A DNA stretch of 64,000 bases, from positions 76,612 to 140,611 of the IMG/VR virus record IMGVR_UViG_3300032225_001769; one strand, 5' to 3'. The number at the start of each line of letters is the position of its first letter. Positions within the stretch are counted from its first letter, which is position 1. Origin of the DNA: a virus (Duplodnaviria; Heunggongvirae; Uroviricota; Caudoviricetes). The position numbers were made by a program, and so were the translations under genes. The notes under the pieces were generated by a model, which saw only the letters and a list, made by a program, of their open reading frames with translations, searched no databases and had not been told where the DNA came from. Shown here one piece after another: positions 1-64,000 of the stretch.

Positions 1-3000
1 ACCTGTACCACTTTCATATAAGTAAGTATCAACTATACCTCCTTTAACGACAGGAGTTGCCGTAATGCTAGTATAATCACTAGAACTTTCTCTAGAATAT
101 GTTATTGAAACTGAAATATTGGGGTAACTGAAATATTGATATCCAGATCCTTTTGATGCAAACTTAATATAATTTTTTCTATTATAATTTGATAAATCTG
201 TACCTCCAATTCCAGCACTAATTAATCTAAATGAATTATCATCTATTTTTGAAACATAATATTGATACGCAGAAGAAAGTCCTACAATACTTGAGGTCTC
301 ATAATTATACTCAATAAGATCTGCCTCATTAAATCTATGATTATCAAAATTAATACTATGATTTGTAGTAGATACTCCTACTGGTTTTACAATCAACTTT
401 TTATTTTGATATCCTTCACCACCGTCAATTACTTTAATTTCCGATATTGTTTTTTTATCAGATAATGTTGTAAATTTGTGAATACCAGAATTATTTACAT
501 TAGTAAATCCTATGGTATTAATTCCTAAGGAATAATCTGAAAATGACGGATATAATTTTATAGTACTATTATTTTCCTTTTTTACATAATATTGTGAATT
601 ATTAGACAAAGTTCTTGACTGATCATTATTTGATCCAGCAAAAGTTCCAATACCAATTTCACCATTTCCGTTAGAATTATAGGTTACTTCATCTCCAGTA
701 TTTAAGTTATGATTTGTCAAAAATGTTAAAGTGTCATTTGTATAATCTATTCCACCAGAATTTGTAGATAGTCTTCCATCAAAATAAATTTCACGATATC
801 TTGTATTCAAAATCGGTTCTAAAACTGCTCCTTTACCATTGCCACCAGTTACTGTAATTGATACAATAGTATTGATATCAAAATCCTGAGAATCTACAAA
901 TACACTTTTAATACTACCACTCATAACTGGTTGAACTAAAGCAGTTACTCCCAATCCAGTAGAAATTTCAATTAGTGGTGGGTTTATAACATCATAATTA
1001 CTTCCACCATTTAAAACATTGACAGACTTTAGTGGGCCATAATAAATGTGATCATTTGATTTATAATTCTGAATCTCAACTCCATTTATCAACATTCCAA
1101 TTGAACCTGGATGAGTTAATTCACCAGTTCCATTTTGAATATTTTGATTTAGTGGAAATTTTTTGAGTACTTTTTGTCCACCAATAGTTTCTGATTTTTG
1201 TGAGTATAATAAAAATTTATGAGTATTTTGTGAATCAAAAGTCGAATCTAGATAAGTTAAATAATTTCCAGTGCCAATAAATGATCTTGAATCATATAGT
1301 TTGATTTTTTTATTATCTAACTGAACTTCAACATAATAAGTTCCAGTTTCCAATCCGGAAATAACTGATGAACTTGGTTTATAGTAAACCTTATCTCCAG
1401 TAATGAATGGTACTGCATCATTGAAATTGATTGTACTATAATAATTTTCATCAATTTTATCAGTTAATCCAATACTTGTTGAAGATTTTAAATCGGCAGT
1501 TATCTGATAATTATAAGATTTTGGTAAATTTGCACTATTATTTCTTATGTCATTTGATGGTAAAGAATTTGAAGCAATATATGCATACTCATTATTCTCA
1601 TCGTATAAATTTAATACATCAGATAAAATGACATCGTTTCCATATTGAATTGGAACTGTGTAACTACTTGCCTTATTAACCTTTCTTCTTAAGTTATATT
1701 CGACCCCATCTTCATACCACCCATCCAATGAAAAATCATTTAGTTCAATTGTTTTTAGATCATTATCAATAGATTTTACATATGGTATATTTGAACTTGT
1801 AATTGGAAATCTTACTATATTACTATATTTCTCTACAATTTCAACTATATCACCAACTTTCAAACTTGATTTATTAGCAATACTTTTAAGTGTTGGTTTA
1901 GATCCGACAAAAGTTTCTATTTCATAACTACAACTCGTGTTATAGATCCATGAATTTGCAAAAATTTCTTTATATGAACTATTATTATCTTCAATTAACT
2001 CACCTAAACCTTTTATTGAAACTTCATCCCCAACCGAAACTTTAAAATAATCTGATACTGGTACAAATTCGGACAGTACTCCAGTAATTCTAAAGTATGC
2101 CTTTTTAGTAGTATCACCATTTTCATATCCATAATAAATTTCATCAGATCTTACATTGTCTGTAGAATTAATTTCTTCAGTTACACCTGTGCAACCAAAA
2201 AATTGATTAATTGATTTATTTGCATAATTTATAGTATTATTTCCGGATATAATGGTTCCAGACTCTTTAAATCCGATTGTAGAATCAACTGAAATAACCG
2301 AAGATCCTACAGAGACATCTTCTAAACATTTTGTATTTTGCGTAATAGTAAAGTTTCCTTCAATTGCAGATCTTTCATCATATCCAACAAAGAGTGAAAT
2401 CTTATAATACCTTACATTGTCTTTAGTGAATATTTCTACCTCAGATACTGATGCATTAGTAGTTTCATCAGTAGATTTGAAAATAGTTTGTCCAATTAAT
2501 TTGGAAGGATCTCCAGAAATTCTTTCTGCGGATACAACGTTTCTTCTTGTATATTGTGCTGAAGAAGGTTTAATTAAAAAATCTTCTAGATTTACTACTT
2601 TAGGAGTTACTCCATAAAGAACATTAAATAAAATTCTAAATGATTCATCAGTACCTTTAGATTGATAAAAAGATCTTGCATTTTTGATAAAGTTTCCTAC
2701 GTTTAAATCAGAAACAAAATCTACATCTTCTAATCCTGGTGTTAGAGAAAATTTTAATTTTTTATAAAACTCTTTTAAAAATAATGAACTTAAATTTTGT
2801 ACAGGGGATTCTGAATTATGTGTCGAAGATATAGAAGTCGAAAATACTAATTCGTCCTGATTAGAAACTGAATGATATGATGAAATACCACTAAATCCAC
2901 GAATACATCCGGTAAATGTATTTGTAGTTAATCCAGTATATGTGATAATTTCATCATCAATCTTAATCAAACCATATTTTTGAGGAAATCCCTTTGTACT

Positions 3001-3268
3001 TGTTACGGTAATAATTCCTACAGTAGAGTCAATACTGTTGATAAGACTAGTATTATCAACAACAACTTCTGGAATTAAATTGTCAAGTTTCAAATATTGA
3101 TCTAAATTTTCTGCAATATCTACAGAACCACCCTGATACTCCTGAGAAATATAATATTGCTTCAGAAATTCTGAAGCTTTGGGACTTTCATCCAATATAA
3201 ATTCTGGAAGTTGATTATCAATTATTTGCTGTATTTTAACTCTAGATTCAAATCCCGTCTGTATCATA
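1..3268 (-). CDS. Large virion structural protein, probably baseplate wedge (gp7-like by synteny); 5' part of gene, continues past window start
   Basis: ATG at 3266-3268, 4 nt after the gp6-like stop; minus frame open to position 1 (>1089 codons; begins MIQTGFESRVKIQQIIDNQLPEF...); absent from ORF track because unbounded. Confidence 0.45.
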
Positions 3269-3271
3269 TTA

Positions 3272-5164
3272 TTATCTTGTTAGGTTTCCGTTTGAATAAC
3301 TTGATGTATAATAATCTCTGGCAAACACTGTTCCAGATATCTCATCTCCAGATGCAACTACATCTCTAACCATATTTATTGAACTTTTTGAAATATTAAA
3401 ATTCAAATATAAATCCTTTAATCCTAAGATATCATTTGATTCTGGATATGCTTGAATTTCTATAATACCATTTTCAATCTCAGTAGAAGTGATATTAATC
3501 GTTGTTAATTTAATTTCACCCTTTACATAATCAACAGTTCCTGCTGATTGTGCAACAATTTGAATTTTACCATCGGCCGTTGGATTTTTCTTTACAATTG
3601 ATATAATTCCAGATAATCCATCTGAGTTTGGAGTATCTGTCAAGTATACCGTTTCAGTTTCTGTTGGAATTTTAAATCCTGTGGATTTAAAATTGTATCC
3701 TTTAGAGTTTGCATGTAATTTATTACCAAAGCATAACTCATATTGTGAATATTGATTTATTAGTGCTTTAAGATCTCTTCTAATTCTAACTTTTGTAATA
3801 TTGGATGTAATTGAAACATCTGTATTATCAATAATTTGTAAAATTTTACTATATTTGAATCTTCCTCCAAATTTATTTAAATCGGTTGATTTGGAGTATT
3901 CTGTAAGTGAACCTATTACTTTTGTTTTTAAAGATTCTTCTGTTGATACTTGATTCGAATTATAGTAGACTGAACTATCAATCTCAACATAAAGTATTTT
4001 GAGATCAATAATTTTTTGATTAATTCCAGAAATACTATATTGCTTTAATTTATTTTTAATTTGTTCTTTATTAAACGATGAAACATATGTACCATTCTTA
4101 GGTTTAATACTAATATTGACTGTACCATACTCTGGTGGATCCAATTCTTCTCCACCAACAATCGCCACAGATTCTGTATCTGGATAAATTTTCTTAATGA
4201 TTGCCTCATAATCACGGGCAGTGACTGCTCTATACTGTGATGAATAGATTCTTGGTGCAAAATACTTAATTGAATTGATCTCTTCTATTTCTGCACCATT
4301 TTGAGATGACTGACTTGTGGTGACAGTAGATCCTGTTAATACGATTGGATTTCCAGAAGAAGATTTTAATGTGGATTGAAGTGAAAATTGAGAACATCCG
4401 TTTCCTTCGGATCCGTTAGTAACGATATAATGAACCGTTATAATCGCATTATTTTCTAATTTTTTTCCAAATCGATTATCACCAAAAAGAAGTTCGTATT
4501 TTTCATCCTGAACTTCTTGTATTAAATAGATTTCTGATGTTGAATTAATATTTAAAATATTATCGACTAAGGAATATTTTACTCCTAACCCACTATCATT
4601 AATTCCTTTAATATAGACAGAAATTGTTGAAGTGTCAATATATGAATTTTCTAAGATAAATCTTTGGTCAAGAGATCCATCAACTTTAAATTGTTTTGTT
4701 AAGAATATTCCTTGATAGACATCAATTGCCTCAAAGGTTGCCGATCCATTAATTACTTTTGTTGAAATATTTTCTGGAGTACAAAATGTATATGAAGTGT
4801 CATTTGCATTTCCAACACAAACTAAACCTGCCGGAAGTGTTAATGTCGAATCATTAGTGCTTACAGATCCAGTAATTGTTACTTGCGCCTTAGAACAAGT
4901 TCTGGATCTTGGTATGTATCCAATATTTCTTGCTAGTGAGACTACATTTTCTCTGAGTGTTGCAGAATCCAAAAATGATTCATTCACAATCATATTTGAG
5001 TTGAATGCGGTAATATAGGTATTATATGCTAAAGTATCGATTAGTACTGAAAAATTAGATCCTTCAAAGTCAAAATCCGTGAATGTGGAGTTAGCACGGA
5101 GATAATCTTTGATTGATGTCTTTATTTGGTCAAAGTCTAGGTTTGTAAATTTAGTAAAAGGCAT
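3272..5164 (-). CDS. gp6: Baseplate wedge subunit gp6-like
   Basis: 630 aa; N-terminus (MPFTKFTNLDFDQIKTSIKDYL...ASLRENV..LARNIGYIPRSR) matches the T4 gp6 family; immediately downstream of gp25-like gene as in T4-like cyanophages. Confidence 0.7.
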   Translation of the reverse strand: MPFTKFTNLDFDQIKTSIKDYLRANSTFTDFDFEGSNFSVLIDTLAYNTYITAFNSNMIVNESFLDSATLRENVVSLARNIGYIPRSRTCSKAQVTITGSVSTNDSTLTLPAGLVCVGNANDTSYTFCTPENISTKVINGSATFEAIDVYQGIFLTKQFKVDGSLDQRFILENSYIDTSTISVYIKGINDSGLGVKYSLVDNILNINSTSEIYLIQEVQDEKYELLFGDNRFGKKLENNAIITVHYIVTNGSEGNGCSQFSLQSTLKSSSGNPIVLTGSTVTTSQSSQNGAEIEEINSIKYFAPRIYSSQYRAVTARDYEAIIKKIYPDTESVAIVGGEELDPPEYGTVNISIKPKNGTYVSSFNKEQIKNKLKQYSISGINQKIIDLKILYVEIDSSVYYNSNQVSTEESLKTKVIGSLTEYSKSTDLNKFGGRFKYSKILQIIDNTDVSITSNITKVRIRRDLKALINQYSQYELCFGNKLHANSKGYNFKSTGFKIPTETETVYLTDTPNSDGLSGIISIVKKNPTADGKIQIVAQSAGTVDYVKGEIKLTTINITSTEIENGIIEIQAYPESNDILGLKDLYLNFNISKSSINMVRDVVASGDEISGTVFARDYYTSSYSNGNLTR

Positions 5165-5165
5165 T

Positions 5166-5567
5166 TTATCTTGTTGCCTCTAGTAGAAATGTAAATTGTT
5201 GTGTGGGAATTTCTTGTCCAATAATATCAAATATCACAGTAACTTCAAATGAATTATTATCCGGTTGAGGATCTACCTCCACTTTTACATTATTTACTCT
5301 TGGTTCATAGTTTTCAATTATGATTTCAATTTGATTTTGCACTACAGATGCAGTACCATAGTCTACAAATTCAAATAAACTTGAACGAACATTAGATCCG
5401 AGTAATGAATTGAAAAATCTTTCAGTCGGAATTGTTTCTACCAGATTACGAATTGATCTGATAATTGCACGTTCATTCTTAAGTATTGGTAGATCCTTCG
5501 TCACCGGATGGGGTTCAAAGGATAAACTAATATCTTTAAATGATCTAGATATCCTTTGAACTGCCAT
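5166..5567 (-). CDS. gp25: Baseplate wedge subunit gp25-like (lysozyme-like fold)
   Basis: 133 aa; gp25/GPW family pattern (ISLSFEPHP..KD...I.SIRNLV.T..GER); 1-nt gap to gp6-like; NATAAATA-type motif upstream (5586-5593). Confidence 0.75.
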   Translation of the reverse strand: MAVQRISRSFKDISLSFEPHPVTKDLPILKNERAIIRSIRNLVETIPTERFFNSLLGSNVRSSLFEFVDYGTASVVQNQIEIIIENYEPRVNNVKVEVDPQPDNNSFEVTVIFDIIGQEIPTQQFTFLLEATR

Positions 5568-5605
5568 TGGATAATAAAATTGCTATATTTTATTTATGTT
5601 GATTT

Positions 5606-5833
5606 TTAGAAACAATGGTAAGTTGGTTCTGTTCCATATTCCCAATCATCATAATCCTCATCATTACGAATCTTCTCATGTAATTCAGTTTGCTTTTTGA
5701 AATTATGCTTCGGTGCATAATCGTACATAACTTCCTGAATTACTCTTTCTGTCTTAATTTTTGGATAATCAGTGATTAGTTGATTAGTTCCCCACATTTC
5801 TCTCATGTAATTTGTGTCTCTATCGGGTTGCAT
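5606..5833 (-). CDS. hypothetical protein (75 aa)
   Basis: ORF track; GGAG SD 8 nt upstream; co-oriented operon. Confidence 0.4.
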   Translation of the reverse strand: MQPDRDTNYMREMWGTNQLITDYPKIKTERVIQEVMYDYAPKHNFKKQTELHEKIRNDEDYDDWEYGTEPTYHCF

Positions 5834-5898
5834 TTTAGCTCCTGTTTTTGGTAAAACAGAACTTTTTTGGAAGGAGGTTGCTATCTCCCTATTCCTAT

Positions 5899-6255
5899 TT
5901 AACGATCTATCTCTTTCAGTGTAAAATTATTTGAATCAAAATATTTTAACATCTCTAGAGCAATTAATTTTGGATTCCCTTCCCCACAGGTATAAACATC
6001 AATTGCAATGGCACCCTCTTCAGGCCATGTATGACAAGAAACATGACTTTCTGAAAGTGCAATGACGATTGTGACTCCTTGCGGAACAAAACAGTGCTGA
6101 AAAATATTCAGAATTGTCATTCCTGCACGTTCAATTCCACGTTTCATTACATTCTGAATCGAAGTTCCGTCATTCAACAATTCATATTTTACATCGTACA
6201 CCTCTAGTAAAAGGTGCTTACCCATTGAGAATCTTTCCAAGGCATAAAATCTCAC
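5899..6255 (-). CDS. speD: S-adenosylmethionine decarboxylase proenzyme (pyruvoyl-dependent, class 1b)
   Basis: 118 aa; self-cleavage/active-site motif LSESHVSCHTWPEEG; known cyanophage auxiliary metabolic gene; AATAAATA motif upstream (6265-6272). Confidence 0.8.
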   Translation of the reverse strand: MRFYALERFSMGKHLLLEVYDVKYELLNDGTSIQNVMKRGIERAGMTILNIFQHCFVPQGVTIVIALSESHVSCHTWPEEGAIAIDVYTCGEGNPKLIALEMLKYFDSNNFTLKEIDR

Positions 6256-6266
6256 TAAAAAGTTAT

Positions 6267-6476
6267 TTATTTACGAGGAAAATCTGCGTTTAATCTATTC
6301 AGAGTATAATTCTTTTGTATACGAATTTCAGAATTCTTAAATGTCCAACATTCTCCATTCTCATCGAGAAAAACGACCCATTCTAAGTCGTGCTCTTGAG
6401 AACGATCAACACAAAAAAATGCCCAGCCTTTACCTTTCGGTGTAGTGACTGGGATTGTAGGATTCAATTGAATCAT
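6267..6476 (-). CDS. hypothetical protein (69 aa)
   Basis: ORF track; start directly abuts upstream stop. Confidence 0.4.
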   Translation of the reverse strand: MIQLNPTIPVTTPKGKGWAFFCVDRSQEHDLEWVVFLDENGECWTFKNSEIRIQKNYTLNRLNADFPRK

Positions 6477-6617
6477 TTAGTTGCCTTGTCCTCTATATTT
6501 CTTATGAGGTTTGTTACGAGACGTAGCGGCATACTTAGTATGAGCACCAGCACCCTGACGAGTCTTTTTGGGTTTTGACTCAACAACGTTGCCGGATGAT
6601 GAAAGTCTTTTAGACAT
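6477..6617 (-). CDS. small basic protein (46 aa; MSKRLSSSGNVVESKPKKTRQGAGAHTKYAATSRNKPHKKYRGQGN)
   Basis: ATG 6615-6617, TAA 6477-6479 abutting next ATG; below ORF-track cutoff. Confidence 0.3.
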   Translation of the reverse strand: MSKRLSSSGNVVESKPKKTRQGAGAHTKYAATSRNKPHKKYRGQGN

Positions 6618-6620
6618 TGT

Positions 6621-6779
6621 TTAATCTCCTATAATTTCAGTTTCAATTTCATGAGGATTTGGAGAACCTGACTGATAAAAATCATTTGCCAGATCCTCCA
6701 TAACATTGAAGTACTCTTCTTCTGTGAGTGAGGAGTATATTTTACGTCCTTTACAGAGTATGTTGTACTTGTCTGCCAT
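6621..6779 (-). CDS. small hypothetical protein (52 aa)
   Basis: ATG 6777-6779, TAA 6621-6623; fills gap in tightly packed operon. Confidence 0.3.
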   Translation of the reverse strand: MADKYNILCKGRKIYSSLTEEEYFNVMEDLANDFYQSGSPNPHEIETEIIGD

Positions 6780-6783
6780 CGTA

Positions 6784-7542
6784 TCAAATTACTCTTGTTT
6801 TTTCGTGACCGACTCTAATGCGAGGGTCGCACCAGATTTCAAATCCTGCTTCCTTTGCATCCAGGCAGAAACTTACATCCTCTCCACACATATCCTGAAC
6901 CTCTCCTGATTCAAAGACTTGCATCTTTGGTGCAAACCATGGATACTTCATCTCCGAATGTTCAAAGACTCCTTTTTTGATGAGCAACCATCCAAATCCA
7001 GTATAGTCTACTGTAAATGGTTTGCGGCGCTTTGAGATACTTTCTACAGTTTCGTGATTCATGACTCCACCATTATTGCGGAAATCATCTTCTTCAAGCC
7101 AATGTGCTACTGATGTAGTCACACCATCTTCGGTTGCATACCAACCGGCGGCGAGATCTTTGTCCATCAGAACCAATTGCCAAAAACTATTTGAATTAAA
7201 AACAATGTCAGAATCAATCCAAAGTTGCCAATCATAATTTAGTTTGCCGTCCCAGGGAATCTGATCCGGTCCTCTCAGTACATTCGCTCCTAAACATTTG
7301 CATCTTGCAAAGTTTACCATGGATGAATAGTCTTGCGAGATCTGAATGCTTGCTCCCGATTGTACAAGATCAAAACAGAGTTGTACAAAATTTTTCAAGT
7401 AAGTATAGGAAACTCCTCTGCCGGGAAGACAAAATACGATTGATTTTCCTTTTACCATTTCTCTTGCGAGATTGTAATCCCATTCTTCCTGAGATTGCCC
7501 CGTGATGGGTGCCTTTGCTTTTACGGTGAATCCCTTTGCCAT
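6784..7542 (-). CDS. putative glycosyltransferase (GT-A fold-like)
   Basis: 252 aa; DxD-like IDSDIVF and C-terminal CGEDVSFCLDAKEAGFEIWCDPRIRVGHE resembling GT2/GT25 ED..F...G...P.V.H signature. Confidence 0.45.
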   Translation of the reverse strand: MAKGFTVKAKAPITGQSQEEWDYNLAREMVKGKSIVFCLPGRGVSYTYLKNFVQLCFDLVQSGASIQISQDYSSMVNFARCKCLGANVLRGPDQIPWDGKLNYDWQLWIDSDIVFNSNSFWQLVLMDKDLAAGWYATEDGVTTSVAHWLEEDDFRNNGGVMNHETVESISKRRKPFTVDYTGFGWLLIKKGVFEHSEMKYPWFAPKMQVFESGEVQDMCGEDVSFCLDAKEAGFEIWCDPRIRVGHEKTRVI

Positions 7543-7592
7543 AAAATTTTAAGTAATTACTTCAGTATCATAACTCATTATATAGTATTTGT

Positions 7593-7765
7593 CAATCTTG
7601 GTGTTCTGTGAGAATGACTTCGTTTCCTTCGACTTTAAATGCAATTTCGGTATATTCATACCATGAGAGTTCGGTGGCGATACTCTCTGGAATTATCAAA
7701 TAATAATTTCCAGTAATCGGATCGATCTGTACGGACTCAAAAATTTCCTCGGAATTTTTTTTCAT
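7593..7765 (-). CDS. small protein, possible AbrB/MazE-like swapped-hairpin DNA binder (57 aa)
   Basis: ATG 7763-7765; sequence MKKNSEEIFESVQIDPITGNYYLIIPESIATELSWYEYTEIAFKVEGNEVILTEHQD; TATAAT-like hexamer upstream. Confidence 0.3.
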
Positions 7766-8003
7766 TTTTTTGTATATAAGTTTACAATTTCAAATTATAT
7801 AGTGTTTTTGATTTTTATGTATGCGGGGGGGTTTTGAGTGTTTTTGTGGGACGCGGAATTTTTTTGTTTAGAGTGATATATAGAGGTCGATCTGGGTCGT
7901 TTATAGATTATATAGTACCTATGGGCTTAAGGGGCGCGGCGCAAAATATAACAAACAACTGCGATTCACGCACGAACGAATATAACGAACAACGAACGAA
8001 TAG

Positions 8004-8032
8004 GGGGCACAGAGTATAACGAACTGTGCCCC
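8004..8032 (-). terminator. hairpin GGGGCACAG-N11-CTGTGCCCC (second of two tandem terminators after 8080..8735)
   Basis: perfect 9-bp inverted repeat read directly. Confidence 0.4.
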
Positions 8033-8053
8033 ACGAACGTATACTGAATGGGA

Positions 8054-8071
8054 GGGGGAGTTGCCTCCCCC
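8054..8071 (-). terminator. intrinsic-terminator-like hairpin GGGGGAG-TTGC-CTCCCCC (GGAGGC-loop-GCCTCC family)
   Basis: 7-bp GC stem + tetraloop 9 nt after the stop of 8080..8735. Confidence 0.5.
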
Positions 8072-8079
8072 GATGTAAC

Positions 8080-8735
8080 TCACCAACCGAACTTGGTGGC
8101 GCAGACAGGACCGATGCCCCGCTCGATTGACTCTTTAACGGTTAACTCTCTGCCGCAACATGAGCAGGAACCGCTAACCTTACCGTAGCGAATCGCTGCG
8201 GTGAGAGGATCACTGGCGGCGCCCAAGATCACCTCCTTGACTGTATCGGAAAGGCGCGAATCGAGCGCGGTACGTGTTACCTTTCCAAGGTATTTTGGTT
8301 TCATACCATAATCACCTTCCTCAGATTCGGTCTGAGAAGTAATCCAAAGCGCGGTAAGATCCCGATTCGGTTTAACGTTAACACCCTCGAATCGTAGGGT
8401 CAGGCGCTTAGCACCTTTGTTTTTTGCTGCCTCAAAGGCATTAAACAATGCCTCAAATTGCGAGGGTTCGTTAGAATCAACCGCCGCAGACTGCGCTGCA
8501 AAATCGACCGCCAACTTATGCACCCACGCTAACTGTTTGTCAGACAACTTGTCTGCATTATACAATGAACGGGCGAAACTGCCGGGGACAAACTGTAGCA
8601 AATCCCATGCAGTGTCGTCCATGAAATTAGATTCAAAGGTGATAGACTCACCCTTGCAAACTACACTAAACTGGCGGGCGGGAAGCACGGCGCGGGCGAT
8701 CAGGGCGGCGGCGGTGGTGGTAGGGAAGGTCATCG
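8080..8735 (-). CDS. hypothetical protein with C-terminal Cys cluster (zinc-ribbon-like; ~218 aa from MTFPTTTAAALIA...)
   Basis: ORF track 8080..8763 but the first 9 codons are cassette leader; real ATG 8733-8735; ~58% GC versus AT-rich surroundings; ...SGSCSCCGRELT..GIGPVC. Confidence 0.5.
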
Positions 8736-8800
8736 GGTCAGTGGTGGTTGACTTCCTAATCATACATCATCGGCACCGGCACCGTGAGAGGCAAACGGTA
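8736..8800 (-). promoter_or_regulatory. cassette promoter element (subfamily I variant): TATGAT -10, leader ..AAGTCAACCACC.., preceded by terminator hairpin GGGCAGG-ATTACG-CCTGCCC
   Basis: aligned with other cassettes by AAGTCAACC anchor. Confidence 0.45.
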
Positions 8801-8867
8801 GCAACGGATACCTTTTGCCTAATTGGAAAGAATGGGGCAGGATTACGCCTGCCCTGATTGTAACTAA

Positions 8868-9135
8868 TCAGCGGCATCCGTCATGCCATGCTATGCCACA
8901 TGAATTATGGGCAAGCATCTCCTCATCGGAGGGTTCCCATTCACTAGCAATATGGTTAGCAATATCGGCAGGAGTTTTGCGCTCCAGAATACCCTCGATT
9001 GCCAACTCCGTTGCCCATTCATTGTCGCCACACTGGGTATATTCATCATTGAATATAAACCCGTCAATCTGAAACAAACAATCATCAATGATTGCCAAGA
9101 TGTCATCAATGAGAATGACGGGGGCGGAAGTCATG
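8868..9135 (-). CDS. small acidic hypothetical protein (89 aa from MTSAPVILIDD...)
   Basis: track 8868..9230 trimmed to ATG 9133-9135 after cassette leader (..KSTTTDRP are leader codons). Confidence 0.45.
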
Positions 9136-9232
9136 GGTCGGTCGGTGGTGGTGGACTTGCTAATCCTACAGCATCGGAAGCGGTCCCGGTCGGATCGGTG
9201 ACAGAATCGGGACGGTTCCAGAATTGGCACAA
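9136..9232 (-). promoter_or_regulatory. cassette element: dyad box (GTGCCAATTCTGGAAC) + hairpin GTCCCG..CGGGAC + TAGGAT -10 + leader GCAAGTCCACCACCACCGACCGACCC
   Basis: subfamily I consensus. Confidence 0.5.
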
Positions 9233-9239
9233 TGGCGCC

Positions 9240-9430
9240 GCCGGGATGGCAGTTAGCATAAACAATAAAGAATCAATCAGGATTGCAAAGTATAAGAAAT
9301 AACTGTCCTTTGAGGATTGATTGTGATTCGATTAACCACACCACTGACCATAAAGAATCACAATCAATCCTGAAAAGATAGTATAAAGAATAAAGAATTA
9401 CTTTGATTCATTCTCTATTCTTTATATCTT
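9240..9430. repeat. AT-rich non-coding region with 17-bp perfect inverted repeat AGGATTGATTGTGATTC/GAATCACAATCAATCCT (25-nt spacer) and 5 copies of ATAAAGAAT
   Basis: read directly; no plausible ORF. Confidence 0.6.
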
Positions 9431-9435
9431 ATACC

Positions 9436-9594
9436 TCACACTTCATCTTGATTCATTACACTATACGTGTGCATCTTTTCAATGATTGCATAACACGCAT
9501 TATACGATTCCTCATCATCTGTGCATCCCATGTGTGCAAACATCGCATCATAGATTACATCGAGTTCGCGTGAATTGAAGGTGTGAATGTTCAT
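9436..9594 (-). CDS. hypothetical protein (52 aa from MNIHTFNSREL...)
   Basis: track 9436..9651; first ATG at 9592-9594. Confidence 0.35.
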   Translation of the reverse strand: MNIHTFNSRELDVIYDAMFAHMGCTDDEESYNACYAIIEKMHTYSVMNQDEV

Positions 9595-9791
9595 GACTTT
9601 TCTCAATCTTGGTGAGTAGTGTACTATGAAAGATGTGCAGGAGATCCACAAGAATGATAGAAATTAATAATTTTTATCATTCTTTGTGCCTCTTCCATTG
9701 TAGAGAATGATTGAGTTCTCCAGGATTGAGTATAGGGAGCGAAGAAGCGAATCGTGATCATGTGAATTGGGGAGTGAGAGGGTAAAGAATT

Positions 9792-9813
9792 GGGGGGAGG
9801 ATTGTGCCTCCCC
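9792..9813 (-). terminator. terminator hairpin GGGGAGG-CACAAT-CCTCCCC followed by T-rich tract
   Basis: GGAGGC-family hairpin downstream of 9827..9985. Confidence 0.45.
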
Positions 9814-9826
9814 AGAGTATAGACAA

Positions 9827-9985
9827 TCAGTCGTTTTTGTACCTCTCAGCATACACGCGGGAGATGTTTGCCGAGGAAGATGTAAGAATCTCCCCGGCAA
9901 TCACGATCTGTTTATCTTTGCTATTCTTTGCTACCCATACCAATTCTTTAGTCTGAAGATCGCTTGCGACGTTGAAACTTGCCAT
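9827..9985 (-). CDS. small hypothetical protein (52 aa, MASFNVASDLQTKELVWVAKNSKDKQIVIAGEILTSSSANISRVYAERYKND)
   Basis: ATG immediately after cassette 9986-10071; ends before terminator; track ORFs 9664..9900(-) and 9767..10018(+) span the hairpin and look spurious. Confidence 0.35.
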   Translation of the reverse strand: MASFNVASDLQTKELVWVAKNSKDKQIVIAGEILTSSSANISRVYAERYKND

Positions 9986-10071
9986 GAGTCGGTGGTGTGG
10001 TTGACTTCTACAGTATAAAGGCAGGAAAGGGGGAACCGTGATCCCCCTTGTGACACTTATCAGACTGTCAC
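9986..10071 (-). promoter_or_regulatory. cassette element subfamily I: box GTGACAGTCTGATAAGTGTCAC (contains upstream TGA stop) + G5..C5 hairpin + TATACT -10 + leader AAGTCAACCACACCACCGAC
   Basis: near-identical to 10407-10498. Confidence 0.6.
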
Positions 10072-10406
10072 TCTACATACATTCCGCTGGTGAAAGGTAC
10101 AATTTTATATTCTATCTTGAACGCTTCACAGATACTAATCATCCAAACTCCCGCTTTCTGATATACCCTTTCATGACCGCAACCGTGCGCGGAGAGTAGA
10201 GCATTCAACCTCGATTTTGTGGTGGCAGACTGTTTGCCACCATCCCACAAACGAATCCAGGATTCTCCAATCTCGGCAATCTTGTTGCCGTAAAGGTATA
10301 CGCGGGAAACGCAATTCCCCTCTTCATACTCTACACGAGTATTGGAATTCTGCCAGTTGATCCGCTCAATAATGGCAGAATTCATCTCAGATTCGATCTT
10401 ACGCAT
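10068..10406 (-). CDS. hypothetical protein (112 aa)
   Basis: ORF track; stop TGA lies inside dyad box. Confidence 0.5.
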   Translation of the reverse strand: MRKIESEMNSAIIERINWQNSNTRVEYEEGNCVSRVYLYGNKIAEIGESWIRLWDGGKQSATTKSRLNALLSAHGCGHERVYQKAGVWMISICEAFKIEYKIVPFTSGMYVE

Positions 10407-10498
10407 GGGTCGGTCGGTGGTGTGGTTGACTTCTACAGTATAAAGGCAGGAAAGGGGGAACCGTGATCCCCCTTGTGCCAGTTGTCAGACTGTCACAG
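10407..10498 (-). promoter_or_regulatory. cassette element subfamily I (box GTGACAGTCTGACAACTGGCACA + GGGGGATCACGGTTCCCCC hairpin + TATACT + leader)
   Basis: read directly. Confidence 0.6.
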
Positions 10499-10738
10499 CA
10501 TCTCAACCACTCGCAGAATTGTGGTGATCTGCGCGGGAGTCTGATAGTATAGTGGATCTTCCAACATGTTGCCGTTGGGAGTAAACACGGCAACCTCAAA
10601 GGTATCCTGTCCAGTGATACCGTACACGCCGAATCCTTCCGGACCGGCAACAACGGAAACCTGCCAATCGTTGGCAAACGTTACCATTGCCCGCGTCAGG
10701 GGATCAAAGGTAGAAAAAGTGAGATCGGAGAAGATCAT
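10493..10738 (-). CDS. hypothetical protein (81 aa from MIFSDLTF...)
   Basis: track 10493..10801 trimmed; ..NKSTTPDRP are leader codons. Confidence 0.5.
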   Translation of the reverse strand: MIFSDLTFSTFDPLTRAMVTFANDWQVSVVAGPEGFGVYGITGQDTFEVAVFTPNGNMLEDPLYYQTPAQITTILRVVEML

Positions 10739-10800
10739 CGGTCGGTCTGGTGTGGTTGACTTGTTTATTCTACAGGATCGGAACCGGTTCGGAGGGTTCA
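10739..10800 (-). promoter_or_regulatory. cassette element subfamily I variant (palindromic hairpin CCGAACCGGTTCCG, TAGAAT -10, leader AACAAGTCAACCACACCAGACCGACCG)
   Basis: read directly. Confidence 0.5.
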
Positions 10801-10923
10801 AACCTTAAGAAAATCGGGATTGATTGATCAGCAATCCTGATGGGTCAGGGTCTTGACCTAGGGTGCGGGTGCCGTGCTAGGATGGTGAATAGAACCTAAA
10901 TAAATTGAAACTCAATTAGTTAT
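10801..10923 (+). promoter_or_regulatory. upstream region of plus-strand HNH gene with inverted repeat GGGATTGATTGATCAGCAATCC and 16-bp perfect palindrome GGTCAGGGTCTTGACC
   Basis: shares AGGATTGATTG motif with the 9240-9430 region. Confidence 0.35.
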
Positions 10924-11361
10924 ATGAAAGAATTAAAGAATCATCCTGGATATTTTATATCAGAAGATGGAAACTTCTACAACTCAAAAGGTAGACAATT
11001 AAAACAATTTCACAGATGCAAAGGATACTTAGGTGTAAGATTATATAAAACTGCATACTATGTGCATAGGTTAATTGCTGAGGAATTTATACCAAACCCC
11101 AACAATCATTCCCAGGTCAATCATATTGACAAAGATAGAAGTAACAATTGCATTGACAATTTAGAATGGTGCAATCCTCAACAAAATGTAGAGCATTCAT
11201 TGGCAAAAGTTTTTATCATTGAAAGTAAAAATGGTGAAAAATTTGAAGTCTTCAATTTAACAAAATGGTGTAGAGAAAATAACTTAAATATGAAAAACTT
11301 GCATGGTACAAAATCACCAAAATGCCGACAGCATTGGTCGCAAGGTTATCGTATTGTATAG
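10924..11361 (+). CDS. HNH homing endonuclease (HNH_3 type)
   Basis: 145 aa; ..GYLGVRL..YYVHRLIAEEFIPNPNNHSQVNHIDKDRSNNCIDNLEWCN.. ; only plus-strand gene in the region, typical free-standing insertion. Confidence 0.8.
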   Translation: MKELKNHPGYFISEDGNFYNSKGRQLKQFHRCKGYLGVRLYKTAYYVHRLIAEEFIPNPNNHSQVNHIDKDRSNNCIDNLEWCNPQQNVEHSLAKVFIIESKNGEKFEVFNLTKWCRENNLNMKNLHGTKSPKCRQHWSQGYRIV

Positions 11362-11372
11362 GTATAAAAAAG

Positions 11373-11390
11373 GGGAGGCGATTGCCTCCC
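11373..11390. terminator. bidirectional hairpin GGGAGGC-GATT-GCCTCCC (A-tract on + side, so T-tract for minus gene 11408..11664)
   Basis: GGAGGC-family hairpin. Confidence 0.45.
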
Positions 11391-11407
11391 GAGTTGATTA
11401 TACTCAA

Positions 11408-11664
11408 TCACCCAATCAGGGCGGCAATCACTCTATCACGCTTGCGAATCTGGTTTGTTTTAATGAACCAAAGGTCGCGCCGCTTGCCTTTCACTGTGGC
11501 GCCCAGAATCCCGGCGGTTTCCATATCAACCATCACGGCGTGAATGGTGCCCTTGTGGCGCCGGGGATCGAGACCCATGCCCCGCACAAGGTCGGAGCAC
11601 GTTTGCGGTCCGACCTTGATCAGGGAAGCGCGGATGGTGGCGCGGATGATGGTGGGGAAGATCA
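11408..11664 (-). CDS. hypothetical basic protein (85 aa from MIFPTIIRATIRAS...)
   Basis: track 11408..11764 trimmed at cassette leader; GC-rich. Confidence 0.45.
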
Positions 11665-11769
11665 TCGGTCGGTCTGGTGTGGTTGACTTGCTAATCCTAC
11701 AGGATCGGGAACCGGTTAGGGTGCCATTGTGCCACCTTGCAAACCGTCCACCGAACCGTCTCATGGGGG

Positions 11770-11870
11770 GATCGGTGCCTGTAGACTATGAGGACAATCA
11801 GCACCAACGGCAGTAGGGTAACTGCCTGACCAATCCATCGCCACCGAACCTGCAATAAAATAATGGGGTA
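11770..11870. repeat. ~90-bp direct repeat copy R1 (second copy 13740-13830): ..CAGCACCAACGG..N..ATCGCCAC(C/G)GAACCTGCAATAAAATAAT
   Basis: two copies conserved at nucleotide level in different reading frames, so non-coding. Confidence 0.5.
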
Positions 11871-11884
11871 AAAAGTATAAAAAA

Positions 11885-11903
11885 AGGAGGCAGAATTGCC
11901 CCC
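11885..11903 (-). terminator. terminator GGGGGCAATTCTGCCTCC + T7
   Basis: downstream of 11919..12218. Confidence 0.45.
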
Positions 11904-11918
11904 TTTTAATGATAAGTT

Positions 11919-12218
11919 TCAATTCTGCTGGAAGTTGTAAACCATTCGGCGCGATCTGATAGAAACAACTCGCCGCAGATCAAAGGATCTCCAAGCACCG
12001 AAACCTTCCTCCCTGGCGATGTTAAGATCGCGGATGCGGAAAATGTAAGGATCACTAGTAGGATTGCCGGTTCCTTTGACCTCATTACGATCACGGGGAT
12101 TGAAACTAATCCGGCGCATTGTTCCATCTTTCTTCATAAACTGAACGGAAACAATCGTAGAACCTTCACTATAAAGGAAACTACGGACAATCTCAGGATT
12201 GGCGGTGGTGGTGCTCAT
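11919..12218 (-). CDS. hypothetical protein (99 aa)
   Basis: ORF track; cassette 12219-12303 upstream. Confidence 0.5.
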   Translation of the reverse strand: MSTTTANPEIVRSFLYSEGSTIVSVQFMKKDGTMRRISFNPRDRNEVKGTGNPTSDPYIFRIRDLNIAREEGFGAWRSFDLRRVVSIRSRRMVYNFQQN

Positions 12219-12291
12219 TGTCTGGTGTGGTTGATTGCTTGCTAATCCTAGGCGCAGTATGGGGGGATCGAATCCCCCCGTGTGCCAGTTA

Positions 12292-13044
12292 TCAGACTGT
12301 CACAGTCTTTTTCTTACTGTAACCGCTGAACTGTTTGTTAGAACGACGGGCACGGATTGCAGCACCCCAGGATGAACCTTTCGGTTGCGTATTGTGTACA
12401 AGCAAACCGAACGGTTTATCACCGAAACAATGTGAATCATCATGGTCAATCTCCAGACCCTCAGCATTAGCATCCTCTTCAGTCTTGAAGACTTTAGCAT
12501 AACGAGGAAACAAACCCTGCTCGATCATGATATCAAACACGCCACCATAAGATGCGGTAAGATAGAAGTTATCGAGCAGATTCTCTACACCAAACTCTTG
12601 GAAAATATGAAGAGATTTACTATAGCAATAGAACTTCAGATCAGGATTAGACTTTGCAACCTTATTCCATGCTTGAAGATACAACGGATTGAAAAAGTCT
12701 CCGCTCTCATGAATACGAACCAATTCCGTATTGCGTGTGCGAAAGTGTTGCAAAGCAGTGTTAGTCTGATCGGCAGTATAATCCACACCGAGGCGCAGAT
12801 AGTCAACAATAGTCCCAAGATTCTCGGCGCGACTATTGAATGCGCCACTATACTGCACCTCTCCACTAGCAGCAAAGCAGCGGAATTGAGTGTGCTCGCC
12901 ATCACGAATGGTGCGCTTGCCATTGTTATCAACAACTGCCCAAGACTTACACTCTAATGCACCGGGGCAAGTCTTTCCAGCGGGAAGATTGAAGATCAGG
13001 GTTTGCTTGCCAAGTTTGGCGTTACCCTTGGTGAAATTAAGCAT
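12292..13044 (-). CDS. hypothetical Cys/His-rich protein (250 aa), enzyme-sized
   Basis: ORF track; GC-rich; cassette 13045-13134 upstream; function not recognised. Confidence 0.5.
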   Translation of the reverse strand: MLNFTKGNAKLGKQTLIFNLPAGKTCPGALECKSWAVVDNNGKRTIRDGEHTQFRCFAASGEVQYSGAFNSRAENLGTIVDYLRLGVDYTADQTNTALQHFRTRNTELVRIHESGDFFNPLYLQAWNKVAKSNPDLKFYCYSKSLHIFQEFGVENLLDNFYLTASYGGVFDIMIEQGLFPRYAKVFKTEEDANAEGLEIDHDDSHCFGDKPFGLLVHNTQPKGSSWGAAIRARRSNKQFSGYSKKKTVTV

Positions 13045-13136
13045 CGGTCGGTCGGTGGTGGTGGACTTGTTTATCCTACAGGCAGGAAGGGGGGAACCGT
13101 GATCCCCCCTGTGACACTTAACAAACTGTCACATTA

Positions 13137-13607
13137 TCACTTCCAGAGTTTTTCTGCAATGAGACGATCTACCAAAACCTGAGCAAGTTTGCCACAATGA
13201 TCACATGCTTTTGCATACTTAATCTCAGACTTGAGACTATACTTACTAGACCGCAGATCATACACACCAAACTTATAGCGATAAACTGCACTTACTGCCT
13301 TTAGAAGTTGGCGCTTGTGAAGATCACCTTTTGCCAACTTATAGGCAGGAATAAGATAAACAAAGTTGTTGCACTTAAGAGACAGTTTCAGTTTGTCAAC
13401 AATAAATGTTGCACCTTTTGCACCAAAGTAAGGTGTAAGTTCAACCTCCAGAAAAGCATTGAATGGTGCCAATTCTACCGGTTCGTTAGAAACAACCGGA
13501 GCAACTGGTTGTGCCAGAGTGTTAGAAACCATGCCCAAGATCTGAGCAATTTGATCAATTTGTCCCTCAACTTGGTTGCCGTTGATAACAAGTTGGATGG
13601 TGTTCAT
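13137..13607 (-). CDS. hypothetical protein (~156 aa from MNTIQLVINGNQVEG...)
   Basis: track 13137..13793 trimmed; degenerate cassette 13608-13712. Confidence 0.45.
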   Translation of the reverse strand: MNTIQLVINGNQVEGQIDQIAQILGMVSNTLAQPVAPVVSNEPVELAPFNAFLEVELTPYFGAKGATFIVDKLKLSLKCNNFVYLIPAYKLAKGDLHKRQLLKAVSAVYRYKFGVYDLRSSKYSLKSEIKYAKACDHCGKLAQVLVDRLIAEKLWK

Positions 13608-13739
13608 TGGTCTGGGGTGGTGGTCGGCAGCGGTGGTGTGCCGATGGCGTAATGATGCCACACCAGAACCGACCAGATCCAGCGGTCTTGTGCCATTGCT
13701 CCAACTGTCACAGCAGCACGGTTTCTGATCGGTTTCATG

Positions 13740-13830
13740 GTATTTTAATTGGACAACCAGCACCAACGGGGGAAAGGTATCCCTACTGAACAATACATCG
13801 CCACGGAACCTGCAATAAAATAATTATCAC
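13740..13830. repeat. direct repeat copy R2 (see 11770-11870)
   Basis: shared 30-mer CATCGCCAC(G/C)GAACCTGCAATAAAATAAT. Confidence 0.5.
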
Positions 13831-13961
13831 AGAATGTTAAAAAAATGGATCAGGCACCACCCCGATCCACATTAACCACTCACCTATGCTATAATTATCT
13901 GTTATCTTTCGCGCTGGGTAACTTTAACATTCAGCGATGGCAAACCCCTTCCATCTTTATC

Positions 13962-14153
13962 TTACAATTCTACCATCCAGTCCGTGTCTTTGTCAAGATG
14001 TACCCAGAAGTGATTGCGTCCGTTCATGGATGTAAGGAACACGCGATTACCCAGGTGTTGCTCAATGATACACTCGCTGTCTGCGTCCATGATGTTAGCA
14101 AACCTGTTCTTTGCCTTGCGGGAGAGTGGTGTGACAAATGCGGTGTTGTTCAT
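13962..14153 (-). CDS. hypothetical protein (63 aa)
   Basis: ORF track; co-oriented; overlapping + ORF 13845..14195 considered less likely. Confidence 0.4.
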   Translation of the reverse strand: MNNTAFVTPLSRKAKNRFANIMDADSECIIEQHLGNRVFLTSMNGRNHFWVHLDKDTDWMVEL

Positions 14154-14196
14154 GCGATTGCCTGCGAATGCCTGTATTGTACTGTGAATGTGTGAG

Positions 14197-14247
14197 TCTC
14201 GTCGAGATGTAGTGTGCCACTTGTGCGACTGTCACATCTCGACGAGA
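14197..14247. repeat. 13-bp perfect inverted repeat TCTCGTCGAGATG / CATCTCGACGAGA flanking a dyad-box copy; same CTCG(A/T)CGAGAT motif as iterons at 20.8 kb
   Basis: read directly. Confidence 0.55.
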
Positions 14248-14265
14248 GTATAATCTCGACTAGAG

Positions 14266-14391
14266 TTATTTCCTCAGGGGAGAATTAAAGTAACGGCGAA
14301 AAGAAGTAAGAACAATGATGCCCGTCGAAACAATACCAACCATACCAAGGAAGGTAACAGCATCACCAGTGAAGTTAAGAGTGTCAGGCAT
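14266..14391 (-). CDS. small membrane peptide (41 aa, MPDTLNFTGDAVTFLGMVGIVSTGIIVLTSFRRYFNSPLRK)
   Basis: ATG overlaps upstream stop (ATGCCTGA); hydrophobic; shorter form of track ORF 14266..14472. Confidence 0.3.
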   Translation of the reverse strand: MPDTLNFTGDAVTFLGMVGIVSTGIIVLTSFRRYFNSPLRK

Positions 14392-14533
14392 TTTCAAAAA
14401 GCGAGTGAATTTTGTTGCGAATGGAGTAAACTTGGTCAGAATCTTCTTCATCATCATCCAGACCATGACCAACTAGATTGTAGATCATGTCCCATTCTTC
14501 ATTGGTGAAGAACTCTATGATGGTGTCGGGCAT
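14384..14533 (-). CDS. small acidic protein (49 aa from MPDTIIEFF...)
   Basis: track 14384..14566 trimmed; ITKSTKRTPS are leader codons. Confidence 0.4.
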   Translation of the reverse strand: MPDTIIEFFTNEEWDMIYNLVGHGLDDDEEDSDQVYSIRNKIHSLFENA

Positions 14534-14620
14534 TGAAGGTGTCCGTTTGGTTGACTTTGTAATCATAGGGCACCTAGAGGGGATTCTAGGTGCCTCTGGG
14601 ACAGTTCTCAGACTGGCACA
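14534..14620 (-). promoter_or_regulatory. cassette element subfamily II: box + hairpin GGCACCTAGA-ATCCCC-TCTAGGTGCC + CCCTATGAT -10 + leader TACAAAGTCAACCAAA
   Basis: the same ~85-bp unit recurs at 15040-15125, 15633-15717, 16115-16201, 16606-16696, 18672-18753 and 19534-19623. Confidence 0.6.
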
Positions 14621-15039
14621 GTGTTCAGATTCTGAAGAGTAAAGTATGCTTCAATCAGATTCTCCACACTGAGAATTGTTCCATCTTTGCTATAAAAAGT
14701 CACACCAGATTCCATACCAGTTCTGCTACTGTAGTTTGCACTATCAATACGCATCACTTTGCTGGTCATAATAGGAAGAAACTGATCGAGCAACCAATCC
14801 CATACATCAGTATTACTATTGCATTCTTCAGTATCAATCTCAACTATAATCTTATCAGCAACTTGACGAACATAAGCATTGAAATCTAGGTCCAGTTCCC
14901 CATCAACTTCACCAAACTCATCAAAGATGAAGTTCGGTTCGCTGATACAACGCTTTGCAAGACCATCAAGAAAAGACTCAAGATTGAAGTTTTCCACTAC
15001 AGCACATGTAGCAGTTGAAGTGAAATGAGTGTAAGACAT
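14608..15039 (-). CDS. acidic hypothetical protein (143 aa from MSYTHFTST...)
   Basis: track 14608..15081 trimmed (MPYDYKVNQRTPQP is leader). Confidence 0.5.
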   Translation of the reverse strand: MSYTHFTSTATCAVVENFNLESFLDGLAKRCISEPNFIFDEFGEVDGELDLDFNAYVRQVADKIIVEIDTEECNSNTDVWDWLLDQFLPIMTSKVMRIDSANYSSRTGMESGVTFYSKDGTILSVENLIEAYFTLQNLNTVPV

Positions 15040-15116
15040 TGGTTGGGGGGTCCTTTGGTTGACTTTGTAATCATAGGGCACCTAGAGGGGATTCTAGGTG
15101 CCGCTGTGCCAGTTGT

Positions 15117-15632
15117 TCAGGTGTCTAACAATGCCTTAAGGGACTTAATTGTATCTTTATATTTCTTCAATTCTTCCTCAAGTTCTTTAATCTTGAGGTC
15201 TTTATCATCTTGAGGTTCTTCTTTTTTCTCAAGAATGGTTCCAATTAAGTTAGTATCCAGAAGGTTAGCACCCTCAAGGTTAGCACCCTCAAGGTTAGCA
15301 CCCTCAAGGATAGCACGCCAAAGGTTAGCACCCCAAAGGTTAGCACCCCAAAGGTTAGCACCCCGAAGGTCAGCATTCATAAGGTTAGCATCCTGAAGGT
15401 CAGCACCCCGAAGGTCAGCATCCTCAAGGTTAGCACCCTCAAGGTTAGCACCCCGAAGGTAAGCACCCCGAAGGTAAGCATTCACAAGGTCAGCATCCTC
15501 AAGGTTAGCACCCACAAGGTTAGCACCCCGAAGGTTAGCACCCCGAAGGTTAGCACCCACAAGGTTAGCACCCCAAAGGTTAGCACCCCAAAGGTAAGCA
15601 CCCGGTTCGATTTTGTATCCGTTGACGATCAT
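15117..15632 (-). CDS. pentapeptide-repeat protein with C-terminal charged coiled-coil tail
   Basis: 171 aa from [13 protein letters not shown]; >25 tandem A(N/D)LxG pentapeptides ([15 protein letters not shown]..), DNA-level 15-nt repeats 15240-15600. Confidence 0.8.
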
Positions 15633-15715
15633 GGTGAGATTCCTTTGGTTGACTTTGTAATCATAAGGCACCTAGAGGGGATTCTAGGTGCCGCTGTGCC
15701 AGTTGTCAGAGTGTC

Positions 15716-15982
15716 CTACCAGGTATAGTCTTTGAACAGTTCTTCTGCATTAGCATCAGGATCAAACATTACATAATCAACATCAGGAAATTGAGTATGA
15801 ACCAATCTCAGTAAATCTACCAAACAGTGCATACCTTCGTTCAAATATGTGTCCCACATTCCAGAGTCAGCAATTACCAAAGAAAGTGTATCACTGGAAA
15901 GATAAGAAATCTTATCAATCTTTGCGGCCTCCAAGGTGTGCAAATGAATGGTGGAGAGTGTAAGAACCTTAGAAAATTCCAT
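15716..15982 (-). CDS. hypothetical protein (88 aa)
   Basis: ORF track. Confidence 0.45.
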   Translation of the reverse strand: MEFSKVLTLSTIHLHTLEAAKIDKISYLSSDTLSLVIADSGMWDTYLNEGMHCLVDLLRLVHTQFPDVDYVMFDPDANAEELFKDYTW

Positions 15983-15985
15983 GAT

Positions 15986-16114
15986 TCAGAAGTCGATGTT
16001 GGAGTTGAGTTTGGCATTGAAAATAGATTCATCTTCTTCATCTTCCCACAATTCGGGAATGTCAAAGATTTCACCGGGAGCATCAGCGATTTCGATCCAG
16101 AGAGTGTCTTCCAT
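15986..16114 (-). CDS. small acidic protein (42 aa, MEDTLWIEIADAPGEIFDIPELWEDEEDESIFNAKLNSNIDF)
   Basis: ATG after cassette 16115-16201; stop TGA 1 nt before next ATG; track ORFs 15874..16155(-) and 15827..16144(+) are other frames. Confidence 0.3.
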   Translation of the reverse strand: MEDTLWIEIADAPGEIFDIPELWEDEEDESIFNAKLNSNIDF

Positions 16115-16197
16115 GTGGTTGGGGGTGTGTGGTTGACTTTGTAATCATAGGGCACCTAGAGGGGATTCTAGGTGCCGCTGTGACAGTTCTTAAAGTG

Positions 16198-16605
16198 TCA
16201 CCTTAGGTAAAGATAAGAACCTGCCCAGTCTGCACGTTGATACATCTCAGTGCGAGACGCATCATTCATTAGATTGTAGCGGATTCCCTTTGCCGGTGCC
16301 TGCCATGATGCAGGTTTGAATACATCACCCGTCTTCAGATCCACAAAAGCATGAACACTTTTACTACCATAAGAGGTAATGTGAGTAATCTTGGCATACT
16401 TCTTGCCATTAGTGTAAACGAATTGGTCTACACCTTCACCCTCGGAGAGTTTCTCAATGCACTCTCGGTGATACTGTACACTCTCACCTTTCTCAATAGA
16501 ATGGCGGTGATGCTGAATTGAATAAGACTGATAGTTTGTGCGAAGAACCTCACACATCTCTTCAATCTTCTCAATCACTGGAGAAACCGTGGCAGTGGCA
16601 GTCAT
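16198..16605 (-). CDS. hypothetical protein (135 aa from MTATATVSPV...)
   Basis: track trimmed at leader. Confidence 0.5.
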   Translation of the reverse strand: MTATATVSPVIEKIEEMCEVLRTNYQSYSIQHHRHSIEKGESVQYHRECIEKLSEGEGVDQFVYTNGKKYAKITHITSYGSKSVHAFVDLKTGDVFKPASWQAPAKGIRYNLMNDASRTEMYQRADWAGSYLYLR

Positions 16606-16691
16606 CGGTTGAATGGTGTCTTTGGTTGACTTTGTAATCATAGACGCACCTAGAGGGGATTCTAGGTGCCTCTGGGACAGTTCTTAAAGTG

Positions 16692-16818
16692 TCACGGTAG
16701 GCAGTGATAGTCTGGAGTGATCATGTTAGCAGTGCTTCTCATGAATGATGCTGTACCTTCTCTAACTGATGAATTCGCCAGAAAGAAGATTACAAAAACC
16801 AGAAGAATGAGTTTCATT
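16692..16818 (-). CDS. small secreted/membrane peptide (41 aa, MKLILLVFVIFFLANSSVREG...)
   Basis: signal-peptide-like N-terminus; stop TGA inside dyad box. Confidence 0.3.
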
Positions 16819-16883
16819 GGTTGACAGAATGCTGAAAGTACAGTAGACTAGGTTTGTCGCTTTTGAGATCAGGTTGTAGAAGC

Positions 16884-17273
16884 TTAGAGAGTCACAGGAA
16901 CAGGAATTGCAACAATCTCTGGAGTAGTACCGTGAAGATCATAACAAACCCATTCATCATTCCTAAAGATATAAGCATACTCTTCACCATCCATGAGATA
17001 ACCAATCACAGATGAATTTGTACGAGGTTCACAAACCTGTCCACGTTCAGAATAGTATAGAGGACGATACTCCATAGTTTCCTGATCCCAATTGCGATCT
17101 GTCCAAAGAGAACTAATGTCACCACCAGCAATCAGTTCTGATGCTTTCTCATAAGAATTGAAATGTTCTTGAAGTACTACACCATTGAACTCAGGATAAT
17201 TATCCCAATGACAATAGACGGAAAGAACACTATCATCGGGAAGTAAAATTCCGATTCTTCCTCTTGTCGCCAT
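16884..17273 (-). CDS. hypothetical protein (129 aa)
   Basis: ORF track; cassette 17274-17365. Confidence 0.5.
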   Translation of the reverse strand: MATRGRIGILLPDDSVLSVYCHWDNYPEFNGVVLQEHFNSYEKASELIAGGDISSLWTDRNWDQETMEYRPLYYSERGQVCEPRTNSSVIGYLMDGEEYAYIFRNDEWVCYDLHGTTPEIVAIPVPVTL

Positions 17274-17316
17274 GATGTTGTGGATGTGTGGTTGACTCTC
17301 TTAAGATACAGGAGTT

Positions 17317-17895
17317 TCAGTGAGGTGTGGGTGAGTCTTGTGTCACTTCTTCAACTGTCACAAGGTCTTTGTATCGTTTCCATTTTCCATAGGCTATATT
17401 TTTAATTCCCGATGTGGAGTATCCATTGTCAACTGCCCATCTTTGTAGTCCACCTATAATAATTTCTTTACCATTACTATAAACTATTCTCCAAATTTTT
17501 GCTCTTGGATTATTTGCACCTTTATATTGTTTATTTCTTTCTATTGCCATTTTTCTTTGAATTTCTACTTGATGTGGAGGGCAAATTCCTTTCCTACCTT
17601 TATTCCAAGCGGGAACACCTTTCATACCTTCTCCGCCATCACTCATATTTCTCAAAATACCAGTTCCTAAATCTTTTCTACCAAAAACATTAATCATATA
17701 AATTTCATGTTTATATGCCTCCTCTTCTGTTAAGTTTTGTTTGAGGATAAGGATTCTATCTTTCTCTGGAGGAGTAAAGTATCCTCCTTTACTTTTACTT
17801 CTCCAGTGTTTCACATATGCCCGATATCCTTTTCCCTTACCAATATAATAAGGTGTCTTATCTTCACGCAAGTAAGCGTAAGTGTAGTATTCCAT
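17317..17895 (-). CDS. GIY-YIG homing endonuclease (Seg-like)
   Basis: 192 aa; N-terminal YYTYAYLREDKTPYYIGKGKG GIY-YIG motif; paralog of 21213..21812. Confidence 0.8.
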   Translation of the reverse strand: MEYYTYAYLREDKTPYYIGKGKGYRAYVKHWRSKSKGGYFTPPEKDRILILKQNLTEEEAYKHEIYMINVFGRKDLGTGILRNMSDGGEGMKGVPAWNKGRKGICPPHQVEIQRKMAIERNKQYKGANNPRAKIWRIVYSNGKEIIIGGLQRWAVDNGYSTSGIKNIAYGKWKRYKDLVTVEEVTQDSPTPH

Positions 17896-17932
17896 CTACT
17901 TTGTTTGTTTGGCAGAAATATTTATACAAGAA

Positions 17933-17952
17933 AGGAGGCATTTCTGCCTCCT
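17933..17952 (-). terminator. hairpin GGAGGCA-TTTC-TGCCTCC
   Basis: GGAGGC family; lies upstream of the GIY-YIG gene on the transcribed strand, so downstream of 17993..18232. Confidence 0.4.
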
Positions 17953-17992
17953 ATTCTTTGCTCGCAGTCGCCAAACAAACAAGCATTAATAT

Positions 17993-18232
17993 TTAGAGTG
18001 GCACACAGGCACCGATACGAATCTGCTCTCGACTTGTTTCAGCAGGATAATTATTGATACTATGAATTCCCCAGTAATACCTGCGAACAGTACGCTCACT
18101 GAGATTCATTGTTTCGGCAATCTGTTCGTAGGCCATACCAACGTACCTGCAAAGATTGACGTATTTAATATTCTCTAGTGCTTCGTGAGTTGCATGAACA
18201 GTGGAGAATTCTGAAACTGTTGGGATTTTCAT
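17993..18232 (-). CDS. small HTH DNA-binding protein (sigma-70 region-4-like helix-turn-helix)
   Basis: 79 aa; ..YEQIAETMNLSERTVRRYYWGIH..; paralog of 19611..19853 (shared C-terminus IR(I/L)GACV(P/T)L). Confidence 0.5.
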   Translation of the reverse strand: MKIPTVSEFSTVHATHEALENIKYVNLCRYVGMAYEQIAETMNLSERTVRRYYWGIHSINNYPAETSREQIRIGACVPL

Positions 18233-18255
18233 GATGTGGGGAGTTTCTTTGTGAA

Positions 18256-18432
18256 TCAGAAATGAATGATAGGGTAATCAACATCAACTACATCATATCT
18301 GGCGCCATTAATAAACTCTAAACCTACCTGATAATATTCATCATGATTTTCACGATCATAAACACAAACATCAGTGTTCAGTTGTTCTTCTGTGAGTTGC
18401 TGTAACTGTTGCAGGAGTTCTTTGTAAATCAT
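18256..18432 (-). CDS. hypothetical protein (58 aa from MIYKELLQQ...)
   Basis: track trimmed; 23 nt upstream of HTH gene. Confidence 0.4.
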   Translation of the reverse strand: MIYKELLQQLQQLTEEQLNTDVCVYDRENHDEYYQVGLEFINGARYDVVDVDYPIIHF

Positions 18433-18509
18433 GAGGTGTCTCAGGAACAAATGTAATGTAGCAGGGCACCAGCATCAGATCCAGTGCCGCTGTGACAGTT
18501 CTTATGGTG

Positions 18510-18671
18510 TCACCTGATCAGATCAACAGAAACATTCTTCAGATTCAATCCTTGTAGTTGAGTAGTCACACGATTGCAAATAAGAGTCGGTGCAGTCTTT
18601 GCTTTGGACTTCTCATACCAGATCGTTGTGCATCCATCATTAGTCTCAACTCGGATTCTGTATTCTTTCAT
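18510..18671 (-). CDS. hypothetical protein (53 aa from MKEYRIRVETNDG...)
   Basis: track 18510..18707 trimmed at leader. Confidence 0.4.
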   Translation of the reverse strand: MKEYRIRVETNDGCTTIWYEKSKAKTAPTLICNRVTTQLQGLNLKNVSVDLIR

Positions 18672-18741
18672 GAGGTGTCTTTGGTTGACTTTGTAATCAT
18701 AAGGCACCTAGAGGGGATTCTAGGTGCCTCTGGGACAGTTC

Positions 18742-19209
18742 TCAGAGTGTCACAAGATGACTGTAATCTGGAGCATTTTGATGCTTTACAATGACTTTTT
18801 CACCACCATAAGTTTCACCCCAGACTTCACCCCCTTCACCTTTCCATACAATGTAACCTTTAGAGAGTGTAGAGATTGCCTTCAGAAAGAGTTCCTCCTG
18901 ACCAGTCTTGGAATCATAACCATGAATGTGAAGATTTCCATTCTCAACAATCATAGTATCAAAACCTAATTGGTTTAGAATCTCTTCGGCAGTCTTACAC
19001 TCTTCATGATAGTTCCATGCCATCCAAGAGAACCAGCAATTCTTATCGGGTCCAAGATTAGGTGCATTATCTTTACCAGGCCAAGAACCTCCACGCTTTG
19101 TACTGTTCGGAACAGTGAAGTTCAGTTGACACATTGCTTCATAAGCAGCAGGAAGATTCTCGGCAGGAATCGTAAAGGTGCTTTCTTCAATGTAAACGTT
19201 GTAACCCAT
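18742..19209 (-). CDS. hypothetical protein (155 aa from MGYNVYIEEST...)
   Basis: track trimmed. Confidence 0.5.
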   Translation of the reverse strand: MGYNVYIEESTFTIPAENLPAAYEAMCQLNFTVPNSTKRGGSWPGKDNAPNLGPDKNCWFSWMAWNYHEECKTAEEILNQLGFDTMIVENGNLHIHGYDSKTGQEELFLKAISTLSKGYIVWKGEGGEVWGETYGGEKVIVKHQNAPDYSHLVTL

Positions 19210-19290
19210 GATGTGTTTGTGGTTTCGTTTGGTTGACTTGTTAAGTATGGCAGGGATCTTATGAGAACACAAGACCCCTTGTGTCAGTTG

Positions 19291-19533
19291 TTAGACTGTC
19301 ACACTCTCCAGGAGTTCTTCGATAGTTTCATCATCATAACAACAGGAGATTTGCTCCAGAATGTCATTGGGAGATTGAATCCCCAGATTCTCCACAATAG
19401 TATCATAAGCAAATTGCATCAGACATTTAGTATCCATGTCATCCACCATTCGTTCAGCATAGTTCTCAATGAACTGCTGAATCTGATCGCTGGTGAAAGA
19501 ATTGAACTTAGCGGTGAGTTGATCGGTGTTCAT
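19291..19533 (-). CDS. acidic hypothetical protein (80 aa)
   Basis: ORF track. Confidence 0.45.
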   Translation of the reverse strand: MNTDQLTAKFNSFTSDQIQQFIENYAERMVDDMDTKCLMQFAYDTIVENLGIQSPNDILEQISCCYDDETIEELLESVTV

Positions 19534-19610
19534 TGGTTGAGTGGTGCTTTGATTGACTTTGTAATCATAAGGGCACTGGAGGCGATCCTAGTGCCCTCTG
19601 GTGCCAGTTC

Positions 19611-19853
19611 TCAGAGTGTCACACAGGCACCCAGACGAATCTGAGTATAAGAGTCGTGTGGTGCATTATTCATATGATGAATTCCATAGTAATAGCGGCG
19701 AACATTCGTCTCACTCATATCAAAGTGTTCTGCGATTCTGTTAAAGGAATGAGTGGGATATTCCTTCCTATAAAGATTAATCATCTCACACCAGAACTTT
19801 GCATTCTTGGTGCAATTGATGCTTTTCTCGGAATGAACCTTAACTTGTCGCAT
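19611..19853 (-). CDS. small HTH DNA-binding protein, paralog of 17993..18232
   Basis: ..FNRIAEHFDMSETNVRRYYYGIHH..IRLGACVTL. Confidence 0.5.
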   Translation of the reverse strand: MRQVKVHSEKSINCTKNAKFWCEMINLYRKEYPTHSFNRIAEHFDMSETNVRRYYYGIHHMNNAPHDSYTQIRLGACVTL

Positions 19854-19934
19854 GGTGGTGTCGTGTGGTTGACTTGTTCAGTATTGCAGGGATCTCATGA
19901 GAACACAAGATCCCCGGTGACGGTTTCTAGAGTG

Positions 19935-20174
19935 TCACATCAGGTCTTCATACTCTCCAGAATCCATTGCGTCTTCCAGTGCGGTCACCAGACCATCGAA
20001 GTCTTCGGATGCAGGAAGAACACCAGTGAGAATGTTGACCAGATCACCATACTCTTCGCGGAGTTCATTCAAATACTCTTTGCGGTTGGCGTAACCATTG
20101 TCGGTGTAGATGCTCATGATCGGTTCGGGGTGGTGAACGAGTCCAACATAAGGCATGAGAACCGGATGAGTCAA
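19935..20174 (-). CDS. acidic hypothetical protein (79 aa)
   Basis: ORF track; TATAAT hexamer upstream. Confidence 0.45.
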   Translation of the reverse strand: MTHPVLMPYVGLVHHPEPIMSIYTDNGYANRKEYLNELREEYGDLVNILTGVLPASEDFDGLVTALEDAMDSGEYEDLM

Positions 20175-20639
20175 TAGGCAGCGACCAGTTGCAGAATTGG
20201 CACATTATATCCAGATACTAAAATATGACTCCTAAGTGATAAGAATTGAAAAAGCAATTCTATCAGGAATCTTCCCGTCTTTTTGATTTGATTGTATCAC
20301 TAAGTTATTGTTTCCTGTTTTATTATGCCAGAGTCAGGACTAAACTCTCTCCTTTATAATATAAGTTAAAAGCACTTATTTCTTATATCTGTCAGATTGT
20401 TACCTCTTGATCCTGAAGGAGAGTTCAAGTGCTGCTCTGTGATATAATAATCTAAGTGCTATTATTTATACAAGATTAGTACAAATCTGCATAATCCTTT
20501 ACACTGGCATGAACATCTTCGTCTCCTTGAAGATCTAGAATGTCCTTCCAGTTCATGTCTTCCACGTTTAGATCATCATAACACTCAATATCAAGTGTAA
20601 CTCGTACCAGGCGCTTCTGTGCTAACATGATTCATGTGC

Positions 20640-21210
20640 GATGTGTGGTAATTATATCATGCATAGTGTCGATATGCAAGCGATTCGTAGTCCTGTGCAT
20701 CTCGTGCGTACTCCTCTTCAAGATCCTGCGAATAATCATCAGAATCCTGCGAATAATCGTTGCTTGCGTAGTCGAAGTCGTAGTCGTCGTACATAACTCG
20801 TCGAGATCCTGTGGGGTACTGTGTGATTATAGCATGATTCTCGACGAGATGCAAGCACTTTGGGCGTGTCTCGACGAGATTCATGTGGTATATATGCACT
20901 ATCGTCGAGATTTTATAAGATTTTGTAATATAAAGAGTCCTTATGGGGGTTTTTGGGCGGTTCGCGGGGGGTGGGCTTGACAAATGTGCGCGTCTTATGG
21001 TAAACTGCCTAAACTTGCATAAGGATCGAAGGGAATAGAAGGTTTATAAGAAATTATAATCGAAGGGAATAGAAGGTTTATAAGACATTAAACCCTATAA
21101 TACTCATAGGTTTTCCACAGATAACAATAGTTTTCCACACTTTTTCCACAACCAAACAAATTCACAACATACATTTTTTAATACATTTAATTAATAAAAC
21201 AAATTAATTA
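20640..21210. promoter_or_regulatory. non-coding, origin-like/regulatory region: 4 iteron copies CTCG(A/T)CGAGAT (20798-20911), sigma70 promoter, two 27-bp direct repeats (21025-21051, 21059-21085), three TTTTCCACA DnaA-box-like repeats (21111-21150), AT-rich tract 21160-21210
   Basis: all repeats read directly; track ORFs 20657..20983(-) and 20627..20980(+) overlap the iterons and are of doubtful coding value. Confidence 0.5.
20977..21006 (+). promoter_or_regulatory. strong sigma70-type promoter TTGACA-18-TAAACT (TGG extended -10) pointing rightwards
   Basis: consensus -35 and near-consensus -10 with TGn. Confidence 0.55.
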
Positions 21211-21212
21211 AA

Positions 21213-21812
21213 TTAAAACAATCTCACTCTATTTGATTTATCAATACCTTTTGCTTTTTGATATGTAGAAAGACCACCAGCATTAGAAATAAATCCAGTC
21301 ACAGTACATTGAAACTTTTGATTTGCTCCTTTTTTTGCCCTCTCAATTCGTTCATCTAGAGATGAACTTAAATACCCCTTTCTTGACCGCTCGCTTCTTT
21401 GTTCTGGAGTTAAGGATGCATGTCCCTTTATAACTGATTCCCTTCTTTGCTCTGGTGTTCTACTTGCCTGTGCCTTTATTCCCCATTCTCTTCTTTGTTC
21501 TGGAGTTAGACTTGCACTTATTTTTTTTCTATGTTCTTCGGTAACGATAAGTCCAGATGCTCCGTCACCACCATCAGTTTTATTGCGAAGAATACCAGTC
21601 CCATTATCTTTTCTACCAAAGACTTTTATCATATATTCTTCGTGCTTAAATGATTCTTCTTCAGTTAGATTCTGTTTGAGAAAGATTATTCTTGATTTGT
21701 CTTTTGGTGGTTTATATATTCTGTTTTTAGAATGAATCCTGCTTCCTTTTCCTTTACCAATATAATAAGGTGTTTTATCTACTCTCAAATAAGCATAAGT
21801 ATAATAATTCAT
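21213..21812 (-). CDS. GIY-YIG homing endonuclease, paralog of 17317..17895
   Basis: 199 aa; N-terminal ~100 aa nearly identical to other copy (YYTYAYLRVDKTPYYIGKGKG). Confidence 0.8.
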   Translation of the reverse strand: MNYYTYAYLRVDKTPYYIGKGKGSRIHSKNRIYKPPKDKSRIIFLKQNLTEEESFKHEEYMIKVFGRKDNGTGILRNKTDGGDGASGLIVTEEHRKKISASLTPEQRREWGIKAQASRTPEQRRESVIKGHASLTPEQRSERSRKGYLSSSLDERIERAKKGANQKFQCTVTGFISNAGGLSTYQKAKGIDKSNRVRLF

Positions 21813-21813
21813 A

Positions 21814-22167
21814 CTACCTCAACTTACTCTTGATTTGTGTGAGACAATCATTAAATCCTTCTACACTACACTCTACATAAGCATTTTGACTTCCTGCTGC
21901 CGATTGTTCTTTCGGCAACCATTTCTCAACCGCACCCAAAACATCATCAATAAACATAGGTCTGTCAAGTTTACGAAGAGCATCATAAAGTGTCGTTGGT
22001 TCTGGTGATTTATGCTTTTCCATTTCTTTGAGAAGTTCTAATTTTGCTTGAAGGACTTTGATTTTTGCTTCTGTTTTTTCAATTTCCGTCATTGGTGGTT
22101 CCTTGGTTGAAGTTGTTATTTTACGGGATGGTGTGGTTCTATGTAATAGATGATCTTTGAGATTCAT
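21814..22167 (-). CDS. hypothetical protein (117 aa)
   Basis: ORF track; 1-nt gap to GIY-YIG start. Confidence 0.45.
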   Translation of the reverse strand: MNLKDHLLHRTTPSRKITTSTKEPPMTEIEKTEAKIKVLQAKLELLKEMEKHKSPEPTTLYDALRKLDRPMFIDDVLGAVEKWLPKEQSAAGSQNAYVECSVEGFNDCLTQIKSKLR

Positions 22168-22173
22168 TTGTAA

Positions 22174-22389
22174 TTAACAACTACCAAATCTGAACGACTT
22201 GAATAGACTGTGACCATAATCATTACTCACAAAGAACCCAAGTAGTTCCAGTTTCTGTTTGTCTTCCTCGGATACATCATCAGGACGAATTTCTGGAGTA
22301 ATTGTGAGTTCATCATGCTCACAATGAGTTGGAAATTCGGGATTTCCATACTTGGAAAGAATTTGCAGTGCTTGAATCAAGTCGTTCAT
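22174..22389 (-). CDS. hypothetical protein (71 aa)
   Basis: ORF track. Confidence 0.4.
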   Translation of the reverse strand: MNDLIQALQILSKYGNPEFPTHCEHDELTITPEIRPDDVSEEDKQKLELLGFFVSNDYGHSLFKSFRFGSC

Positions 22390-22391
22390 AA

Positions 22392-23123
22392 TTAGTGCTT
22401 CAGAGTGGGCATGAGACGCAAACCATCACGAAAGATGGCATTTTTCATGTTGCAACGAACAGTGCTCAGAGTTTCCATAGTGGCAACAGTGTTCACAAGA
22501 AACATTTTTTCAAGTTCTTCACGAATACGCTCAACTGAAACCTTGCTCAGCATTTCAGCAGCAAAGTCACTGTTGACCGCATCCCAGGTATCTGCATCAA
22601 TGTCGAATCCTTTGGTAATATGAAACCTCAGTGCTCGCATGACTCTCAACCCATCTTCTGCGATTCGGTCAGTAGGATTGCCCACAAACTTCAGCAGATT
22701 ATCTTGTAGATCTTGGCGACCACCAAAAGGATCAATCAATTCATTATCCAACCTTGCCATTGCATTGACGGTGAAATCCCGGCGCTCCAGATCGTCCATG
22801 AGAGTACCGGCCAGTACAAAATCAGGCCGCCTGCCGTCGCTGCTAGGACCGTCCTTGCGGGCAAGTACGAAGTCAGCAACGTTTGTGCGATGCTTCAGAG
22901 GATGCCCATCAGGAACCTGTGCCCGAACAGTGAAGAATTCAGGAGTTTCCAAAAATACTTTGAAACCACACCATTTTAGATGTGCTACAAGATTTTTAAA
23001 GGCATCATTGGCATCTCGATGAAACTCTAGAGAACGTGGAATTGCAACGAAATCAACATCCTTGGATTTTACACCGAGAAAAGAATCTCGAACTGCTCCA
23101 CCCACTTCTGCGAATTGAAACAC
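22392..23123 (-). CDS. cca: tRNA nucleotidyltransferase (CCA-adding enzyme), minimal head-domain form
   Basis: 243 aa; class-II polbeta-NTase motifs GGAVRDSFLG..DVD, ERRDFTVNAMA, DPFGG..DL....L..VG.P..R..EDGLRVMRALRF; GTG start with GGAGA SD. Confidence 0.8.
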   Translation of the reverse strand: MFQFAEVGGAVRDSFLGVKSKDVDFVAIPRSLEFHRDANDAFKNLVAHLKWCGFKVFLETPEFFTVRAQVPDGHPLKHRTNVADFVLARKDGPSSDGRRPDFVLAGTLMDDLERRDFTVNAMARLDNELIDPFGGRQDLQDNLLKFVGNPTDRIAEDGLRVMRALRFHITKGFDIDADTWDAVNSDFAAEMLSKVSVERIREELEKMFLVNTVATMETLSTVRCNMKNAIFRDGLRLMPTLKH

Positions 23124-23207
23124 TTTCAGTCTCCGTTGTGTACGAATGTATTATAAGGAATCACAGGGACTTTATGAGTGTCCCTGTGCCAGTTGTTAAA
23201 GTGTCCT
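23124..23207 (-). promoter_or_regulatory. cassette element subfamily III: box GGACACTTTAACAACTGGCACAG + hairpin GGGAC-N9-GTCCC + CCTTATAAT -10; near-identical copy at 23700-23774
   Basis: read directly. Confidence 0.6.
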
Positions 23208-23693
23208 CAAGTATTGATAAAGATGATGTGCATAAATGGATTTGTTGATATAAAGAATTTCACCAGTTTCTTTATTAAGTTTTACTCCATAATCAAGAGA
23301 AGGATTTTCAATACTATTCATAATGACAATATCATCTTTTGTGAATATTGGATTGATATTAAATTTATCCATTTCAACAAGTTTATGAAACTCCTGAAGT
23401 TCCTCTTCGGTCAAATCACTTACATAGTTACTATAGTCAACCGGAATTTGAATTCTATCATTTTCAAACTTTTCATATTGATATTTTTTTTCTTTGCCGT
23501 ATTTGAACGACATATTATCAGTATCAATGTTATCTCTCAGGTCATCTTCAAATGCTTCAATTACATACCTTTTATAACCTTTTTGAGATGGAATATTCTC
23601 AGTATCCACACACCATTCAAGATAATCTTCAACAGAAAACTTAGAGGTATGAGTAAAGGTAATTGTGATTGATTGAAGAGTGATAGTATCCAT
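23196..23693 (-). CDS. hypothetical protein (165 aa)
   Basis: ORF track. Confidence 0.5.
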   Translation of the reverse strand: MDTITLQSITITFTHTSKFSVEDYLEWCVDTENIPSQKGYKRYVIEAFEDDLRDNIDTDNMSFKYGKEKKYQYEKFENDRIQIPVDYSNYVSDLTEEELQEFHKLVEMDKFNINPIFTKDDIVIMNSIENPSLDYGVKLNKETGEILYINKSIYAHHLYQYLRTL

Positions 23694-23773
23694 CAGGTTT
23701 CTTTGTCTAAGAATGTATCATAAGGAATCACAGGGACTTTATGAGTGTCCCCGTGCCAGTTGTTAAAGTGTCC

Positions 23774-24316
23774 TCAACTCTTATGATTTTTATCAAATGG
23801 TGCCTTGAAATAATGATTTGCAGCAGAATGGAAAATCATTACACCTTCAGGATTATAAAAATTAGGAGAGACGACAGATCCATAAAACCAAAGATGTTCC
23901 ATTACATCATCAAGTGCATTTGTACTAAACTCTCCAGTATAAAGAGTCGGAACAACATGGCAACAAGCAGGAAGATTTTCTTCATTCCAGATACTTACAT
24001 TAAACAGTGAGAATCGTTTCTCGCCCTTTGGAAGATTATAACCTCGTTGAATACCAGAACCCCACCATTCTCCGTGATGATGACCAGCACCAAGTTTCAT
24101 CAATTCGCTCTTATTTTCAGATGCCCAGCGATGAAATCCAAAATTGTCAGATTCTGCACTCAACCAACGATTACGACTTCCAATAAACATATCTCCATCA
24201 TCAGTGATGTAGATAAGACCATTAGTTCCGTCAATCTTTTCAGTGACCACGCATTCTTTATGAAGACGGGGAATTTTGGGAAAGGGAATAAATTCGGGAT
24301 AGTCAGTTTGATTCAT
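23774..24316 (-). CDS. putative RNA ligase, Rnl2-like nucleotidyltransferase domain (PF09414-like)
   Basis: 180 aa; ligase motif I TEKIDGTNG (KxDG); acidic motif-III/IV-like stretches. Confidence 0.55.
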   Translation of the reverse strand: MNQTDYPEFIPFPKIPRLHKECVVTEKIDGTNGLIYITDDGDMFIGSRNRWLSAESDNFGFHRWASENKSELMKLGAGHHHGEWWGSGIQRGYNLPKGEKRFSLFNVSIWNEENLPACCHVVPTLYTGEFSTNALDDVMEHLWFYGSVVSPNFYNPEGVMIFHSAANHYFKAPFDKNHKS

Positions 24317-24376
24317 TAGTTTTGTCTCCTTAATGTGTAAAATAATAACAACCTTTCTGTATGAATACTGGCATGA

Positions 24377-24733
24377 TCAAGAAGCAATTTTTACATATTC
24401 AGAACTAAAACCACCAATCCATTCTTGATTTTGATACAAGAACGCAATTGCATCATCAGTACAAGAAGTTACATCACCAGGAAATGCAATGTATTGAGTC
24501 TGCTCATCGGTAAAGTCTGGAAATCCAATATCTTTCATTTCCAGTTCTGATAGGCAAAACTCTTCATCATCATATGCTTTTTCATTCATAGCATCAAACT
24601 CACTCTTACTCATCACCAGTTCTTCATAGACAACACGGCGACGAACAAGTGTAACTTTTTCAGAGTCATTCATTTCTTGAATATCCCAACCCATATTTGC
24701 TGCAATGGCGGGATGAACTAAAGTAGGATTCAT
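24377..24733 (-). CDS. acidic hypothetical protein (118 aa from MNPTLVHPAI...)
   Basis: track trimmed at leader (..NKSTKRKRSL). Confidence 0.45.
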   Translation of the reverse strand: MNPTLVHPAIAANMGWDIQEMNDSEKVTLVRRRVVYEELVMSKSEFDAMNEKAYDDEEFCLSELEMKDIGFPDFTDEQTQYIAFPGDVTSCTDDAIAFLYQNQEWIGGFSSEYVKIAS

Positions 24734-24893
24734 GAGAGATCGTTTGCGTTTGGTTGACTTGTTCATTATAAGGCACAAGAAGGTGAATCAGTGACTACCT
24801 TGTGCCAGTTGATCAAGTGGTCTCAATCTTCGTAATCATCCTCATTATCTCTACAATATACATTTGCCTTTGTCTTTCTAGGATCTAATGGTT

Positions 24894-25619
24894 TCAATCT
24901 TCCCATTCATTACCATAATCAGGACCAATTCCAGTTTTAGTATCACCGGACATGGGTTTTAATCTTTTCTTACCTTTTGCCTTTTGCTTAGGTGATGGTT
25001 CTCTACCTACACTTGCATATTGATCTCCTGATTGACCTACTGGACCAAAACCTGCTCTTTGATACAATTTTGACCTTGTATTCTTTTCTGGATTTTCATC
25101 TGTTGGATTAGAAAGTGGATAATTAGTTAGCACTGACCCATGAGGAAGACGATGTTGAACATGTGTATCCCAGACATTCTTTGCATCTCTTGCAATTTGT
25201 TTTTTATTAGCATCATCAGATTTATCACGACCAGCACTATACCACATTATATCATGAACTGGTTTACCATCTTTCGTTTTGTTTCCGGTATTTTTCACAA
25301 GATAATTGATTCCCTTAGAACGCACTCTCAATAATTTATCTCTATCAGTAAAAACCTCTGCATCTGGATGAGAACTTGAATTAAAGTTAGGATTATCTGC
25401 ACCGTGTCTAACCTTATCATTTGATCTTGTAATTTGCTTTAGACTTCTTCCCAAATGTCTCATTCTTTCTTCGTGTTCTGAAGAATCTTTATATTTTCTC
25501 TTATTTCTAAAATATGAAGATCTAGACTTTCCATATGGCGTTTTTCCAGATGGCAACTTCTCATCTGGGGCATAATACCTTTCTTGAAGATCGCATATGA
25601 ATTGAGAATATGTCTTCAT
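24894..25619 (-). CDS. highly basic, low-complexity hypothetical protein (241 aa from MKTYSQFICDLQERYY...)
   Basis: track 24894..25682 trimmed to first plausible ATG. Confidence 0.45.
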   Translation of the reverse strand: MKTYSQFICDLQERYYAPDEKLPSGKTPYGKSRSSYFRNKRKYKDSSEHEERMRHLGRSLKQITRSNDKVRHGADNPNFNSSSHPDAEVFTDRDKLLRVRSKGINYLVKNTGNKTKDGKPVHDIMWYSAGRDKSDDANKKQIARDAKNVWDTHVQHRLPHGSVLTNYPLSNPTDENPEKNTRSKLYQRAGFGPVGQSGDQYASVGREPSPKQKAKGKKRLKPMSGDTKTGIGPDYGNEWED

Positions 25620-25635
25620 CTTTGTCCTTTTTATT

Positions 25636-26043
25636 TTATTTATCAATAAGTTCGTCAAGTAAGGACTCAAACTCAGGATCAATCAGAGGTTCTTCATATT
25701 TTTCACAATAAACATAGATAATCTCCGGAACACTGCCAAAATATCCTTGTAACCATGGACACAACCACAGTTTCATTGAACTCAGTTTATCTGTATAATA
25801 TGAACCAGATTTATCAGTCTCAATCAATTTGATTTCGGTAATTGCACGATCAAATGAATCAGTATCGAGATAGAAATTGATCTTATCACCCGATACTGGT
25901 TTAATGTTATTCAATACTTCAAAATACCAATCAATCACAGTTTCAGTACCATTATATAATGCTTCTGCGACTGTATTCTGGTGTTCATGATCGAATGCCC
26001 AAATGCCATATTCAGTTTTATATGCAGTGATTTTAAGTTTCAT
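25636..26043 (-). CDS. hypothetical protein (135 aa)
   Basis: ORF track. Confidence 0.5.
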   Translation of the reverse strand: MKLKITAYKTEYGIWAFDHEHQNTVAEALYNGTETVIDWYFEVLNNIKPVSGDKINFYLDTDSFDRAITEIKLIETDKSGSYYTDKLSSMKLWLCPWLQGYFGSVPEIIYVYCEKYEEPLIDPEFESLLDELIDK

Positions 26044-26134
26044 AAGATTATAAAGTTTATCTTTGTATTATACAAGAAGTAACGACCACATGAAGGGGTC
26101 TTGTGCCAGTTCGTCAAGTGTCCTTTAGGATGTT

Positions 26135-26599
26135 TTAAAAATTCCCTTTACCCTGACCCACATCGAAGACCCAGATGCCTCGATTGATCCACATATCAAC
26201 CACTCGCTTTCGATCATCGAAAACCATTAGAATGTTATGAGTCTTTTCAATTTCATCTGCAATCTCACCTTTGACGATTGAATCATCACGTTTGTCATGC
26301 TCCTTTCTCATAAGAAGAGAATGATATTCAAAACAGTGCTTTGCCAACCATTCTTCAGTTTTTTCACGATAATCATTAGACCTACCAGACACAAAAATAA
26401 GGTCAGTTTCCTTATCAATGTAGTAAGTTAGTGCTCGGAATACAAATTCCACAGCAGCATTCGGCGTATCATTCATCATGCCCTCATTCCATGCCCTCCA
26501 GTTTTTCGGTTTGTTGGCAACAAAGTGACGACGATGAAGAACATCACACAGAGTTCCATCCAAATCGAAACAAATCGCATTTCTTTTAATCATAATCAA
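26135..26599 (-). CDS. pseT: polynucleotide 3'-phosphatase (HAD family), Pnk C-terminal domain as separate ORF
   Basis: 154 aa; HAD motif I FDLDGTL at N-terminus; ATGA overlap with kinase ORF. Confidence 0.7.
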   Translation of the reverse strand: MIMIKRNAICFDLDGTLCDVLHRRHFVANKPKNWRAWNEGMMNDTPNAAVEFVFRALTYYIDKETDLIFVSGRSNDYREKTEEWLAKHCFEYHSLLMRKEHDKRDDSIVKGEIADEIEKTHNILMVFDDRKRVVDMWINRGIWVFDVGQGKGNF

Positions 26600-27108
26600 T
26601 TACCTCGCTCAATGGTTTCAAAGTTTTCGGTGTTGTTGGGAATCTGAAATGAATAGTACATGGACTTCAAAACACTTTCAGGAATGATCTTTCCTTCACG
26701 ATGCCTATTCCGTTCTAGTGCTTCTTCCAGAGTGATTTCAAAATAAACTGCTTTCTTGTGATAATGTTTTGGAACACGGGAAGTCTTAGTCTTGCGGGTC
26801 TTGGGTGTGAGATTCGTTTGATCCCAGATAATATCACGACCCTCATGAACTGCAAACTTCAATTGTTTCCACATAAACTCGGTTGCTGCGGAAATATGAT
26901 CTTGGAAGACCTCATTATATGTTTTACCCTGCTCTTCCGCAACTTTTTGAATGTAATTGTCCGTAGAAAGAACAACTGCATTTTGCCAGTATGGTTGAGA
27001 AAGTAGAGTTTTGACATAAGTGGACTTTCCGGAAGTAGGAATGCCACAAAGAAGAATCAGTTCCATGTGATTGGTGTGTATGTGAATACTATAGGGCATC
27101 AGAATCAA
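26596..27108 (-). CDS. pseT: polynucleotide 5'-kinase (P-loop), Pnk N-terminal domain as separate ORF
   Basis: 170 aa; Walker A LLCGIPTSGKST; T4 Pnk kinase-domain-like. Confidence 0.7.
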   Translation of the reverse strand: MILMPYSIHIHTNHMELILLCGIPTSGKSTYVKTLLSQPYWQNAVVLSTDNYIQKVAEEQGKTYNEVFQDHISAATEFMWKQLKFAVHEGRDIIWDQTNLTPKTRKTKTSRVPKHYHKKAVYFEITLEEALERNRHREGKIIPESVLKSMYYSFQIPNNTENFETIERGN

Positions 27109-27135
27109 AAGTCATCATGCCCTTGTGCCAGTTGA

Positions 27136-28329
27136 TCAGGTGGCATTCCAGTTCAGATTACCAAACATCCATTTGACACTATTAACTTTTGTTTGCGTAC
27201 TCACAGACTTACGAATCTGATCCACCAGAAGATGCTTTACGGGAACTTTACGACGCAAACCGAACATAAAGTTTTGCAGATGTTTTGGAGTTTCCTTCAT
27301 AACAAGAATAGCAAACTCCTTCTGATCCTGACCTTGATCCAAAGAAACATACTGATCGTGAATGGTCGTTCCAACGTCCTCCACTGCCATCCAGAATGCC
27401 TTTTGAAACGCTCGGAGACGATCTGCGTCTTCTGGGGTCAGCAACGGCACAACGTCGTCCACAGCATCTTCTACAATCGTCTCAATGACGTTCTTTTCCT
27501 GACTGATGGCATCCTTTGACCTATGACGAAGAACATAATCATCTGCCTTGATTTTCAACATATACCCACTATCAAAGCGAATCACTACACCTTCAGAATC
27601 TTCCCACTTGCGAATGTGCTCTACAATATCAGTAATGTTTGCAGTTCCATCACTAGCAATTGCTTTCACAAAAGGAATATTATAAGATTCTGCATACATC
27701 TTCATAGACTTATAAGCAACATACTGTCCAGAATTATTGTAACGAATTGCAGTCAGAATCAGATTGTCTTCGGGATAGTCCACAACAATACGATTGATAC
27801 GAGAGCACCATTCAAAAATAGGAGTGGTTCCTTTTTGAATCCATTTCTTGATGAAAGTGGAATATTGTGGTTTGTCGGCAATAAAGGTTTCGGCATTCAT
27901 TGCCACATCAGTCACTCCTGCTTTGGTAGCAAGACGAAATCCACCATCAGGAAGAGGAATCGGACGAATCATAGATCCATCCAGTTTCTCTAGAATCACA
28001 TGAGGTTCATCAAGATTCACCTTATTCAGATGAGTCTCATGTTTCTCACCAATGTTAAAGAACTTATGATAAGGACGAGAGATCAGATTGCCTTGCAGAT
28101 CGAAGATCAGACCACGGCATTCACGGCGAACAGCACTCTCAAGAGCACGGGCAGCTCGCATCTTGGCAGAACCACCAGCAACACTCACGGAAGGGAATGT
28201 ATCTTCAAGATTTACCATGTAATTGACTACGGAATACCATTCCTTGTCAAAGACACGAAACTCCTCACGACCTTCAATGTGAGGAAGAACATCATCAATT
28301 TTAGAGATAGCAGGAAAAGTGTATTTCAT
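27136..28329 (-). CDS. rnlA: RNA ligase 1 (T4 RnlA-like)
   Basis: 397 aa; motif I ILEKLDGSM (KxDGS); size and architecture like T4 Rnl1 (374 aa). Confidence 0.7.
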   Translation of the reverse strand: MKYTFPAISKIDDVLPHIEGREEFRVFDKEWYSVVNYMVNLEDTFPSVSVAGGSAKMRAARALESAVRRECRGLIFDLQGNLISRPYHKFFNIGEKHETHLNKVNLDEPHVILEKLDGSMIRPIPLPDGGFRLATKAGVTDVAMNAETFIADKPQYSTFIKKWIQKGTTPIFEWCSRINRIVVDYPEDNLILTAIRYNNSGQYVAYKSMKMYAESYNIPFVKAIASDGTANITDIVEHIRKWEDSEGVVIRFDSGYMLKIKADDYVLRHRSKDAISQEKNVIETIVEDAVDDVVPLLTPEDADRLRAFQKAFWMAVEDVGTTIHDQYVSLDQGQDQKEFAILVMKETPKHLQNFMFGLRRKVPVKHLLVDQIRKSVSTQTKVNSVKWMFGNLNWNAT

Positions 28330-28562
28330 TTGAATTTCAAGTGATTGTCAAGTTCATATCTATATCTTTCAAAGCAACCCATCGCAGTTCCGAATGCCCA
28401 GTTATCATAATCTTCCTGAATTGGTTCTGTATCATTACCATCTTCCCATTCCTCAAAGAAGTCTTCAATAGGGCAATCAAATTCAATGTATGCAGTTTTT
28501 GGTTTGACATTGTTGCTCCAACTCGGCGGCGATGGCGAGGAGTTGACTTTGCGCTTGAACAT
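28326..28562 (-). CDS. acidic hypothetical protein (78 aa); N-terminal 27 codons overlap 28483..28722
   Basis: ORF track; no in-frame ATG downstream of the overlap, so the start is unresolved. Confidence 0.3.
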   Translation of the reverse strand: MFKRKVNSSPSPPSWSNNVKPKTAYIEFDCPIEDFFEEWEDGNDTEPIQEDYDNWAFGTAMGCFERYRYELDNHLKFK

Positions 28563-28722
28563 GTCCTCCGTAAGCGTTTAATCCAAGTTGGTTATGAAAC
28601 CGAACCTGATCCGCAGCGGCGCGGAGGGCGGCGGCGATGCCGTGCTGGTTGCTTTGGGAGCAGTTCCACCAGGCGTCCATGACTGCTTTTGCGGTAGGAG
28701 ATAGAGATTGATTGGTGGTCAT
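28483..28722 (-). CDS. GC-rich hypothetical protein (79 aa from MTTNQSLSPTAKAVMDAWW...), paralog of 30517..30741
   Basis: shared AAALRAAADQ / LLAIAAELE segments and shared DNA GATCCGCAGCRGCGCGGAGGGCGGCGGC; ~60% GC island. Confidence 0.45.
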   Translation of the reverse strand: MTTNQSLSPTAKAVMDAWWNCSQSNQHGIAAALRAAADQVRFHNQLGLNAYGGHVQAQSQLLAIAAELEQQCQTKNCIH

Positions 28723-28803
28723 TTGTTTTTTTGTTGACCTACCTATCATAAGGCATCAGACTTCACTATGATAAGGTGAGTGTGCCAGTTGTTCAGGTGT
28801 CCT

Positions 28804-29175
28804 TTATTTCTTTTTTGGATGCCTAATATGAGTATCTCTAGTACTAAAGTCTCTGTACTTTCCGCGATTTGCTACAAATTCTTGATTTTTATAAAACTTG
28901 GCGAGTGCCGCTTTCTTTCCTTTGTCAGGTTCTTGACTCAGTGTAATTGTACTTCCAGTTCTATCCGCATATTTTCTCAGTCCTTTAAACATTCTTCCAC
29001 CAATTCCTTGACCTTGCAGATGTGGTGGTAACCATACTTGATTCACTCTGATACTATTAGTTTTTGAATTATATGAAGCATCAAGATTTGCACCTCGATG
29101 CTTTTTTCCGTATGCTTTTGAAATCTTATCCAGAACTTCTTGTGATTCTGTAATAAACTCTTTATATGATTTCAT
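28804..29175 (-). CDS. GNAT-family N-acetyltransferase (short form)
   Basis: 123 aa; acetyl-CoA-binding motif A V.QVWLPPHLQGQGIGGRMFKGL. Confidence 0.55.
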   Translation of the reverse strand: MKSYKEFITESQEVLDKISKAYGKKHRGANLDASYNSKTNSIRVNQVWLPPHLQGQGIGGRMFKGLRKYADRTGSTITLSQEPDKGKKAALAKFYKNQEFVANRGKYRDFSTRDTHIRHPKKK

Positions 29176-29266
29176 CTGAACTGAGTTGTTTTCAGTTATT
29201 TATTTCATGAATCAGAAATATAATGAAACATTATTTTGAGTGAATGATGGAGGATTACCTATTTTC

Positions 29267-29671
29267 TTATTGCCTTGCCCCTAGTTTACCTAGAAAATGC
29301 TCCTCAAGAAGTCTAGTCTCTTCTTCATCCAGAGATTCAATCAGTGACTGAATCTTATTGCTTCTTTCGCATTCTTCGTCTTTCCGTTTATTATACTCTA
29401 CAGTAGTATAATACTCACAAGTATATTGTCCACCCAATTCATCACCGTGAGGATGATAATTTCGCAAAGGTGAATCTTCTGGGAGTTCTTGAATATCCTT
29501 ATGCCTGTGAATTTGAACTACATTCTTATCATTACGGAACATACTATCAACAATGTCGCCATAAGATTCTTTCACAATTCGCTCTGCATCAGCATGATCT
29601 GATGCAGCAACAACTACATTGATGCTGGTGTGAACTTCAATCAAAGAGAGTTCGTCGGAATGGTTAGGCAT
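29267..29671 (-). CDS. hypothetical protein (134 aa)
   Basis: ORF track. Confidence 0.45.
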   Translation of the reverse strand: MPNHSDELSLIEVHTSINVVVAASDHADAERIVKESYGDIVDSMFRNDKNVVQIHRHKDIQELPEDSPLRNYHPHGDELGGQYTCEYYTTVEYNKRKDEECERSNKIQSLIESLDEEETRLLEEHFLGKLGARQ

Positions 29672-29825
29672 TGTTTTTAAGAATACTACGGGCGCGTTTT
29701 ACAAGGGTAATCGAATAAGTAAATTCAAGTAAATATGAACTAGGTTGACCGTCACAATCTAACCAAGCATCTAAATCATCTACAAGTTCTTTGCAGAGTT
29801 CTATCAATTCGTCATTTTCAGTCAT
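29663..29825 (-). CDS. small hypothetical protein (53 aa, MTENDELIELCKELVDDLDAWLDCDGQ...)
   Basis: ATG 29823-29825; TAA overlaps next ATG (ATGCCTAA). Confidence 0.3.
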
Positions 29826-30039
29826 TTTGGATACCCTCACAATTTACATCAAGGTATTCGACTTTAGGGGCGATAGCATCACGAAGAGCTTTGTTTGCAT
29901 CCTCATAAGAAAGAAATCCCACATAGATAGGGTTATAACTAAACATATCAACCCAAAACAAACCTAAAACTTTTCTTTGCGGGTAATAAAAAGGAAGCCA
30001 ACCGGGTTCAATTACTTTTTTAATTCGGTAGTTTTTCAT
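29818..30039 (-). CDS. hypothetical protein (73 aa from MKNYRIKKVIEPGW...), paralog of 46773..47087
   Basis: shared M(K/N)NYRIKKV....Y(Y/H)PQ(R/K)K.L..FWVD. Confidence 0.4.
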   Translation of the reverse strand: MKNYRIKKVIEPGWLPFYYPQRKVLGLFWVDMFSYNPIYVGFLSYEDANKALRDAIAPKVEYLDVNCEGIQND

Positions 30040-30040
30040 T

Positions 30041-30247
30041 TTAGTTCCATCCAAGTTGAATAGTGATTTTTTGAAGTGTATCTCTGGTGATGATGTCCTC
30101 TTCCAGTTCTTCTGGTGTTGCAATACTTAAGAACAAATCATATGCCTCATCCCAGAAGTCTTGAGATGGAATACGACCTAGATAAGACTTGCGCTTTTTG
30201 AGTTTTTCCATAAGGAGGTCTTCGTATTCTTGAAGGTCGTCAGGCAT
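30041..30247 (-). CDS. hypothetical protein (68 aa from MPDDLQEYEDLL...)
   Basis: track 30041..30334 trimmed; ATG 2 nt after upstream TGA. Confidence 0.4.
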   Translation of the reverse strand: MPDDLQEYEDLLMEKLKKRKSYLGRIPSQDFWDEAYDLFLSIATPEELEEDIITRDTLQKITIQLGWN

Positions 30248-30248
30248 T

Positions 30249-30443
30249 TCAGTTGTTAAGAGAAAATCCAACAGTTGCACCAGCACAGAATGCGTCGGTA
30301 AGTGCTTTTTTAATTGCCCAGACAGAAACATCATGAAAGTCTAAACTGTCACTGTTGCGAGTTTCCAGGGTTTCTAACCCCGGAAAATGTTTTTGAGCAA
30401 TCATTTCAAGCACTTCATTGAATTGATCCGGAAGCGTGGTCAT
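30249..30443 (-). CDS. hypothetical protein (64 aa)
   Basis: ORF track. Confidence 0.4.
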   Translation of the reverse strand: MTTLPDQFNEVLEMIAQKHFPGLETLETRNSDSLDFHDVSVWAIKKALTDAFCAGATVGFSLNN

Positions 30444-30516
30444 TGAGTTTCCTTGTGGTGATGAGAGTATTGTAGCATCAGGGCGAGTTCATTAAGGAGT
30501 ATGAGGTGCCAATTTC

Positions 30517-30741
30517 TTAACTGGCACCTTCCAGTTCGTCGGCGATGGCGAGGAGTTCGGCGCGAACATCTTGTCTTGTGGAGCCTGGTATGCCGGTGAG
30601 ATGCCACGGTTTCTGTTCCGGCACCAGCTGATCCGCAGCAGCGCGGAGGGCGGCGGCTACCCAAACGCTACGTGGTTTCCCGCATGGCGCATTGATGTAG
30701 GCATCCAACACTGCTTGGGCGGCGGGTGATAGTTCAGACAT
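30517..30741 (-). CDS. GC-rich hypothetical protein (74 aa from MSELSPAAQAVLDAYINAP...), paralog of 28483..28722
   Basis: see 28483..28722; track ORF 30440..30664 is an alternative frame of the same GC-rich DNA. Confidence 0.45.
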   Translation of the reverse strand: MSELSPAAQAVLDAYINAPCGKPRSVWVAAALRAAADQLVPEQKPWHLTGIPGSTRQDVRAELLAIADELEGAS

Positions 30742-30969
30742 TTCGTTTTTCCTCCCGAATTTTGTCATAGGCAGATTCTGCTTGTTCTTTAGTAGTATCA
30801 ATTCCTTCAATATTTTGAAGAAACTGAATTACACCAACCATCAACTCCTTACGTTGCTCTGGATTTTGAAGAATTTCTTTGATGTTTACTCTTTTTTTCA
30901 TCGGGTGACTGTGTGTACGAGATCATTCTAGCAGGAAGTAACCCATATCAGGTGATGTAGTGTGCCAGT

Positions 30970-31329
30970 TCAGAAAGTGTCCCATTTATCAACACAATCA
31001 TCATAAATTCCCATAAGAATATCTGCAACCTCATCTATCTTTTCTACAGTAATTCCATTATATTCACATTCTCTTGGAAAGTTGGGATTATATTTCTTTC
31101 CGTAAGGCAACAAACCACGATTGAAGATTTTTTCCAGATATGCAATATGTTCTTCATCAGTCAGTGTAAAATAATGACCCGACAAATAATGAAGAGCATC
31201 ATGTTCTGCATATACTTTGAGTAATCTTTCCGGTTTAAAAGGAAGATTAAAAATCTTAATTTCTCTTACAACTCTACTACGAGTAATCTTGTCGGGAACA
31301 GTATCTGCAAAGCATTGAAGGTCAATCAT
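30970..31329 (-). CDS. hypothetical protein (119 aa)
   Basis: ORF track. Confidence 0.5.
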   Translation of the reverse strand: MIDLQCFADTVPDKITRSRVVREIKIFNLPFKPERLLKVYAEHDALHYLSGHYFTLTDEEHIAYLEKIFNRGLLPYGKKYNPNFPRECEYNGITVEKIDEVADILMGIYDDCVDKWDTF

Positions 31330-31405
31330 TTTTAGTATGTATATGGTAGCATCATAGCAGGAAACACGCCACCCCCGAAGGAGTAGTGTGCCAGTTCAGA
31401 AAGTG

Positions 31406-31642
31406 TCAGTCGTAAGTCTTGACTACTTCTTCTTTAAGTGGGTCTTTTTTCTTGAATTGGAAGTTCACCCATTTTTCCACTACTTTCAATTCCAAATCAT
31501 AGGAATCGTATGTATTAACAAAAGGATTAAGATGACAATCAACCCAAGTGCCAAGTACATTCATTTGAGCATAATAGTACAGAGAATAGCAAGGTTCACC
31601 ATCAGGAAGTCTGTTGCGTGAGACAATACGGTACTTCATCAT
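31406..31642 (-). CDS. hypothetical protein (78 aa)
   Basis: ORF track. Confidence 0.45.
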   Translation of the reverse strand: MMKYRIVSRNRLPDGEPCYSLYYYAQMNVLGTWVDCHLNPFVNTYDSYDLELKVVEKWVNFQFKKKDPLKEEVVKTYD

Positions 31643-32448
31643 TTATCAGTTGGGAAGAATTGCAGAGGAGTTCCGTTCACAATCAGAATTTTCTGAATAG
31701 AACCGTTCTCAAATGCAGCCTTGAGAATTTCGTTCCTTTGATATTCAAGTGATTGAGAAGATACCGTAGAAGCAAGTGCCTTGTTTTCTTCTGCTTTCAA
31801 CTGTGCAGTCTGCGTCCTGACTTGTTGTTCTTTATTCGCAGATTGTGCGGCAACCACACGATTTACGGAAGCAACTAAATCATCAGGAAGGTCTGCCTTA
31901 CCAACGATAATGGAATCAATGGTAATCTTACCTTCAAGACCGTTTTTCTTCAGAGCATCAGAAAGATTAGTTTTAATCGTGTCCTGAATTTGCTCCAAAC
32001 TTGAGTTCACAGCAAGTGCAGAGAACTCGTCTACAGATTGATTGACGGCAGAAGTAATCAGGCGAGCAATGTAACTACTCATAAGTTGAACTTGGTTACC
32101 ATCACTAATCGCGTGATTGGTCATATCATAACCAGTATAGAACTCATAGAGAGAAGTAGGATTGATACTGTAGGTTACAGTAACATCCATTTCCTTCATA
32201 ATTGTGTTATCTTTAGTCTTGGGGCGAAGGTCATTTGCCGTTACCGTAATCTTACGAGTATTGAAGACTTTAATACTACCAAAGCCATCATACTTAATTC
32301 CAGGAGTAAGAACTTCATTCTTTACCTGACCATCAAAACCTACGAATAGACCATTTTCACCAGTGCTAATTGTGGTGAATTGTCCTGCCGTAAGCACAAG
32401 AGCAAGAGCACCAACACCAACACCGATACCGACTTTTGCGAGAGACAT
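31639..32448 (-). CDS. SPFH/band-7 (prohibitin/HflC-like) membrane protein
   Basis: ~269 aa from MSLAKVGIGVG (track start 32475 is TTG); N-terminal TM helix then PHB-domain pattern (..ITVTANDLRPKTKDNTIMKEMDVTV..., ..DSIIVGKADLPDDLVASVNRVVAAQ..) and C-terminal coiled coil. Confidence 0.65.
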   Translation of the reverse strand: MSLAKVGIGVGVGALALVLTAGQFTTISTGENGLFVGFDGQVKNEVLTPGIKYDGFGSIKVFNTRKITVTANDLRPKTKDNTIMKEMDVTVTYSINPTSLYEFYTGYDMTNHAISDGNQVQLMSSYIARLITSAVNQSVDEFSALAVNSSLEQIQDTIKTNLSDALKKNGLEGKITIDSIIVGKADLPDDLVASVNRVVAAQSANKEQQVRTQTAQLKAEENKALASTVSSQSLEYQRNEILKAAFENGSIQKILIVNGTPLQFFPTDK

Positions 32449-32475
32449 AATTAAAAGGGGGGGGATAAGGAACAA

Positions 32476-32637
32476 TCAATCAGAAGTTACGCCTGCGTAT
32501 ATAAACGCAATCGCAACAAAGAGTAGAAAAGCGAGAGGAATCATCTTAAGAAAGAACAACACTGGAAGTCCTCTCAAAAGAAGAATGTAGAGAATAGATG
32601 CTACTCCAATAGTAACACCTAGAATTCTTACTATCAT
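32476..32637 (-). CDS. small two-TM membrane protein (53 aa, MIVRILGVTIGVASILYILLLRGLPVLFFLKMIPLAFLLFVAIAFIYAGVTSD)
   Basis: ATG 32635-32637, TGA 32476-32478; below track cutoff. Confidence 0.35.
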   Translation of the reverse strand: MIVRILGVTIGVASILYILLLRGLPVLFFLKMIPLAFLLFVAIAFIYAGVTSD

Positions 32638-32639
32638 AT

Positions 32640-32837
32640 TTAATTGTAAGTGCAGAGTTGAGTCATATGTCCACGTTCATAACCTTCAGTCCATTTGCCT
32701 CCTTGTGAGAGACAAGATTGCTTTGAAGGAAGAACGGAGTTTCCATTGATTACATTAAAAGCGACGGAAACAAGAATGCCCCCAATAGCACAACAAATCA
32801 AAAGTTCAATGAGAGTAAATCCTTTGTTCATTTCCAA
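32640..32837 (-). CDS. prepilin-like protein with type IV pilin N-terminal cleavage/methylation motif
   Basis: 65 aa; MEMNKG|FTLIELLICCAIGGILVSVAF = class III signal peptide (G-FTLIE) plus hydrophobic helix. Confidence 0.55.
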   Translation of the reverse strand: MEMNKGFTLIELLICCAIGGILVSVAFNVINGNSVLPSKQSCLSQGGKWTEGYERGHMTQLCTYN

Positions 32838-33037
32838 ACATCAGCGACAATGGCAATAACTACGACAATAGCAAGAATGAAAAGTGCAATCAGAATACTA
32901 ATCCAAAGAGGAGACAATACCCATACCCAAGGCCAGGTAATATGACCAGTCAGTTTGAGTCCGATAAACAGAATAGTCAACCAACCAGAGAATCCCATAC
33001 CAGAAGAGATGGTTGTGGAAGAAGATTTGCTAGACAT
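32828..33037 (-). CDS. small membrane protein (70 aa from MSSKSSSTTISSGMGFSGW...)
   Basis: track trimmed (MPYNNQVNNET is leader containing the TATAAT hexamer); Trp-rich, 2 TM. Confidence 0.45.
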   Translation of the reverse strand: MSSKSSSTTISSGMGFSGWLTILFIGLKLTGHITWPWVWVLSPLWISILIALFILAIVVVIAIVADVWK

Positions 33038-33108
33038 TGAGGTTTCGTTGTTTACTTGATTATTATAAGGCATCAGAGGGCATCTGTGAAGTGCCCCTGT
33101 GCCAGTTG

Positions 33109-33651
33109 TCAGATTGCCTCGGTCAACACTTTGGCGCCTTTGAACTTGGAACGAGCACTCTTGTTCTTGGTATCCACACCAGTCACCACAGCGATCTGAG
33201 GGGAGGAAGAACCAGTATAGAGTAGAATATCACCTTTGTTCACGGCACCAGGAGTTCCAACATAATGATTTTCACTAGTGCCCATCTTCGCACTGAAGGT
33301 ATAAGGTAGAACTTCTTCCAAGTCTTTCTTATCAAAAACATGAATTGTTCCAGTACCCTTTTCTTCAATCAAGTATTGGTTAGAACTGTTGGTGCCGATA
33401 TGAGTACCATAAGCGGTCTTACCATCAACAGTAAAAGAATAAAGAGTTTTAGTTTCGGTTGCCATTTCGTCAGTTTCTCCTTCGTAAATTTTTAGTTCGT
33501 TTCCATAAGCAGAGAATGTTTGATCAGAATGTAGATATCTACAACTGTAATTTCCTCCATTATAACCACCAGAATATCTGTAAGTAATCTTGGCAGGCTT
33601 CTTGCCGTATAGTTTGGTGACAATATCACCAACTTGAAGTTCTTGTGTCAT
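33109..33651 (-). CDS. hypothetical protein (180 aa)
   Basis: ORF track; cassette 33652-33731. Confidence 0.5.
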   Translation of the reverse strand: MTQELQVGDIVTKLYGKKPAKITYRYSGGYNGGNYSCRYLHSDQTFSAYGNELKIYEGETDEMATETKTLYSFTVDGKTAYGTHIGTNSSNQYLIEEKGTGTIHVFDKKDLEEVLPYTFSAKMGTSENHYVGTPGAVNKGDILLYTGSSSPQIAVVTGVDTKNKSARSKFKGAKVLTEAI

Positions 33652-33733
33652 GTCCTTTGATGTTTACTCGTATAGTATAAGGGGTATTGGTGGCAAAGTC
33701 AAGAGTCTTGTGCCAGTTCGTCAGGTGTCTTCT

Positions 33734-33946
33734 TTATTCTAACGATTCAATTTCGGATGCAAGATTCATAAGATCATTTTTATCCAGAACAACCAAATCA
33801 TTTTGAGCATTATAATGTACAATGCTCTCAGATACAATACGAAGTGCAGAAGAAATGAGTTTATTCTCGGTGTCTGCACCACCATGGTTACGGGATTCCC
33901 AAATAGAATCCATGATTTTTTGTGCTCGTTCTGACATGAGACTCAA
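33734..33946 (-). CDS. hypothetical protein (70 aa)
   Basis: ORF track. Confidence 0.4.
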   Translation of the reverse strand: MSLMSERAQKIMDSIWESRNHGGADTENKLISSALRIVSESIVHYNAQNDLVVLDKNDLMNLASEIESLE

Positions 33947-34212
33947 AGTTTTTCAATTTCCGATAGAACGGATTCAATCTGTTCTTCGCTTTGAAATCCA
34001 AGAACATCGTCGGTGATTTCGCTCTCATAGTAAAGAGTGTAATTTCCTTTTTCTCCTTTGAGAACCGCGGCCTCATAAAGGCCTTTAGAACCACCATAGG
34101 AGTACTGGGATCGAATCACGCTAATTCCATATCCATTATTGAAGAAGTGCCTTGCCTGGACTCCATCGGACCAGGATGGATGAGGTTGAAAATTGAGATC
34201 AGAAAATTTCAT
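33943..34212 (-). CDS. hypothetical protein (89 aa)
   Basis: ORF track; ATGA overlap. Confidence 0.45.
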   Translation of the reverse strand: MKFSDLNFQPHPSWSDGVQARHFFNNGYGISVIRSQYSYGGSKGLYEAAVLKGEKGNYTLYYESEITDDVLGFQSEEQIESVLSEIEKL

Positions 34213-34278
34213 GTGTTTGTTGAATATCTTGTGATTATAGGACAGTTGAGGCGAATTTGGAGTGTGAGTTGTGCCAGA

Positions 34279-34722
34279 TCACCAACTGGCACAATAGTAG
34301 AACTCCCAATCTTCAGGTGCATCTTTGATGATCTTTGTCAAAACCTCCTGAGTATTCTCCAGGCCTTTAAAATACCATTCATCGTACTCAGTAGAACCGA
34401 AGAAGAACCCACCCTGAGCAGGAAGAAGTTCCTTTGCTTTCTCTACATCTTTGCTCTCAAGAATGGTGTTGCCTCGCTCAACATAAATTTCTTGCTGATT
34501 ATCTTCACCACCAGCAAGATCTACAAAGAACTTGTGAACTGCATTTGCCTTACGCCAGTATGCAACTTGGACTTCAACTTTTGCAAAACGAAGATCATCT
34601 TCATTCACAAAATCTTCTGCATTCATGAGCGTTGTAATTGTGTTGAAAGTTTTGGTTTCATCTTCACCATTATACTTACTACATAAAAACTTTGAAGCAT
34701 AAAGATACATGTCAAGACCCAT
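34279..34722 (-). CDS. hypothetical protein (147 aa)
   Basis: ORF track. Confidence 0.5.
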   Translation of the reverse strand: MGLDMYLYASKFLCSKYNGEDETKTFNTITTLMNAEDFVNEDDLRFAKVEVQVAYWRKANAVHKFFVDLAGGEDNQQEIYVERGNTILESKDVEKAKELLPAQGGFFFGSTEYDEWYFKGLENTQEVLTKIIKDAPEDWEFYYCASW

Positions 34723-34796
34723 GAGATTTCTCCTTTGTGTGGTACGAATGTAGTATAACGTGAATTTAGAAGCGTCTGGGAGGTCAGTGTGCCAGT

Positions 34797-35093
34797 TCAG
34801 AAAGGGGACAGGAATTTCAGAAAATCCAAAATCACATCCATCATAGACATTTTCTTTTCAGGTGGTGCCAATTCCCATCCAATCGCATCAGGCCCACACT
34901 TTCCTTCAAATTTTCTTAAATCTATGCAATTGTGAAAATTAATAAATTCTCTGCCCTCCACATAATCAATTGTCTTAAATGTGAACTTAGAACAATAGGG
35001 GTATCCATTATGATCTTCATAATGGGCACAGGAAATGCAGGATTTAATTTCAGTCATGGTGTTCACAAGAGTTCGTGGTTTTTGTGCGCTCAA
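34797..35093 (-). CDS. Cys-rich hypothetical protein (98 aa)
   Basis: ORF track; TGTTATACT extended -10 upstream. Confidence 0.45.
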   Translation of the reverse strand: MSAQKPRTLVNTMTEIKSCISCAHYEDHNGYPYCSKFTFKTIDYVEGREFINFHNCIDLRKFEGKCGPDAIGWELAPPEKKMSMMDVILDFLKFLSPF

Positions 35094-35110
35094 GTCAGTA
35101 TAACAATAAT

Positions 35111-35347
35111 TCAGGAAGAGGAGGAGGTATTCTGTGCCGGTTCAAGAAGCGTCACATCATAATCCTGCCAGTGAGAACTGAAGTAATCATATGCAATGTT
35201 TGCATCATCTTGACTAATCTCAAGAGTTTGCAACACGCAAGAATCATTACCCCCTATTTCAGTAATCCATTTGCTGTTTTCATCAATCAGAAACTTGGAG
35301 GATACTCCAATACAAATATCCAGAACTTTGAATGATTGATTAATCAT
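35111..35347 (-). CDS. acidic hypothetical protein (78 aa); C-terminal 12 codons read through a dyad-box copy
   Basis: ORF track. Confidence 0.4.
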   Translation of the reverse strand: MINQSFKVLDICIGVSSKFLIDENSKWITEIGGNDSCVLQTLEISQDDANIAYDYFSSHWQDYDVTLLEPAQNTSSSS

Positions 35348-35547
35348 AGTGCAGGGTCAATGTCGTTATCAAGGAAAACATAGTCATACCTCTCACCATA
35401 TTCTTCACAGAGAGACTTCACATTATACTTTCTCATAAACCTACGAGACATTGCTTCTTCGGCAAGTTTGTAGATTTCATCGTAGTCTAGGTCTTTGCAA
35501 ACTTCTTGTGAAAGAAACTTTGCGAGTTTAAGAGATACTTCAATACT
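35344..35547 (-). CDS. hypothetical protein (67 aa from MSIEVSLKLAKF...)
   Basis: AAGGAGG SD 7 nt upstream; track 35344..35655 trimmed. Confidence 0.4.
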   Translation of the reverse strand, partial: SIEVSLKLAKFLSQEVCKDLDYDEIYKLAEEAMSRRFMRKYNVKSLCEEYGERYDYVFLDNDIDPAL

Positions 35548-35677
35548 CATTCCAAACCTCCTTATACCTTTTAACTTCGTGATTACATTTACTACAGTGA
35601 AGAACTCCATCCCAGTCATCGTGAATACTGGTTTCTTTATAAGACCCTTTACCACATTTTTCGCATTCTTTATTCAT
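35539..35677 (-). CDS. small zinc-ribbon protein (46 aa, MNKECEKCGKGSYKETSIHDDWDGVLHCSKCNHEVKRYKEVWNEY)
   Basis: CxxC..CxxC; stop overlaps next ATG (ATGAGTATTGA). Confidence 0.35.
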
Positions 35678-35786
35678 ACGGTCAATGTGAGTATAAAGAG
35701 TGAGTTGATTGAACATAAGGTATCTTTGGGGTTACGAAGTCATAATAGCATCAGGTACACCGAGACTCAAGAGACAATGTGCCAGT

Positions 35787-36041
35787 TCATAAAGTGTCTT
35801 CAATATACAAATATCTTTCAGGAATAACTTGAGTAGCAGTACACCTATCATATTCATTTGATGGTTTTGTTTTTGAGTCCACTGCTTCAATTAAATTTTC
35901 TCTAGTATATTTTTCAGATTTGTACTTGTAATTTCCATCTTTAAATTTTCCATAGAAAGTGATTGCACTTCCACCCCAACAACATCTTCCAGCAGGGCTA
36001 GAATAGATTTCACCAATAAAATCAAGATTAAGTTTTTTCAT
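35787..36041 (-). CDS. hypothetical protein (84 aa)
   Basis: ORF track; stop TGA inside dyad box 35778-35800. Confidence 0.45.
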   Translation of the reverse strand: MKKLNLDFIGEIYSSPAGRCCWGGSAITFYGKFKDGNYKYKSEKYTRENLIEAVDSKTKPSNEYDRCTATQVIPERYLYIEDTL

Positions 36042-36064
36042 CTTCTCAATTAGTACATCATAAT

Positions 36065-36331
36065 TCAGTGAGTAAAATAAAGAGCATAGTCTAGAACATC
36101 TTGAATGCCTTGTTCGGTGGTAATCAAGTTTGCGGGGACTTTAGATTCAAGATGAGTATTTGGAGTTTGCATCCAATGCCTCATTAAAATTTTATCACCG
36201 CCACAATTTGAGTGAAGTGTCATAAAGATTTGAAGAAACTTTACATCATCATACCATTCAATTACCCCAAGAACATCTGATGCTTTTCCAGCAGATTTTT
36301 GAAGAACTTGTGTGTGAGTATCAATAGTCAT
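36065..36331 (-). CDS. hypothetical protein (88 aa)
   Basis: ORF track. Confidence 0.45.
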   Translation of the reverse strand: MTIDTHTQVLQKSAGKASDVLGVIEWYDDVKFLQIFMTLHSNCGGDKILMRHWMQTPNTHLESKVPANLITTEQGIQDVLDYALYFTH

Positions 36332-36546
36332 ACTTGAACTTCCTCATCATCAAACCGATCCACCCAAAGTTCTTGAAATTTGGTGCGGAGAAGAGCAATT
36401 TCAGTCATTTTATCACGCATCTCAAAATTGTAAGATTCGGTATAACTATAAACTACATCAAAACAATTTTGAAGTTGCAGTAGTGCTTCATTCAGAAGTT
36501 CGTGTTCGGTTGTAGTAAGAGTTACAATGATGTCTTCTTGATTCAT
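36328..36546 (-). CDS. hypothetical protein (72 aa)
   Basis: ORF track; ATGA overlap. Confidence 0.4.
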   Translation of the reverse strand: MNQEDIIVTLTTTEHELLNEALLQLQNCFDVVYSYTESYNFEMRDKMTEIALLRTKFQELWVDRFDDEEVQV

Positions 36547-36617
36547 TTTGTAAGTACCTCAATAGTATGATAACCGGCACACAATCTCATAAGAAACTAT
36601 GTGCCGGTTGCTAGGCA

Positions 36618-36911
36618 TCAGGCATCAACATCCACAATGTCACCATGGGCACGAGCACGGTTCACCAGACTGCCCCAGGAGGTCACAGAACAGACTTCAG
36701 GATCACTCATGATGCCATACCACAGTTCAGCGGTCGAGTCGTCCTCAACCTCAAAGCGGTAGACCTTATCAGAACTCTGATAGGAAATCAGAACGTCATA
36801 GGAGTCATTTCCATCAGCAGAAGGAAGCAATTCAACCATACTCACTGCAGAAGATTCTTCTTTAGTGAACGTGCGAGCGATGGTGAAAGGGTGGCGAGTT
36901 GCAGTAATCAT
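36618..36911 (-). CDS. hypothetical protein (97 aa from MITATRHPFT...)
   Basis: track 36618..37022 trimmed (N-terminus spans dyad box). Confidence 0.45.
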   Translation of the reverse strand: MITATRHPFTIARTFTKEESSAVSMVELLPSADGNDSYDVLISYQSSDKVYRFEVEDDSTAELWYGIMSDPEVCSVTSWGSLVNRARAHGDIVDVDA

Positions 36912-37145
36912 AATTTGAATTTCGGGGGATAGTGCGGATTTGTTCCGCTTGGGATCAGTATGAACGATTATGGGGGGATTTCTACTTCTCTTGTGCCACT
37001 TAAAGAATTGGCACAATCTCAATCTCTTTGCATCCTTGATTTCTTACGATCTGTTCCCAAAATCCGGCATCGTCTATTGAAAGAAAGGTTGCCACTTGTT
37101 TTGAATAGTTTTTCTTTTTCGGTTTCAGATAAATCACTTGATACT

Positions 37146-37331
37146 TCATTTTTCAGATTCCTTTATCAATTGTACATCTTTCCATTCATTTCGATACACT
37201 AGTAGACATACATCTTTAGATTTATGTTCAAGTTTGTTTATACAAACAGTAATGTAGTTTTCACATATAAAATCAACAAATCCCTCATTATTTTTGTATC
37301 GAACCCCTAAACCACTATAAAAAGAAGTCAT
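37146..37331 (-). CDS. hypothetical protein (61 aa)
   Basis: ORF track; followed by overlapping 49-aa ORF ~37000-37149. Confidence 0.4.
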   Translation of the reverse strand: MTSFYSGLGVRYKNNEGFVDFICENYITVCINKLEHKSKDVCLLVYRNEWKDVQLIKESEK

Positions 37332-37609
37332 AAAAATGCTCTTTCAAGTGGCGATGCTTCAATTTGCATTGCGGAATATGGAGTTGTATTTTTTATATTT
37401 ACTTCCTTGCCAATTGTCTTCATATTGATTGGAGCATAATATATTTTTTTCTTTGAATTAAAAAACCCCCATGTTGTGGAGGTACTGGCACCAAGATTAT
37501 AATCAAATTTCAAATGACAAAGAAGAATAATCCGAATAGTGCGAGCATTGAATTGCTCATATTCATAACTATAATTTTTTGGAGCCTTATGAGGAAATTC
37601 GGAAATCAT
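37328..37609 (-). CDS. hypothetical protein (93 aa)
   Basis: ORF track. Confidence 0.4.
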   Translation of the reverse strand: MISEFPHKAPKNYSYEYEQFNARTIRIILLCHLKFDYNLGASTSTTWGFFNSKKKIYYAPINMKTIGKEVNIKNTTPYSAMQIEASPLERAFL

Positions 37610-37848
37610 CAGGTCAGAAATGCTTCAATAACTGAACTTTCGTATTCATCCTTTAAGGCAAATTTTTGTGATGTAATAATATTTTCACGAAGTTTAACGT
37701 AATATCCAGTATTAAATTCATTATCTTCTTTTACAATCAATTCAAAACATTCATTATCATCCTTTGCAATTACATTCCACAATCCAGAACATTCTGAAAT
37801 TGGAAATGGCAGAAAATGTTCTACGATATACAAATACTTTTGTGCCAT
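37609..37848 (-). CDS. hypothetical protein (79 aa)
   Basis: ORF track. Confidence 0.4.
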   Translation of the reverse strand: MAQKYLYIVEHFLPFPISECSGLWNVIAKDDNECFELIVKEDNEFNTGYYVKLRENIITSQKFALKDEYESSVIEAFLT

Positions 37849-37912
37849 TTATTCCTTTTAATTACTCCATTATTTTAGGTGATTGTGTTAGATTTGTCAA
37901 CTGTTGATTAAG

Positions 37913-38116
37913 TCACATGAACTCTGCAATATAATAATCACAGGTAATTTCCAGGCGACTCGCTTCCTTTTCAATATAATTTGCTTGAATCTTCTGTGCT
38001 TCGGCGCGATGATTCTCGCAAACCTTACGACCTTCATAGTAAAGTTCTTCGACTTCATAATGTTCCATAAAATCTCCAACTGCCTTGATGAGTGATTTAA
38101 GATCTTCGTTATTCAT
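37913..38116 (-). CDS. hypothetical protein (67 aa)
   Basis: ORF track. Confidence 0.4.
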   Translation of the reverse strand: MNNEDLKSLIKAVGDFMEHYEVEELYYEGRKVCENHRAEAQKIQANYIEKEASRLEITCDYYIAEFM

Positions 38117-38319
38117 ACATTAACTCCAAATTCATTAGTGGGGGGAGTAGACTGAACCTCATATGCAGGTTCCACATAATTTAACTTAACATACTTAAAC
38201 ATTGCATTCAGAATCTGATCACATTCCGAGTAGTGTTTACTATTGACTGGTACGGAATTGATTTGATGATACCTTACGGCATTGTAAATGATCTTTAGTT
38301 GTTCAGGTGTAAAGTTCAT
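38113..38319 (-). CDS. hypothetical protein (68 aa)
   Basis: ORF track; ATGA overlap. Confidence 0.4.
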   Translation of the reverse strand: MNFTPEQLKIIYNAVRYHQINSVPVNSKHYSECDQILNAMFKYVKLNYVEPAYEVQSTPPTNEFGVNV

Positions 38320-38322
38320 AAT

Positions 38323-38544
38323 TCAAAACGATGGAGTGAAATCATAACGCAATTCAGTGTGTGCCCTATCCATTTGTTCATAGACTGAATACAATTTGTT
38401 ATACAGTGCCGGAGAACTTCCGTAATCTTTGGCAATGAATTTTTCATCACTTGCACTCAAATTTTGCAATGCAGAAAGAATGATACCGATTTCGTGTACG
38501 TTCAAATTCACTTCAGTTTCCGTCATTTGTGATTCATTGGACAT
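38323..38544 (-). CDS. hypothetical protein (73 aa)
   Basis: ORF track. Confidence 0.4.
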   Translation of the reverse strand: MSNESQMTETEVNLNVHEIGIILSALQNLSASDEKFIAKDYGSSPALYNKLYSVYEQMDRAHTELRYDFTPSF

Positions 38545-38549
38545 TTTAA

Positions 38550-39026
38550 TTATATTTCCCCCATTAAGCGATTTGGAAATGAGTGTGCCACTTCTGATTT
38601 TGTCACAGCGGTTTTGTAATCTAAGTATTCCAGATATAATTTGAATTCTTGTTCTCGTGCTTCAATTTCATGAGGACGATTCTCATACTCAAGTTCTTCT
38701 ACACTAGTGGAATCATAATACATTTTTCCATGTTTTGCACGAAGACTACCAGTCACCCATTGACGCAAATGCACCATTTCGTGCAACAAAGTCTTTATGT
38801 ACATTTCTCGATTCATATGAGTATCAAGTTCAATCAGAAACTCACGAGGACGATAAGATTGTCCAGTATAGCCACAATAACCATATGCAAATTCACGTTT
38901 CAAACCACGATGAAGTATCTCAACATGTATTTTGTGTCGTGGTAGGAACTTATTTAAAAACCAAGTAGTAACATCTTCACAGACTTTTTTACTATAACCA
39001 TATCCAGAATGTATAATACAACTCAT
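38550..39026 (-). CDS. putative SprT-like zinc metalloprotease
   Basis: ~158 aa from MSCIIHSGYG; HExxH motif LLHEMVHLRQW in SprT-like context; track 38550..39068 trimmed. Confidence 0.5.
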   Translation of the reverse strand: MSCIIHSGYGYSKKVCEDVTTWFLNKFLPRHKIHVEILHRGLKREFAYGYCGYTGQSYRPREFLIELDTHMNREMYIKTLLHEMVHLRQWVTGSLRAKHGKMYYDSTSVEELEYENRPHEIEAREQEFKLYLEYLDYKTAVTKSEVAHSFPNRLMGEI

Positions 39027-39186
39027 AGAAAATGGCTCAAAGTAGAATAGATAACTCGATATCCCCAATTCATAAAAATAAAAAAGGAAGAGATAAAAAT
39101 GAGTTTGTCAGTGGATGTCATAATTTACATGTAAAAATAACTAGTGCAATATTATAATTCTGTTTTTGGTAGTTCAAAAACTGTCC

Positions 39187-39399
39187 TCAGTCTTCATAAA
39201 CTCTACATTCACGCGCCGCAGGATTCATTTCACAATATAATTCTAGAGAAGTTGGATCATGAGAATCTTGTGGATGATTTGCTTTATATAATTCCAATGC
39301 TTTCAATTCTTCTTCTATATGGCGTCTTGATTGTGAGGATGTTCTTGGGTCATTCAAAATCCGAATGTCATTTTGAATGTGTTGGTCGATGTTGCTCAT
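39187..39399 (-). CDS. hypothetical protein (70 aa)
   Basis: ORF track. Confidence 0.4.
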   Translation of the reverse strand: MSNIDQHIQNDIRILNDPRTSSQSRRHIEEELKALELYKANHPQDSHDPTSLELYCEMNPAARECRVYED

Positions 39400-39431
39400 A
39401 AAATAGATTATAAATGAGTGTAATATTTATT

Positions 39432-39692
39432 TTAGCAATTATTGAGTTCAGTACATACTGATAGAGAATCACCTTTCCCTTCAATAGATCTTACAAAAAG
39501 TTCAGTAAACTTTTCCATTTTTTCTGGTGAAACTGAATGTGGATTGTAATTAATTGCACACTTTAGAGCAAACAATTCATTTCGTTCTTCTTCTGTGAGG
39601 TTTTCTGTACTTGTTTTGGGTAAAGACATGTGTTTTGAAATACTGACAATATGTATATTATTTACCAAAGTCGGTAAGTTGATTCCAATCAT
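39432..39692 (-). CDS. hypothetical protein (86 aa)
   Basis: ORF track. Confidence 0.4.
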   Translation of the reverse strand: MIGINLPTLVNNIHIVSISKHMSLPKTSTENLTEEERNELFALKCAINYNPHSVSPEKMEKFTELFVRSIEGKGDSLSVCTELNNC

Positions 39693-39874
39693 CGACCACG
39701 TAAAAGATCAAGAAGATCTTTTGCCTGATTTGCTGATTTAGTATAAACCAGATAATTTTCCTCAACAACACCTCTAATCACATCATAGATTTCTTCTGCT
39801 GTAGCCTCAGTATTCATAGCATCGTGCAGAAAGTTCTCAAGTTGTTCAAGAGAGTATTTCTTGTAATCAGTCAT
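39689..39874 (-). CDS. hypothetical protein (61 aa from MTDYKKYSLEQ...)
   Basis: track start 39886 is TTG; ATG at 39872-39874. Confidence 0.4.
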   Translation of the reverse strand: MTDYKKYSLEQLENFLHDAMNTEATAEEIYDVIRGVVEENYLVYTKSANQAKDLLDLLRGR

Positions 39875-40031
39875 CCTTTTCCTCAATTGCTCTTAAAATT
39901 GACTCCTGTATGATAGCATTAACCTGTTCCTCTGTCAACCCACCCAGGAATTTGTATCTTGGATCGTCAGGATGCCACTCCACCACCAGTCCACCGTTAG
40001 AACTTTCTGTAACCTTCAAACTATCTTCCAT
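39867..40031 (-). CDS. small hypothetical protein (54 aa, MEDSLKVTESSNGGLVVEWHPDDPRYKFLGG...)
   Basis: TAATG overlap with upstream gene, ATGACTGA overlap with downstream; below cutoff. Confidence 0.3.
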   Translation of the reverse strand: MEDSLKVTESSNGGLVVEWHPDDPRYKFLGGLTEEQVNAIIQESILRAIEEKDD

Positions 40032-40216
40032 TATTCCTCCCATGTTTGTTTTTCAAGTTTGCGAAGTGCCTTTAGTTCTTTATATTGTTCTTTAATCATC
40101 TGATATGCTTGTTCTGGAGTAATCTTATCAGATACTTCCATCGCAGCAATAAGACCCACTTTATCACCGAAACGCGCAAGGCATCTCTCAAATTCGGAAA
40201 GATTTTCGTAAACCAT
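40031..40216 (-). CDS. hypothetical protein (61 aa)
   Basis: ORF track. Confidence 0.4.
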   Translation of the reverse strand: MVYENLSEFERCLARFGDKVGLIAAMEVSDKITPEQAYQMIKEQYKELKALRKLEKQTWEE

Positions 40217-40268
40217 GTTATTTTTTAAGAATGTAACTTTTTAATTATAAGTCATTGGATGAATATTG

Positions 40269-40502
40269 TCAATCATTAATTACCCCAATTTCTCTCAAAT
40301 AGTTTTGATATCTAATAAAACTTCCAATTTTTATTGGTCTATCTAAACTTCTACAACATTCACAGTACGATAGAAATTCGTAATAAGGTGTTGTTGGATC
40401 TAGTGCAGGAAACTCTGAACTAGATCGACCTATAATTTTTCTAAAGTCAACCATACTTATATCCAATTTTGATATCTTTCTTTTTGAGATTGTATCGTGC
40501 AA
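40269..40502 (-). CDS. hypothetical protein (77 aa)
   Basis: ORF track. Confidence 0.4.
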   Translation of the reverse strand: MHDTISKRKISKLDISMVDFRKIIGRSSSEFPALDPTTPYYEFLSYCECCRSLDRPIKIGSFIRYQNYLREIGVIND

Positions 40503-40629
40503 TGTGTTTATTCATATGTTCTTCATTTTGAAAATAGCACTTACGAATTTCTTTACCATCTTTGCCTTCCTTATGTGTGAGTTTCCAAGGGAATTGATCA
40601 AAGGGGAATTCTTCTTCTTTAGTCATCAA
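40447..40629 (-). CDS. hypothetical protein (60 aa)
   Basis: ORF track; overlaps neighbours by short out-of-frame segments. Confidence 0.3.
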   Translation of the reverse strand: MMTKEEEFPFDQFPWKLTHKEGKDGKEIRKCYFQNEEHMNKHIARYNLKKKDIKIGYKYG

Positions 40630-40801
40630 TCTTATCCTCGGTAGTAATGCTCATAATCGTATAATCACCTGTCATAATCAATAAATTTGCAACAGCGATT
40701 GCCATTGGCATAGTTTTCTGATACTGCCACCTACGCTCTAAATCATTTTTGTAATAATAATCAATACGATATTTAGTAGTGATTTTCTCTGAATTAGTCA
40801 T
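40619..40801 (-). CDS. hypothetical protein (60 aa)
   Basis: ORF track. Confidence 0.35.
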   Translation of the reverse strand: MTNSEKITTKYRIDYYYKNDLERRWQYQKTMPMAIAVANLLIMTGDYTIMSITTEDKIDD

Positions 40802-40804
40802 TAA

Positions 40805-40999
40805 TCAATCCTCCAAAATTATAAGATGATGAAACTTTGCTAATGCTCTGGAGAAAATAATTTCATCTTCTGTTAAGGAAGTAACCCCTACCGCAGGTTT
40901 AAAAACAACGCGAACACTGTTTCCGTAGTGTTCTCTTATACATTTTATTGAGTCATATAAATGCTCGTCAGATAATGCCACCCAATCGAAATTATGCAT
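40805..40999 (-). CDS. hypothetical protein (64 aa), member of C-terminal 'A(L/Y)(A/E)K(F/Y)xHL' paralog family
   Basis: ..EDEIIFSRALAKFHHLIILED. Confidence 0.4.
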   Translation of the reverse strand: MHNFDWVALSDEHLYDSIKCIREHYGNSVRVVFKPAVGVTSLTEDEIIFSRALAKFHHLIILED

Positions 41000-41007
41000 A
41001 TTTACTC

Positions 41008-41172
41008 CTATAAAATTATAAGGTGCTGGTACTTTTCTAGTGCTTTGGAGAAGATAATTTGTTCTTCTGTGCCATACAAATCAGAACAATACCGAGGTAG
41101 ATTATCTTTATAATTATTCAGAACCCAACGATAACCATTTTCGTCTCTTACAATAATATTAAATGTACTCAT
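41008..41172 (-). CDS. small hypothetical protein (54 aa, MSTFNIIVRDENGYRWVLNNYKDNLPRYCSDLYGTEEQIIFSKALEKYQHLIIL), paralog of 40805..40999
   Basis: ATGA overlap with ClpS stop; below cutoff. Confidence 0.35.
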   Translation of the reverse strand: MSTFNIIVRDENGYRWVLNNYKDNLPRYCSDLYGTEEQIIFSKALEKYQHLIIL

Positions 41173-41462
41173 TCTTCCGGTTCCATTGACGAAGGAACAC
41201 CTTTAGATTTCAGACCATCAACATAAAACTCTGCCATCTCCACATCACAAATCTTAATTAGACCAATTCCAGTAGTATGGGCAGTCAGCATAACTTCTAC
41301 TGCACTAGTTTGAGATAACTGGCAGACTTCCATCAAACTCATACACACCAGTTCCGCAGAAACTCCATCATCATTATGAAGCAGCACACGATACTTTGGT
41401 GCGTGTTTGGGTGTAGTTTGATTTTCTACGACTGTGGGTTTTTCAAGAGTTTGGGAAGGCAT
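41169..41462 (-). CDS. clpS: ATP-dependent Clp protease adaptor ClpS homologue
   Basis: 97 aa; ClpS core pattern KYRVLLHNDDGVSAELVCMSLMEVCQLSQTSAVEVMLTAHTTGIGLI (cf. bacterial Y(K/R)V.L.NDDYTPMEFV..VL..F.........M..VH..G). Confidence 0.7.
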   Translation of the reverse strand: MPSQTLEKPTVVENQTTPKHAPKYRVLLHNDDGVSAELVCMSLMEVCQLSQTSAVEVMLTAHTTGIGLIKICDVEMAEFYVDGLKSKGVPSSMEPEE

Positions 41463-41509
41463 TGTGGTTCTCCGTGTGTATGAACATAGTATAACAGGGT
41501 ATGAGAAGG

Positions 41510-42079
41510 TCAGGTGCTGCTATTGTGACAGTTCACCAAGTGTCCGTATTTCTCATATGCCATAACCATTAAGCAAATTTCTTCGGTTGCATTTGGATGT
41601 TCAGCAACCCAATAGCGAACATTAAAATCCTCATCAGTTGCAAGAAGTTCTAGAGTTTCTGGTGGTGTATTAGGATTATAAGCAACCCCACAGCGAACAC
41701 TAGAATCCTCATCAGTTGCAAGAAGTTCTAGAGTTTCTGGTGGTGTATTGGGATTTTTAGCAACCCCCCAGCGAACACTAGAATCCTCATCAGTTGCAAG
41801 AAGTTCTAGAGTTTCTGGTGGTGTATTGGGATTTTTAGCAACCCGCCAGCGAACATTAAAATCCTCATCAGTTGCAAGAAGTTCTAGAGTTTCTGGTGGT
41901 GTATTAGGATTATAAGCAACACCCATACGAATATACCAATGTTCATCATTCGCAAGATATTCAAGAATTTCAATTGGTATACTATCAATGGGGGATCTTA
42001 CGGTACTACATCTTACATCAAAACTTTCGTGTTTTGCATAAGTCCACCATTCATCTAGAGTGAGTTCAGTTTGCGTCAT
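41510..42079 (-). CDS. HEAT-repeat protein (PBS-lyase HEAT-like repeats)
   Basis: 189 aa; five tandem ~30-aa repeats NPNTPPETLELLATDEDxxVRxxVAx encoded by 90-nt DNA repeats 41640-41930. Confidence 0.7.
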   Translation of the reverse strand: MTQTELTLDEWWTYAKHESFDVRCSTVRSPIDSIPIEILEYLANDEHWYIRMGVAYNPNTPPETLELLATDEDFNVRWRVAKNPNTPPETLELLATDEDSSVRWGVAKNPNTPPETLELLATDEDSSVRCGVAYNPNTPPETLELLATDEDFNVRYWVAEHPNATEEICLMVMAYEKYGHLVNCHNSST

Positions 42080-42270
42080 TTTAATATAAGGTGTTCAAAT
42101 TTTTCATATGCTTTAACAAACAAATATGCTTCTTCTGGAATATCTGAACCATACTCTAGATAAAGAGACAATTTTCCAGAAATAAACCCAATATAACAGG
42201 GGAAGTATTCTGGATACTTTTTGTTTATTATATCAACAAGATGTGAGTTAGTAATGAAGTCCATAATCAA
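42076..42270 (-). CDS. hypothetical protein (64 aa), AYEKFEHL family
   Basis: ORF track; C-terminus FVKAYEKFEHLILK. Confidence 0.4.
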   Translation of the reverse strand: MIMDFITNSHLVDIINKKYPEYFPCYIGFISGKLSLYLEYGSDIPEEAYLFVKAYEKFEHLILK

Positions 42271-42271
42271 T

Positions 42272-42580
42272 CTACGCCAGTTTCAGATATGGTTTTTTAA
42301 GATACCATTTCTCTGCATTCCACTGTATTAACAGTTCTTCTGGAGCATTTGGATGTATAAAAATCCTTGAACGTATCAAAAAATCATCAGAATTACAATT
42401 CCCAAGATTATAAAGTTTCCATAGGGTTTCTTTTGAGGTGTGTTTATTACTTGTAAGAAATCTTTTTACATCCATATAAGGGGAATATGAAAGAGCATCA
42501 AGAACGTCCGAAGAGGTATCACGTATTGCTAGTATCTCTTGTTCTCGTTGGGAAAGTGATAGAATTTCTTCTTTAGTCAT
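42272..42580 (-). CDS. hypothetical protein (102 aa)
   Basis: ORF track. Confidence 0.4.
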   Translation of the reverse strand: MTKEEILSLSQREQEILAIRDTSSDVLDALSYSPYMDVKRFLTSNKHTSKETLWKLYNLGNCNSDDFLIRSRIFIHPNAPEELLIQWNAEKWYLKKPYLKLA

Positions 42581-42891
42581 TTTGTTAATTTCCCAAACTT
42601 TTCATAGGCGCACAACAATAATAGCACATCTTCTGAAGAATGTAGATTTCTTTTTACAAATGCACGAACAGTAGGAAATTCTGAAGTTGCAAGTTCCTTT
42701 AATTTGCTAGTTGATGTTGATGTTGATGTTGCTGCAAGTCTACACATTACATTGAACTCATTCCACCAAATCCAATCTTCAAAGTTAAAGAAACTATTCT
42801 CATTTTCTCTTTGTTCTGCAATTTCAGTCATATCTTCATAATTAAGGTTAGTCATTTTAGTTCTTCCCCTCCCCATTTTAACAATAATCAA
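42577..42891 (-). CDS. hypothetical protein (104 aa), AYEKFGKL family
   Basis: ORF track. Confidence 0.4.
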   Translation of the reverse strand: MIIVKMGRGRTKMTNLNYEDMTEIAEQRENENSFFNFEDWIWWNEFNVMCRLAATSTSTSTSKLKELATSEFPTVRAFVKRNLHSSEDVLLLLCAYEKFGKLTK

Positions 42892-43096
42892 CTCTAATTA
42901 CATCAAGACCTGGATATTGCTTTTTGGCAATGTCCTCTGCTTCTTGATGATTGCACTTTTCATTAACACCGTGTTCAACCTTAACATACACAAAAATTTC
43001 CTTACCTGTTACGAAACGAACACGGTATTCTTCATTGAAATAAAGTTCACGGTCTCGTTTTACTTTTACTGCATTTTGGTGTTTTTTGCTACTCAT
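42878..43096 (-). CDS. hypothetical protein (73 aa from MSSKKHQNAVKVKR...)
   Basis: track 42878..43147 trimmed to ATG 43094-43096. Confidence 0.4.
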   Translation of the reverse strand: MSSKKHQNAVKVKRDRELYFNEEYRVRFVTGKEIFVYVKVEHGVNEKCNHQEAEDIAKKQYPGLDVIRVDYC

Positions 43097-43097
43097 T

Positions 43098-43259
43098 TTA
43101 TTGTTTCTCCTCAAGAACAAGGTCTTTAATGTCCTTATAGACAACACCTAGCAAAGTCCCTCGCATTTCACTTTCACGATGTTGAAGATGCATATACAAC
43201 TCGTGTAGTTGTTCCGAGGTGAATGTGATTTTATAAGTTTTTTCAATTTCAATTGTCAT
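43098..43259 (-). CDS. small hypothetical protein (53 aa, MTIEIEKTYKITFTSEQLHELYMHLQHRESEMRG...)
   Basis: ATG 2 nt after upstream stop; below cutoff. Confidence 0.3.
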   Translation of the reverse strand: MTIEIEKTYKITFTSEQLHELYMHLQHRESEMRGTLLGVVYKDIKDLVLEEKQ

Positions 43260-43270
43260 TTCAGTTTACC

Positions 43271-44068
43271 TCATTCAGGAATACTCTTCAGAGCATTCTC
43301 AATAGTATCAAGAATTTCAGGAAGCAAATCACTATGTTTCCTCACAGTCTCAAAATCTTTCAATGCCTGTGATTTGAGAGTTGGTTTTGGGCGACGAATA
43401 GCACGAAGAACATTCCCAGATACGCATTCTTCATTCAATTCCACAACAACACAACACGATTCCAGTTCCCCATCAGCAGCAATTTGCATATGAAAATCAA
43501 ACAGTTCTTGGAGACAATCTACAACTTTCTCTGGGGTTGGAGTAATGCCTTTCCATTCCCAAAGAGCAGGACTATCACCTCCAAGTTCATCAATGAACTT
43601 TGAGAGTGCTGTTGCCCACTGCTTTGATACTTCTTTCTCTGCAACATTGTAGCAAGTTTTATCACCTGGGGTCAGATTATCATAAAACTCTGGTTTGGTA
43701 ATAGTCATTTCAGGTTCCTCTGTAGTGTTTACGAATACCTTGAGAGTTTTTCCTTCATCTTGTAGTGAAGTGGTGATACGATTATCTTTCTCCCAATTCA
43801 CATACACTCTGCCTTCATCGTGAGTGATTATCTCTACTCTGTTGATTACGGGTTCTGGGTCTTCATCTGCAAGTACAATGTATACAATATCGTATGAATG
43901 TTCCTTACCAATAACGACTTTCCCTTCATTAGAGTAGTTCCTACCATCAATAGAATAGGGATAAAAACAATATTCTTCAGCGGAGGATAGAGTACCCGTA
44001 AACATCAAAAAATTACGGAAAAATACTGTTACAGGTTTGTTTGCGTAGTCTTTGAGATTGATAGTCAT
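43271..44068 (-). CDS. hypothetical protein (265 aa) sharing an internal module with 44065..44682
   Basis: shared EPVINRVEIITHDEGRVYVNWEKDN(R/K)ITTSLQDEG(K/R)TLKVFVNT; 59-nt identical DNA core 43802-43860 = 44395-44453. Confidence 0.5.
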   Translation of the reverse strand: MTINLKDYANKPVTVFFRNFLMFTGTLSSAEEYCFYPYSIDGRNYSNEGKVVIGKEHSYDIVYIVLADEDPEPVINRVEIITHDEGRVYVNWEKDNRITTSLQDEGKTLKVFVNTTEEPEMTITKPEFYDNLTPGDKTCYNVAEKEVSKQWATALSKFIDELGGDSPALWEWKGITPTPEKVVDCLQELFDFHMQIAADGELESCCVVVELNEECVSGNVLRAIRRPKPTLKSQALKDFETVRKHSDLLPEILDTIENALKSIPE

Positions 44069-44682
44069 TTCAAATTCTCCTTCAGATGATTAAGAGCATC
44101 GGTATATCCATCCAAATATTCATTACAAACCACCCAATCACAAGAATACTGTGAAATCCATTCTTCTACAATCTTGCAAATCTTCTCACATCCCCGGCGA
44201 GGCACTTGTGTTTTTGTGAGAAGATTACTATTAAGTGTCCGTGGTTTGGGTTCTTCTACTCTTTGATACTTTACACCATTAATCTCAATAATGTCTGGTT
44301 CCTCCGTGTTTGTGTTTGTATTGACAAATACCTTGAGCGTTCTCCCCTCGTCTTGTAGGGATGTGGTGATTTTATTGTCTTTCTCCCAGTTGACATACAC
44401 TCTGCCTTCATCGTGAGTGATTATCTCTACTCTGTTGATTACGGGTTCTGGGTTCCTACAAGATTCTTCATATCGTTCAAGAATTGCATCAATGCGAACC
44501 TTTGTTGCGTCACCAAAATAAACGAGGTTTCCATTACCGTCATCTATAACTCGTCGTATATGTTGAAGAACCTCCACTAGTTCTTTTGTGATTTCAGTCA
44601 TTTCAGTTTCTTCAGTGGTCATAAGGGGGTCTTCATCAATCCAACCAATCAATTTCAAATTTAGTGGAGAATTGCTCTTCAA
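44065..44682 (-). CDS. hypothetical protein (205 aa), paralogous module with 43271..44068
   Basis: ATGA overlap with downstream paralog. Confidence 0.5.
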   Translation of the reverse strand: MKSNSPLNLKLIGWIDEDPLMTTEETEMTEITKELVEVLQHIRRVIDDGNGNLVYFGDATKVRIDAILERYEESCRNPEPVINRVEIITHDEGRVYVNWEKDNKITTSLQDEGRTLKVFVNTNTNTEEPDIIEINGVKYQRVEEPKPRTLNSNLLTKTQVPRRGCEKICKIVEEWISQYSCDWVVCNEYLDGYTDALNHLKENLK

Positions 44683-44977
44683 ACATCTTCATCAAGAGTT
44701 CTTCAAACTGTTCGTAATCATCTTCCATATTCAGTTTTTCCATCAATTCATAAAAATTGGACCAGTAAAGTTGAACAGTAGTCATCAGAGTTCTCCTTGT
44801 GTGTGTGTATTATAAGGCATTATGGACGGTTGTGGGGTTCCCTTGTGACGGTTCAAAGAGTGTCTCCTCACCTCACATCTTTTTCTATTTCTCTATCATA
44901 ATGCATTCCACCAATATCTCTAACCACGTCCATATCTTCTGGAAATTCTTTTAATTTTTCTATCAGGTCTTTGATTT

Positions 44978-45178
44978 TCATTTTAATACCTCACGAATTG
45001 CTGCGATACACTCGGGGCACGGAACTTGTCGTGCTTCACTCATTGTAGCATAAATCGCATGGTCTATATCTTGGAAAACCCAATCAAAAGAATAAATTGA
45101 TTTACCACACCACGATGTTTTCTTACGGTCGGCGTGTGTATGTTGAATGCAGCGAATGTATTCTGGTCTATTAGTCAT
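44978..45178 (-). CDS. Cys/His-rich hypothetical protein (66 aa)
   Basis: ORF track. Confidence 0.4.
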   Translation of the reverse strand: MTNRPEYIRCIQHTHADRKKTSWCGKSIYSFDWVFQDIDHAIYATMSEARQVPCPECIAAIREVLK

Positions 45179-45303
45179 TCTTAAATCCTTTGTGTTTGGT
45201 TTCTGTTTTTAGTGTGTGGTGCATTCTTAACTTTGACCGCCGTTCTATTTCTTTTCTTATATTATCAAGTATTTCTTTTGCTGTTTGGGGTTCCCAACTC
45301 CGG

Positions 45304-45774
45304 TTATTCATAACCAGTTGCCTCGCCATTCAAAATCTCCCAGAAGTCCCATTCTTCACCTCTCATATGCCCTCGCCAGTTTCTAAAGTTATCACGACAA
45401 TCATCAAAACCCCACTTAATTTTCTGTAAGAATTTTTGAGCGGCATTTTGATTTTTGTAGTCTTCAATTAGTTTAGCAATGTCTGGGTGCATTATGATGG
45501 AATTCGCACTATCATCATATAAGTCCCAAAGATTATCATAAAGAATTTTCTCAAAGTCTTTATCTAACTTTTCTTTACCCTCATTTACAATGCTATCCCA
45601 AATGAGTTGTTGTAAATCCACATCACTATAAAGTTCTTGAAGTTGTTCTGCTGTGATTGGAGGTTCTTCCATTGCCAAACGGTGCAGACATTCCACATTC
45701 TCATCATAAAGACGTTCTAATGCAGCAAAGGCATTCTCTTTTGCTTCTATCTTATCGTCTAAAGGGTTAGTCAT
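45304..45774 (-). CDS. hypothetical protein (156 aa)
   Basis: ORF track. Confidence 0.5.
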   Translation of the reverse strand: MTNPLDDKIEAKENAFAALERLYDENVECLHRLAMEEPPITAEQLQELYSDVDLQQLIWDSIVNEGKEKLDKDFEKILYDNLWDLYDDSANSIIMHPDIAKLIEDYKNQNAAQKFLQKIKWGFDDCRDNFRNWRGHMRGEEWDFWEILNGEATGYE

Positions 45775-45775
45775 T

Positions 45776-45985
45776 TCAGTTTCCTACAAAATATGGTAAA
45801 TCGTTTTCTTTAGGTACTGATTGAGTTGCTCCAGGAAAGAGTTTTCGGAGTTCTTGTAATACGGGGATAAGTTCGTGGTCATACTTTATATCTCCACTAT
45901 TGTTTAGTCTCAATAAAAGGTTGTAGAGTTGCCTCAATTGCTCTTCAGTCAAAGACAATTTATAGTTTTTTTGAATTTCAATCAT
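45776..45985 (-). CDS. hypothetical protein (69 aa)
   Basis: ORF track; operon 45776-50007 with serial ATGA/short overlaps. Confidence 0.4.
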   Translation of the reverse strand: MIEIQKNYKLSLTEEQLRQLYNLLLRLNNSGDIKYDHELIPVLQELRKLFPGATQSVPKENDLPYFVGN

Positions 45986-46238
45986 TTTTTAGTTCCTTAT
46001 ACTTAAGTGCAAAGTGTTCGTAAATGCTCATAACAATATGTTCCATATACTCTGTGTGAAGATGCATAGGAATTTTAAGATTAGAACAGAATGCCTGTGC
46101 GTTTGACCTCAAAAGACAATCTCCAATCTGCCCTTCTCTTTTCCATTCTTTATAGTTATCAATCATATCCCACAAAGTTTCTTCGTTTCCGTTGTCTGCG
46201 AAGTAGTTTACAAATTGGTCAATCGTGTAATATTTCAT
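45978..46238 (-). CDS. hypothetical protein (86 aa)
   Basis: ORF track. Confidence 0.4.
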   Translation of the reverse strand: MKYYTIDQFVNYFADNGNEETLWDMIDNYKEWKREGQIGDCLLRSNAQAFCSNLKIPMHLHTEYMEHIVMSIYEHFALKYKELKND

Positions 46239-46477
46239 TATGGTCTGTTTAGTCGGTTGATAGGTTGTTCATAGGGTGTTCCTTTTCGGGTTGGTTGAGA
46301 AACAATAAGAGAGTCTTTTCTCCATGTTTGTAGAATTTCTCCACTTTCTTTATTCATAAGATGCGCCCAGTCAGTTGCTACTATTCCGCAACAATCAATA
46401 AATTTTCCATAAGTGGATACTTCCATTACTGTGGGAAGATGATTATAATGGGAATGAAAGATTGCTACAAGGGTCAT
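46238..46477 (-). CDS. hypothetical protein (79 aa)
   Basis: ORF track. Confidence 0.4.
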   Translation of the reverse strand: MTLVAIFHSHYNHLPTVMEVSTYGKFIDCCGIVATDWAHLMNKESGEILQTWRKDSLIVSQPTRKGTPYEQPINRLNRP

Positions 46478-46749
46478 TTGGTTTCCTCACAAATCATACA
46501 GTATTTACATTGAAAACTAAAGTGGTCTTTATGATGAGAATATTTCTCACCTCTTAGTTCCCACGAATAATAAATCTCATACCAGTGCTCATCTTCATGG
46601 TCTGATGCTGGATAGATTTTAATCTCATCAATCGTTACGACACGATTAGCACCATCAGAAGGAACCCAACGAGTTCCAACTTTAAGTTCTTCTCTGGGAA
46701 AAAGGTGACGGAAAATTACTTTATGTCCGTTAATGATTTCAGTTTCCAT
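46474..46749 (-). CDS. hypothetical protein (91 aa)
   Basis: ORF track. Confidence 0.4.
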   Translation of the reverse strand: METEIINGHKVIFRHLFPREELKVGTRWVPSDGANRVVTIDEIKIYPASDHEDEHWYEIYYSWELRGEKYSHHKDHFSFQCKYCMICEETK

Positions 46750-46772
46750 TGGTTTGGTTGCTTATGCGAGTA

Positions 46773-47087
46773 TTATAGCACCTTTGGGGGTGGGTTGGGG
46801 TCTGAAGGGACAGTTTGTGAAGTGTCTGGTTCAATATATTCAATTTTATCTTTTTGAGATTTTTGGAAATCCTCAATAATAATATCATTTGCCCAGTGTT
46901 TGTTTGAAAAGGAATCCATGTTGGAAATGTCTACCCAGAAAAACCACAGGAATTTCTTTTGGGGATGATACCAAACTTTTCCGTCTCCTTTGGTGACTTT
47001 TTTAATGCGATAATTATTCATTGTGTCTTGTTCTGGTAAGAAATCTTCTCGTATTAATTGTGCTTTAGGAAATTCTGGTTTCTTCAT
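46773..47087 (-). CDS. hypothetical protein (104 aa), paralog of 29818..30039
   Basis: MNNYRIKKVTKGDGKVWYHPQKKFLWFFWVD core. Confidence 0.4.
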   Translation of the reverse strand: MKKPEFPKAQLIREDFLPEQDTMNNYRIKKVTKGDGKVWYHPQKKFLWFFWVDISNMDSFSNKHWANDIIIEDFQKSQKDKIEYIEPDTSQTVPSDPNPPPKVL

Positions 47088-47090
47088 TTT

Positions 47091-47474
47091 TCAGTCCCAA
47101 TGAGTAACAAGTTCAGGGCGAGGTTCAATGTATGTTTCAGATGCTGCTAAAATAGAAAAAGTTTCTTTCATTTCTGTAGTAGTATATGTTCTATCCATAT
47201 AAAACATCCTAAAATATTGACTTTTCCACCATTCGGACGGTATGCGATTTAAATATGGTTTAACATTCCACATCTCTTCAGAAATCTGGGTGCCTTTATA
47301 TCTGTTTCCATCAGGTCCTTCTAATAGTAAAATATCAGCCATTTTCATCATCAAATCTAAAAGGATAAAGTTTTTGAACACCACCGTATTTGTAAGTGAT
47401 TTCGTGTTCCAACTGACGAATATACACATAGACGGGTTCTGGAACAGCAAAGTGTTCCAGTTCTTTCTTTTCAT
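47091..47474 (-). CDS. hypothetical protein (127 aa)
   Basis: ORF track. Confidence 0.4.
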   Translation of the reverse strand: MKRKNWNTLLFQNPSMCIFVSWNTKSLTNTVVFKNFILLDLMMKMADILLLEGPDGNRYKGTQISEEMWNVKPYLNRIPSEWWKSQYFRMFYMDRTYTTTEMKETFSILAASETYIEPRPELVTHWD

Positions 47475-47495
47475 TATAGCAGGAAATATAATCAG

Positions 47496-47699
47496 TCATT
47501 CTTCAACCCCCATTAGATTGTATTCGTCATCACAAGAATACCCGCAATTTTTACATTTGTAAACATCAATCATAATCATAGTTTCAGAATTCACTAAAGG
47601 AGCAGATAACATATATCTAGCACCATACTCTGTTTCTGGATTAATTGCAATACCCAATCCAATTTCACCTTTACATTCAGGGCATACTAGGTTAGTCAT
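47496..47699 (-). CDS. zinc-ribbon hypothetical protein (67 aa; CPEC..CKNCGYSC)
   Basis: ORF track. Confidence 0.4.
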   Translation of the reverse strand: MTNLVCPECKGEIGLGIAINPETEYGARYMLSAPLVNSETMIMIDVYKCKNCGYSCDDEYNLMGVEE

Positions 47700-47943
47700 T
47701 CTTCAACCAATCTTTTTCTACTTCCCACGCCCAATTTATCACAACCCAGTCCATAATGCAATCATCCTTTGTGTAGTGTTTATCCACATATTCCTTTCCA
47801 AACTTTCTATGCATCTCTTCAAACCAAAAAGGTGCATACTCAACTAAAATCTGCTCTTCACTTAAAGTTCTTGTAATGTCTAATCCCATCGGAGAAGGAG
47901 AAACATACGCATAGTATTTCATACGTTCGCAACCTCCGTCCAT
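47692..47943 (-). CDS. hypothetical protein (83 aa)
   Basis: ORF track. Confidence 0.4.
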   Translation of the reverse strand: MDGGCERMKYYAYVSPSPMGLDITRTLSEEQILVEYAPFWFEEMHRKFGKEYVDKHYTKDDCIMDWVVINWAWEVEKDWLKND

Positions 47944-48152
47944 TTTCCATCAACAGTAGCATAAAATTTTGGATACTCTCTCAACTTAAGAATACACGAC
48001 AATGCTTCATTCCAATCATCAAAGATTGGTTGCTCAAAATCAAGATTTTCTTCAATTGGTTGTTTGATTACTTGATACTTAATTTTCCAGGTTTTTTTAT
48101 CAAGAAACTCGGTGATTGAGTAGTCTTTTAGAATTTCAGGTTGTTCAGTCAT
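47919..48152 (-). CDS. hypothetical protein (77 aa)
   Basis: ORF track. Confidence 0.4.
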   Translation of the reverse strand: MTEQPEILKDYSITEFLDKKTWKIKYQVIKQPIEENLDFEQPIFDDWNEALSCILKLREYPKFYATVDGKWTEVANV

Positions 48153-48433
48153 TTAGTTTCTCCGTCATAAGTTGCTTTTGGGCCATTAACCTCACACCAA
48201 ATATTTGGAATATAAGGTGTAGTCTTTGGTGGAATTGGTTTAGAATATGGAGTTATTTTATCGAGAGTATTAGACAAAATGTTTGGATACTCGTGTAGAT
48301 ATTTCTCTATAATATCATACTGCCATCCACTTTCACGACCATAAGTTTGAACTCCATAATCTTCTGCACTATTCCTATCGGGGAAACAAGCAATAAACTT
48401 ATTTTCTTTATTGTAAATTGCGTAAACTTTCAT
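48149..48433 (-). CDS. hypothetical protein (94 aa)
   Basis: ORF track. Confidence 0.4.
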   Translation of the reverse strand: MKVYAIYNKENKFIACFPDRNSAEDYGVQTYGRESGWQYDIIEKYLHEYPNILSNTLDKITPYSKPIPPKTTPYIPNIWCEVNGPKATYDGETK

Positions 48434-48627
48434 TTTGTTTCTCCCAATTTAATGAAGTCATATTTAATCTTGCATTTTGCCTGCTGTTCAATACAATATT
48501 TGATTGTATCACTCTCTGCGTCTTGTGAACCTACATCGTAACCCAACGCAAATGTAATACCAAGTATAATAGTTGCAAAAATAACAAGAGGAAAAGATAA
48601 ATCATCGTCCATTTTCAAGTTCCTCAC
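48430..48627 (-). CDS. small membrane protein (65 aa)
   Basis: ORF track; hydrophobic core IFATIILGITFALGY. Confidence 0.4.
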   Translation of the reverse strand: MRNLKMDDDLSFPLVIFATIILGITFALGYDVGSQDAESDTIKYCIEQQAKCKIKYDFIKLGETK

Positions 48628-48820
48628 AAAGTTCTAAAATATCAGCACACATAATCACGGGACCAACAGTAGTTCCTTGCTGCAGTTGATTTATAAGTTC
48701 TTTGAAGGCAGCAACAAGAGCACGATGTTCGTGAAATGGATTATATCCGTTTACAACAAACTCTTGCTCCCAAGCATCATAGATTTTTTGTGTTTGTTCA
48801 GTAATTATTTCTTTAGTCAT
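48602..48820 (-). CDS. hypothetical protein (72 aa)
   Basis: ORF track. Confidence 0.4.
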   Translation of the reverse strand: MTKEIITEQTQKIYDAWEQEFVVNGYNPFHEHRALVAAFKELINQLQQGTTVGPVIMCADILELCEELENGR

Positions 48821-49020
48821 TGTAGATTTATTTGGTGAGTTTTAACTACTACCATATGATTTTTCTTAATGATATTCAGAGCATCCTCGTAAATTTCACA
48901 AACGCTTCCCCGCAATTCTGGATACTCTTCAAAATATCCAAATTTACCAGATTTAAGTGGTTTGAAATAAATTTCAGGTCCATTCCCAAATCTAATTTCT
49001 TCAATACGATAATCCATCAA
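48817..49020 (-). CDS. hypothetical protein (67 aa)
   Basis: ORF track. Confidence 0.4.
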   Translation of the reverse strand: MMDYRIEEIRFGNGPEIYFKPLKSGKFGYFEEYPELRGSVCEIYEDALNIIKKNHMVVVKTHQINLQ

Positions 49021-49292
49021 AATTCCTCCGCAATTAGAACACCATTTAGATAGGCAATACCCGTTTTATCAAGTTCTTCTTTTACTCTTCGTTTTTCTTC
49101 CAGTTCATCAATTTTCCCTGCGGCAAAGGCACCGAAGTCAATATCATCACATTCAGATTGGACATAAGAAGGTAGTTCATCTATAAGATAATCATCAAAG
49201 GCAAGAAAGACTTGAATTGCTCGTTGCTTATCGTTTGTAGGTGATGCAATGATTTTCGTGATGGTTTCAAATAGGTCTTCCATTGTGTTCAT
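49017..49292 (-). CDS. acidic hypothetical protein (91 aa)
   Basis: ORF track. Confidence 0.4.
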   Translation of the reverse strand: MNTMEDLFETITKIIASPTNDKQRAIQVFLAFDDYLIDELPSYVQSECDDIDFGAFAAGKIDELEEKRRVKEELDKTGIAYLNGVLIAEEF

Positions 49293-49594
49293 TTTTGATT
49301 TTGTTGTGTTTTCAAGTATTGCATATAATCATATTCGTATTTACATTCTTTTGGTTTTTCATTACAAAATTTAATTCCTTCGGTTCGTCCAAGTTCTATG
49401 TGTTCTGGTTTTGAAAATGTTTTACCCATACCAACACAACTTGCAACTATTACAAACACAAAACCCATAAAGAATATACAACTAAGGCATCCAAGGCATC
49501 CAGAGGGGTCGTTATCAATCATTTCAGTTTCTTTGAGTGTCTTTACATCATAGCACAAGGCACACTGCTCGCAAAGAACAGTGTGCCGGTTCAA
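49289..49594 (-). CDS. membrane hypothetical protein (101 aa)
   Basis: ORF track; TM segment LSCIFFMGFVFVIVASCVG. Confidence 0.4.
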   Translation of the reverse strand: MNRHTVLCEQCALCYDVKTLKETEMIDNDPSGCLGCLSCIFFMGFVFVIVASCVGMGKTFSKPEHIELGRTEGIKFCNEKPKECKYEYDYMQYLKTQQNQK

Positions 49595-50007
49595 GGAGTG
49601 TCACATACTTGAACAGAGAATGTTACAGTTCTTATACTTGAACTATGATCAAAAGTTACTTCCATACTTATCACTTGTGCTTTATTCGTTTTTATTTTAT
49701 CGGCAGTTTGAAGAAAAGAGTCATTGACAGAATCTAAGTCATAACATGAGAATTTTCTTGGTAATTTTGAACTAATTGAAGTGACACCATGTGTTGCTGC
49801 AGTAATATAAGGGTAACTTGCTGAAACTGAAGCAGTGCCACTTGTGACACTGGATGTAGTCATATACTTATCAAGCGCAAGTGGTGAATCTGATATAGTC
49901 AGTACAGTTGCCCCAGTCACCTTTGGTTCTTCTTTCTTCGGTTCTTCTTTCTTCGGTTCTTCTTTCTTTCCGTGAAGTTCTTCGTATTTTTCTAAAAGTG
50001 GATTCAT
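49591..50007 (-). CDS. hypothetical protein (138 aa) with N-terminal KKEEPK x3 repeat and Ser/Thr-rich middle
   Basis: ORF track. Confidence 0.4.
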   Translation of the reverse strand: MNPLLEKYEELHGKKEEPKKEEPKKEEPKVTGATVLTISDSPLALDKYMTTSSVTSGTASVSASYPYITAATHGVTSISSKLPRKFSCYDLDSVNDSFLQTADKIKTNKAQVISMEVTFDHSSSIRTVTFSVQVCDTP

Positions 50008-50008
50008 A

Positions 50009-50593
50009 TTAGTATTGTATAGATTTCATAAGGTTAATAGTATCTTCTAGTTTCTTTTGACGATTAAGAAGATGAAAATAGAATCGTAGAGTATTCAGTG
50101 CATCTACATCGGCCCGATGACTTTCTCCAATAAATGGACACTTATAACGATTCATTGATTTACGAAGGCCTCCACTGGGACTTCTACCATTCACTTGCTC
50201 CAGAAAAACATAAGTTGTCTTTACATCAATGATACGACGACCAAAGAAAGGAAAATCTATATTTCTATCATGAAATTCTTGAAGTAATTCAGACGCATCT
50301 CCTTGTCCCCATGTAATAGGATTTACAAAAACATTATTTGTCGTAAGAAGTGCTCCAAGTTCTTCTGCAAGAGTTTCATGAGTGACTGATTGGTTCTGCA
50401 CCATATCATCTGTGATACCAGTCAATTGAGTAATAAAGGGAGTAATTTCTTCTTGAGGATTTAGATACCAACTGAACGTCTTAATGTTTTCTTGGTCATC
50501 AATAGAACCAATAGCGATTCCAACCTGAATAATTTTTGGTACTGAACCATCACGTTTTGAATTTAGTTCCAGATCTAGGGAAAAATAGTTCAT
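50009..50593 (-). CDS. DEDDh 3'-5' exonuclease (T4 DexA-like)
   Basis: 194 aa; Exo I FSLDLELNS (DxE), Exo III HRADVDALNT (H-x4-D). Confidence 0.6.
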   Translation of the reverse strand: MNYFSLDLELNSKRDGSVPKIIQVGIAIGSIDDQENIKTFSWYLNPQEEITPFITQLTGITDDMVQNQSVTHETLAEELGALLTTNNVFVNPITWGQGDASELLQEFHDRNIDFPFFGRRIIDVKTTYVFLEQVNGRSPSGGLRKSMNRYKCPFIGESHRADVDALNTLRFYFHLLNRQKKLEDTINLMKSIQY

Positions 50594-50595
50594 TA

Positions 50596-51174
50596 TTACT
50601 CTGAAAGTTTGACAATACCTTTTTTAAGAAATCCATAGTCTCTTACTTCAGTTACAGACTTAGTTTCTCCACAAACATCACACTCTGCCACCCAACGTGA
50701 AGAACAAGAAACTGAGTACTGTCCATACTCAGTTCCACACTCATTACAAACTTGATATGCATTATAAAGAGTTTCTTTAGTTATAGAGGGTTTCCCATAT
50801 GTCTCTGGAAGAATCTCACCAAGTTTTGCTTTCAGTTCACGAATTTCTGCTTTCAGATTCTTTGTTTCTTCATCAAGTTTTTTTTGATAATCTTCTTCCA
50901 TAATGAGATCATACTCATTTGCAAGATTCTTCATATCTTCAGGGGAACGCATATCATTAAAGGCAAGACGACAAGCACCTGAAGCAATGCTATTTTCAGC
51001 ATATCCCATTGCAAACATAAACTTCTTAAAGAGTTCAAAGAGTTGAGTTGTATCCAGGTCTTCTGCGGGTGCCTCAATAGTAATATGTTCTTCAGGTGGA
51101 AGTTCATTAAAGACCCAACTACTACCAGACCAGGTGCTATCAAATTTGAGAGTAACTTTTGCGTTGTATGTCAT
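50596..51174 (-). CDS. hypothetical protein (192 aa) with C-terminal zinc ribbon (CNECG...CDVCG)
   Basis: ORF track. Confidence 0.45.
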   Translation of the reverse strand: MTYNAKVTLKFDSTWSGSSWVFNELPPEEHITIEAPAEDLDTTQLFELFKKFMFAMGYAENSIASGACRLAFNDMRSPEDMKNLANEYDLIMEEDYQKKLDEETKNLKAEIRELKAKLGEILPETYGKPSITKETLYNAYQVCNECGTEYGQYSVSCSSRWVAECDVCGETKSVTEVRDYGFLKKGIVKLSE

Positions 51175-51255
51175 AATGTAGTTTGATTACTCACATACTA
51201 TAAGATTTCTCAGTGCAAAAGTCAAGTCTTTTGGGACAGTTTCAGATTCTGATAC

Positions 51256-51480
51256 TCATACCTTATAATCTTCCTGGCGATATCCACTGACAACGTTATC
51301 GTCCCATGCGGTTGGTAGATTATTTTCTCTTGCTTTTAGATGATTCAAACCTGAAACTGGAAGACCCTCCAAGTCCTCTTCGTGTAAGATTCCATCTAAT
51401 TGAGAAATTTCATTAAATGTTTTAGGAAATCTAAGTGCTCCACTGTGCATCCATTCAATATTTCGGTTTGTTCTTGACAT
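51256..51480 (-). CDS. hypothetical protein (74 aa)
   Basis: ORF track. Confidence 0.4.
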   Translation of the reverse strand: MSRTNRNIEWMHSGALRFPKTFNEISQLDGILHEEDLEGLPVSGLNHLKARENNLPTAWDDNVVSGYRQEDYKV

Positions 51481-51516
51481 TTTACAAGTCCTCAGATATG
51501 AACATTGGTAATTATA

Positions 51517-51747
51517 TCACTTATTCAATTGCTTTTCAAGTTCCTTTGCTATTCTCAGAGAACGACGCCACATTAAGTATTTTGCCCATGGCATTTGAGG
51601 ATTATTCCATAACCACCACTTAGTCTTTTCATATTGAAATCTCAATATTTTAAAGGATGAGATAATGGCATAAGCAATACTAGCATCAGTATAAATTAAC
51701 CAAAGAAAAAAGCAAAATATTAAAATCAAGTAATATTCAAAGTTCAT
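51517..51747 (-). CDS. small membrane protein (76 aa)
   Basis: ORF track; N-terminal TM helix. Confidence 0.4.
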   Translation of the reverse strand: MNFEYYLILIFCFFLWLIYTDASIAYAIISSFKILRFQYEKTKWWLWNNPQMPWAKYLMWRRSLRIAKELEKQLNK

Positions 51748-51791
51748 TTTTTAACTTTCTACATCTATCTATTCTATTATTTAACAAAGTT

Positions 51792-52031
51792 TTATAGGAA
51801 TGCATCCAGAGATGATGAACTCAATTTAACTTTATTTGTGACTTTAATCTGCTTATTGATATAAGATTTAGCACTCACAAGATTTGTAGTGACATGAACC
51901 TGTTGACCATTATGAATGATCATAAACTGCTTACCAAAAGGAACTGCCGCCCACATTCCATCCTTAGTCACATAACCAGCTGGGCCAGAAGGTTTGGGAT
52001 TCAATAGTCCATAATTTGGAATGTTTGTCAA
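51792..52031 (-). CDS. hypothetical protein (79 aa)
   Basis: ORF track. Confidence 0.4.
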   Translation of the reverse strand: MTNIPNYGLLNPKPSGPAGYVTKDGMWAAVPFGKQFMIIHNGQQVHVTTNLVSAKSYINKQIKVTNKVKLSSSSLDAFL

Positions 52032-52170
52032 AATACTGCAGTCACATTCATGATTCGTGCATTCGGATACTGCGATTTTGCAACTCGTTTTGCATCTTCA
52101 TAATCACGGGCATAGCATTCCACATAGAACACATTGCCTTGAACGTAGCATTGTACACGGTGCTTCATAA

Positions 52171-53421
52171 TTACCTCTGGATTGTAGAAATTGCAGGTTG
52201 GCCTTGAACAAAAATGGTATCGACAACTGCCTGCATTTTTTTGGCGGTTGTGAGACCAGTGTTACTATAGACGGGAACATGAACGAATCCATATGCCTTG
52301 TGATAGTTCTCAAACTGTCCAGGAATCAGAGTCCCTTCTGAGAGGCGCCTAGCATCGTCTGTATGGAGTCTAATCACCCGACCGATGGTCTGCGCCATGG
52401 CAATCGTGTCCATGTTCCTCATGAGGACGCAGGAGGTCAATCCTGGGCAGTTGATTCCCTCACTGAGAATGGAGTAGTGAAGAAGAATGAATTTCTTCTC
52501 AGAATCCTTACCCCACTGAGTCAAAGTGTCGAAGAACACTTCACGACTGACCTTTTGATTGTTAATGAATGCACCATACTTTGCAGTAATCCACAATACA
52601 TCATAACCATTTGACTTCACTTCAGTCATAAACTCAGTTTCTGCCAACATGCGAATGAGAACTTTAGTATTTGGTGCTGCCACCAACACCTTTTGCATGT
52701 TATCCTCATTCAAGATTGTATCAAGCAATGTGATACAATCACGTTCTGCGGCATGATCTTTGTTACGATCAGTTTTCATAGAATGTACTTGAACTTGAGG
52801 AGATAGAATGAATCCACCATCAACCAATTCAGGTGCAGATACATTACAGATGATGTTACCGTAGATCTCAGCATCATTCATTCCGGGTTTATGAATTGTA
52901 TTGCTATATTTTGGAGTAGCAGTAAAGAAGAAAGTTCTATCTGCTTCCGTAGAAAAATACTCTACGGCAGAGAAGAAATGGCGTTTAATAGAATTATGTG
53001 CCTCATCAAACAAAATCGTATTCACTTTAACTCCAGAACTTTGTAGTTTCTCCAGAGAATTATAAGTGGTAAAGATGATTTTATGACCTGAAGTTGCTTC
53101 TACCCAACCACGAATCACGGTAGGACGAGTGCTACTGAAGTGCCTAGTTTCTCCAGAGTGAACATGAAGAACAGAAGCATTAGTAATATGCTCTAAAAAT
53201 TCAGCAGACAATTGTTCACTCAAAAGAATCCTAGGAGCAACCACTACAACAGTCTGAGGAACGCTATTGGAAAACTCTCTGACAGCATCAAAGATCATCG
53301 TAGGAGTCTTCCCTGCTCCAGTAGGCATCACAAGGATTCCCTTACTATGGTTTGCCATGGCATCAAGACCACGTTGCTGATGAGGACGAAGAATCATGAG
53401 TTGCGTTGTGTATGAAGTCAT
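52171..53421 (-). CDS. SF2 DEAD/DEAH-box helicase (ResIII-like; possible UvsW-type recombination helicase)
   Basis: 416 aa; motif I PTGAGKT, motif II DEAH, motif III TAT, motif VI QTIGRVIR. Confidence 0.7.
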   Translation of the reverse strand: MTSYTTQLMILRPHQQRGLDAMANHSKGILVMPTGAGKTPTMIFDAVREFSNSVPQTVVVVAPRILLSEQLSAEFLEHITNASVLHVHSGETRHFSSTRPTVIRGWVEATSGHKIIFTTYNSLEKLQSSGVKVNTILFDEAHNSIKRHFFSAVEYFSTEADRTFFFTATPKYSNTIHKPGMNDAEIYGNIICNVSAPELVDGGFILSPQVQVHSMKTDRNKDHAAERDCITLLDTILNEDNMQKVLVAAPNTKVLIRMLAETEFMTEVKSNGYDVLWITAKYGAFINNQKVSREVFFDTLTQWGKDSEKKFILLHYSILSEGINCPGLTSCVLMRNMDTIAMAQTIGRVIRLHTDDARRLSEGTLIPGQFENYHKAYGFVHVPVYSNTGLTTAKKMQAVVDTIFVQGQPAISTIQR

Positions 53422-53430
53422 TATAGCATT

Positions 53431-53451
53431 AAAAACCCCCTATGACGGGGG
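53431..53451 (-). terminator. rho-independent terminator CCCCCGTCATAGGGGG + T5 ending the late fibre operon
   Basis: GC hairpin + U-tract on transcribed strand. Confidence 0.6.
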
Positions 53452-53521
53452 TGTGGTGGACGGTTCTTAAAGTGTCTTAAAGCCTCATCTTCAAACCCAA
53501 CAAAGGTACTCTAGCAGTATT

Positions 53522-55018
53522 TTAGAATAGTGTCAAGCTTGTAGATCCAACACCAGGAACAATAAATGTTAATTGATTACCTACTGTTGTAATCTTTACT
53601 GCGGTTCCAATACCACTTGAAAATCCATTAGTTGCAGTAACAATTCCTGAAAAACTTGCATTAATAGAACTTATTCTAGTAGTGGCAGTTACTGTATTGG
53701 CAGATATTGAACTTGATGCTATAATATTACCAGTAGATCCTATTCCAACTCCATTTGTTAATGTCGGATTTCCACCAACCTGAAGACTATATGCTGCAGT
53801 ATTTGTAGAAATACTAACATTTCCAGATAAGATTGAATTGCCACTTACCGAAATGCTAGGTAATGTAGATATTCCACCAACTGTTAGATTTCCGGTGACT
53901 GTCGCCACACCACTAATTAGTGTATTACCGACAACTGATAGCGTAGATGTAGGTGAATCTGAATTGATTCCAAGATTACCTGAACTAGTCAGGGTCATAA
54001 TCCTACCTAAAGACGATTTAAACCAATTATATGAACCAGTTCCGGATCCGCCAGGATTTAGATAGAAATTTAAATTTCCAGTATCATAGTTAATAATATC
54101 TAATGATTGTTCTGTACTATACGGATAAATTCCATTTGTGTTACCAAATCTAAATTGTGCATTACTAGATCCGACACTCACACTCACATTTCTACCAAAA
54201 GTAATAGTCGATGAATTTGAGGAGTCACTGGTGAGTTGAATAGATGAAATTCCAGACTGTCTTAAATGTAATTGAGCACTTGGTGATAACGTTCCTACAC
54301 CAATGTTTCCTGGAACATGCAATGTACTATAAACAGTTGAAATTCCTGTTGTTGAAAATCCACTATTAATTGAATTTACTGTGATATTTGCTGTGGTAGT
54401 AATACTGGATGCAGTTGAAGCAATTCCTGTTAAATTACCAACAAACCCAGAAGACGCAGTTATAATTCCAGAAACATTGATATTAGATGGCAATCTTGAA
54501 TTATTAATAGTTCCTGTCAAATCTGTTGCTGATAGGGAAGCACTAATCGAACCAGCAGTTATAATTCCAGTAGTCTTTACATTTCCAGATGTTGCATCAA
54601 CAGAAAATCCATTTCCAGTAGAAGGATTTTGCCCAATCTGAAGAGAATATTGTGGATTTGTAGTTCCAATTCCAACCTTGAATGAAGTGTATATGCCCGA
54701 GTTTACACTATTAATATACCACCCATCAGTGGCAACAGCATATATTCCAGTAAGACCAGAAGCATTTCCATAAAAATTTCCATAGAAAGTATTGGCAGTC
54801 ATACTTCCAATGGCAACTGCCTTAGCAAAAGTCGCAATTCCAGCATATAATGTAGTTGATGTTACCAGTCCAGTAACTTTTGCAGTACCATAAACATCTA
54901 GAACTTCAGTAGGAATTGATGTTCCAATTCCCACCAATCCATTAGCATTTACAATAAAATTGTCATTATCAACTTGTACACCATTTCTAAAATTAAATGA
55001 CTTATTATAGTTTGCCAT
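53522..55018 (-). CDS. tail-fibre-like structural protein (Gly/Ser/Thr/Asn-rich beta-rich repeats)
   Basis: 498 aa; low-complexity fibre composition; AATAAATA motif upstream (55039-55046). Confidence 0.55.
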   Translation of the reverse strand: MANYNKSFNFRNGVQVDNDNFIVNANGLVGIGTSIPTEVLDVYGTAKVTGLVTSTTLYAGIATFAKAVAIGSMTANTFYGNFYGNASGLTGIYAVATDGWYINSVNSGIYTSFKVGIGTTNPQYSLQIGQNPSTGNGFSVDATSGNVKTTGIITAGSISASLSATDLTGTINNSRLPSNINVSGIITASSGFVGNLTGIASTASSITTTANITVNSINSGFSTTGISTVYSTLHVPGNIGVGTLSPSAQLHLRQSGISSIQLTSDSSNSSTITFGRNVSVSVGSSNAQFRFGNTNGIYPYSTEQSLDIINYDTGNLNFYLNPGGSGTGSYNWFKSSLGRIMTLTSSGNLGINSDSPTSTLSVVGNTLISGVATVTGNLTVGGISTLPSISVSGNSILSGNVSISTNTAAYSLQVGGNPTLTNGVGIGSTGNIIASSSISANTVTATTRISSINASFSGIVTATNGFSSGIGTAVKITTVGNQLTFIVPGVGSTSLTLF

Positions 55019-55041
55019 CTGATAGATACATTTTTAGTTAT

Positions 55042-58000
55042 TTATTGAATTTTGATTAAGTAAATGAGTGCAAAGTATGGAGGTCTATTTTCATGTGCCC
55101 CATCACCTTCGGTAGTATTATTAGTGCCAACAATGCCGGTTCCATTTGCATTAATGGTAATTCCAGTTAGAGCAGTAGTTGTATCAGATTTGATTTGACT
55201 GCCAGCATTTGTCTTTACTTGGCTAATTCCTGATGCAGCACTGGAATTAATTTCCCAAAATCCGTGATTATGTCCATTATCGGTAATGTTATGAGCGTGG
55301 CCATTATCAGTGATAGTGTGAGAATGTTTTGGAGTTTGTGCCAATGTAAGAGTTACACTGTCTGATCCACCAGTATTTCCAACGGAATATGCACTTCCAG
55401 CACCAGCAATAAATCTGTCTCTTAGATCTGGAAGATTGAAAGATACTCCAGCACTTCCACCATAAGTTGTTCCAATTATATTATACAGATTCGCATAAGT
55501 TGTGGCAGATAATGATGCACCATTACAAACTGCCCAACCAGTCGGGAAGTTTAAGATTGTACCAGGCCACATAATAATACTTCCAACTGGAGTTATATTT
55601 GGAGCATCAATATAATTCGCAGTGATTCTTCCGGAACCAGAAGTTGCATCAAGATTTCCATTAATAGTTACACTGGTGGTAATTGCAACTTTAGATCCAG
55701 TTAATGCAGTTAATTTTAGATTTCCAGATGTTGTATTGATTGTATTAGCATCAGTCTGTGCTAAAGTAATATTTCCAAACGAAAGACTTGAACCGGATAA
55801 AGTTCCGTTGAAACCAATATTGCCACCAACATTAATACTACCATCAACATTTAAATTTTTACTAATCCCAACACCACCACTTACAACCAATGCACCAGTT
55901 TTGGAATTAGATGAATTTGTTGTATCGGTAATTTTTAATGGCGCATTGATATTCGTTGCATCATTAAGACTGACACCTTTGTTAAAGGTGACTGGGCCAT
56001 CAAATTGCGAAAGAACTGTACGAGAATTTCCTCCTTCAACAACCAATCTTTCTTTAATTGTAACTTCATCATAAACCACACTCAATCTTGAAGGATCCTC
56101 ACCAGTTACAGTTGGTTTTGGAATATCATAAGAAACAACCTCTCCACTTGATGCAGTTGTTTTGGTATTTCCATTGAATACGTCACCATTATTGTTCATT
56201 CCAGTATAAACAACCAGACCACAAGATCTTTCTTGTGATTGAACAAGGAAATCTTCTCTTTCTGTTAAACTTTTAACTTGTACTTGAGGAAGAGCAGTTG
56301 AATAATTTCCTGGGCCATATCCAAGATATTCAAATGTATGTCCTGATGCACGAAGAATTGCTGGTCTACGGAATTCTACAGGAATTGGTTTAATTTTTTT
56401 AATCAAAGATCCAACATTATGAGTTTCTACAACTGTGCCAAAAATACCACGCTCAACATTGATTGCATCATTGGAACCACCCACACCATACTTACTGATG
56501 GTTCTCATAATTTCTTCATCAATTTGAATATAAGATCCTAATGGGAATCTCTTTGCAATTCCAGATGCAGAAATTGGACTACTTACTCTAATTTGATTAT
56601 TAGAAGTAAATGAAACTACAGTCAAAATTTCATCATCAAATAAAGAAATAGATCTTGCACCAAGATTTTCTAATGTTGAATCTGAAGTTTTATCATTTGT
56701 AGAAAGTCCGTGCTTTAAAATGTATCCATTATTTGCAGATAAAGAAGAATTTGTAACTGCAGTAAAGGTATTAATTCCAACTTTTGCATTTACAATAAAG
56801 TCTCCAAGATTATTATTACTTGAATCAGTAACTTTAAATTTATTTCCTACAGATAATCCATGAGGAGTAGAACAGTTGAATGTAGTAATACCAGTTACAG
56901 AACTATATGAAGATGATAGAATTTGAACCGAAGGCCCAACTATAAATGCATATTGATTTGTAGTAATAACCGGATCTCCTGCAGTTCTGGCAATTCCAAT
57001 GGTGGTTGCCGAAGGAATTGATGTGATTCTATGATATGTGTCTGTTGCTATTCCAGATCCAGTAAATTGAACAACATTGCCAATTGCACTTGAGATACCA
57101 GAAATAGAAATAGTAAATCTAGCATTACCATTACCAGATCCTATTGTTGCAGAATCAAAGAATAAATCTCCTGCGGAATATCCAGAACCAGAAGAAACAA
57201 TATCTGCAGAAATTACTGCTCCACCAGATACAACAACTTTTGCCGTTGCACCCTGCCATGTACCAGTCTGAGAAGTATTTAAAAGTTTGACATTCTGATA
57301 TGTACCGGAAGTATATGCAGCACCACCAGGAAGACTGCTATAAGTTACAACCCCGGCAAGTCCATGATTTCTTGCAAAAGTAATTGTAGGATTAGAGACC
57401 GAAGATACGTCTAGTCCCACACCAAAAGATGTAAGTAATGAATCTAATGATTCTCTGGTAATACTTTTTCTTAAATCATTTGTTACAACCTGACCCAGTG
57501 GTGATCTTGTTGCAAAAGATTTTGCTGATGATGGATTATCATTAGTATTATCTCTATCCAACTGTGGATACAGATCTACAACATTTTGACTGTACTTGAG
57601 ATTTGTGAATTCTTGATCAATTACATTATTCGCATTTAAGACATAAAGATGATAGATGCCATCTTGAACTCCCTCAATGTAAGGTTTAATAACTTCATTT
57701 CTGTAAATATAAAGATTTGATTGTAAATCATTTCTTTCGAATCTGGGCGATGATATCTTTCTAAGAGTTGTATCATTCGTAAATACAGTTCCTGGAGATG
57801 TGGTTATTATGTATGTAAATGACATATCATCAACAACTGATGCAACAGTGAATGTACCATTGTATCCAAGGTCATCGGTTCCAGTAGTATTTGTACTGTC
57901 AGTTACATTTCTAATAATGACAGTATCATTAACTTGAAGATTGTGTGGTAATTCGGAAATAATCGTTACAGTACTACTACTTCTAGTACATTTTGCAATG

Positions 58001-60555
58001 AGTCTGAGATTTTTATTATAATCATAATCACTGCGAATGAGAGAGGAAAGATTAATATCAGTATCGAATCTAATTCCAGTAGTGCTAGATTCTTGAATTA
58101 CGAATCCATTTTCTGGTTTTTTACTATTTGCATATTCTTTTGGAATAACAACTCTAATCTTATAAAGTTTTTCGTCCAAACTTCTAGAATCAGAATATCT
58201 TTTGATGTATGATGGTTCTGTTCTTTGGCCTAGGGCAACTTGGTTTGTATTGATAGTATTCCAAATAGCACTATTTGCATTTGTATTAATATACCACCCA
58301 TTTGTAGTATCATATTGAACCGGATGACCAAGTTCCCCGGCAATTTTATCAGATACTCGACTTAAAATTCTAAGATTCGTTCCTTTATATACTGTAATTG
58401 GAGTACCACTAATAGCATTTGTGTAAGAAGACGCTAATTGAATTTCTGTGGAGAATAATGTTACGCTATCAGTTCTTGTGGAGTTTACTGAATCTGTAAT
58501 TGCATAATAGACAGTATTTTCTACAGTATTTTCTGGTAGGTCTCCATCATCACTTATAATAATAACCTTTTCTCCGGTATTGAGATTATGTGCTCCGATT
58601 GAAAACTTACTTGATGATGGTACTGCGGATACATATTCCTTTACACTACTTGTAGTGCCATCAGACATTAAAGTATTTGCAGAATATTCGGTGCCACTTA
58701 CATTAAGATAGATTTTTCCATTTGTTCTTGCACCAACACGATATCCTTGAGTAAGAGTTGGGGGAACATCATCGAGAGAATTAAATCCATAAAGATATAG
58801 ACGATTTTTACTTGGATTTATTGATAATGATATAGTTTTAGCAACATCAAATGGAATCCAATCAATAGCATTTTCGGTGGAGACAATTGCTCTTGGTGTG
58901 ATAATCGAAGTGATAAATGCCTTATTGTCCTTTGCAAATGCTTCTTTTTTAAATCCTGATGCACTTAAAGAAATTTGTCCAAAGTTTGAGTTTGAGTTTG
59001 TAATACTCAAATCTGAACCAGATTGAGAATCGAAATGTTTGTTATACCCAATCGCAAACACCGATACAATCTGAATAAATGCATCATTAGTTGCTTTAAT
59101 GTGACTTGATTCCCAACCATTTCTATAAATTGCCTGAGAATCTAGGTGATATACTTTACCAATATCTGTGGATGATGCTCCATTAGATAAACTTGAACCG
59201 GCAACTCTACTGATAGAAATATTATCCGAATAATCTCTATTTACTGAATTATATTTTACAAATGCACGGTCATCTTTTTGTAAGGATACTCCAGTAAATT
59301 GAGCAACAACCATACTTCTGAATCCAGATGCTTTGGATCCATCAGAGTGCATTCCATTCATACCCCAGATTGATCTCATTGAACAATTGAAGATATATGG
59401 TGATGCACCAGATACCGTATCAGTTTCAATTGTTACTGTTGCTCCAGATGAACCTGGATTTGTTGGTAAATTATTTCTTACTGATGCTAAAAGATATTTA
59501 AACTTTGTTGGGTCACTAGGATCTACGTAGGATACTTTTGTGGAAACATTATAATCACTTACCGAAACACCACGAATTTTGATTGGTGTTCCAACATTTA
59601 ATTTATGAGCAACAGTAGTTGAAACTGAAATTTCTGGAGTTGCTGTTCCACCACTACCAGATTCTATAGTTAGAATTGAAATTGGATCCGATGCAAATGC
59701 TCCAACAATTTCCCATTCTGGACGAAGTTTTGCAAATCCATCAATATTAGCAGGATATTTATCAATATCTTTAATTTCTCTACCAGATGCTAAATTGAAA
59801 GCATTTGATAGTTTACTATAGTACATATCAAGATCTGTAATATCATATGTACTTCCTTTTTTGGATACTTTATTCTTACCGTCAGCATATTCAAATATTG
59901 TTAATTTGTGATGAGAGAATGTTGGTTTTGATTGATTATTAACACTATAATCTTCTGGATCAGTGTAAACTAATCCAGATTCATCACCATCAAAAACAGA
60001 AAATTGCCAGAAATAACATGCACCAGTAACTCTAAAAATTGCAGATTTATCTACATTTGGGTCTGTTGGATTTGGTACATATTTTGGACGCAATTTAGTC
60101 TTTCTTAGATCAAGACCAACAATTGAAGTTCCTCTAGGTACAACAACTCCACCGTTTACACTATTGAACTTATAAAGAATATTATCAGACTGTGTTAAAT
60201 CAAAGTTTGATGTAAGTGTAAGTGAAAGAGTAGATTGGGCAGAAGTTATTGGACTTCCAGACAATGGTTTTGTCTTAGCACCACCATCATTATAAACAAC
60301 ATACCCAGGTCTATTGTCAACTATATGCTCACCAGGCATTAGTAGAATGGTAGTCTTTTCTACAATGTCATTATTATTTCCGAGTTGATATGAGAATCTT
60401 GCTGCTTCTAGAAGTGCTCTTTGAAGTGTTTTGAAGGGCTGAGCGAGTGAATTTCCTTGATTTGTGATTGCATCAGTTGCATCAAGATCACTCGGACTTA
60501 CATAAAGAATGCGACCTTCAGTATTCTTAATGAAATTATCTAATTTATTTAACAC
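55042..60555 (-). CDS. giant (1837 aa) tail fibre protein with C-terminal phage tail-collar domain
   Basis: C-terminus ..GSIIMWPGTILNFPTGWAVCNGASLSATTYANLYNIIGTTYGG..FNLPDLRDRFIAGAG..TPKHSHTITDNGHAHN = Phage_tail_collar pattern; AATAAATA upstream (60593-60600). Confidence 0.7.
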   Translation of the reverse strand: MLNKLDNFIKNTEGRILYVSPSDLDATDAITNQGNSLAQPFKTLQRALLEAARFSYQLGNNNDIVEKTTILLMPGEHIVDNRPGYVVYNDGGAKTKPLSGSPITSAQSTLSLTLTSNFDLTQSDNILYKFNSVNGGVVVPRGTSIVGLDLRKTKLRPKYVPNPTDPNVDKSAIFRVTGACYFWQFSVFDGDESGLVYTDPEDYSVNNQSKPTFSHHKLTIFEYADGKNKVSKKGSTYDITDLDMYYSKLSNAFNLASGREIKDIDKYPANIDGFAKLRPEWEIVGAFASDPISILTIESGSGGTATPEISVSTTVAHKLNVGTPIKIRGVSVSDYNVSTKVSYVDPSDPTKFKYLLASVRNNLPTNPGSSGATVTIETDTVSGASPYIFNCSMRSIWGMNGMHSDGSKASGFRSMVVAQFTGVSLQKDDRAFVKYNSVNRDYSDNISISRVAGSSLSNGASSTDIGKVYHLDSQAIYRNGWESSHIKATNDAFIQIVSVFAIGYNKHFDSQSGSDLSITNSNSNFGQISLSASGFKKEAFAKDNKAFITSIITPRAIVSTENAIDWIPFDVAKTISLSINPSKNRLYLYGFNSLDDVPPTLTQGYRVGARTNGKIYLNVSGTEYSANTLMSDGTTSSVKEYVSAVPSSSKFSIGAHNLNTGEKVIIISDDGDLPENTVENTVYYAITDSVNSTRTDSVTLFSTEIQLASSYTNAISGTPITVYKGTNLRILSRVSDKIAGELGHPVQYDTTNGWYINTNANSAIWNTINTNQVALGQRTEPSYIKRYSDSRSLDEKLYKIRVVIPKEYANSKKPENGFVIQESSTTGIRFDTDINLSSLIRSDYDYNKNLRLIAKCTRSSSTVTIISELPHNLQVNDTVIIRNVTDSTNTTGTDDLGYNGTFTVASVVDDMSFTYIITTSPGTVFTNDTTLRKISSPRFERNDLQSNLYIYRNEVIKPYIEGVQDGIYHLYVLNANNVIDQEFTNLKYSQNVVDLYPQLDRDNTNDNPSSAKSFATRSPLGQVVTNDLRKSITRESLDSLLTSFGVGLDVSSVSNPTITFARNHGLAGVVTYSSLPGGAAYTSGTYQNVKLLNTSQTGTWQGATAKVVVSGGAVISADIVSSGSGYSAGDLFFDSATIGSGNGNARFTISISGISSAIGNVVQFTGSGIATDTYHRITSIPSATTIGIARTAGDPVITTNQYAFIVGPSVQILSSSYSSVTGITTFNCSTPHGLSVGNKFKVTDSSNNNLGDFIVNAKVGINTFTAVTNSSLSANNGYILKHGLSTNDKTSDSTLENLGARSISLFDDEILTVVSFTSNNQIRVSSPISASGIAKRFPLGSYIQIDEEIMRTISKYGVGGSNDAINVERGIFGTVVETHNVGSLIKKIKPIPVEFRRPAILRASGHTFEYLGYGPGNYSTALPQVQVKSLTEREDFLVQSQERSCGLVVYTGMNNNGDVFNGNTKTTASSGEVVSYDIPKPTVTGEDPSRLSVVYDEVTIKERLVVEGGNSRTVLSQFDGPVTFNKGVSLNDATNINAPLKITDTTNSSNSKTGALVVSGGVGISKNLNVDGSINVGGNIGFNGTLSGSSLSFGNITLAQTDANTINTTSGNLKLTALTGSKVAITTSVTINGNLDATSGSGRITANYIDAPNITPVGSIIMWPGTILNFPTGWAVCNGASLSATTYANLYNIIGTTYGGSAGVSFNLPDLRDRFIAGAGSAYSVGNTGGSDSVTLTLAQTPKHSHTITDNGHAHNITDNGHNHGFWEINSSAASGISQVKTNAGSQIKSDTTTALTGITINANGTGIVGTNNTTEGDGAHENRPPYFALIYLIKIQ

Positions 60556-60597
60556 AGGATTCTTACCCCTACAAATATCTGTCTTATCTTTTATTTA

Positions 60598-60897
60598 TTA
60601 CACTAAATCCTCAACATCAAATTCTAATATATCTTCTGGCAAATCTTCTGGATTCTCCAAATCCATTGGGAAAAGTAGGGGGTGTGCTTTTTCCTCCATC
60701 AAATAAAATGAATTCTTATATAAGTCGTCTGGTTCAAATCTTCTTTGCTTGTCTGCTAATTCTTTTAGATCCTTATCGTACAAATGACCGTCTGGTAGTT
60801 CGTCGAAGGTGAATGGGATTTCTGATATAAAATACATTTTAACTATTTGAGAACCTTCATTATACCAGCAGTATGCTTGACTGATTTTATAAGACAT
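60598..60897 (-). CDS. acidic hypothetical protein (99 aa)
   Basis: ORF track. Confidence 0.45.
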   Translation of the reverse strand: MSYKISQAYCWYNEGSQIVKMYFISEIPFTFDELPDGHLYDKDLKELADKQRRFEPDDLYKNSFYLMEEKAHPLLFPMDLENPEDLPEDILEFDVEDLV

Positions 60898-60920
60898 TTG
60901 AGTATCTCAATATCTTATAT

Positions 60921-61394
60921 TTATTTTTTGTTTTTGCCCCTATAAGTATCAGTCTGTGCGTGGCAGTTGGGGCACAGGATACGAAGGTTTTCTAAACTAT
61001 TATCGTGATGGTTGCCGTTTATGTGGTCAAGTTCAATCGGTGCTGGTTTTCCGTTCCATTCTATTATACCACAACATTCACACTTATGTTGTTTGAAACC
61101 TTCTGCAATTAATCTTTTCCTTAAACTATTTGATGTGACTATAAATTCACAATTTAATTTTAGATATTCTTGAATGTCTCTTTTTGGTCCAAATGCTTTT
61201 CCTTTATTCCACACTTTAGGATCAATAAAATGATCTATTGATATATTAAGTTCCTTTATTCTATCGTGAAAACATTTATAATTTCCGCCTGCTGCCTTTA
61301 AATTTAATTTTAATAGAACTTCTCTGATTGATTGGGACGTTTTAATTGCTTCAACAAATTCTTCATTTGTTGATTTATATCCGTTTTTTAACAT
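60921..61394 (-). CDS. HNH homing endonuclease
   Basis: 157 aa; ..CECCGIIEWNGKPAPIELDHINGNHHDNSLENLRILCPNCHAQTD HNH/zinc motif; adjacent to tRNA genes. Confidence 0.8.
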   Translation of the reverse strand: MLKNGYKSTNEEFVEAIKTSQSIREVLLKLNLKAAGGNYKCFHDRIKELNISIDHFIDPKVWNKGKAFGPKRDIQEYLKLNCEFIVTSNSLRKRLIAEGFKQHKCECCGIIEWNGKPAPIELDHINGNHHDNSLENLRILCPNCHAQTDTYRGKNKK

Positions 61395-61416
61395 TTAAGT
61401 AAACATAACTATTATT

Positions 61417-61424
61417 ATTTATAA
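61417..61424 (-). promoter_or_regulatory. T4-type late promoter motif TATAAATA 33 nt upstream of HNH ATG
   Basis: exact octamer on minus strand. Confidence 0.4.
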
Positions 61425-61439
61425 TATGTTTACTTTTTA

Positions 61440-61514
61440 TAGCGGTGATGGGATTCGAACCCATACTGTCGAAATTTTAAGTTTCGTGCCTGCTGCCAGT
61501 TGGGCTACACCGCC
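61440..61514 (-). tRNA. tRNA, anticodon UAA (Leu by anticodon) but type-I short variable arm; no encoded CCA
   Basis: manual cloverleaf: acceptor GGCGGTG/CACCGCT, anticodon stem CGAAA/TTTCG loop CTTAAAA, variable ACAGT, T-arm ATGGG-TTCGAAT-CCCAT, D-loop with GG. Confidence 0.7.
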
Positions 61515-61553
61515 GATAAGACTATCATAACTGAAAGAATCATAATAGTCAAG

Positions 61554-61625
61554 TGCTCCTTGTCGGTTCTGCCCCGACCTTCTATCTGTTATGAGCAGAT
61601 TGCATTCCTAGATTGCTAAAGGAGC
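61554..61625 (-). tRNA. tRNA-like element, anticodon CAU (Met/Ile2-type), atypical T-loop GGCAGAA; no encoded CCA
   Basis: manual fold: acceptor GCTCCTT/AAGGAGC (7 bp), D-arm GCA-ATCTAGGAA-TGC with G18G19, anticodon stem ATCTG/CAGAT loop CTCATAA, T-stem GTCGG/CCGAC; track ORF 61582..61764 overlaps it. Confidence 0.45.
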
Positions 61626-61757
61626 AAATACTCGCCCAGGGTAACGATCCCTGCCAAAGGCCCTGATCTGGGGCAAAGGATTTATAAGATCCCCCTGAAC
61701 ACCTGTTCTGACGAGCATAAATCTCTAAATCCATTCTAACAGATTTGGAGTGATTTG

Positions 61758-61940
61758 TCAACAACCTTCTTCGTGATCTGTGTGTATTCGGATCAGGTCG
61801 TCAACTTCTTCATATTTAGCATAGGGAATCATTACGGCATTACCATATTCACTGCTAATAATGAATGACTCCCCATTTTCGACTCGATCTAAAAGATCAT
61901 CGAAGTTCTCCTGAAATTCTTCTATAGTGTACTTTTGCAT
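61758..61940 (-). CDS. acidic hypothetical protein (60 aa)
   Basis: ORF track. Confidence 0.4.
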   Translation of the reverse strand: MQKYTIEEFQENFDDLLDRVENGESFIISSEYGNAVMIPYAKYEEVDDLIRIHTDHEEGC

Positions 61941-61942
61941 CT

Positions 61943-62134
61943 TTAGAGTGGATTGGAATATGCAACACGATCTTCGCTTATTTGAGTACGAACTACTTCT
62001 AGAACATTCATAAATTGATCAATAGTATCACATTCTACAAATTTTTCATTACCCTGATTGGAGTATAGATAAAATTTCCGCGCTTGAGGATCCACAACAC
62101 ACTTCGTGAGGAACTCTTCAACATTAGGGGTCAT
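61943..62134 (-). CDS. hypothetical protein (63 aa)
   Basis: ORF track; cassette-type early promoter (CCCTATGAT) upstream 62135-62210. Confidence 0.4.
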   Translation of the reverse strand: MTPNVEEFLTKCVVDPQARKFYLYSNQGNEKFVECDTIDQFMNVLEVVRTQISEDRVAYSNPL

Positions 62135-62184
62135 CTGGTATTGTCTTGATTACCTAGGTATCATAGGGCATCCTGGAGCGTCTG

Positions 62185-62661
62185 TCAAGTGGTCGGTTCC
62201 ACTGGCCAAACCGGGTTTTTTGGATCACTAGTATTTTTGGGCAAATCCCTAAGTTGCTGGCGATACATTTTCCAAGCAGTTTTTTGTTCTACTGTTAATG
62301 GTGAATCGGAAACTTGCGTCCAATCACAATCAAAAAGTTTCTGATCTCTTAAGATTCTTAATTCTGCCCAGTAATCTCTTGCTGCTTCTTTTGCTTCTTC
62401 TTCAGCAATCCTCTCATCTTTAAGTCTTTGCTTTTCATTATTAAAAATATCTATTGCTTGTTCATAAATTCCAAGTTCTGTGATATATTCCATATAGAGA
62501 TGTTGATTCTCATTATCAATATAGTGAATTTGCCCTTCGGATTCATACCATGTGACATTAACTACATTTGATGGGATCCAAGAAAGATCTTGAGATTCAA
62601 CATTAAGTTGTCCGTAGTCGAGTGTAATAATTTTACGCAAAACATCAATAATTAAAATCAC
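62185..62661 (-). CDS. tail fibre assembly chaperone (Tfa family)
   Basis: 158 aa; C-terminal Tfa signature ..RDQKLFDCDWTQVSDSPLTVEQKTAWKMYRQQLRDLP. Confidence 0.6.
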   Translation of the reverse strand: MILIIDVLRKIITLDYGQLNVESQDLSWIPSNVVNVTWYESEGQIHYIDNENQHLYMEYITELGIYEQAIDIFNNEKQRLKDERIAEEEAKEAARDYWAELRILRDQKLFDCDWTQVSDSPLTVEQKTAWKMYRQQLRDLPKNTSDPKNPVWPVEPTT

Positions 62662-62663
62662 TA

Positions 62664-63044
62664 TTATTTTCCTTCCTCTAAAATATTTGCTGGTGAATTG
62701 TGTGGTGTAATTTGTGTGGGAATAATTCCTTGTTGAAGTGTTTGGATATATAGTTGTTGGTTTTCGTGATTTCCCCTCACAACTTCATTCCTAAAAGAAT
62801 CCACAGCAGCACCAGTTTGCCTAGATTTTTGTGCAATTTCTACTGCCATTATAGGCATCCAGGTGACTGCACATCCCCATTCATCTATTGGTTCACCTGT
62901 ATTTGGATTAGTTCCTCGCATTTGTGTGTACCACGAACACTTAATTCCCATACAGTCTTTTTTAATAAGAGGACAAAAATCCCCCGGTTTCATTTTTGCC
63001 ATAGTTAAAAATAATATTATAACATATTTAGTTCTTAGAAGCAA
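62664..63044 (-). CDS. hypothetical protein (126 aa; likely starts MAKMKPGDF...)
   Basis: ORF track; overlaps upstream fibre gene end by 17 nt. Confidence 0.4.
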   Translation of the reverse strand: MLLRTKYVIILFLTMAKMKPGDFCPLIKKDCMGIKCSWYTQMRGTNPNTGEPIDEWGCAVTWMPIMAVEIAQKSRQTGAAVDSFRNEVVRGNHENQQLYIQTLQQGIIPTQITPHNSPANILEEGK

Positions 63045-64000
63045 TAATCACATCCACATACTGGACTGAAAATTCCATTGTGTTTCCAGTTGCTTGATTC
63101 ACACTAGCATAATGAATTTGAATATTAGTACCAGCATATCTAACATCAAAAGCAGATCCGCCAGGACTGTAAAAACCTATTCCACCATCTGCTGGATCTA
63201 AATATTCGATTTGTTTTTCAAAAGGGCCACCATTTATATTATCACTCACAACACCTGTCGCTGACGGGTGAGTATGCCCAGGATCATAAGGAAGGTGATT
63301 GTGATTCACAAGCGGTACTGTCCTATTGGTAAATACGCTCGTAAAATCATAAGTACCACCAGAACCGCCACCAGTTCCCGATACAACTCTCAGTGCTTTA
63401 TTGTTATGATCAGTTACCTGCGTCCACCCCACTGGAGCAGATGCTTGGCAGAAGAGCATTCTAGTTCCCGATGGTATTACTGAATTATAGGTGCCACTAA
63501 TAGTACCATTTACAGTCAAATTACCATTGACAGTTAATCCCGCTGCTGTAAATAGTGCCCAAGTGGTATAAGGATTGGGCGATTGTATATAAAGCCCCCC
63601 ACCAATAGTTGGAACTCTAACTGCCGAATTTGTACCATCACCGTAAAATCCGGTAGTAACCCCGTAACCAAGATTTACTCCATTTACTGTTATTGCATTA
63701 CTTCCGTCAAAGGTAAAATTTGGAGAAGTAGTGGCAACATTTGATGAGTTCTTATAAAGAACTCCATTGGCAGATCCAGTATTATTCAATACTGCTGTTC
63801 CTGCTGCTGTTCCCGCTGTTGCACCCGCTGTTGCACCCGCTGTTGCACCCGCTGTTGCTGCATTTGCTGCAGATGCTGATGCTGCGGAAGCAGAGTTTGC
63901 TGCATTTGTTGCAGAAGTTCCTGCTTGACCGGCAGAAGTTCCTGCTGCGGAAGCAGAGTTTGCTGCATTTGTTGCAGAAATTCCTGCTGCGGAAGCAGAG
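63028..64000 (-). CDS. fibre protein with phage tail-collar domain preceded by Ala/Ser/Thr/Gly-rich linker; 3' part of a gene that continues past window end
   Basis: frame of track ORF 63028..63789 (TTG 'start') stays open upstream to 64000 (...SASAAGISATNAANSASAAGTSAGQAGTSATNAANSASAA..ATAGATAGATAGATAGTAAGTAVLNNTGSANG...); collar pattern ..GWTQVTDHNNKALRVVSGTGGGSGGTYDF..HNHLPYDPGHTHP. Confidence 0.6.
   Translation of the reverse strand, partial: SASAAGISATNAANSASAAGTSAGQAGTSATNAANSASAASASAANAATAGATAGATAGATAGTAAGTAVLNNTGSANGVLYKNSSNVATTSPNFTFDGSNAITVNGVNLGYGVTTGFYGDGTNSAVRVPTIGGGLYIQSPNPYTTWALFTAAGLTVNGNLTVNGTISGTYNSVIPSGTRMLFCQASAPVGWTQVTDHNNKALRVVSGTGGGSGGTYDFTSVFTNRTVPLVNHNHLPYDPGHTHPSATGVVSDNINGGPFEKQIEYLDPADGGIGFYSPGGSAFDVRYAGTNIQIHYASVNQATGNTMEFSVQYVDVIIASKN
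63880..64000. repeat. 42-nt tandem repeat (TGCGGAAGCAGAGTTTGCTGCATTTGTTGCAGAARTTCCTGC) encoding AGTSATNAANSASA units
   Basis: ~2.5 copies visible before window end. Confidence 0.6.

Follow-up and report, generated by a model that had tools for sequence, protein, structure and literature searches.

Composite putative promoter/hairpin units between the small genes of a freshwater cyanomyovirus resemble the PeSL cassettes of other T4-like phages

The repeats in the window (the whole stretch of 64,000 nucleotides analysed here) are about 43 copies of one composite unit, combining a putative promoter with an optional hairpin, which lie between small genes in a variable region. They belong to a T4-like freshwater cyanomyovirus (Kyanoviridae, related to S-SRM01), of which the window covers the hyperplastic small-gene region, bounded by a helicase gene and baseplate wedge genes and with the minus strand as coding strand. 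The units probably serve a dual role in switching genes on and shuffling them, as already described for other T4-like phages, since whole-gene differences among related phages fall exactly at the units. Their closest known kind is the PeSL-type (promoter-early stem-loop) regulatory cassette of T4-like phages, with a specific box instead of the AT-rich/-35 region. The explanation as a whole, in which a family of composite regulatory cassettes doubles as recombination sites and an old regional GC-rich segment has been filled from the phage gene pool, is considered likely.

Between 10 and 53.5 kb, at least 40 intergenic units on the minus strand follow a common plan of box, spacer, -10-like hexamer, short leader and ATG. 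The box is a partly palindromic sequence of 21 nt, GACA(C/G)T-N5-AACTG(G/T)CACA, and its pattern GACASTNNNNNAMYKGKCAC has 36 matches in the window against 0.13 expected, so that the repeated cassettes of the original prediction are confirmed, on the minus (coding) strand and in an abundance far beyond chance. The -10 hexamer (TAnnnT) lies 28-31 nt from the box in 40 elements and 29-30 nt in 33 of them, with or without a hairpin. The composite is found with the same geometry in at least 120 IMG/VR contigs, and homologs of window proteins are encoded at 100 of those 120 loci. Among 389 boxes in the IMG/VR loci, none of which had been used to fetch those loci and which thus give an unbiased offset test, the -10-like hexamers concentrate at two offsets, 29 (97 cases) and 30 (66), where the background would give about 2 each. 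In 302 of the 381 elements in these loci, an ORF no shorter than 40 aa begins within 120 nt, its start being 20-29 nt past the -10 at 219 of the 302. The sequence logo of these elements contains no conserved -35, and the window shows no enrichment of canonical -35/-10 pairs (55 against 45 expected). In 22/40 elements the upstream gene has its stop codon within or abutting the box, and the upstream proteins end in ..VTL or ..VTV, as their genes read into the box. Three subfamily I promoters (8764, 9168 and 10772) have no correctly placed box, which is therefore not indispensable. The combination of box and fixed 28-31 nt distance to the -10, a unifying feature, had been missed in the original prediction.

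All elements described below are on the minus strand. The subfamily I leader (TAGGAT/TAGAAT/TATACT ... AAGTCAACC/AAGTCCACC ACC.. ATG) occurs 8 times at 8.7-13.1 kb and the hairpin GGGGGATCACGGTTCCCCC three times plus one variant, in agreement with the leader and hairpin first described for this subfamily. The promoter/leader at 8734..8764, which has a -10 TATGAT (8759-8764) and no box, precedes the DUF6011 gene 8080-8733, while that at 9135..9231, with a -10 TAGGAT (9163-9168) and a box in inverted orientation (9211-9231), precedes gene 8868-9134. Element Ia at 9986..10069 comprises box 10049-10069, hairpin GGGGGATCACGGTTCCCCC and -10 TATACT (10012-10017) before gene 9827-9985, and is 96% identical to the Ia element at 10407..10494 (box 10474-10494, -10 10437-10442) before gene 10068-10406 (Kyano_Gp96). 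The leader at 10739..10772 (gene 10493-10738) is without a box, the would-be site of which is occupied by a low-GC HNH gene on the plus strand (10924-11361), and the leader at 11666..11748 has a degenerate box (11728-11748) and a weak hairpin before gene 11408-11665 (GC 58.5%). An Ia-like element at 12219..12301 contains box 12281-12301, hairpin GGGGGGATTCGATCCCCCC and -10 TAGGAT (gene 11919-12218). The Ia element at 13045..13130 (box 13110-13130, -10 TAGGAT 13073-13078) precedes gene 12292-13044 (GP88), whose ortholog in L002, L127, L129 and S-SRM01 is preceded by the same element type. A divergent element at 13608..13709 (box 13689-13709, -10 CATCAT; gene 13137-13607) is conserved in S-SRM01 (85%).

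A hairpin-less element with TCTCGACGAGA palindromes (14154..14233, gene 13962-14153) is followed by the subfamily II elements, which are located at 14534..14617 (hairpin GGCACCTAGAATCCCCTCTAGGTGCC, -10 TATGAT; gene 14384-14533), 15040..15125 (cargo gene 14608-15039, 143 aa), 15633..15715 (pentapeptide-repeat gene 15117-15632), 16115..16199 (genes 15986-16114 and 15716-15982), 16606..16693 (DUF7717 gene 16198-16605), 18672..18751 (gene 18510-18671) and, as a variant, 19534..19620 (DUF7326 gene 19291-19533). The segment at 14.5-19.9 kb, previously assigned to subfamily II, thus holds its seven copies, but not purely, as four other elements lie there as well: a hairpin-less one at 17274..17359 (gene 16884-17273), 86% identical to S-SRM01 element 14885; one with its own hairpin GGCACTGGATCTGATGCTGGTGCC at 18433..18511 (gene 18256-18432); and a pair at 19210..19300 (hairpin GGGGTCTTGTGTTCTCATAAGATCCC; gene 18742-19209) and 19854..19936 (small HTH gene 19611-19853). 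The box of element 17359 falls inside the 3' end of a GIY-YIG-like ORF (17317-17895). Another pair (89% identical) is located at 23124..23205 (gene 22392-23123, GTG start) and 23694..23772 (gene 23196-23693). Twenty more elements with a box, 28-30 nt and a -10 lie at 24734..53476; they are heterogeneous and mostly hairpin-less, and have box 5' ends at 24821, 26122, 27144, 28801, 30525, 30981, 31407, 33118, 33729, 34290, 34808, 35153, 35798, 38604, 41544, 44864, 46826, 49602, 52319 and 53476, the last containing a true hairpin followed by TTTTT.

At 80% pairwise identity, the elements that group together are only {10069, 10494, 13130}, the seven II copies, {19300, 19936} and {23205, 23772}, while the remaining 26 are singletons along a continuum. 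The only tight multi-copy groups are Ia (3-4 copies) and II (7 copies), plus two pairs; of the three subfamilies proposed originally, "III" is a heterogeneous remainder that forms no cluster. Over 81 nt, six of the seven II copies share 84-100% identity (though one of the six reaches only 65% in ungapped comparison, owing to a 1-nt indel), so the near-identical recurrence reported for this subfamily holds except for copy 19620, a variant with 75-79% identity. Similarity between elements declines with distance (Mantel-type rho -0.28, 0/5000 permutations).

GC and GC3 of the cargo genes are 47.6% and 49% at 8.1-13.7 kb, 41.2% and 37.5% at 14.0-20.2 kb, and 37.3% and 30% at 20.5-53.4 kb, with 30-36% and 20% in the structural genes on the flanks. 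Every contrast between neighbouring regions has p<0.004, so that the predicted discontinuities are present and the GC-rich cargo of subfamily I belongs to a real gradient, but the value of 55-60% was overstated, as only one solid ORF exceeds 55% (11408-11665, above) and most lie at 41-52%. GC2 is also raised in the island genes (0.42 vs 0.34), which fits a distant origin in a GC-richer gene pool. The island occurs at the same place, adjoining the baseplate gp25/gp6 genes, in five relatives (S-SRM01, L002, L127, L129 and marine S-RIM32), and its orthologs at 65-74% protein identity keep equal GC, which is at odds with a capture of cargo read as recent. The GC-rich segment thus appears to be an old regional property conserved in the phage family rather than a recent host capture, with a gene content probably drawn from the phage pool. 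Kyano_Gp96 homologs are present in 388 cyanophage records, and the further cargo homologs, of GP88 and of DUF6011 (the latter in phages of GC-rich hosts), are all from phages, while no relative of one tested cargo protein was found in 185,579 bacterial and archaeal species genomes. Of the two sources suggested earlier, another phage is weakly favoured, as the cargo homologs are phage genes, but a Synechococcus-like host is not, none being bacterial.

It is possible, though rather doubtful, that local selection or bias and not ancestry maintains the island, through host-like codon use in genes whose translation precedes the action of phage tRNAs, or through repair that favours GC in a recombination hot spot. 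Its position and level are conserved across diverged relatives despite genomes of 35-40% GC, it overlaps the stretch where elements are densest and recombine most, and cyanomyoviruses are otherwise low in GC, with tRNAs offsetting the host mismatch (PMC3152331), all of which would suit such selection or bias; however, four-fold degenerate sites of conserved residues in the island orthologs are only 0.22-0.45 GC, and the raised GC2 means that amino-acid composition, and not codon choice, makes up part of the signal.

Comparison with the related contig L002 shows exchange at the elements. L002 element 3991 is an exact chimera, which matches the 15125 element of the window upstream and the 14617 element downstream, so copies do recombine, and L002 is without the intervening 508-bp cassette consisting of cargo gene 14608-15039 and one subfamily II element. 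Identity to L002 is mosaic, with breakpoints at elements 14233 and 16199, the 14.2-16.1 kb block being 87-99% identical vs 70-79% next door; in the relatives, gene order and content change at the elements. Elements 16199 and 19620 are 86-91% identical to their own paralogs vs 82-83% to the elements before the orthologous L002 genes, which together with the chimera supports in spirit the proposed amplification or gene conversion of subfamily II, but a recent and private amplification is contradicted by the shared 14.2-16.1 kb block and by an identical subfamily II hairpin at two orthologous positions in L002. The tight groups Ia and II probably arose as neighbouring copies were locally duplicated and homogenised and as blocks were exchanged between phage lineages. 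The original prediction in full, with three discrete subfamilies, recent within-genome amplification or homogenisation of II and cargo of I newly captured from a higher-GC host or phage, is unlikely. Besides the tight groups and the two paralog-like elements, it draws on the higher GC of region I genes at all three codon positions, on the best phage matches of the DUF6011 protein, which lie in phages of GC-rich hosts, and on element GC, which tracks GC3 of the downstream gene (rho 0.40, p 0.011); yet types I and II occupy orthologous positions in L002, L127, L129 and S-SRM01 and are therefore older than the window genome, Kyano_Gp96 and GP88 are common cyanophage genes, and the unclustered "III", the syntenic island with equal ortholog GC and the search for bacterial relatives of one cargo protein also stand against it.

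The hairpin is an optional, G+C-rich insert in the spacer in about half of the copies, where its position is constant and its sequence varies freely; in related phages the same slot is filled by 43 different hairpin sequences. Spacers fold at -7 kcal/mol or better in 21/40 elements (15/18 at 10-20 kb, 6/22 farther on) vs 14% of shuffles. A T-run, counted as 5 or more T within 8 nt past the stem, follows only 2/21 window hairpins and about half of the IMG/VR hairpins; the window hairpins are at best attenuators or RNA-end stabilisers, as most are without it. The box and -10 may constitute a promoter for the host RNA polymerase, where sequence-specific contact at about -43 to -63 would substitute for -35 recognition, while the hairpin might attenuate or terminate read-through from the upstream gene or stabilise the 3' end of its transcript. 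The promoter's use, its start site and temporal class (early or middle), and termination are putative, and we infer them from the sequence. That box and hairpin act at the RNA level and not on DNA, as a signal closing each cistron for processing, antitermination or protection of the 3' end (nut-like or an RNase target), with an incidental or secondary -10-like hexamer, is improbable: the box, which overlaps the stop codon, and hairpin would form the 3' end of the upstream gene's transcript, hairpin structure and not sequence is conserved, and all copies are on the coding strand, but the sharp 29-30 nt phasing persists in hairpin-less copies, and an RNA signal gives no reason for phasing with a downstream hexamer. 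Moreover, the box arms pair poorly in most copies (GACACT vs ACTGGC, 4/6 pairs), a conserved asymmetry that points to sequence recognition, the ATG follows at a fixed short distance, and an Rfam search gave no match.

The comparisons of relatives show the units as apparent sites of homologous recombination, at which single-gene cassettes are inserted, deleted and reordered. A role as mobile repeats of a selfish or site-specific kind (either MITE/REP-like elements or integron sites of attC type that serve a recombinase) is very improbable, for although many inverted-repeat-like copies lie at indel-associated cassette boundaries and the PeSL authors themselves likened such cassettes to integrons, every unit has a single orientation in phase with -10 and ATG and is without target-site duplications or bounding terminal inverted repeats, integrases or transposases number 0/20 among the scanned cargo proteins, and the L002 junction could fall at any position in some 50 nt of shared sequence, with no fixed crossover point, like the homologous exchange over short homologies known in T4-like phages (PMC2839356).

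PeSLs are known from the T4-like phages RB49/phi1, T4/PST and KVP40/nt-1 (Arbiol et al. 2010, PMC2839356; Comeau et al. 2014, PMC4122927), where promoter and terminator activity and recombination of the cassettes were shown experimentally; for the window units such activities, like mini-circle activity, are putative. Both are intergenic units of about 80 nt in hyperplastic regions, which start at the upstream stop codon, combine a promoter, putative in the window units, with an overlapping G/C stem-loop and run as far as the ATG of a gene that is small and often an orphan; both are densest where gene content is most variable, and indel or replacement junctions between close relatives lie inside them. 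Unlike PeSLs, the window units belong to a phage of a cyanobacterial host, have, where PeSLs are AT-rich upstream, a quasi-palindromic 21-nt box rigidly spaced at 29-30 nt from the -10, contain no conserved -35 and, in many copies including subfamilies I and II, no evident Shine-Dalgarno sequence, and their hairpin is optional and usually without a T-run. Single-gene modules bounded by imperfect palindromes recall integron cassettes and attC, and modules with their own promoter and terminator recall lambdoid morons, but every window unit has its own putative promoter 5' of its gene, no integrase was found among the 20 scanned cargo proteins, and the exchange resembles homologous recombination between repeats, neither site-specific nor illegitimate. 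The conserved upstream element, poor -35 and fixed helical phase are shared with activator-dependent and UP-element promoters (CRP class I, NtcA-type, alpha-CTD), the box spanning about -43 to -63, which is UP-element territory. CRP recognises TGTGA-N6-TCACA and NtcA GTA-N8-TAC, while the UP element is AT-rich; to our knowledge, the window box fits none of these.

In cyanomyoviruses, use of the unmodified host RNA polymerase is the accepted model, and the only motif described in the review, for early and putative middle promoters of S-PM2 and Syn9, is sigma-70-like (PMC2984593); dense PeSLs were reported as not seen in S-PM2 (PMC4503421). The window units share with S-PM2 and Syn9 early promoters a -10-type hexamer ahead of small early-region genes, and earlier descriptions of early or middle promoter motifs in Syn9, S-PM2 or S-CRM01 may have included the box. 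The composite has 13 copies in S-SRM01, 18 in L002 and several in the same region of S-RIM32, and is sparse in Syn9 itself, with about 4 copies, e.g. before gene 32, gp73 and gp90.

The repeats are real and non-random, as the original prediction had recognised without singling out a 21-nt box (GACA(C/G)T-N5-AACTG(G/T)CACA), which is common to all 40 units and whose degenerate form has 36 matches in the window against 0.13 expected. Nearly all genes between ~5 and 60 kb lie on the minus strand, so the units must be read on that strand, where each consists of the upstream gene's stop codon, the box, a spacer with or without a hairpin, a -10-like hexamer, a short leader and an ATG. A search from the box alone recovers 40 minus-strand copies (10.0–53.5 kb) with a TAnnnT-type hexamer 28–31 nt downstream. 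The -10 is found in 40/40 units and is a canonical TAnnnT in 33/40, and the distance from box to hexamer is 29–30 nt, likewise in 33 of the 40. This spacing is equal for spacers that fold (subfamily II, one of three subfamilies originally proposed; -18 kcal/mol) and for those that do not (units 33729, 34290 and 35153, named by the 5' end of the box; 0 kcal/mol). Three subfamily I promoters (8764, 9168 and 10772) contain the leader without a correctly placed box. The leaders of subfamilies I and II are, by reading, C/A-rich and devoid of a GGAG-type motif, and some other copies have AGGA or GGAG.

Units with the box occur in at least 120 uncultured viral contigs of IMG/VR (pattern box + 28–31 nt + TATNNT) and in the cyanophages S-SRM01, S-RIM32 and Syn9. 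As a control for selection bias, 389 boxes in the listed IMG/VR loci, none of which had been used to fetch those loci, were examined; 97 of them have a good -10 hexamer at offset 29 and 66 have one at offset 30, compared with about 2 for any other single offset. Among 381 elements of the listed loci, 302 are followed within 120 nt by the start of an ORF of at least 40 aa, which in 219 of these 302 begins 20–29 nt past the hexamer. A weakly conserved cAT lies ~6–8 nt past the hexamer in the listed related loci, the expected position of the transcript start, and no conserved -35 is found among the related-locus elements. The arms of the box are only partly complementary (GACACT vs ACTGGC) and this asymmetry is itself conserved, which favours sequence recognition over an RNA stem. 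From the anatomy of the units, we read each as a putative promoter whose -35 recognition would be replaced by contact with a specific sequence at about -43 to -63.

The units do not appear to be canonical -35/-10 promoters or classical terminators, as in scans of 8–27 kb neither promoter-like sites matching the sigma-70 consensus (55 vs 45 expected) nor terminator-like sites (19 vs 14 expected) are enriched. The box as a sigma-54 -24 element or a CRP/NtcA site is set aside on grounds of spacing and consensus. Rfam 15, searched over the whole window at the gathering score, has no match for the units and a single match otherwise, a tRNA at 61440–61514 (-).

The upstream stop codon lies inside or abuts the box in 22 of the 40 units, across all three frames, and the box doubles as a stop-codon trap. 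The C-termini of several upstream proteins read ..VTL or ..VTV, as those codons are translated from the box. Common C-terminal tails (..VTV, ..VTL or ..RTL) are observed in the otherwise unrelated proteins of genes 12292–13044, 16884–17273, 18742–19209, 19291–19533, 19611–19853 and 23196–23693, since their last codons are the first box arm (GTG ACA STC TGA), a pattern suggesting that recombination within the box has set the 3' ends of genes. A unit at 52299–52319 has its box and -10 inside the 3' end of a 408-aa helicase-like gene (52171–53397), and would act as a putative internal promoter for the next small gene (52028–52168).

The hairpin is an optional insert of the spacer. Among the 40 window spacers, 21 reach a folding energy of -7 kcal/mol or below, compared with 14% of shuffles, and 19 units have no hairpin. 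Folding spacers are found in 15/18 units at 10–20 kb and in 6/22 beyond, with stems of G5-6/C5-6 in subfamily I. In the window, S-SRM01, the related contigs L002, L127 and L129 and the listed IMG/VR loci, this one slot holds 43 full-spacer hairpins that are distinct from each other and unrelated in stem sequence, which points to selection on structure and not on sequence. Stem register and loop length vary among the copies. The T-run expected of an intrinsic terminator (at least five T within the next 8 nt) follows 2 of the 21 window hairpins and 78 of the 159 hairpins of the listed IMG/VR elements, and those of the latter set bearing it are, by this signature, probably true intrinsic terminators. 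Most likely, the hairpin would attenuate read-through or shield the 3' end of the upstream transcript. G/C hairpins with T-runs, related to GGAGGC-loop-GCCTCC hairpins beside two homing endonuclease genes, are present at 8835–8854, 9794–9813, 11882–11907 and 13845–13870, and such hairpins in the 8–14 kb part probably act as conventional terminators.

The kind of element is already known, and the window units appear best described as a cyanomyovirus variant of the regulatory and recombination cassettes typified by PeSL (promoter-early stem-loop), a composite promoter-terminator cassette in the hyperplastic regions of T4-like phages (PMC2839356, PMC4122927). PeSLs open with the stop codon of the preceding gene, and their stem-loop, stable and often polyG/polyC, mostly lies between the promoter boxes or overlaps them. 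Their promoter is sigma-70-like with a -35 and a -10 box, and their 3' end holds a Shine-Dalgarno sequence and the start codon of a small non-essential ORF; both promoter and terminator activity have been proven, and recombination at them deletes, inserts or circularises single ORFs (PMC2839356, PMC4122927). The window units, which would work like PeSLs, share with them the position, the stem-loop and the indel junctions, but have a specific, rigidly phased box where PeSLs have an AT-rich region with a stop codon. They also appear to differ from PeSLs in lacking a conserved -35 and, in many copies (subfamilies I and II included), an evident Shine-Dalgarno sequence, and in having a hairpin that is optional and often without a T-run. 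Integron cassettes do not match, being promoterless with a 3' attC that an integron integrase recombines. Each window unit bears a -10 and precedes the gene it belongs to, and a scan of 20 cargo proteins, encoded by the small genes between units, revealed no integrase. In the literature searched, no report of PeSLs in cyanophages was found, and a study of S-PM2 explicitly saw no dense PeSLs (PMC4503421).

Like PeSLs, the units are intergenic, sitting among small genes of a hyperplastic region bounded by the helicase and baseplate genes. Just 13% of 8–21 kb has a match at the DNA level in a cultured phage, the related S-SRM01, at 77% identity. S-SRM01 belongs to the Kyanoviridae and is a T4-like cyanomyovirus from freshwater with a genome of 241 kb; its matching segment consists of small hypothetical genes in series, up to the baseplate wedge genes. 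S-SRM01 contains 13 units in 28 kb, and L002 contains 18 in 15 kb (70–99% identical to the window); units are also present in L127 and L129, in the same genome region of the marine isolate S-RIM32 (just upstream of gp25/gp6) and, sparsely, in Syn9. Homologs of window proteins are encoded by 100 of the 120 listed IMG/VR loci, and the units are a family-wide feature of this part of the genome.

Junctions of indels and replacements between relatives fall inside the units, as they do in PeSLs. Element 3991 of L002 is identical on its upstream side (box and end of the pentapeptide gene) to window element 15125 and on its downstream side (leader, ATG and coding sequence) to window element 14617, and L002 lacks the 508 bp separating these two, including gene 14608–15039; this chimera is a clean recombination signature. 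Consistent with it are the swapped order of a 129-aa gene and the DUF7326 gene between the window and L002, the different element types preceding the 155-aa and DUF7717 genes in different genomes, and an identity mosaic between the window and L002 (70–79% at 13.0–13.8 kb, 87–99% at 14.2–16.1 kb) with breakpoints at elements 14233 and 16199. A further sign is that the unit preceding the 129-aa gene shares 86% identity with its S-SRM01 counterpart, although the proteins share just 42%. The chimeric element marks the units as sites of single accessory-gene gain and loss, and thereby carries the PeSL shuffling model over from phages of enterobacteria and vibrios to cyanomyoviruses, which are ecologically dominant.

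It is possible, though rather doubtful, that the box phased 29–30 bp from the -10 represents an undescribed, Kyanoviridae-wide promoter class, in which a sequence-specific factor replaces -35 recognition and the unit doubles as portable homology building the accessory region gene by gene. According to reviews, a sigma-70-like motif precedes early genes of S-PM2 and Syn9, and it is unclear how cyanomyoviruses control their early and middle genes, as is transcription start in T4-like cyanophages without the Alt, Mod, MotA and AsiA of T4 (PMC2984593). The box may already have been figured in the original descriptions of the S-PM2 and Syn9 motifs; the S-SRM01 paper contains no mention of a promoter or motif, and a full-text literature search with the box sequence returned unrelated primer sequences only. 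The putative factor could come from the host, be delivered with the virion or be made by the phage early in infection, and the box might even borrow the signal of a host regulon. A rigid unit of box and -10 before dozens of early-region genes and in well over 100 related contigs offers a concrete, testable promoter model which helps to annotate transcription units in cyanophage metagenomes, and the phased box, its breadth in Kyanoviridae and the clean chimeric junction are worth pursuing.

In bacteria, an identical arrangement of box + 31 nt + TATNNT has been conserved ahead of ctpA-like S41 protease genes of ~25 filamentous cyanobacteria (loci L136–L199), and also upstream of a 131–137 aa zinc-ribbon membrane protein in Acidobacteria (Blastocatellia; loci L133, L162 and L192). 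Either a host factor in common or chance combined with conservation among orthologs could explain these arrangements. The composite pattern has 78 bacterial matches against ~17 expected under uniform base composition, and these collapse to a few orthologous groups, phage-like contigs binned in MAGs and singletons at about the level of chance.

The division of the units into three subfamilies proves too fine. When 40 units are compared pairwise from the box to 20 nt beyond the -10, tight groups do exist, but at 80% identity there are only four: {10069, 10494, 13130}, which 12301 joins at 70%; the seven copies of subfamily II {14617, 15125, 15715, 16199, 16693, 18751, 19620}; and the pairs {19300, 19936} and {23205, 23772}. 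The remaining 26 of 40 units are singletons, and nearly all units merge at 60% identity, so that subfamily III is no cluster and represents the undifferentiated remainder of the family. The proposed tracking of position holds insofar as similarity between units declines with distance (rho -0.28, 0/5000 permutations). The 14.5–19.9 kb stretch also contains four non-II units.

Recent amplification or gene conversion had been suggested for subfamily II, and its near-identity would fit local homogenisation or duplication, as elements 16199 and 19620 are 86–91% identical to their own paralogs and 82–83% identical to the elements before the orthologous L002 genes. L002 has an identical neighbouring pair of its own (5274 and 5598). 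However, type II also occurs beyond the window genome, with an identical hairpin at two orthologous L002 sites. The contrast at element 15715, which is 99% identical to L002 element 4536 where the protein is 75% identical, is not evidence of purifying selection, because four-fold sites of that gene are 100% identical, the protein differences are all repeat-unit indels and the entire block was recently shared. The pentapeptide-repeat gene (15117–15632) contains ~23 copies of a 15-nt unit (15261–15603); synonymous sites are 100% identical to those of its L002 ortholog, and protein identity is only 75–82% because repeat units have been gained or lost.

The GC gradient described for the cargo is real, although the 55–60% ascribed to subfamily I genes is reached only by 11408–11665 (58.5%). 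Length-weighted GC falls from 47.6% (GC3 49%) at 8.1–13.7 kb to 41.2% (37.5%) at 14.0–20.2 kb and 37.3% (30%) at 20.5–53.4 kb, and is 30–36% (20%) in the flanking structural genes, with p<0.004 for all contrasts of neighbouring regions. The GC of an element correlates with the GC3 of its downstream gene (rho 0.40, p 0.011). Amino-acid composition accounts for some of the signal, as GC2 is elevated in island genes (0.42 vs 0.34) and GC at conserved four-fold sites is only 0.22–0.45. This fits either an ancient derivation from a pool of GC-richer phages or maintenance in place.

For the GC-rich segment, the original prediction had put forward capture from a higher-GC source, for example a Synechococcus-like host or another phage; recent capture from the host is not supported, and the origin chosen is the less likely one. 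The island is syntenic in relatives, with 42–48% GC in the syntenic 9–16 kb of S-SRM01 (genome 35.6%), 47–49% in L002, 47–58% in L127 and L129 and 45–52% directly before gp25/gp6 in the marine S-RIM32, and GC is equal in orthologs whose proteins are 65–74% identical. The 85-aa protein of 58.5% GC has no relative in 185,579 GTDB species genomes; it has 302 metagenomic homologs, and the inspected contigs bearing them are syntenic phage-like contigs with the same island. Such a conserved GC island beside the baseplate genes warns against equating a local GC excess with recent host-gene capture.

Judged by its matches, the cargo appears to be drawn from the phage gene pool. It comprises Kyano_Gp96 (in 388 cyanophage records), GP88, DUF7717, DUF7326, a pentapeptide-repeat protein, DUF6011 (best matches in phages of Pseudomonas, Caulobacter and Mycobacterium), two small sigma-70-region-4-like HTH proteins and two homing endonucleases; two cargo proteins have zero matches in the phage collection. 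The HTH genes (17993–18232, 79 aa; 19611–19853, 80 aa) are paralog-like by eye; the former matches sigma-70 region 4 (E=2e-6) and the latter is without a Pfam match. Both are candidate DNA-binding regulators in the early region. A further small HTH protein is encoded at 7592–7765. The homing endonucleases, HNH (10924–11361, +) and GIY-YIG-like (17317–17895, -), seem to insert at cassette junctions. The HNH cassette (10780–11400), of low GC (31%) and on the opposite strand, occupies the exact site expected for the box of the 10772 promoter, an HNH gene is similarly placed in S-SRM01, and GGAGGC-loop-GCCTCC hairpins (11374–11389 and 17934–17951) adjoin both endonuclease genes.

Several other repeats are present in the window. 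The palindrome TCTCG(A/T)CGAGA has 8 matches against 0.34 expected, including clusters of 3 and 4 copies (14197–14264 and 20796–20910), and is also found at the orthologous spacers of S-SRM01 and L002; it looks like a putative operator for a dimeric regulator. An AT-rich stretch at 9240–9800 breaks the GC-rich island and contains, by reading, a 16-bp perfect inverted repeat (GGATTGATTGTGATTC...GAATCACAATCAATCC) whose loop (TTAACCACACCACTGACC) is similar to the subfamily I leader, and which may be the remnant of a rearranged element. Another AT-rich stretch of ~280 nt (20200–20480) is without an ORF and shares ~71% identity with L002 from ~20371 on. Gene 41510–42079 contains a 78-nt tandem repeat (41603–41925; 4 copies, 93% matches), and the window end (63812–63999) contains 12- and 42-nt repeats.

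Follow-up and report, generated by a model that had tools for sequence, protein, structure and literature searches.

We identified a pentapeptide-repeat gene, in a genome stretch that we assign to a T4-like cyanomyovirus, whose product belongs to a family with constant ends and a hypervariable repeat array. The two ends and the surrounding DNA are nearly identical in the closest related phage, despite near-total difference in the array between them. We tentatively favour the reading that the product is an early-expressed cytoplasmic solenoid that presents a variable surface on a constant handle and may act in phage-host (or phage-phage) conflict, an interpretation that is possible rather than probable. 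An array that differs between near-identical phages appears to fit a host-conflict protein better than it fits a fixed DNA mimic of the Qnr/MfpA type.

Phages commonly encode pentapeptide-repeat proteins, a well-known class. The combination of features found in this subfamily appears to be undescribed: conserved caps with a coiled-coil tail, a hypervariable, unit-shuffled array of codon-identical units, tandem paralogs, and cassettes of the PeSL type in T4-like cyanophages. Pentapeptide-repeat genes are annotated across hundreds of phage genomes (479 GenBank phage records have pentapeptide-repeat matches), and in the literature that we searched no such phage protein had been studied functionally or given a function. 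A review of pentapeptide-repeat proteins does not mention phages (PMC8145042).

Gene structure and predicted fold

The stretch of DNA analysed here (the window) comprises 64,000 nucleotides of IMG/VR virus record IMGVR_UViG_3300032225_001769. The gene starts with an ATG at position 15632 and ends with a stop codon at 15117-15119 on the minus strand (Table 1). A Shine-Dalgarno (SD) sequence, AAAGGA (15641-15646), lies ahead of this ATG, and the N-terminus that begins there (MxxNGY(E/K)I(K/E)P) is kept in relatives. A longer open reading frame that starts from a GTG and reaches 15671 in the ORF listing was rejected as the gene start; the extension is a conserved 5'UTR, a stretch that recurs before several neighbouring genes.

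Table 1. Features of the pentapeptide-repeat gene and of the modules at its two ends (positions in the window).
Feature	Position	Strand	Description
Pentapeptide-repeat CDS	15117..15632	(-)	171 aa + stop; ORF translation, PF00805 match, ends conserved among relatives
N-cap	15600..15632	(-)	Residues 1-11; motif M-x-x-N-G-Y-(E/K)-I-(K/E)-P; conserved in ~20 relatives; 36/36 nt identical in closest relative
Pentapeptide array	15225..15599	(-)	25 pentapeptides, residues 12-136, C-cap units included; uninterrupted, in register
Acidic linker and amphipathic helix	15120..15224	(-)	Residues 137-171, linker KEEPQDDKD; conserved family 'handle'; tail 128/129 nt identical in closest relative (L002)
Upstream PeSL-like module	15633..15715	(-)	Motif, hairpin, -10-like hexamer, conserved 5'UTR, SD
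Motif of upstream module	15695-15715	(-)	GACAC-N6-AACTGGCACA
Hairpin of upstream module	15667-15692	(-)	Perfect 10-bp stem, GGCACCTAGA/ATCCCC/TCTAGGTGCC
-10-like hexamer of upstream module	15660-15665	(-)	TATGAT
Downstream PeSL-like module	15040..15125	(-)	Motif 15105-15125, hairpin 15077-15102, UTR of next cassette

The protein belongs to the pentapeptide repeat family (Pfam accession PF00805, score 198.7 bits, gathering cut-off 20.2, E=5.9e-60). Its array is encoded by a DNA tandem repeat with a 15-nt unit (Tandem Repeats Finder, 22.9 copies at 15261-15603, 86% matches, score 406), and the first 23 units all follow the pattern GCT-NNC-CTT-NNG-NNT. The whole protein is acidic (pI 4.58, array net charge -7), and no signal peptide or membrane segment was found in the 171-aa sequence. 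Read from the sequence, the heptad a/d positions of the tail are hydrophobic (I148, L151, L155, Y158, I162, L165 and L169).

An initial AlphaFold model from the single sequence (pLDDT 72, poor TM-scores) was superseded by a model built from a 40-sequence alignment, which has a mean pLDDT of 94.3. [quoted passage not shown] Foldseek searches of the PDB with this model returned pentapeptide-repeat structures exclusively as top matches. These include Np275/276 (2j8k, E=6.7e-12, 54% identity), two solenoids designed on the repeat consensus, 5dra (rmsd 1.5 Å over 129 columns) and 4yfo (rmsd 1.9 Å over 129 columns), and Rfr23 (rmsd 0.9 Å over 92 columns). MfpA, Qnr and AlbG are also structural matches, with identities of just 13-25%. 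A preliminary description of this DNA had proposed an uninterrupted run of A(N/D)LxG pentapeptides encoded by a 15-nt tandem repeat, a beta-helical fold for that run, a KE-rich helical tail after it, and a place for the gene in a phage cassette. The repeat analysis and the predicted structure bear out the first three of these points, and the genomic setting described below agrees with the fourth.

Genomic setting of the gene

Several genes point to the assignment of the window to a T4-like cyanomyovirus. It encodes a gp6 baseplate wedge protein (phrog_219, E=3e-205) that is 66-67% identical to its counterparts in Synechococcus phages S-SKS1 and S-SRM01, and also a long tail fibre, a Dda-like helicase and an RnlA-like ligase. 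In nucleotide sequence, the match of the window to GenBank phages amounts to 176 nt only. The pentapeptide-repeat gene lies outside the structural modules, in a hyperplastic region that consists of a ~45-kb run of small same-strand ORFs.

PeSLs are composite terminator/early-promoter elements that mediate cassette shuffling in T4-like phages (PMC2839356, PMC4122927). The gene studied here forms a single-gene cassette with a PeSL-like terminator/promoter module at each end. By alignment the conserved module spans ~70 nt, with a stable hairpin and promoter-like hexamers. Near-identical hairpins occur in six copies in the window, against 0 expected. The motif GACAC-N6-AACTGKCACA occurs in 40 copies, against 0.15 expected, and nearly all of these lie in the 10-50 kb interval, on the coding strand. 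The copy downstream of the gene (15105-15125) overlaps the final CDS codons GAC ACC TGA, where the protein ends in DT. A module with the same order of motif, hairpin, TATAAT and UTR also borders genes of relatives. A scan for known RNA families found nothing but the tRNA.

The window contains a cassette at 14608-15039 together with one element; both are missing between the same neighbours in the contig of the closest relative (L001). Small neighbouring genes are drawn from a common pool across contigs, and their order differs by contig. As in published PeSL cassettes (Arbiol 2010, PMC2839356; Comeau 2014, PMC4122927), a stem-loop and a sigma-70-like promoter lie between small ORFs in many copies, and a whole cassette bounded by elements is inserted or deleted between close relatives; the sequence pattern is thus that of a PeSL-bounded cassette. 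The elements of the window differ in sequence from the published coliphage and vibriophage PeSLs and add a conserved motif that overlaps stop codons. This PeSL-like architecture makes it probable that the gene has a sigma-70-type promoter of its own and is expressed early; no late-type TATAAATA promoter was found at the gene. We take the product to be a cytoplasmic accessory protein of the cyanophage.

A family of related proteins in viral and metagenomic contigs

Whole-protein homology searches were swamped by repeat-to-repeat similarity and revealed no orthologues. Because this similarity dominated the matches, we switched to seeds from the non-repeat tail, which recovered ~22 relatives in viral contigs and nine metagenome stretches. 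The closest relative, on a syntenic contig (L001/L002), was located through a hairpin search of IMG/VR. Overall, we identified ~35 relatives on viral and metagenomic contigs with the same N-cap, C-cap and tail. A search with the tail only against 1.84 billion representative proteins returned 14 clusters, every one of which is this family. The KE-rich tail had zero matches in 50,697 GenBank phage records, and the family is absent from these cultured and deposited phages. A search of PHROGs matched only families of unknown function (PHROG 7713 and others), and a search of PADLOC-DB matched 0 defence families at E<=0.01.

Family members share the N-cap M-x-x-NGY(E/K)I(K/E)P, an array of whole units, the C-cap (T)GTILEKK and the tail. 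Complete members contain 6-33 units, and the smallest member is 71 aa long. Contigs encode one to five tandem paralogs, with two to five in several contigs. Some paralogs have an array and no tail (L019-L022, P0010). In other proteins, the module formed by N-cap, array and C-cap is fused to a different C-terminal region, which is DUF5758 in two cases (P0025, P0084) and an unnamed ~100-aa domain in three (P0036, P0064, P0118). The NGYxIxP N-cap is found in these five proteins and also in P0033.

Variation in the array

In the closest relative, 128 of the 130 nt upstream of the gene and 59 of the 60 nt downstream are identical to the window, and the flanking genes are 95.6-95.9% identical. The N-cap is unchanged and the tail differs by one synonymous change (Table 1), so that flanks, N-cap and tail are 98.5-100% identical. 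The arrays, by contrast, comprise 25 units in the window and 22 in the relative, share two unit types, and have five units as their longest common stretch of identical units. Other pairs of relatives differ in a similar manner: L008 and L012 are separated by a clean 15-unit indel in arrays that are otherwise identical, and L010 and L011 share their last nine units and nothing else. Indels always involve whole units or blocks. Short-read assembly of 15-nt repeats can go wrong; against this, independent assemblies of different samples gave the same arrays (L019-L022, L017=L018, L003=L031, L032=L036).

Within the window array, all variation falls on exposed residues (pentapeptide positions 2, 4 and 5). 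The 23 core units contain zero variable third codon positions, and heterozygosity at codon positions 1-2 of residues 2, 4 and 5 is 0.04-0.61. The variable sites of the consensus unit are A4, A5, G10, A11, G13 and G14. A diversity-generating retroelement was rejected as a source of this variation: the variable nucleotides are not adenine-specific, and the variation lies between tandem units rather than between a template repeat and a variable repeat. On a minimum spanning tree of the units, the window array shows 0 synonymous and 18 nonsynonymous changes. For the pooled family the tree shows 78 synonymous and 409 nonsynonymous changes (omega-like ratio 1.7, synonymous deficit p=6e-5), a nonsynonymous count that is inflated by intra-unit recombination. 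By site, the fourfold sites account for 13 (Ala codons) and 10 (Leu codons) changes on the tree, and positions 1-2 of the exposed codons for 21-85.

The uniform codons of the array are rare in this phage (GCT 23%, AAC 19%, GAC 21%, CGG 3%, GAG 28% and GTG 16% of their codon families), and the GC content of the array is 54%, against 38% for the genome. Codon bias was rejected as the source of third-position invariance, as the array codons are a minority of their codon families here. Distant members have settled on other uniform codons, namely GCC (L017), AAT (L019) and GCC/AAT/GGC (L025). At the level of sequence, this drift to different uniform codons is a signature of concerted evolution. The family thereby provides a clean natural experiment, in which constant caps and tail stand beside an array that is rewritten between near-identical phages, with variation confined to the surface.

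Tandem repeats are mutationally unstable, and part of the variability could be neutral.

Relation to Qnr and MfpA

The preliminary description had placed the protein among Qnr/MfpA-like DNA mimics. In such a reading, an acidic solenoid would imitate B-DNA and titrate host gyrase, a restriction enzyme or another nuclease, as MfpA, Qnr, AlbG and McbG do with topoisomerases. The window protein does share the Rfr fold and overall acidity with these proteins. Family arrays are neutral to acidic and none is basic, and the C-terminal helix, which could oligomerise, recalls that of the dimeric gyrase-targeting proteins, whose defining features have been described (PMC8145042, PMC10886550). A pentapeptide-repeat homologue of a Listeria phage is likewise encoded in an early operon, in the terminal repeat (PMC12282133). 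At the level of family models, however, the window protein falls far below the NCBIfam cut-offs for Qnr (45.1 against 240), MfpA (56 against 360) and QnrA/B/C/D/E/S/VC (20-49 against 425-500), and the low identity in the structural alignments agrees with this separation. Its 25 units correspond to ~6 coils, compared with ~8-10 coils per Qnr/MfpA monomer, and the range of 6-33 units in the family leaves no conserved length. The phage array also lacks loops.

At the level of sequence, charge is no more constant than length. Array net charge in the family ranges from -1 to -13 with 4-16 Lys and Arg residues, so that some arrays are near-neutral, and this pattern is not coherent along a face. A test at lag 4 found no stacking of same-class residues along a face of the solenoid (z=-0.1). 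The window solenoid carries an Arg-Arg-Arg ladder along one face, and exposed Trp, Val and Phe are common. The predicted helix also differs in its placement. In MfpA and Qnr, an 11-12-residue C-terminal helix caps the solenoid and builds a rigid head-to-head rod (PMC8145042), whereas the phage helix, as modelled in the monomer, is 30 aa long and is set off from the solenoid by a linker that would be flexible, so that it does not form a cap. Mimicry by fold type alone, moreover, does not confer anti-defence activity, as McbG and QnrB failed to substitute for Ocr against BREX (PMC7261183). Variation at the family level further argues against a precise DNA-shaped ligand. The proposed Qnr/MfpA-like mimicry therefore does not hold up well against these data, and we consider it distinctly unlikely. 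The protein falls outside the Qnr/MfpA group, and it may still act as some kind of decoy. These results advise caution when phage pentapeptide proteins are annotated across the board as Qnr-like DNA mimics or as resistance genes.

Proposed function

In the explanation that we favour, the gene would encode a small accessory protein made early from the promoter of its PeSL-like module. Its constant parts are the two caps (with GTILEKK as the C-cap), the Ala/Leu structural core, the acidic linker and the amphipathic helix, and this helix may oligomerise the protein or dock it onto a conserved partner. Unit number and the outward-facing residues of each pentapeptide vary, and the array would be reshuffled as its 15-nt units slip or recombine out of register. 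The variable surface of the solenoid would be the working part; it would bind, decoy or inhibit a partner that evolves fast and could be a host defence component. Hypervariability, paralog expansion and early-type promoters make an anti-defence role plausible. Counting against this explanation, the absence of same-class stacking on a face means that the data reveal no coherent binding surface.

That absence agrees better with an alternative in which the tail and caps are the functional parts and the solenoid is an inert, length-tolerant spacer or solubility module, its variation a neutral by-product of slippage or unequal recombination. Tail and caps are the sole parts conserved family-wide, complete members exist with only ~6 units (P0127, P0128), and indels of whole units or blocks are expected from slippage. 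Neutral homogenisation should flatten all sites alike, however, and the synonymous sites are near-invariant where the exposed-residue sites are highly diverse. Paralogs without a tail also retain the array, and the pairing of the N-cap, array and C-cap module with other C-terminal domains suggests that the array is itself a shared and retained module. On balance, an inert solenoid seems somewhat unlikely. The same hypervariability is typical of receptor-binding proteins, and fibres are commonly built as a solenoid plus a coiled coil, so that a virion or fibre-like protein can also be envisaged, with the coiled coil attached to the particle and the variable solenoid in contact with the cell surface. 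A 990-position profile (phrog_923) matches residues 22-167. We regard a virion role as extremely improbable given the location of the gene in a small-ORF hyperplastic region, its sigma-70-type promoter module without a late-type promoter, and the very small size of the family members.

A more specific form of the favoured conflict role would treat these proteins as a 'contingency' repeat family, in which recombination-reshuffled solenoids on a coiled-coil handle would diversify as decoys for, or inhibitors of, components of host immunity. Tandem paralogs, where there are two to five, could co-assemble through their shared tail, and the genome-atypical uniformity of codons would be retained for the ease of recombination that it gives the array. 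The targets could be cyanobacterial NACHT (NLR-like) proteins with pentapeptide sensors. In this elaborated form the proposal is rather unlikely.

A host protein provides a lead in this direction. Among the matches listed from 185,579 reference genomes, a single genome, the MAG of an uncultured cyanobacterium, encodes an NLR-like STAND NTPase of 954 aa with the architecture NNH3-NACHT-pentapeptide array. The consensus-type array of this protein resembles that of the phage and has the same C-cap at its end, ANLKGTILEGKK. Pentapeptide repeats have been listed as one kind of sensor repeat in anti-phage bacterial NACHT proteins (10.1101/2022.07.19.500537), and the conflict systems of cyanobacteria are also described as having pentapeptide arrays as a variable module (PMC7159879). 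As a special case of the favoured reading, the phage protein might mimic or compete with such host sensors and so shield a phage trigger or poison NACHT assembly. The likeness is confined to the generic repeat consensus and the short C-cap and is seen in this one genome, and we consider such sensor mimicry very unlikely. The codons of the host array (GCA/GCG-AAT-CTT-GAA-GGN) differ throughout from those of the phage array, which argues against any recent exchange between the two. Recent capture from a host NACHT-pentapeptide gene was rejected at the DNA level on the same grounds.

Comparison with other repeat proteins

Repeat arrays with related properties occur in immune receptors. The WD40, ANK and TPR arrays of fungal NLR proteins consist of near-identical DNA units, vary at exposed positions and change in unit number by recombination. 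The phage array resembles NLR/STAND repeat arrays in all three respects. Unlike those receptors, it is on the virus side, has no NTPase domain and has just a short helix joined to it. Should the array prove to be a binding surface that diversifies, the family would be the viral equivalent of the hypervariable sensor repeats in host NLR-like immunity. If so, the small, soluble protein with its separable modules would also be tractable for finding targets of early cyanophage proteins.

Among proteins of known structure or family, the closest resemblance is to the cyanobacterial consensus-type pentapeptide proteins Np275/Np276 (Nostoc punctiforme), HetL/All3740, Rfr23 and Alr5209 and to the designed 'beta1' solenoids, with which the window protein has the A(N/D)LxG consensus and the Rfr fold in common. 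HetL matches it with E=2e-28 (phmmer), and the scores of the window protein against the NCBIfam equivalog models lie below the cut-offs for both HetL (97.2 against 260) and Alr5209 (99.1 against 125). Compared with these cyanobacterial proteins, the window protein is phage-encoded, has an N-cap, a C-cap and a coiled-coil tail of its own, and carries an array that is hypervariable in length and surface. Other phage pentapeptide-repeat proteins share the repeat consensus, and some share the N-cap, but they carry DUF5758 or other C-terminal domains in place of the KE-rich tail.

Repeated intergenic elements and cassette structure

We identified two kinds of repeated intergenic sequence in the window. 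The first is a 26-nt hairpin (GGCACCTAGAATCCCCTCTAGGTGCC), perfect in five of its six copies. Each copy is enclosed by a conserved intergenic module of ~70 nt that carries promoter-like hexamers and a common 5′UTR. Judged by their sequence, these modules are cassette boundaries resembling PeSLs (promoter-early stem-loops), the terminator/promoter elements found between small ORFs of T4-like phages.

The second element, GACAC-N6-AACTG(G/T)CACA, occurs 40 times in the window against an expectation of 0.15. It usually starts at a stop codon or directly past it, and is followed by a hairpin that varies from site to site and then by a TATAAT-like box. Genes in related contigs are flanked by this motif as well.

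One single-gene cassette differs between close relatives. It encodes a 143-aa ORF without a match in a Pfam search and is placed between the pentapeptide gene and a 60-aa ORF. The whole cassette is missing from the otherwise syntenic relative L001, and repeated elements bound this indel.

Features of the window and of the cyanobacterial stretch L029
Feature	Position	Strand	Remarks
GACAC-N6-AACTG(G/T)CACA sites (n = 40)	10049-52319	nearly all minus	
Gp88-family protein	12292-13044	minus	PF17338, E=3e-39; within small-ORF region
26-nt hairpin GGCACCTAGAATCCCCTCTAGGTGCC, 6 copies	14569-14594, 15077-15102, 15667-15692, 16151-16176, 16645-16670, 18703-18728	minus	
Single-gene cassette, 143-aa ORF	14608-15039, plus hairpin element 14569-14594	minus	
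Two paralogous ORFs, ~195 aa	17317-17895 and 21213-21812	minus	
79-aa ORF, sigma-70 region-4-type helix-turn-helix	17993-18232	minus	PF08281, E=2e-6, marginally over the cut-off
Second repeat protein with internally homogenised units	41510-42079 (repeats 41578-41981)	minus	
tRNA-Leu(TAA) gene	61440-61514	minus	adjoins tail-fibre module
12-nt tandem repeat, CTGTTGCACCCG-like	63792-64000		continues past window end
NNH3-NACHT-pentapeptide-repeat protein, 954 aa, NLR-like	L029 382-3246	+	cyanobacterial MAG contig CAKZHE010000060.1

Pentapeptide paralogs and a cyanobacterial protein with a similar array

Two to five pentapeptide paralogs stand in tandem in several related contigs (L019-L022 (4543-6775), L030, L032, L036, L004, L008, L011 and L012). 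Within one cluster the tails are almost identical, whereas the arrays differ. Some clustered paralogs lack the tail and end in ..GTILEGLKL. The sensor array of the L029 NACHT protein shares its consensus type and its C-cap (GTILEGKK) with the phage family, but the codons differ.

Other repeats and small genes

The second repeat protein consists of four tandem units of 78 nt (26 aa) that share 81-90% nucleotide identity and read ..VRxxVAxNPNTPPETLELLATDED... By eye, these look like HEAT-like or LRV-like helical repeats. On the minus strand, the CTGTTGCACCCG-like sequence probably codes for a protein repeat rich in Ala, Gly and Thr.

The ~195-aa paralogs share 72-84% nucleotide identity across parts of their length, and their N-terminus appears GIY-YIG-like on inspection by eye (YxYxxxxxxxPYYIGKGKG). 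A Pfam search at E<=0.01 returned no match for either. Homologues lie close to pentapeptide genes in four compared stretches (L006, L007, L009 and L015). These proteins are possibly homing endonucleases.

The 79-aa ORF with the helix-turn-helix may encode a small phage transcription factor or a sigma-appropriation-type protein. It lies in the same early-type region as the pentapeptide gene.

Follow-up and report, generated by a model that had tools for sequence, protein, structure and literature searches.

A conserved two-part control region in T4-like cyanophages carries a candidate replication origin

What is the role of a short region in a viral genome that combines several repeat families, promoter-like sequences facing in both directions and sites resembling those of a bacterial replication initiator? 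The region at positions 20640-21210 of the window, that is the whole stretch of 64,000 nucleotides of viral DNA analysed in this work, raises this question. A first-pass annotation had listed it as non-coding DNA with iterons, a DnaA-box-like triplet, direct repeats and a sigma70 promoter, and had likened it to origins of T4 or lambda. All of these features are present and non-random; the labels "non-coding" and "iteron" proved to be wrong. Judged by its sequence, the region forms the centre of a larger control element that many T4-like cyanophages retain at one fixed locus. It appears to consist of two parts: on the left, a small gene whose promoters are covered by operators, and on the right, an origin-like array of promoter, repeats, boxes and A+T-rich DNA. 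Since a strong predicted promoter reads over repeats in phase with the helix, a triplet of host DnaA boxes and A+T-rich DNA, the right part is a good candidate, though still an unproven one, for an origin of phage replication. We assign a probability of about 0.4 to the reading that an operator-controlled leftward promoter and a T4-type transcription-primed origin are joined here in one control region.

Table 1. Features of the control region and its surroundings (positions in the window; coordinates, strand and description).
Feature	Position	Strand	Description
Second palindrome cluster	14196..14263		three palindromes upstream of a minus-strand 63-aa gene (13962-14153)
orf50	20476..20628	-	50-aa acidic protein, PHROG 12516 (E = 1e-16)
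Predicted leftward promoter of orf50	20651..20679	-	TTGCAT (20679-20674), 17-nt spacer, TATAAT (20656-20651)
acid45	20657..20794	-	45-aa ORF, MYDDYDFDY...LAYRHYA
Palindrome 1	20797..20807		CTCGTCGAGAT; directly precedes the start codon of acid45
P1, predicted leftward promoter of acid45	20826..20854	-	TTGCAT (20854-20849), 17-nt spacer, TATAAT (20831-20826)
Palindrome 2	20839..20849		TCTCGACGAGA; fills the P1 spacer
Palindrome 3	20869..20880		sequence TCTCGACGAGAT
Palindrome 4	20901..20911		ATCGTCGAGAT; degenerate copy upstream of a TATATA element
CTTATG/CATAAG inverted half-sites	20938..21025		inverted repeat I1, brackets the rightward promoter
Predicted rightward sigma70-type promoter	20977..21006	+	TTGACA, 18-nt spacer, TGgTAAACT (extended -10)
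Direct repeat	21025..21090	+	34-nt unit ATCGAAGGGAATAGAAGGTTTATAAGAAATTATA, 1.9 copies, core TTTATAAG
Predicted DnaA boxes TTTTCCACA	21111..21150	+	three co-oriented boxes, starts 21111, 21131, 21142 (spacing 20 and 11 bp)
A+T-rich element	21160..21215		..ACATACATTTTTTAATACATTTAATTAAT.., conserved in sequence
Homing-endonuclease-like gene	21213..21812	-	199 aa, convergent, occupies the variable slot; PHROG 314 (E = 1e-7)

The elements are conserved, fixed in their relative position and orientation, in part unique within the genome, and spaced in phase with the DNA helix. More than 120 IMG/VR contigs have the module at its fixed locus beside the 50-aa gene, and an exact 22-nt promoter core taken from the relatives likewise occurs in more than 120 of them. 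Four isolates of different genera, S-SRM01, S-SKS1, S-T4 and S-SCSM1, possess the module as well; S-SKS1 (marine), S-T4 and S-SCSM1 repeat the whole arrangement, in S-SKS1 as five 20-bp repeats, three DnaA boxes 21 bp apart and A+T-rich DNA. Lack of conservation in relatives had been named as an outcome that would speak against a functional element, and every class of element is in fact kept across the contigs and the four isolates. Cumulative GC skew ran monotonically and without inflection over both the window and the whole S-SRM01 genome; it is uninformative with respect to an origin because all genes share one strand, a layout that recurs in the 54 kb of S-SKS1 examined.

The left part is not devoid of genes. 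Its minus strand contains the ORF acid45, which is intact (44-67 aa) in 96 related loci, where its 59 distinct sequences have conserved ends and in-frame indels; S-SRM01 possesses a conserved yet unannotated copy. The family has a median net charge of about -14, and about 20% of its residues are Tyr. The adjacent orf50 is the universal left-hand partner of the module and adjoins the rightward promoter at every one of 87 distinct loci; 350 homologues were found, and S-SKS1, S-T4, S-SCSM1 and S-SRM01 all contain the gene. An AlphaFold model of its product (pLDDT 76) is nearly devoid of secondary structure, and no Pfam domain was detected in either of the two acidic proteins. acid45, and orf50 with it, would be transcribed leftward from the sigma70-type promoter P1. 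The P1 arrangement (TTGCAT or TTGCAA, 17-18 nt, TATAAT or TACAAT) recurs in 71 of 81 distinct relatives, 70 of which have a palindrome within the spacer. The additional putative promoter of orf50, which extends into the 3' end of acid45, is a paralogue of P1 that does not contain a palindrome (repeat family D2, 20648-20681 versus 20823-20856, 74% identical).

The palindromes are the elements formerly described as iterons. CTCGWCGAGAT is found exactly at 20797, 20840 and 20870 and with one mismatch at 20901; allowing up to one mismatch, the window contains 12 strand-hits as compared with 1.0 expected, a value reached in none of 100 shuffles. The copies are therefore real, but they are palindromes of 11-13 bp and not tandem iterons, and their occurrence in "both orientations" follows from the fact that the motif itself is palindromic (TCTCGWCGAGA). 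Palindrome 1 is part of a 22-nt anchor with exact matches in 98 IMG/VR contigs. The TATATA element near palindrome 4 may be part of a second leftward promoter; a regular-expression scan across the relatives did not recover one at this place. Two palindrome clusters are present in the window and three in the 240-kb genome of S-SRM01, where all 11 copies fall within three promoter regions spanning 5.5 kb, one of them a homologous cluster upstream of the homologue of the 63-aa gene. Because the palindromes lie inside and just downstream of the sigma70-type promoter of acid45 they look like operators, and the combination of a conserved palindrome overlapping a core promoter with recurrence at few promoters is the one displayed by repressor-operator systems. 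A dimeric DNA-binding protein, probably encoded by the phage, would bind the palindromes and shut off P1, and the same protein would silence one or two other promoters bearing identical palindromes. A single palindrome is unable to form a stable hairpin (arms of 4-5 bp, 1-nt loop).

A cognate binding protein was not found among the candidates tested. Two paralogues with sigma70-region-4-like HTH motifs (17993-18232 and 19611-19853) were discarded for want of conservation across the family, as was a winged-helix ORF of S-SRM01 that lacks an annotation. A search for paired palindromes in 185,579 species genomes returned 80 matches, mostly in high-GC organisms and none of them cyanobacterial, and no host regulon emerged. 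ATCTCG half-sites are not enriched across the whole window, and a group of them at 7152-7472 turned out to be ordinary coding sequence.

For the right part, the origins of T4 provide a frame of reference. T4 oriF and oriG consist of a promoter and a downstream A+T-rich unwinding element, and oriE combines an early promoter with evenly spaced short direct repeats that are conserved in the syntenic regions of relatives (PMC3016281). The near-consensus promoter noted earlier is confirmed, with a TAAACT -10 element preceded by TG and 10 of 12 consensus positions matched, and so is its direction: it reads into the 34-bp repeats and the DnaA boxes and away from the palindromes, opposing all neighbouring genes. 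A G-rich stretch (GGGGGGTGGGC) precedes it, and transcription would start at about 21012-21014. Among 74 distinct relatives the -35 element is near-invariant (TTGACA, in a few cases TTGACT), and conservation also includes the extended -10 element and a large part of the spacer; in S-SRM01 it is the sole extended -10 consensus promoter that opposes the direction of the genes. By sequence, this conserved near-consensus promoter would correspond to the early promoter of a T4-type origin. It is bracketed by inverted half-sites, namely TCCTTATGG at 20938, GTCTTATGG at 20992, which falls within the spacer, and GCATAAGGA at 21017, directly behind the predicted start. Six YATAAGR sites fall within 20900-21110 compared to 1.2 per kb window-wide, and the arms are conserved in relatives as TCTTRTG paired with CAYAAGA.

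The predicted transcript runs directly into a direct repeat. Its two copies (21025-21056 and 21059-21090) are 97-100% identical and follow each other with a period of 34 nt; the repeat reported earlier is real. Tandem Repeats Finder detected a tandem repeat within the first 300 nt of the leader in 66 of 79 relatives, in about two thirds of the cases just after the start. The periods cluster at 10, 20-21, 31, 40-43 and 53-55 nt, multiples of about 10.5 bp, and the S-SKS1 leader contains five perfect 20-bp units. As the periods follow the helical repeat of DNA, a role at the DNA level is favoured. Evenly spaced short direct repeats, as they characterise oriE, are thus present. The TTTATAAG repeats may also represent a tandem series of minus-strand late promoters of the T4 type (TATAAATG or TATAAACC), with matches that are imperfect and inconsistent between relatives.

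Downstream of the repeats follow the DnaA boxes. TTTTCCACA occurs only three times in 64 kb, each time in this array, and the first-pass annotation was right about the triplet and too cautious about its quality: the boxes agree not merely with a relaxed consensus but exactly with the "species-specific" cyanobacterial DnaA box (PMC4674748; PMC3480399). The leaders of the relatives contain 47 boxes on the plus and none on the minus strand in 27.5 kb, as opposed to 17 in 727 kb of flanking sequence, which amounts to an enrichment of about 140-fold. Their spacings of 9-12 or 20-21 bp correspond to one or two helical turns; in S-SKS1 the series reads TTTTCCACA, TTATCCACA, TTATCCACA at 21-bp spacing. 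These predicted sites form a set of several phased and co-oriented 9-mers matching the host consensus. Against the origin reading stands the fact that DnaA boxes are present in just about a quarter of the close relatives (17-20 of 70); in the others, S-SRM01 included, arrays of ATTCTCA or other elements replace them.

The A+T-rich tract described behind the boxes is likewise borne out, with a GC content of 18% at 21150-21249 and 17-18% at 21150-21270; the joint-lowest-GC 100 bp of the window (17%, with two ties elsewhere) begin at 21173. The element can be aligned among the window, S-SRM01, S-SCSM1, S-T4 and S-SKS1 and occurs once in the 240-kb genome of S-SRM01. All 75 relatives inspected possess a 60-nt stretch with a median GC content of 13% about 105 nt past the start, so that an A+T-rich potential unwinding element downstream of a promoter, as in T4 oriF and oriG, is found throughout.

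Taken together, the predicted rightward promoter would transcribe helically phased repeats, three host-type DnaA boxes and a conserved A+T-rich element, and we infer for the right part a T4-type transcription-primed replication origin. Promoter firing, protein binding, R-loop formation or unwinding and a start of replication at this locus are all parts of this proposal. Such an origin would merge an early promoter with spaced repeats, as in oriE, with the promoter and downstream unwinding element of oriF and oriG, and host DnaA seated on the phased boxes would help to open the adjacent A+T-rich DNA as it does at bacterial oriC. The resemblance to an origin claimed in the first-pass annotation thus holds for the right half, which fits the anatomy of T4 origins; the lambda-like version lacks its initiator, no initiator-like or Rep-like gene being present among the flanking ORFs, and the supposed iterons look like operators. 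A purine- or G-rich leader that would favour R-loops applies to the window and is not conserved in relatives, a point against the origin reading. It is conceivable, though we regard it as doubtful, that the arrangement constitutes a portable origin module common to T4-like cyanophages of several genera from freshwater and marine habitats, in which a promoter for host RNA polymerase, phased iterons and an array for a host factor (DnaA boxes or ATTCTCA) would open the A+T-rich element while the palindrome-controlled acidic mini-proteins would act as a regulatory switch.

A serious rival to the origin is a role of the divergent promoters in transcription beside a slot for homing endonucleases. 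The locus would then be a purely transcriptional control region made up of back-to-back early promoters with regulator sites between them, the rightward one expressing variable cargo, an explanation that we regard as possible rather than probable. Phased repeats, DnaA boxes or ATTCTCA arrays would act as protein roadblocks or as attenuators, so that early transcription does not enter the slot, and two convergent transcription units would end at the A+T-rich element. Of 70 distinct relatives, 39 have a plus-strand gene behind the promoter, in 27 cases one for a GIY-YIG-type homing endonuclease; the promoter may therefore simply serve the cargo slot. The slot genes carry a late-promoter-like TATAAATA of their own, which would fit a need to block early read-through, and the free-standing endonucleases of T4 are tightly down-regulated. 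Furthermore, the half-sites flank the -10 element and the start in the manner of operators, and long tracts of pure A/T correlate with convergent junctions (22 of 29 with a convergent next gene versus 3 of 39 otherwise), which also counts against the origin reading. On the other hand, the module is retained where a plus-strand gene is lacking: no ORF follows the rightward promoter in the window, and none was annotated or seen on the plus strand ahead of the convergent minus-strand genes in S-SRM01, S-SKS1 and S-T4. The A+T-rich stretch past the promoter is universal regardless of the orientation of the next gene, and its sequence is conserved while a hairpin is not, which makes it unlike an intrinsic terminator and partly weakens its interpretation as a mere convergent terminator.

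The slot to the right of the module also invites an explanation by recombination. Relatives carry different genes there and their content is extremely variable. The occupant in the window had been labelled GIY-YIG, an assignment not confirmed by Pfam or by a PDB sequence search, neither of which returned a match; the sole hit is PHROG 314, "homing endonuclease". The 3' end of the gene is 81.5% identical to S-PM2p178, a neighbour of F-CphI. The repeats could accordingly be by-products of double-strand-break repair beside the endonuclease slot, or part of a shuffling cassette resembling the PeSLs documented in hyperplastic regions of T4-type phages (PMC2839356), with no dedicated function beyond the promoters. 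Repeat number and sequence indeed differ even between near-identical relatives, and six PeSL-like hairpin cassettes lie nearby. Repair scars would however not be expected to show helical phasing, strict box orientation, a 140-fold enrichment or conservation across genera, and we judge this explanation to be improbable.

Equally improbable, in our view, is a non-coding RNA of roughly 150-200 nt that would act by antisense pairing or interference on the convergent endonuclease-like gene, in the manner of CfrI, or insulate against read-through into the leftward operon. A strong and conserved promoter without a downstream ORF, transcription that would converge on 21213-21812, conservation of about the first 25 nt of the predicted transcript and the precedent of CfrI in S-PM2, annotated as misc_RNA (PMC2984593), are in its favour. 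The antisense alternative, already raised in the first-pass annotation, is nevertheless weak: the predicted plus-strand transcript has no significant fold (z = -0.59), Rfam models matched 19500-22500 at chance level only (E > 1) even under permissive E-value limits, and the body of the RNA would consist of a variable-number repeat with the periods of the DNA helix. In addition, the convergent gene is different or missing in relatives, CfrI occurs in another context (5' end of F-CphI, 3' end of psbA), and a target search for the conserved 5' end within the window yielded one weak match with three mismatches that was judged to be chance. A fold on the minus strand (z = -3.0) reflects the palindromes and was not taken as RNA structure. 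Least probable is a datA-like sink in which exact, phased and strictly oriented host-type boxes would titrate host DnaA as phage genomes multiply and thereby upset host replication control, since most relatives carry a different array in place of the boxes, and promoter, repeats and A+T-rich element would be left unexplained.

We are not aware of any cyanomyovirus whose replication origin has been located by experiment. A single origin has been predicted for Syn9 (PMC2984593), and our literature searches retrieved no description of DnaA boxes or of the present module in cyanophages. The module offers a small and precise candidate in cultivable phage-host pairs, as S-SKS1, S-T4 and S-SCSM1 grow on Synechococcus WH7803 and S-SRM01 on a freshwater host. 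Should it be an origin, the initiator of the host would be open to use by T4 relatives, and phage replication would be tied to the DnaA status of the host and perhaps to its growth, light and nutrient state; if a portable module is indeed involved, some lineages would recruit host DnaA, something without precedent in the T4 group. Should it not be an origin, a conserved operator-and-promoter switch beside a homing-endonuclease hotspot would still be left.

Among known systems, CfrI of S-PM2 resembles the right part as a non-coding RNA of a cyanophage that faces a homing-endonuclease gene, the RNA being a predicted one in the module, but it spans the 5' end of F-CphI plus the 3' end of psbA, has no sequence similarity to the module and differs in that the module is kept even where any endonuclease gene is missing (PMC2984593). 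The PeSL cassettes of RB49 and phi1 resemble the left part as short conserved promoter cassettes in which the sequence separating -35 from -10 is self-complementary, situated in a hyperplastic region where small ORFs adjoin variable genes. PeSLs number about 50 per genome and have variable stem sequences (PMC2839356), whereas one fixed palindrome is found here at just two to three promoters per genome; an early promoter with a stable stem-loop in many copies is thus not what the palindrome clusters represent. The six nearby hairpin cassettes of 70 nt in the window, a separate matter, do fit the PeSL definition.

Iteron-type theta origins such as P1 oriR, F oriS, pSC101 and lambda ori comprise helically phased direct repeats, one or more DnaA boxes and an A+T-rich region. 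Phased repeats, boxes and A+T-rich DNA also occur together here, next to a promoter covered with inverted-repeat operators, with the restriction that boxes are found in 17-20 of 70 relatives. The present locus differs in that its neighbours are acidic proteins of 45-50 aa and not a Rep- or O-type initiator, in that palindromes and direct repeats are unrelated in sequence and in that a strong predicted promoter fires through the repeats. Box R1 of E. coli oriC would face its unwinding element in the same way as the boxes do here. With cyanobacterial oriC the region has in common the identical box, several co-oriented copies and adjoining A+T-rich DNA; unlike there, three boxes are present instead of the 11 in S. 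elongatus PCC 7942, and a dnaN/dnaA context is lacking in this lytic phage with its own helicase, loader and primase (PMC4674748; PMC3480399).

The closest parallel is provided by the origins of T4. Differences concern the dimensions, the A+T-rich element lying about 100-190 nt after the start while the minimal origin of T4 measures about 100 bp, and the host DnaA boxes, which are absent from the anatomy of T4 origins (PMC3016281). A MotA-type middle promoter is, unlike in T4, not part of the arrangement because cyanomyoviruses lack motA and asiA (PMC2984593). Shared with T4 are the type of phage, a promoter predicted to be recognised by host sigma factor in combination with an A+T-rich element or spaced repeats, and a local divergence of transcription.

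The right half of the conserved control region (rightward promoter, direct repeats, DnaA boxes and an AT-rich element) is a candidate transcription-primed origin of the T4 type that would in addition carry host DnaA boxes, a reading to which we assign a probability of about 40%. The elements on which the first-pass annotation had founded its proposal of an origin, namely the CTCGWCGAGAT copies, the promoter, a direct repeat, the TTTTCCACA triplet and an AT-rich tract, are all present (table). Its term 'non-coding' does not hold for the part occupied by acid45, a gene for an acidic 45-aa protein, and the supposed iterons in both orientations are copies of one palindrome, TCTCGWCGAGA. The triplet was rightly likened to DnaA boxes; it is not a relaxed match, however, but exactly the cyanobacterial 'species-specific' DnaA box (PMC4674748, PMC3480399).

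Features of the window discussed in the text
Feature	Position	Strand	Remark
63-aa gene	13962-14153		PHROG 1653
Second cluster of three TCTCGWCGAGA-type palindromes	14196-14263		upstream of the 63-aa gene
~70-nt hairpin cassettes, six copies	ends ~14570, 15078, 15668, 16152, 18704, 19572	minus	intergenic
184-aa ORF	15117-15671	minus	nearly all pentapeptide repeats (ANLxG-type)
HTH paralogues	17993-18232; 19611-19853	minus	~80 aa each, 41% identical
acid45, 45-aa ORF MYDDYDFDY...LAYRHYA	20657-20794	minus	intact in 96 related loci
CTCGWCGAGAT	20797, 20840, 20870; 20901		exact; one mismatch
Rightward promoter TTGACA-18-TAAACT	20977-21006		TG upstream of -10
Direct repeat	21025-21090		34-nt unit x 1.9
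Hairpin CCTAT-aatactc-ATAGG, then TTTT	21094-21114		
TTTTCCACA triplet	21111, 21131, 21142		no other copy in 64 kb
AT-rich tract	21150-21249		GC 18%
Joint-lowest-GC 100 bp of the window	from 21173		GC 17%
Slot gene	21213-21812		

Nucleotide similarity of the region is confined to the freshwater Synechococcus phage S-SRM01 (Kyanoviridae; 75-78% identity over 20519-20898). Exact matches to a 22-nt anchor from the beginning of acid45 occur in 98 IMG/VR contigs, and the core of the rightward promoter occurs in more than 120. Of the distinct loci, 87 extend far enough upstream to show the neighbours of this promoter: it adjoins orf50, an acidic 50-aa gene, in all of them (87/87), the acidic gene in 86 and at least two palindromes in 85. 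The locus is thus fixed and the promoter not a mobile one. Conserved in 74 distinct promoter sequences are a -35 element TTGACA or TTGACT after a G-rich stretch, an extended -10 (TRTGnTAnnnT) and even the spacer; CTTATG and CATAAG half-sites lie on either side of the -10 and the start.

The entire module, i.e. left and right half in the same order, recurs in the marine T4-like phage S-SKS1 (Llyrvirus), with no plus-strand gene. Here, orf50 and acidic genes and two palindromes precede the promoter, which is followed by five perfect 20-bp repeats (GAAGGTTTATAAGAGTATTA), the boxes TTTTCCACA, TTATCCACA and TTATCCACA at 21-bp spacing and AT-rich DNA. DSL-LC03, S-CAM9 and S-B05 contain orf50 and lack the module. 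In S-T4 and S-SCSM1 promoter, repeats and AT element lie beside orf50, and the S-SCSM1 locus is devoid of both palindromes and acidic gene. More distant IMG/VR relatives have kept orf50, the promoter and three to four DnaA boxes; palindromes are missing. Retention of the right half in S-SCSM1 and these palindrome-less relatives marks it as the older and more widespread unit, to which the acidic gene and its operators were added.

In 66 of 79 leaders (the DNA after the promoter's start) TRF detected a tandem repeat within the initial 300 nt; about two thirds of these repeats sit just after the start, frequently with a TTTATAAG core. Their periods cluster at 10, 20-21, 31, 40-43 and 53-55 nt, multiples of the DNA helical repeat, which argues for a role at the level of DNA rather than RNA. 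That the region yields a non-coding or antisense RNA is less likely; the predicted rightward RNA has neither significant structure nor an Rfam match.

Following the repeats, at least two DnaA boxes are present in 17-20 of 70 relatives, and box spacing in leaders is 9-12 or 20-21 bp. About 19 of the 70 carry ATTCTCA sites (one to three direct copies and one inverted) with the same phasing and at the same leader position; the two kinds of site are mutually exclusive, and a third inverted repeat takes this position in other relatives. The ATTCTCA copies are 11-12 or 21-24 bp apart, e.g. in L004, L002, L086, S-SRM01 (L001 4490-4530) and S-T4 (L425), and in S-T4 two half-sites make AGAGAATTATTCTCA, a 7-1-7 palindrome reminiscent of Fur-family boxes. 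Over 27.5 kb of leaders there are 47 exact copies of TTTTCCACA, every one of them on the promoter strand, compared with 17 copies on both strands in 727 kb of flanks. A DnaA sink is a less likely explanation of the module. At least three closely spaced TTTTCCACA boxes are also found, in unrelated contexts, in at least 115 other IMG/VR viral contigs (L137-L251; GC 26% to 66%), so such clusters may be widespread among phage or phage-like contigs, or part of these contigs may be host DNA wrongly classed as viral. All 75 leaders contain, ~105 nt after the start, a 60-nt stretch of median 13% GC (comparable minima elsewhere: 30%). The AT element (ATATGTTTTTTAATAYATTTTTTTAATTAA) can be aligned between lineages, and is single-copy in the S-SRM01 genome, where A/T-only runs of at least 30 nt number only two, one of them inside the element. 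The small hairpin, whose TTTT doubles as the beginning of the first box, bears a weak resemblance to a terminator and lacks conservation among relatives.

A plus-strand gene follows the promoter in 39 of 70 distinct relatives, and in 27 of those 39 it encodes a GIY-YIG-type endonuclease and often carries a late-promoter-like TATAAATA of its own; in 29 of the 70 the next gene is convergent, as in the window. The window's slot gene matches a PHROG homing-endonuclease family and at its 3' end is similar to S-PM2p178, which lies next to F-CphI; its protein retrieved no family in a Pfam search. The main rival explanation, which we rate somewhat below the origin reading, is a divergent control region with a purely transcriptional role in the service of this cargo slot. 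It draws on the frequent plus-strand endonuclease genes and on the fact that not all relatives have DnaA boxes or pure A/T tracts. The right half is single in the genome, and no ORF follows its promoter in four lineages.

In the left half, the acid45 family (96 related loci, 59 distinct sequences) has conserved ends, in-frame indels, a median net charge of about -14 and ~20% tyrosine; the ORF is absent from the S-SRM01 annotation. The protein and its homologues consist of ~33% Asp/Glu and 20% Tyr with (D)LDE repeats, and it could be a DNA mimic. The operator nonamer CTCGACGAG recurs inside the gene as Leu-Asp-Glu codons, so coding and operator copies may share an origin. Upstream, on the gene strand, TTGCAT-(CTCGTCGAG + 8 nt)-TATAAT is followed after ~20 nt by a second palindrome abutting the ATG. 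This promoter layout (TTGCAT/TTGCAA, 17-18 nt, TATAAT/TACAAT) is shared by 71 of 81 distinct relatives, 70 of which have the palindrome within the spacer; a paralogous promoter without palindrome (repeat family D2) precedes orf50. With at most one mismatch, CTCGWCGAGAT yields 12 strand-hits in the window (1.0 expected). The second palindrome cluster flanks a TATACT element and recurs at the S-SRM01 homologue of the 63-aa gene. In the complete S-SRM01 genome (240,842 bp), all 11 copies of the core CTCGWCGAG fall into three intergenic/promoter regions at 85.57-91.0 kb. Distances between palindromes are most commonly 29-35 and 41-43 bp. An invariant palindrome covering core promoter elements at two to three promoters per genome looks like a repressor operator. 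As its ligand, the window's HTH paralogues and a winged-helix-like ORF of S-SRM01 were considered and rejected, neither being kept across the family. The latter, an unannotated 100-aa ORF (90,334-90,633; L132 40334-40633) just upstream of the third palindrome cluster, looked winged-helix DNA-binding-like on reading of its sequence; the window lacks it, and only ~10 of the loci examined have it. A search of cyanobacterial genomes for paired palindrome sites found none.

Between ~18 and 24 kb every plausible gene lies on the minus strand, mainly small ORFs without assigned function, as is usual for hyperplastic early regions of the T4 type. GC content of the window steps sharply from 28-32% (first 6-7 kb) to 44-47% (8-16 kb). 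The window also encodes a 184-aa pentapeptide-repeat protein. One HTH paralogue matches the sigma70 region 4 HTH family (E = 2e-6); the common C-terminus of both (...QIR(I/L)GACV(P/T)L) extends into a ~70-nt cassette, GTGACACTCTGAGAACTG..GGCACCTAGAATCCCCTCTAGGTGCC(C/T)TATGATTACAAAGTCAACC, made up of a -35-like box, a 10-bp stem-loop and a -10-like TATGAT. The cassette holds the starts of several ORFs downstream of it, which have the N-terminus MPYDYKVNQR in common. These cassettes resemble the promoter-and-stem-loop (PeSL) cassettes of the T4-type phages RB49 and phi1 (PMC2839356). For the module itself, repair scars or a PeSL-like cassette are less likely.

Our literature searches gave no paper that describes DnaA boxes, or this module, in a cyanophage, and the S-SRM01 paper mentions neither promoters nor origins. 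In T4, oriF and oriG combine a promoter with a downstream A+T-rich unwinding element in which the transcript persists as an R-loop, oriE consists of an early-mode promoter and evenly spaced 12-nt repeats conserved in relatives, and origins sit near points of transcriptional divergence (PMC3016281). It is this anatomy, together with the uniqueness of the right half, the lack of an ORF or RNA signal and the added boxes, that places the origin reading first; transcription, protein binding and replication start at the module would be its steps. In its sequence layout the right half agrees with the T4 origins feature by feature and goes beyond them in its phased, co-oriented host-type DnaA boxes beside the AT element. 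If functional, the module would thus be a new form of an already known kind of element.
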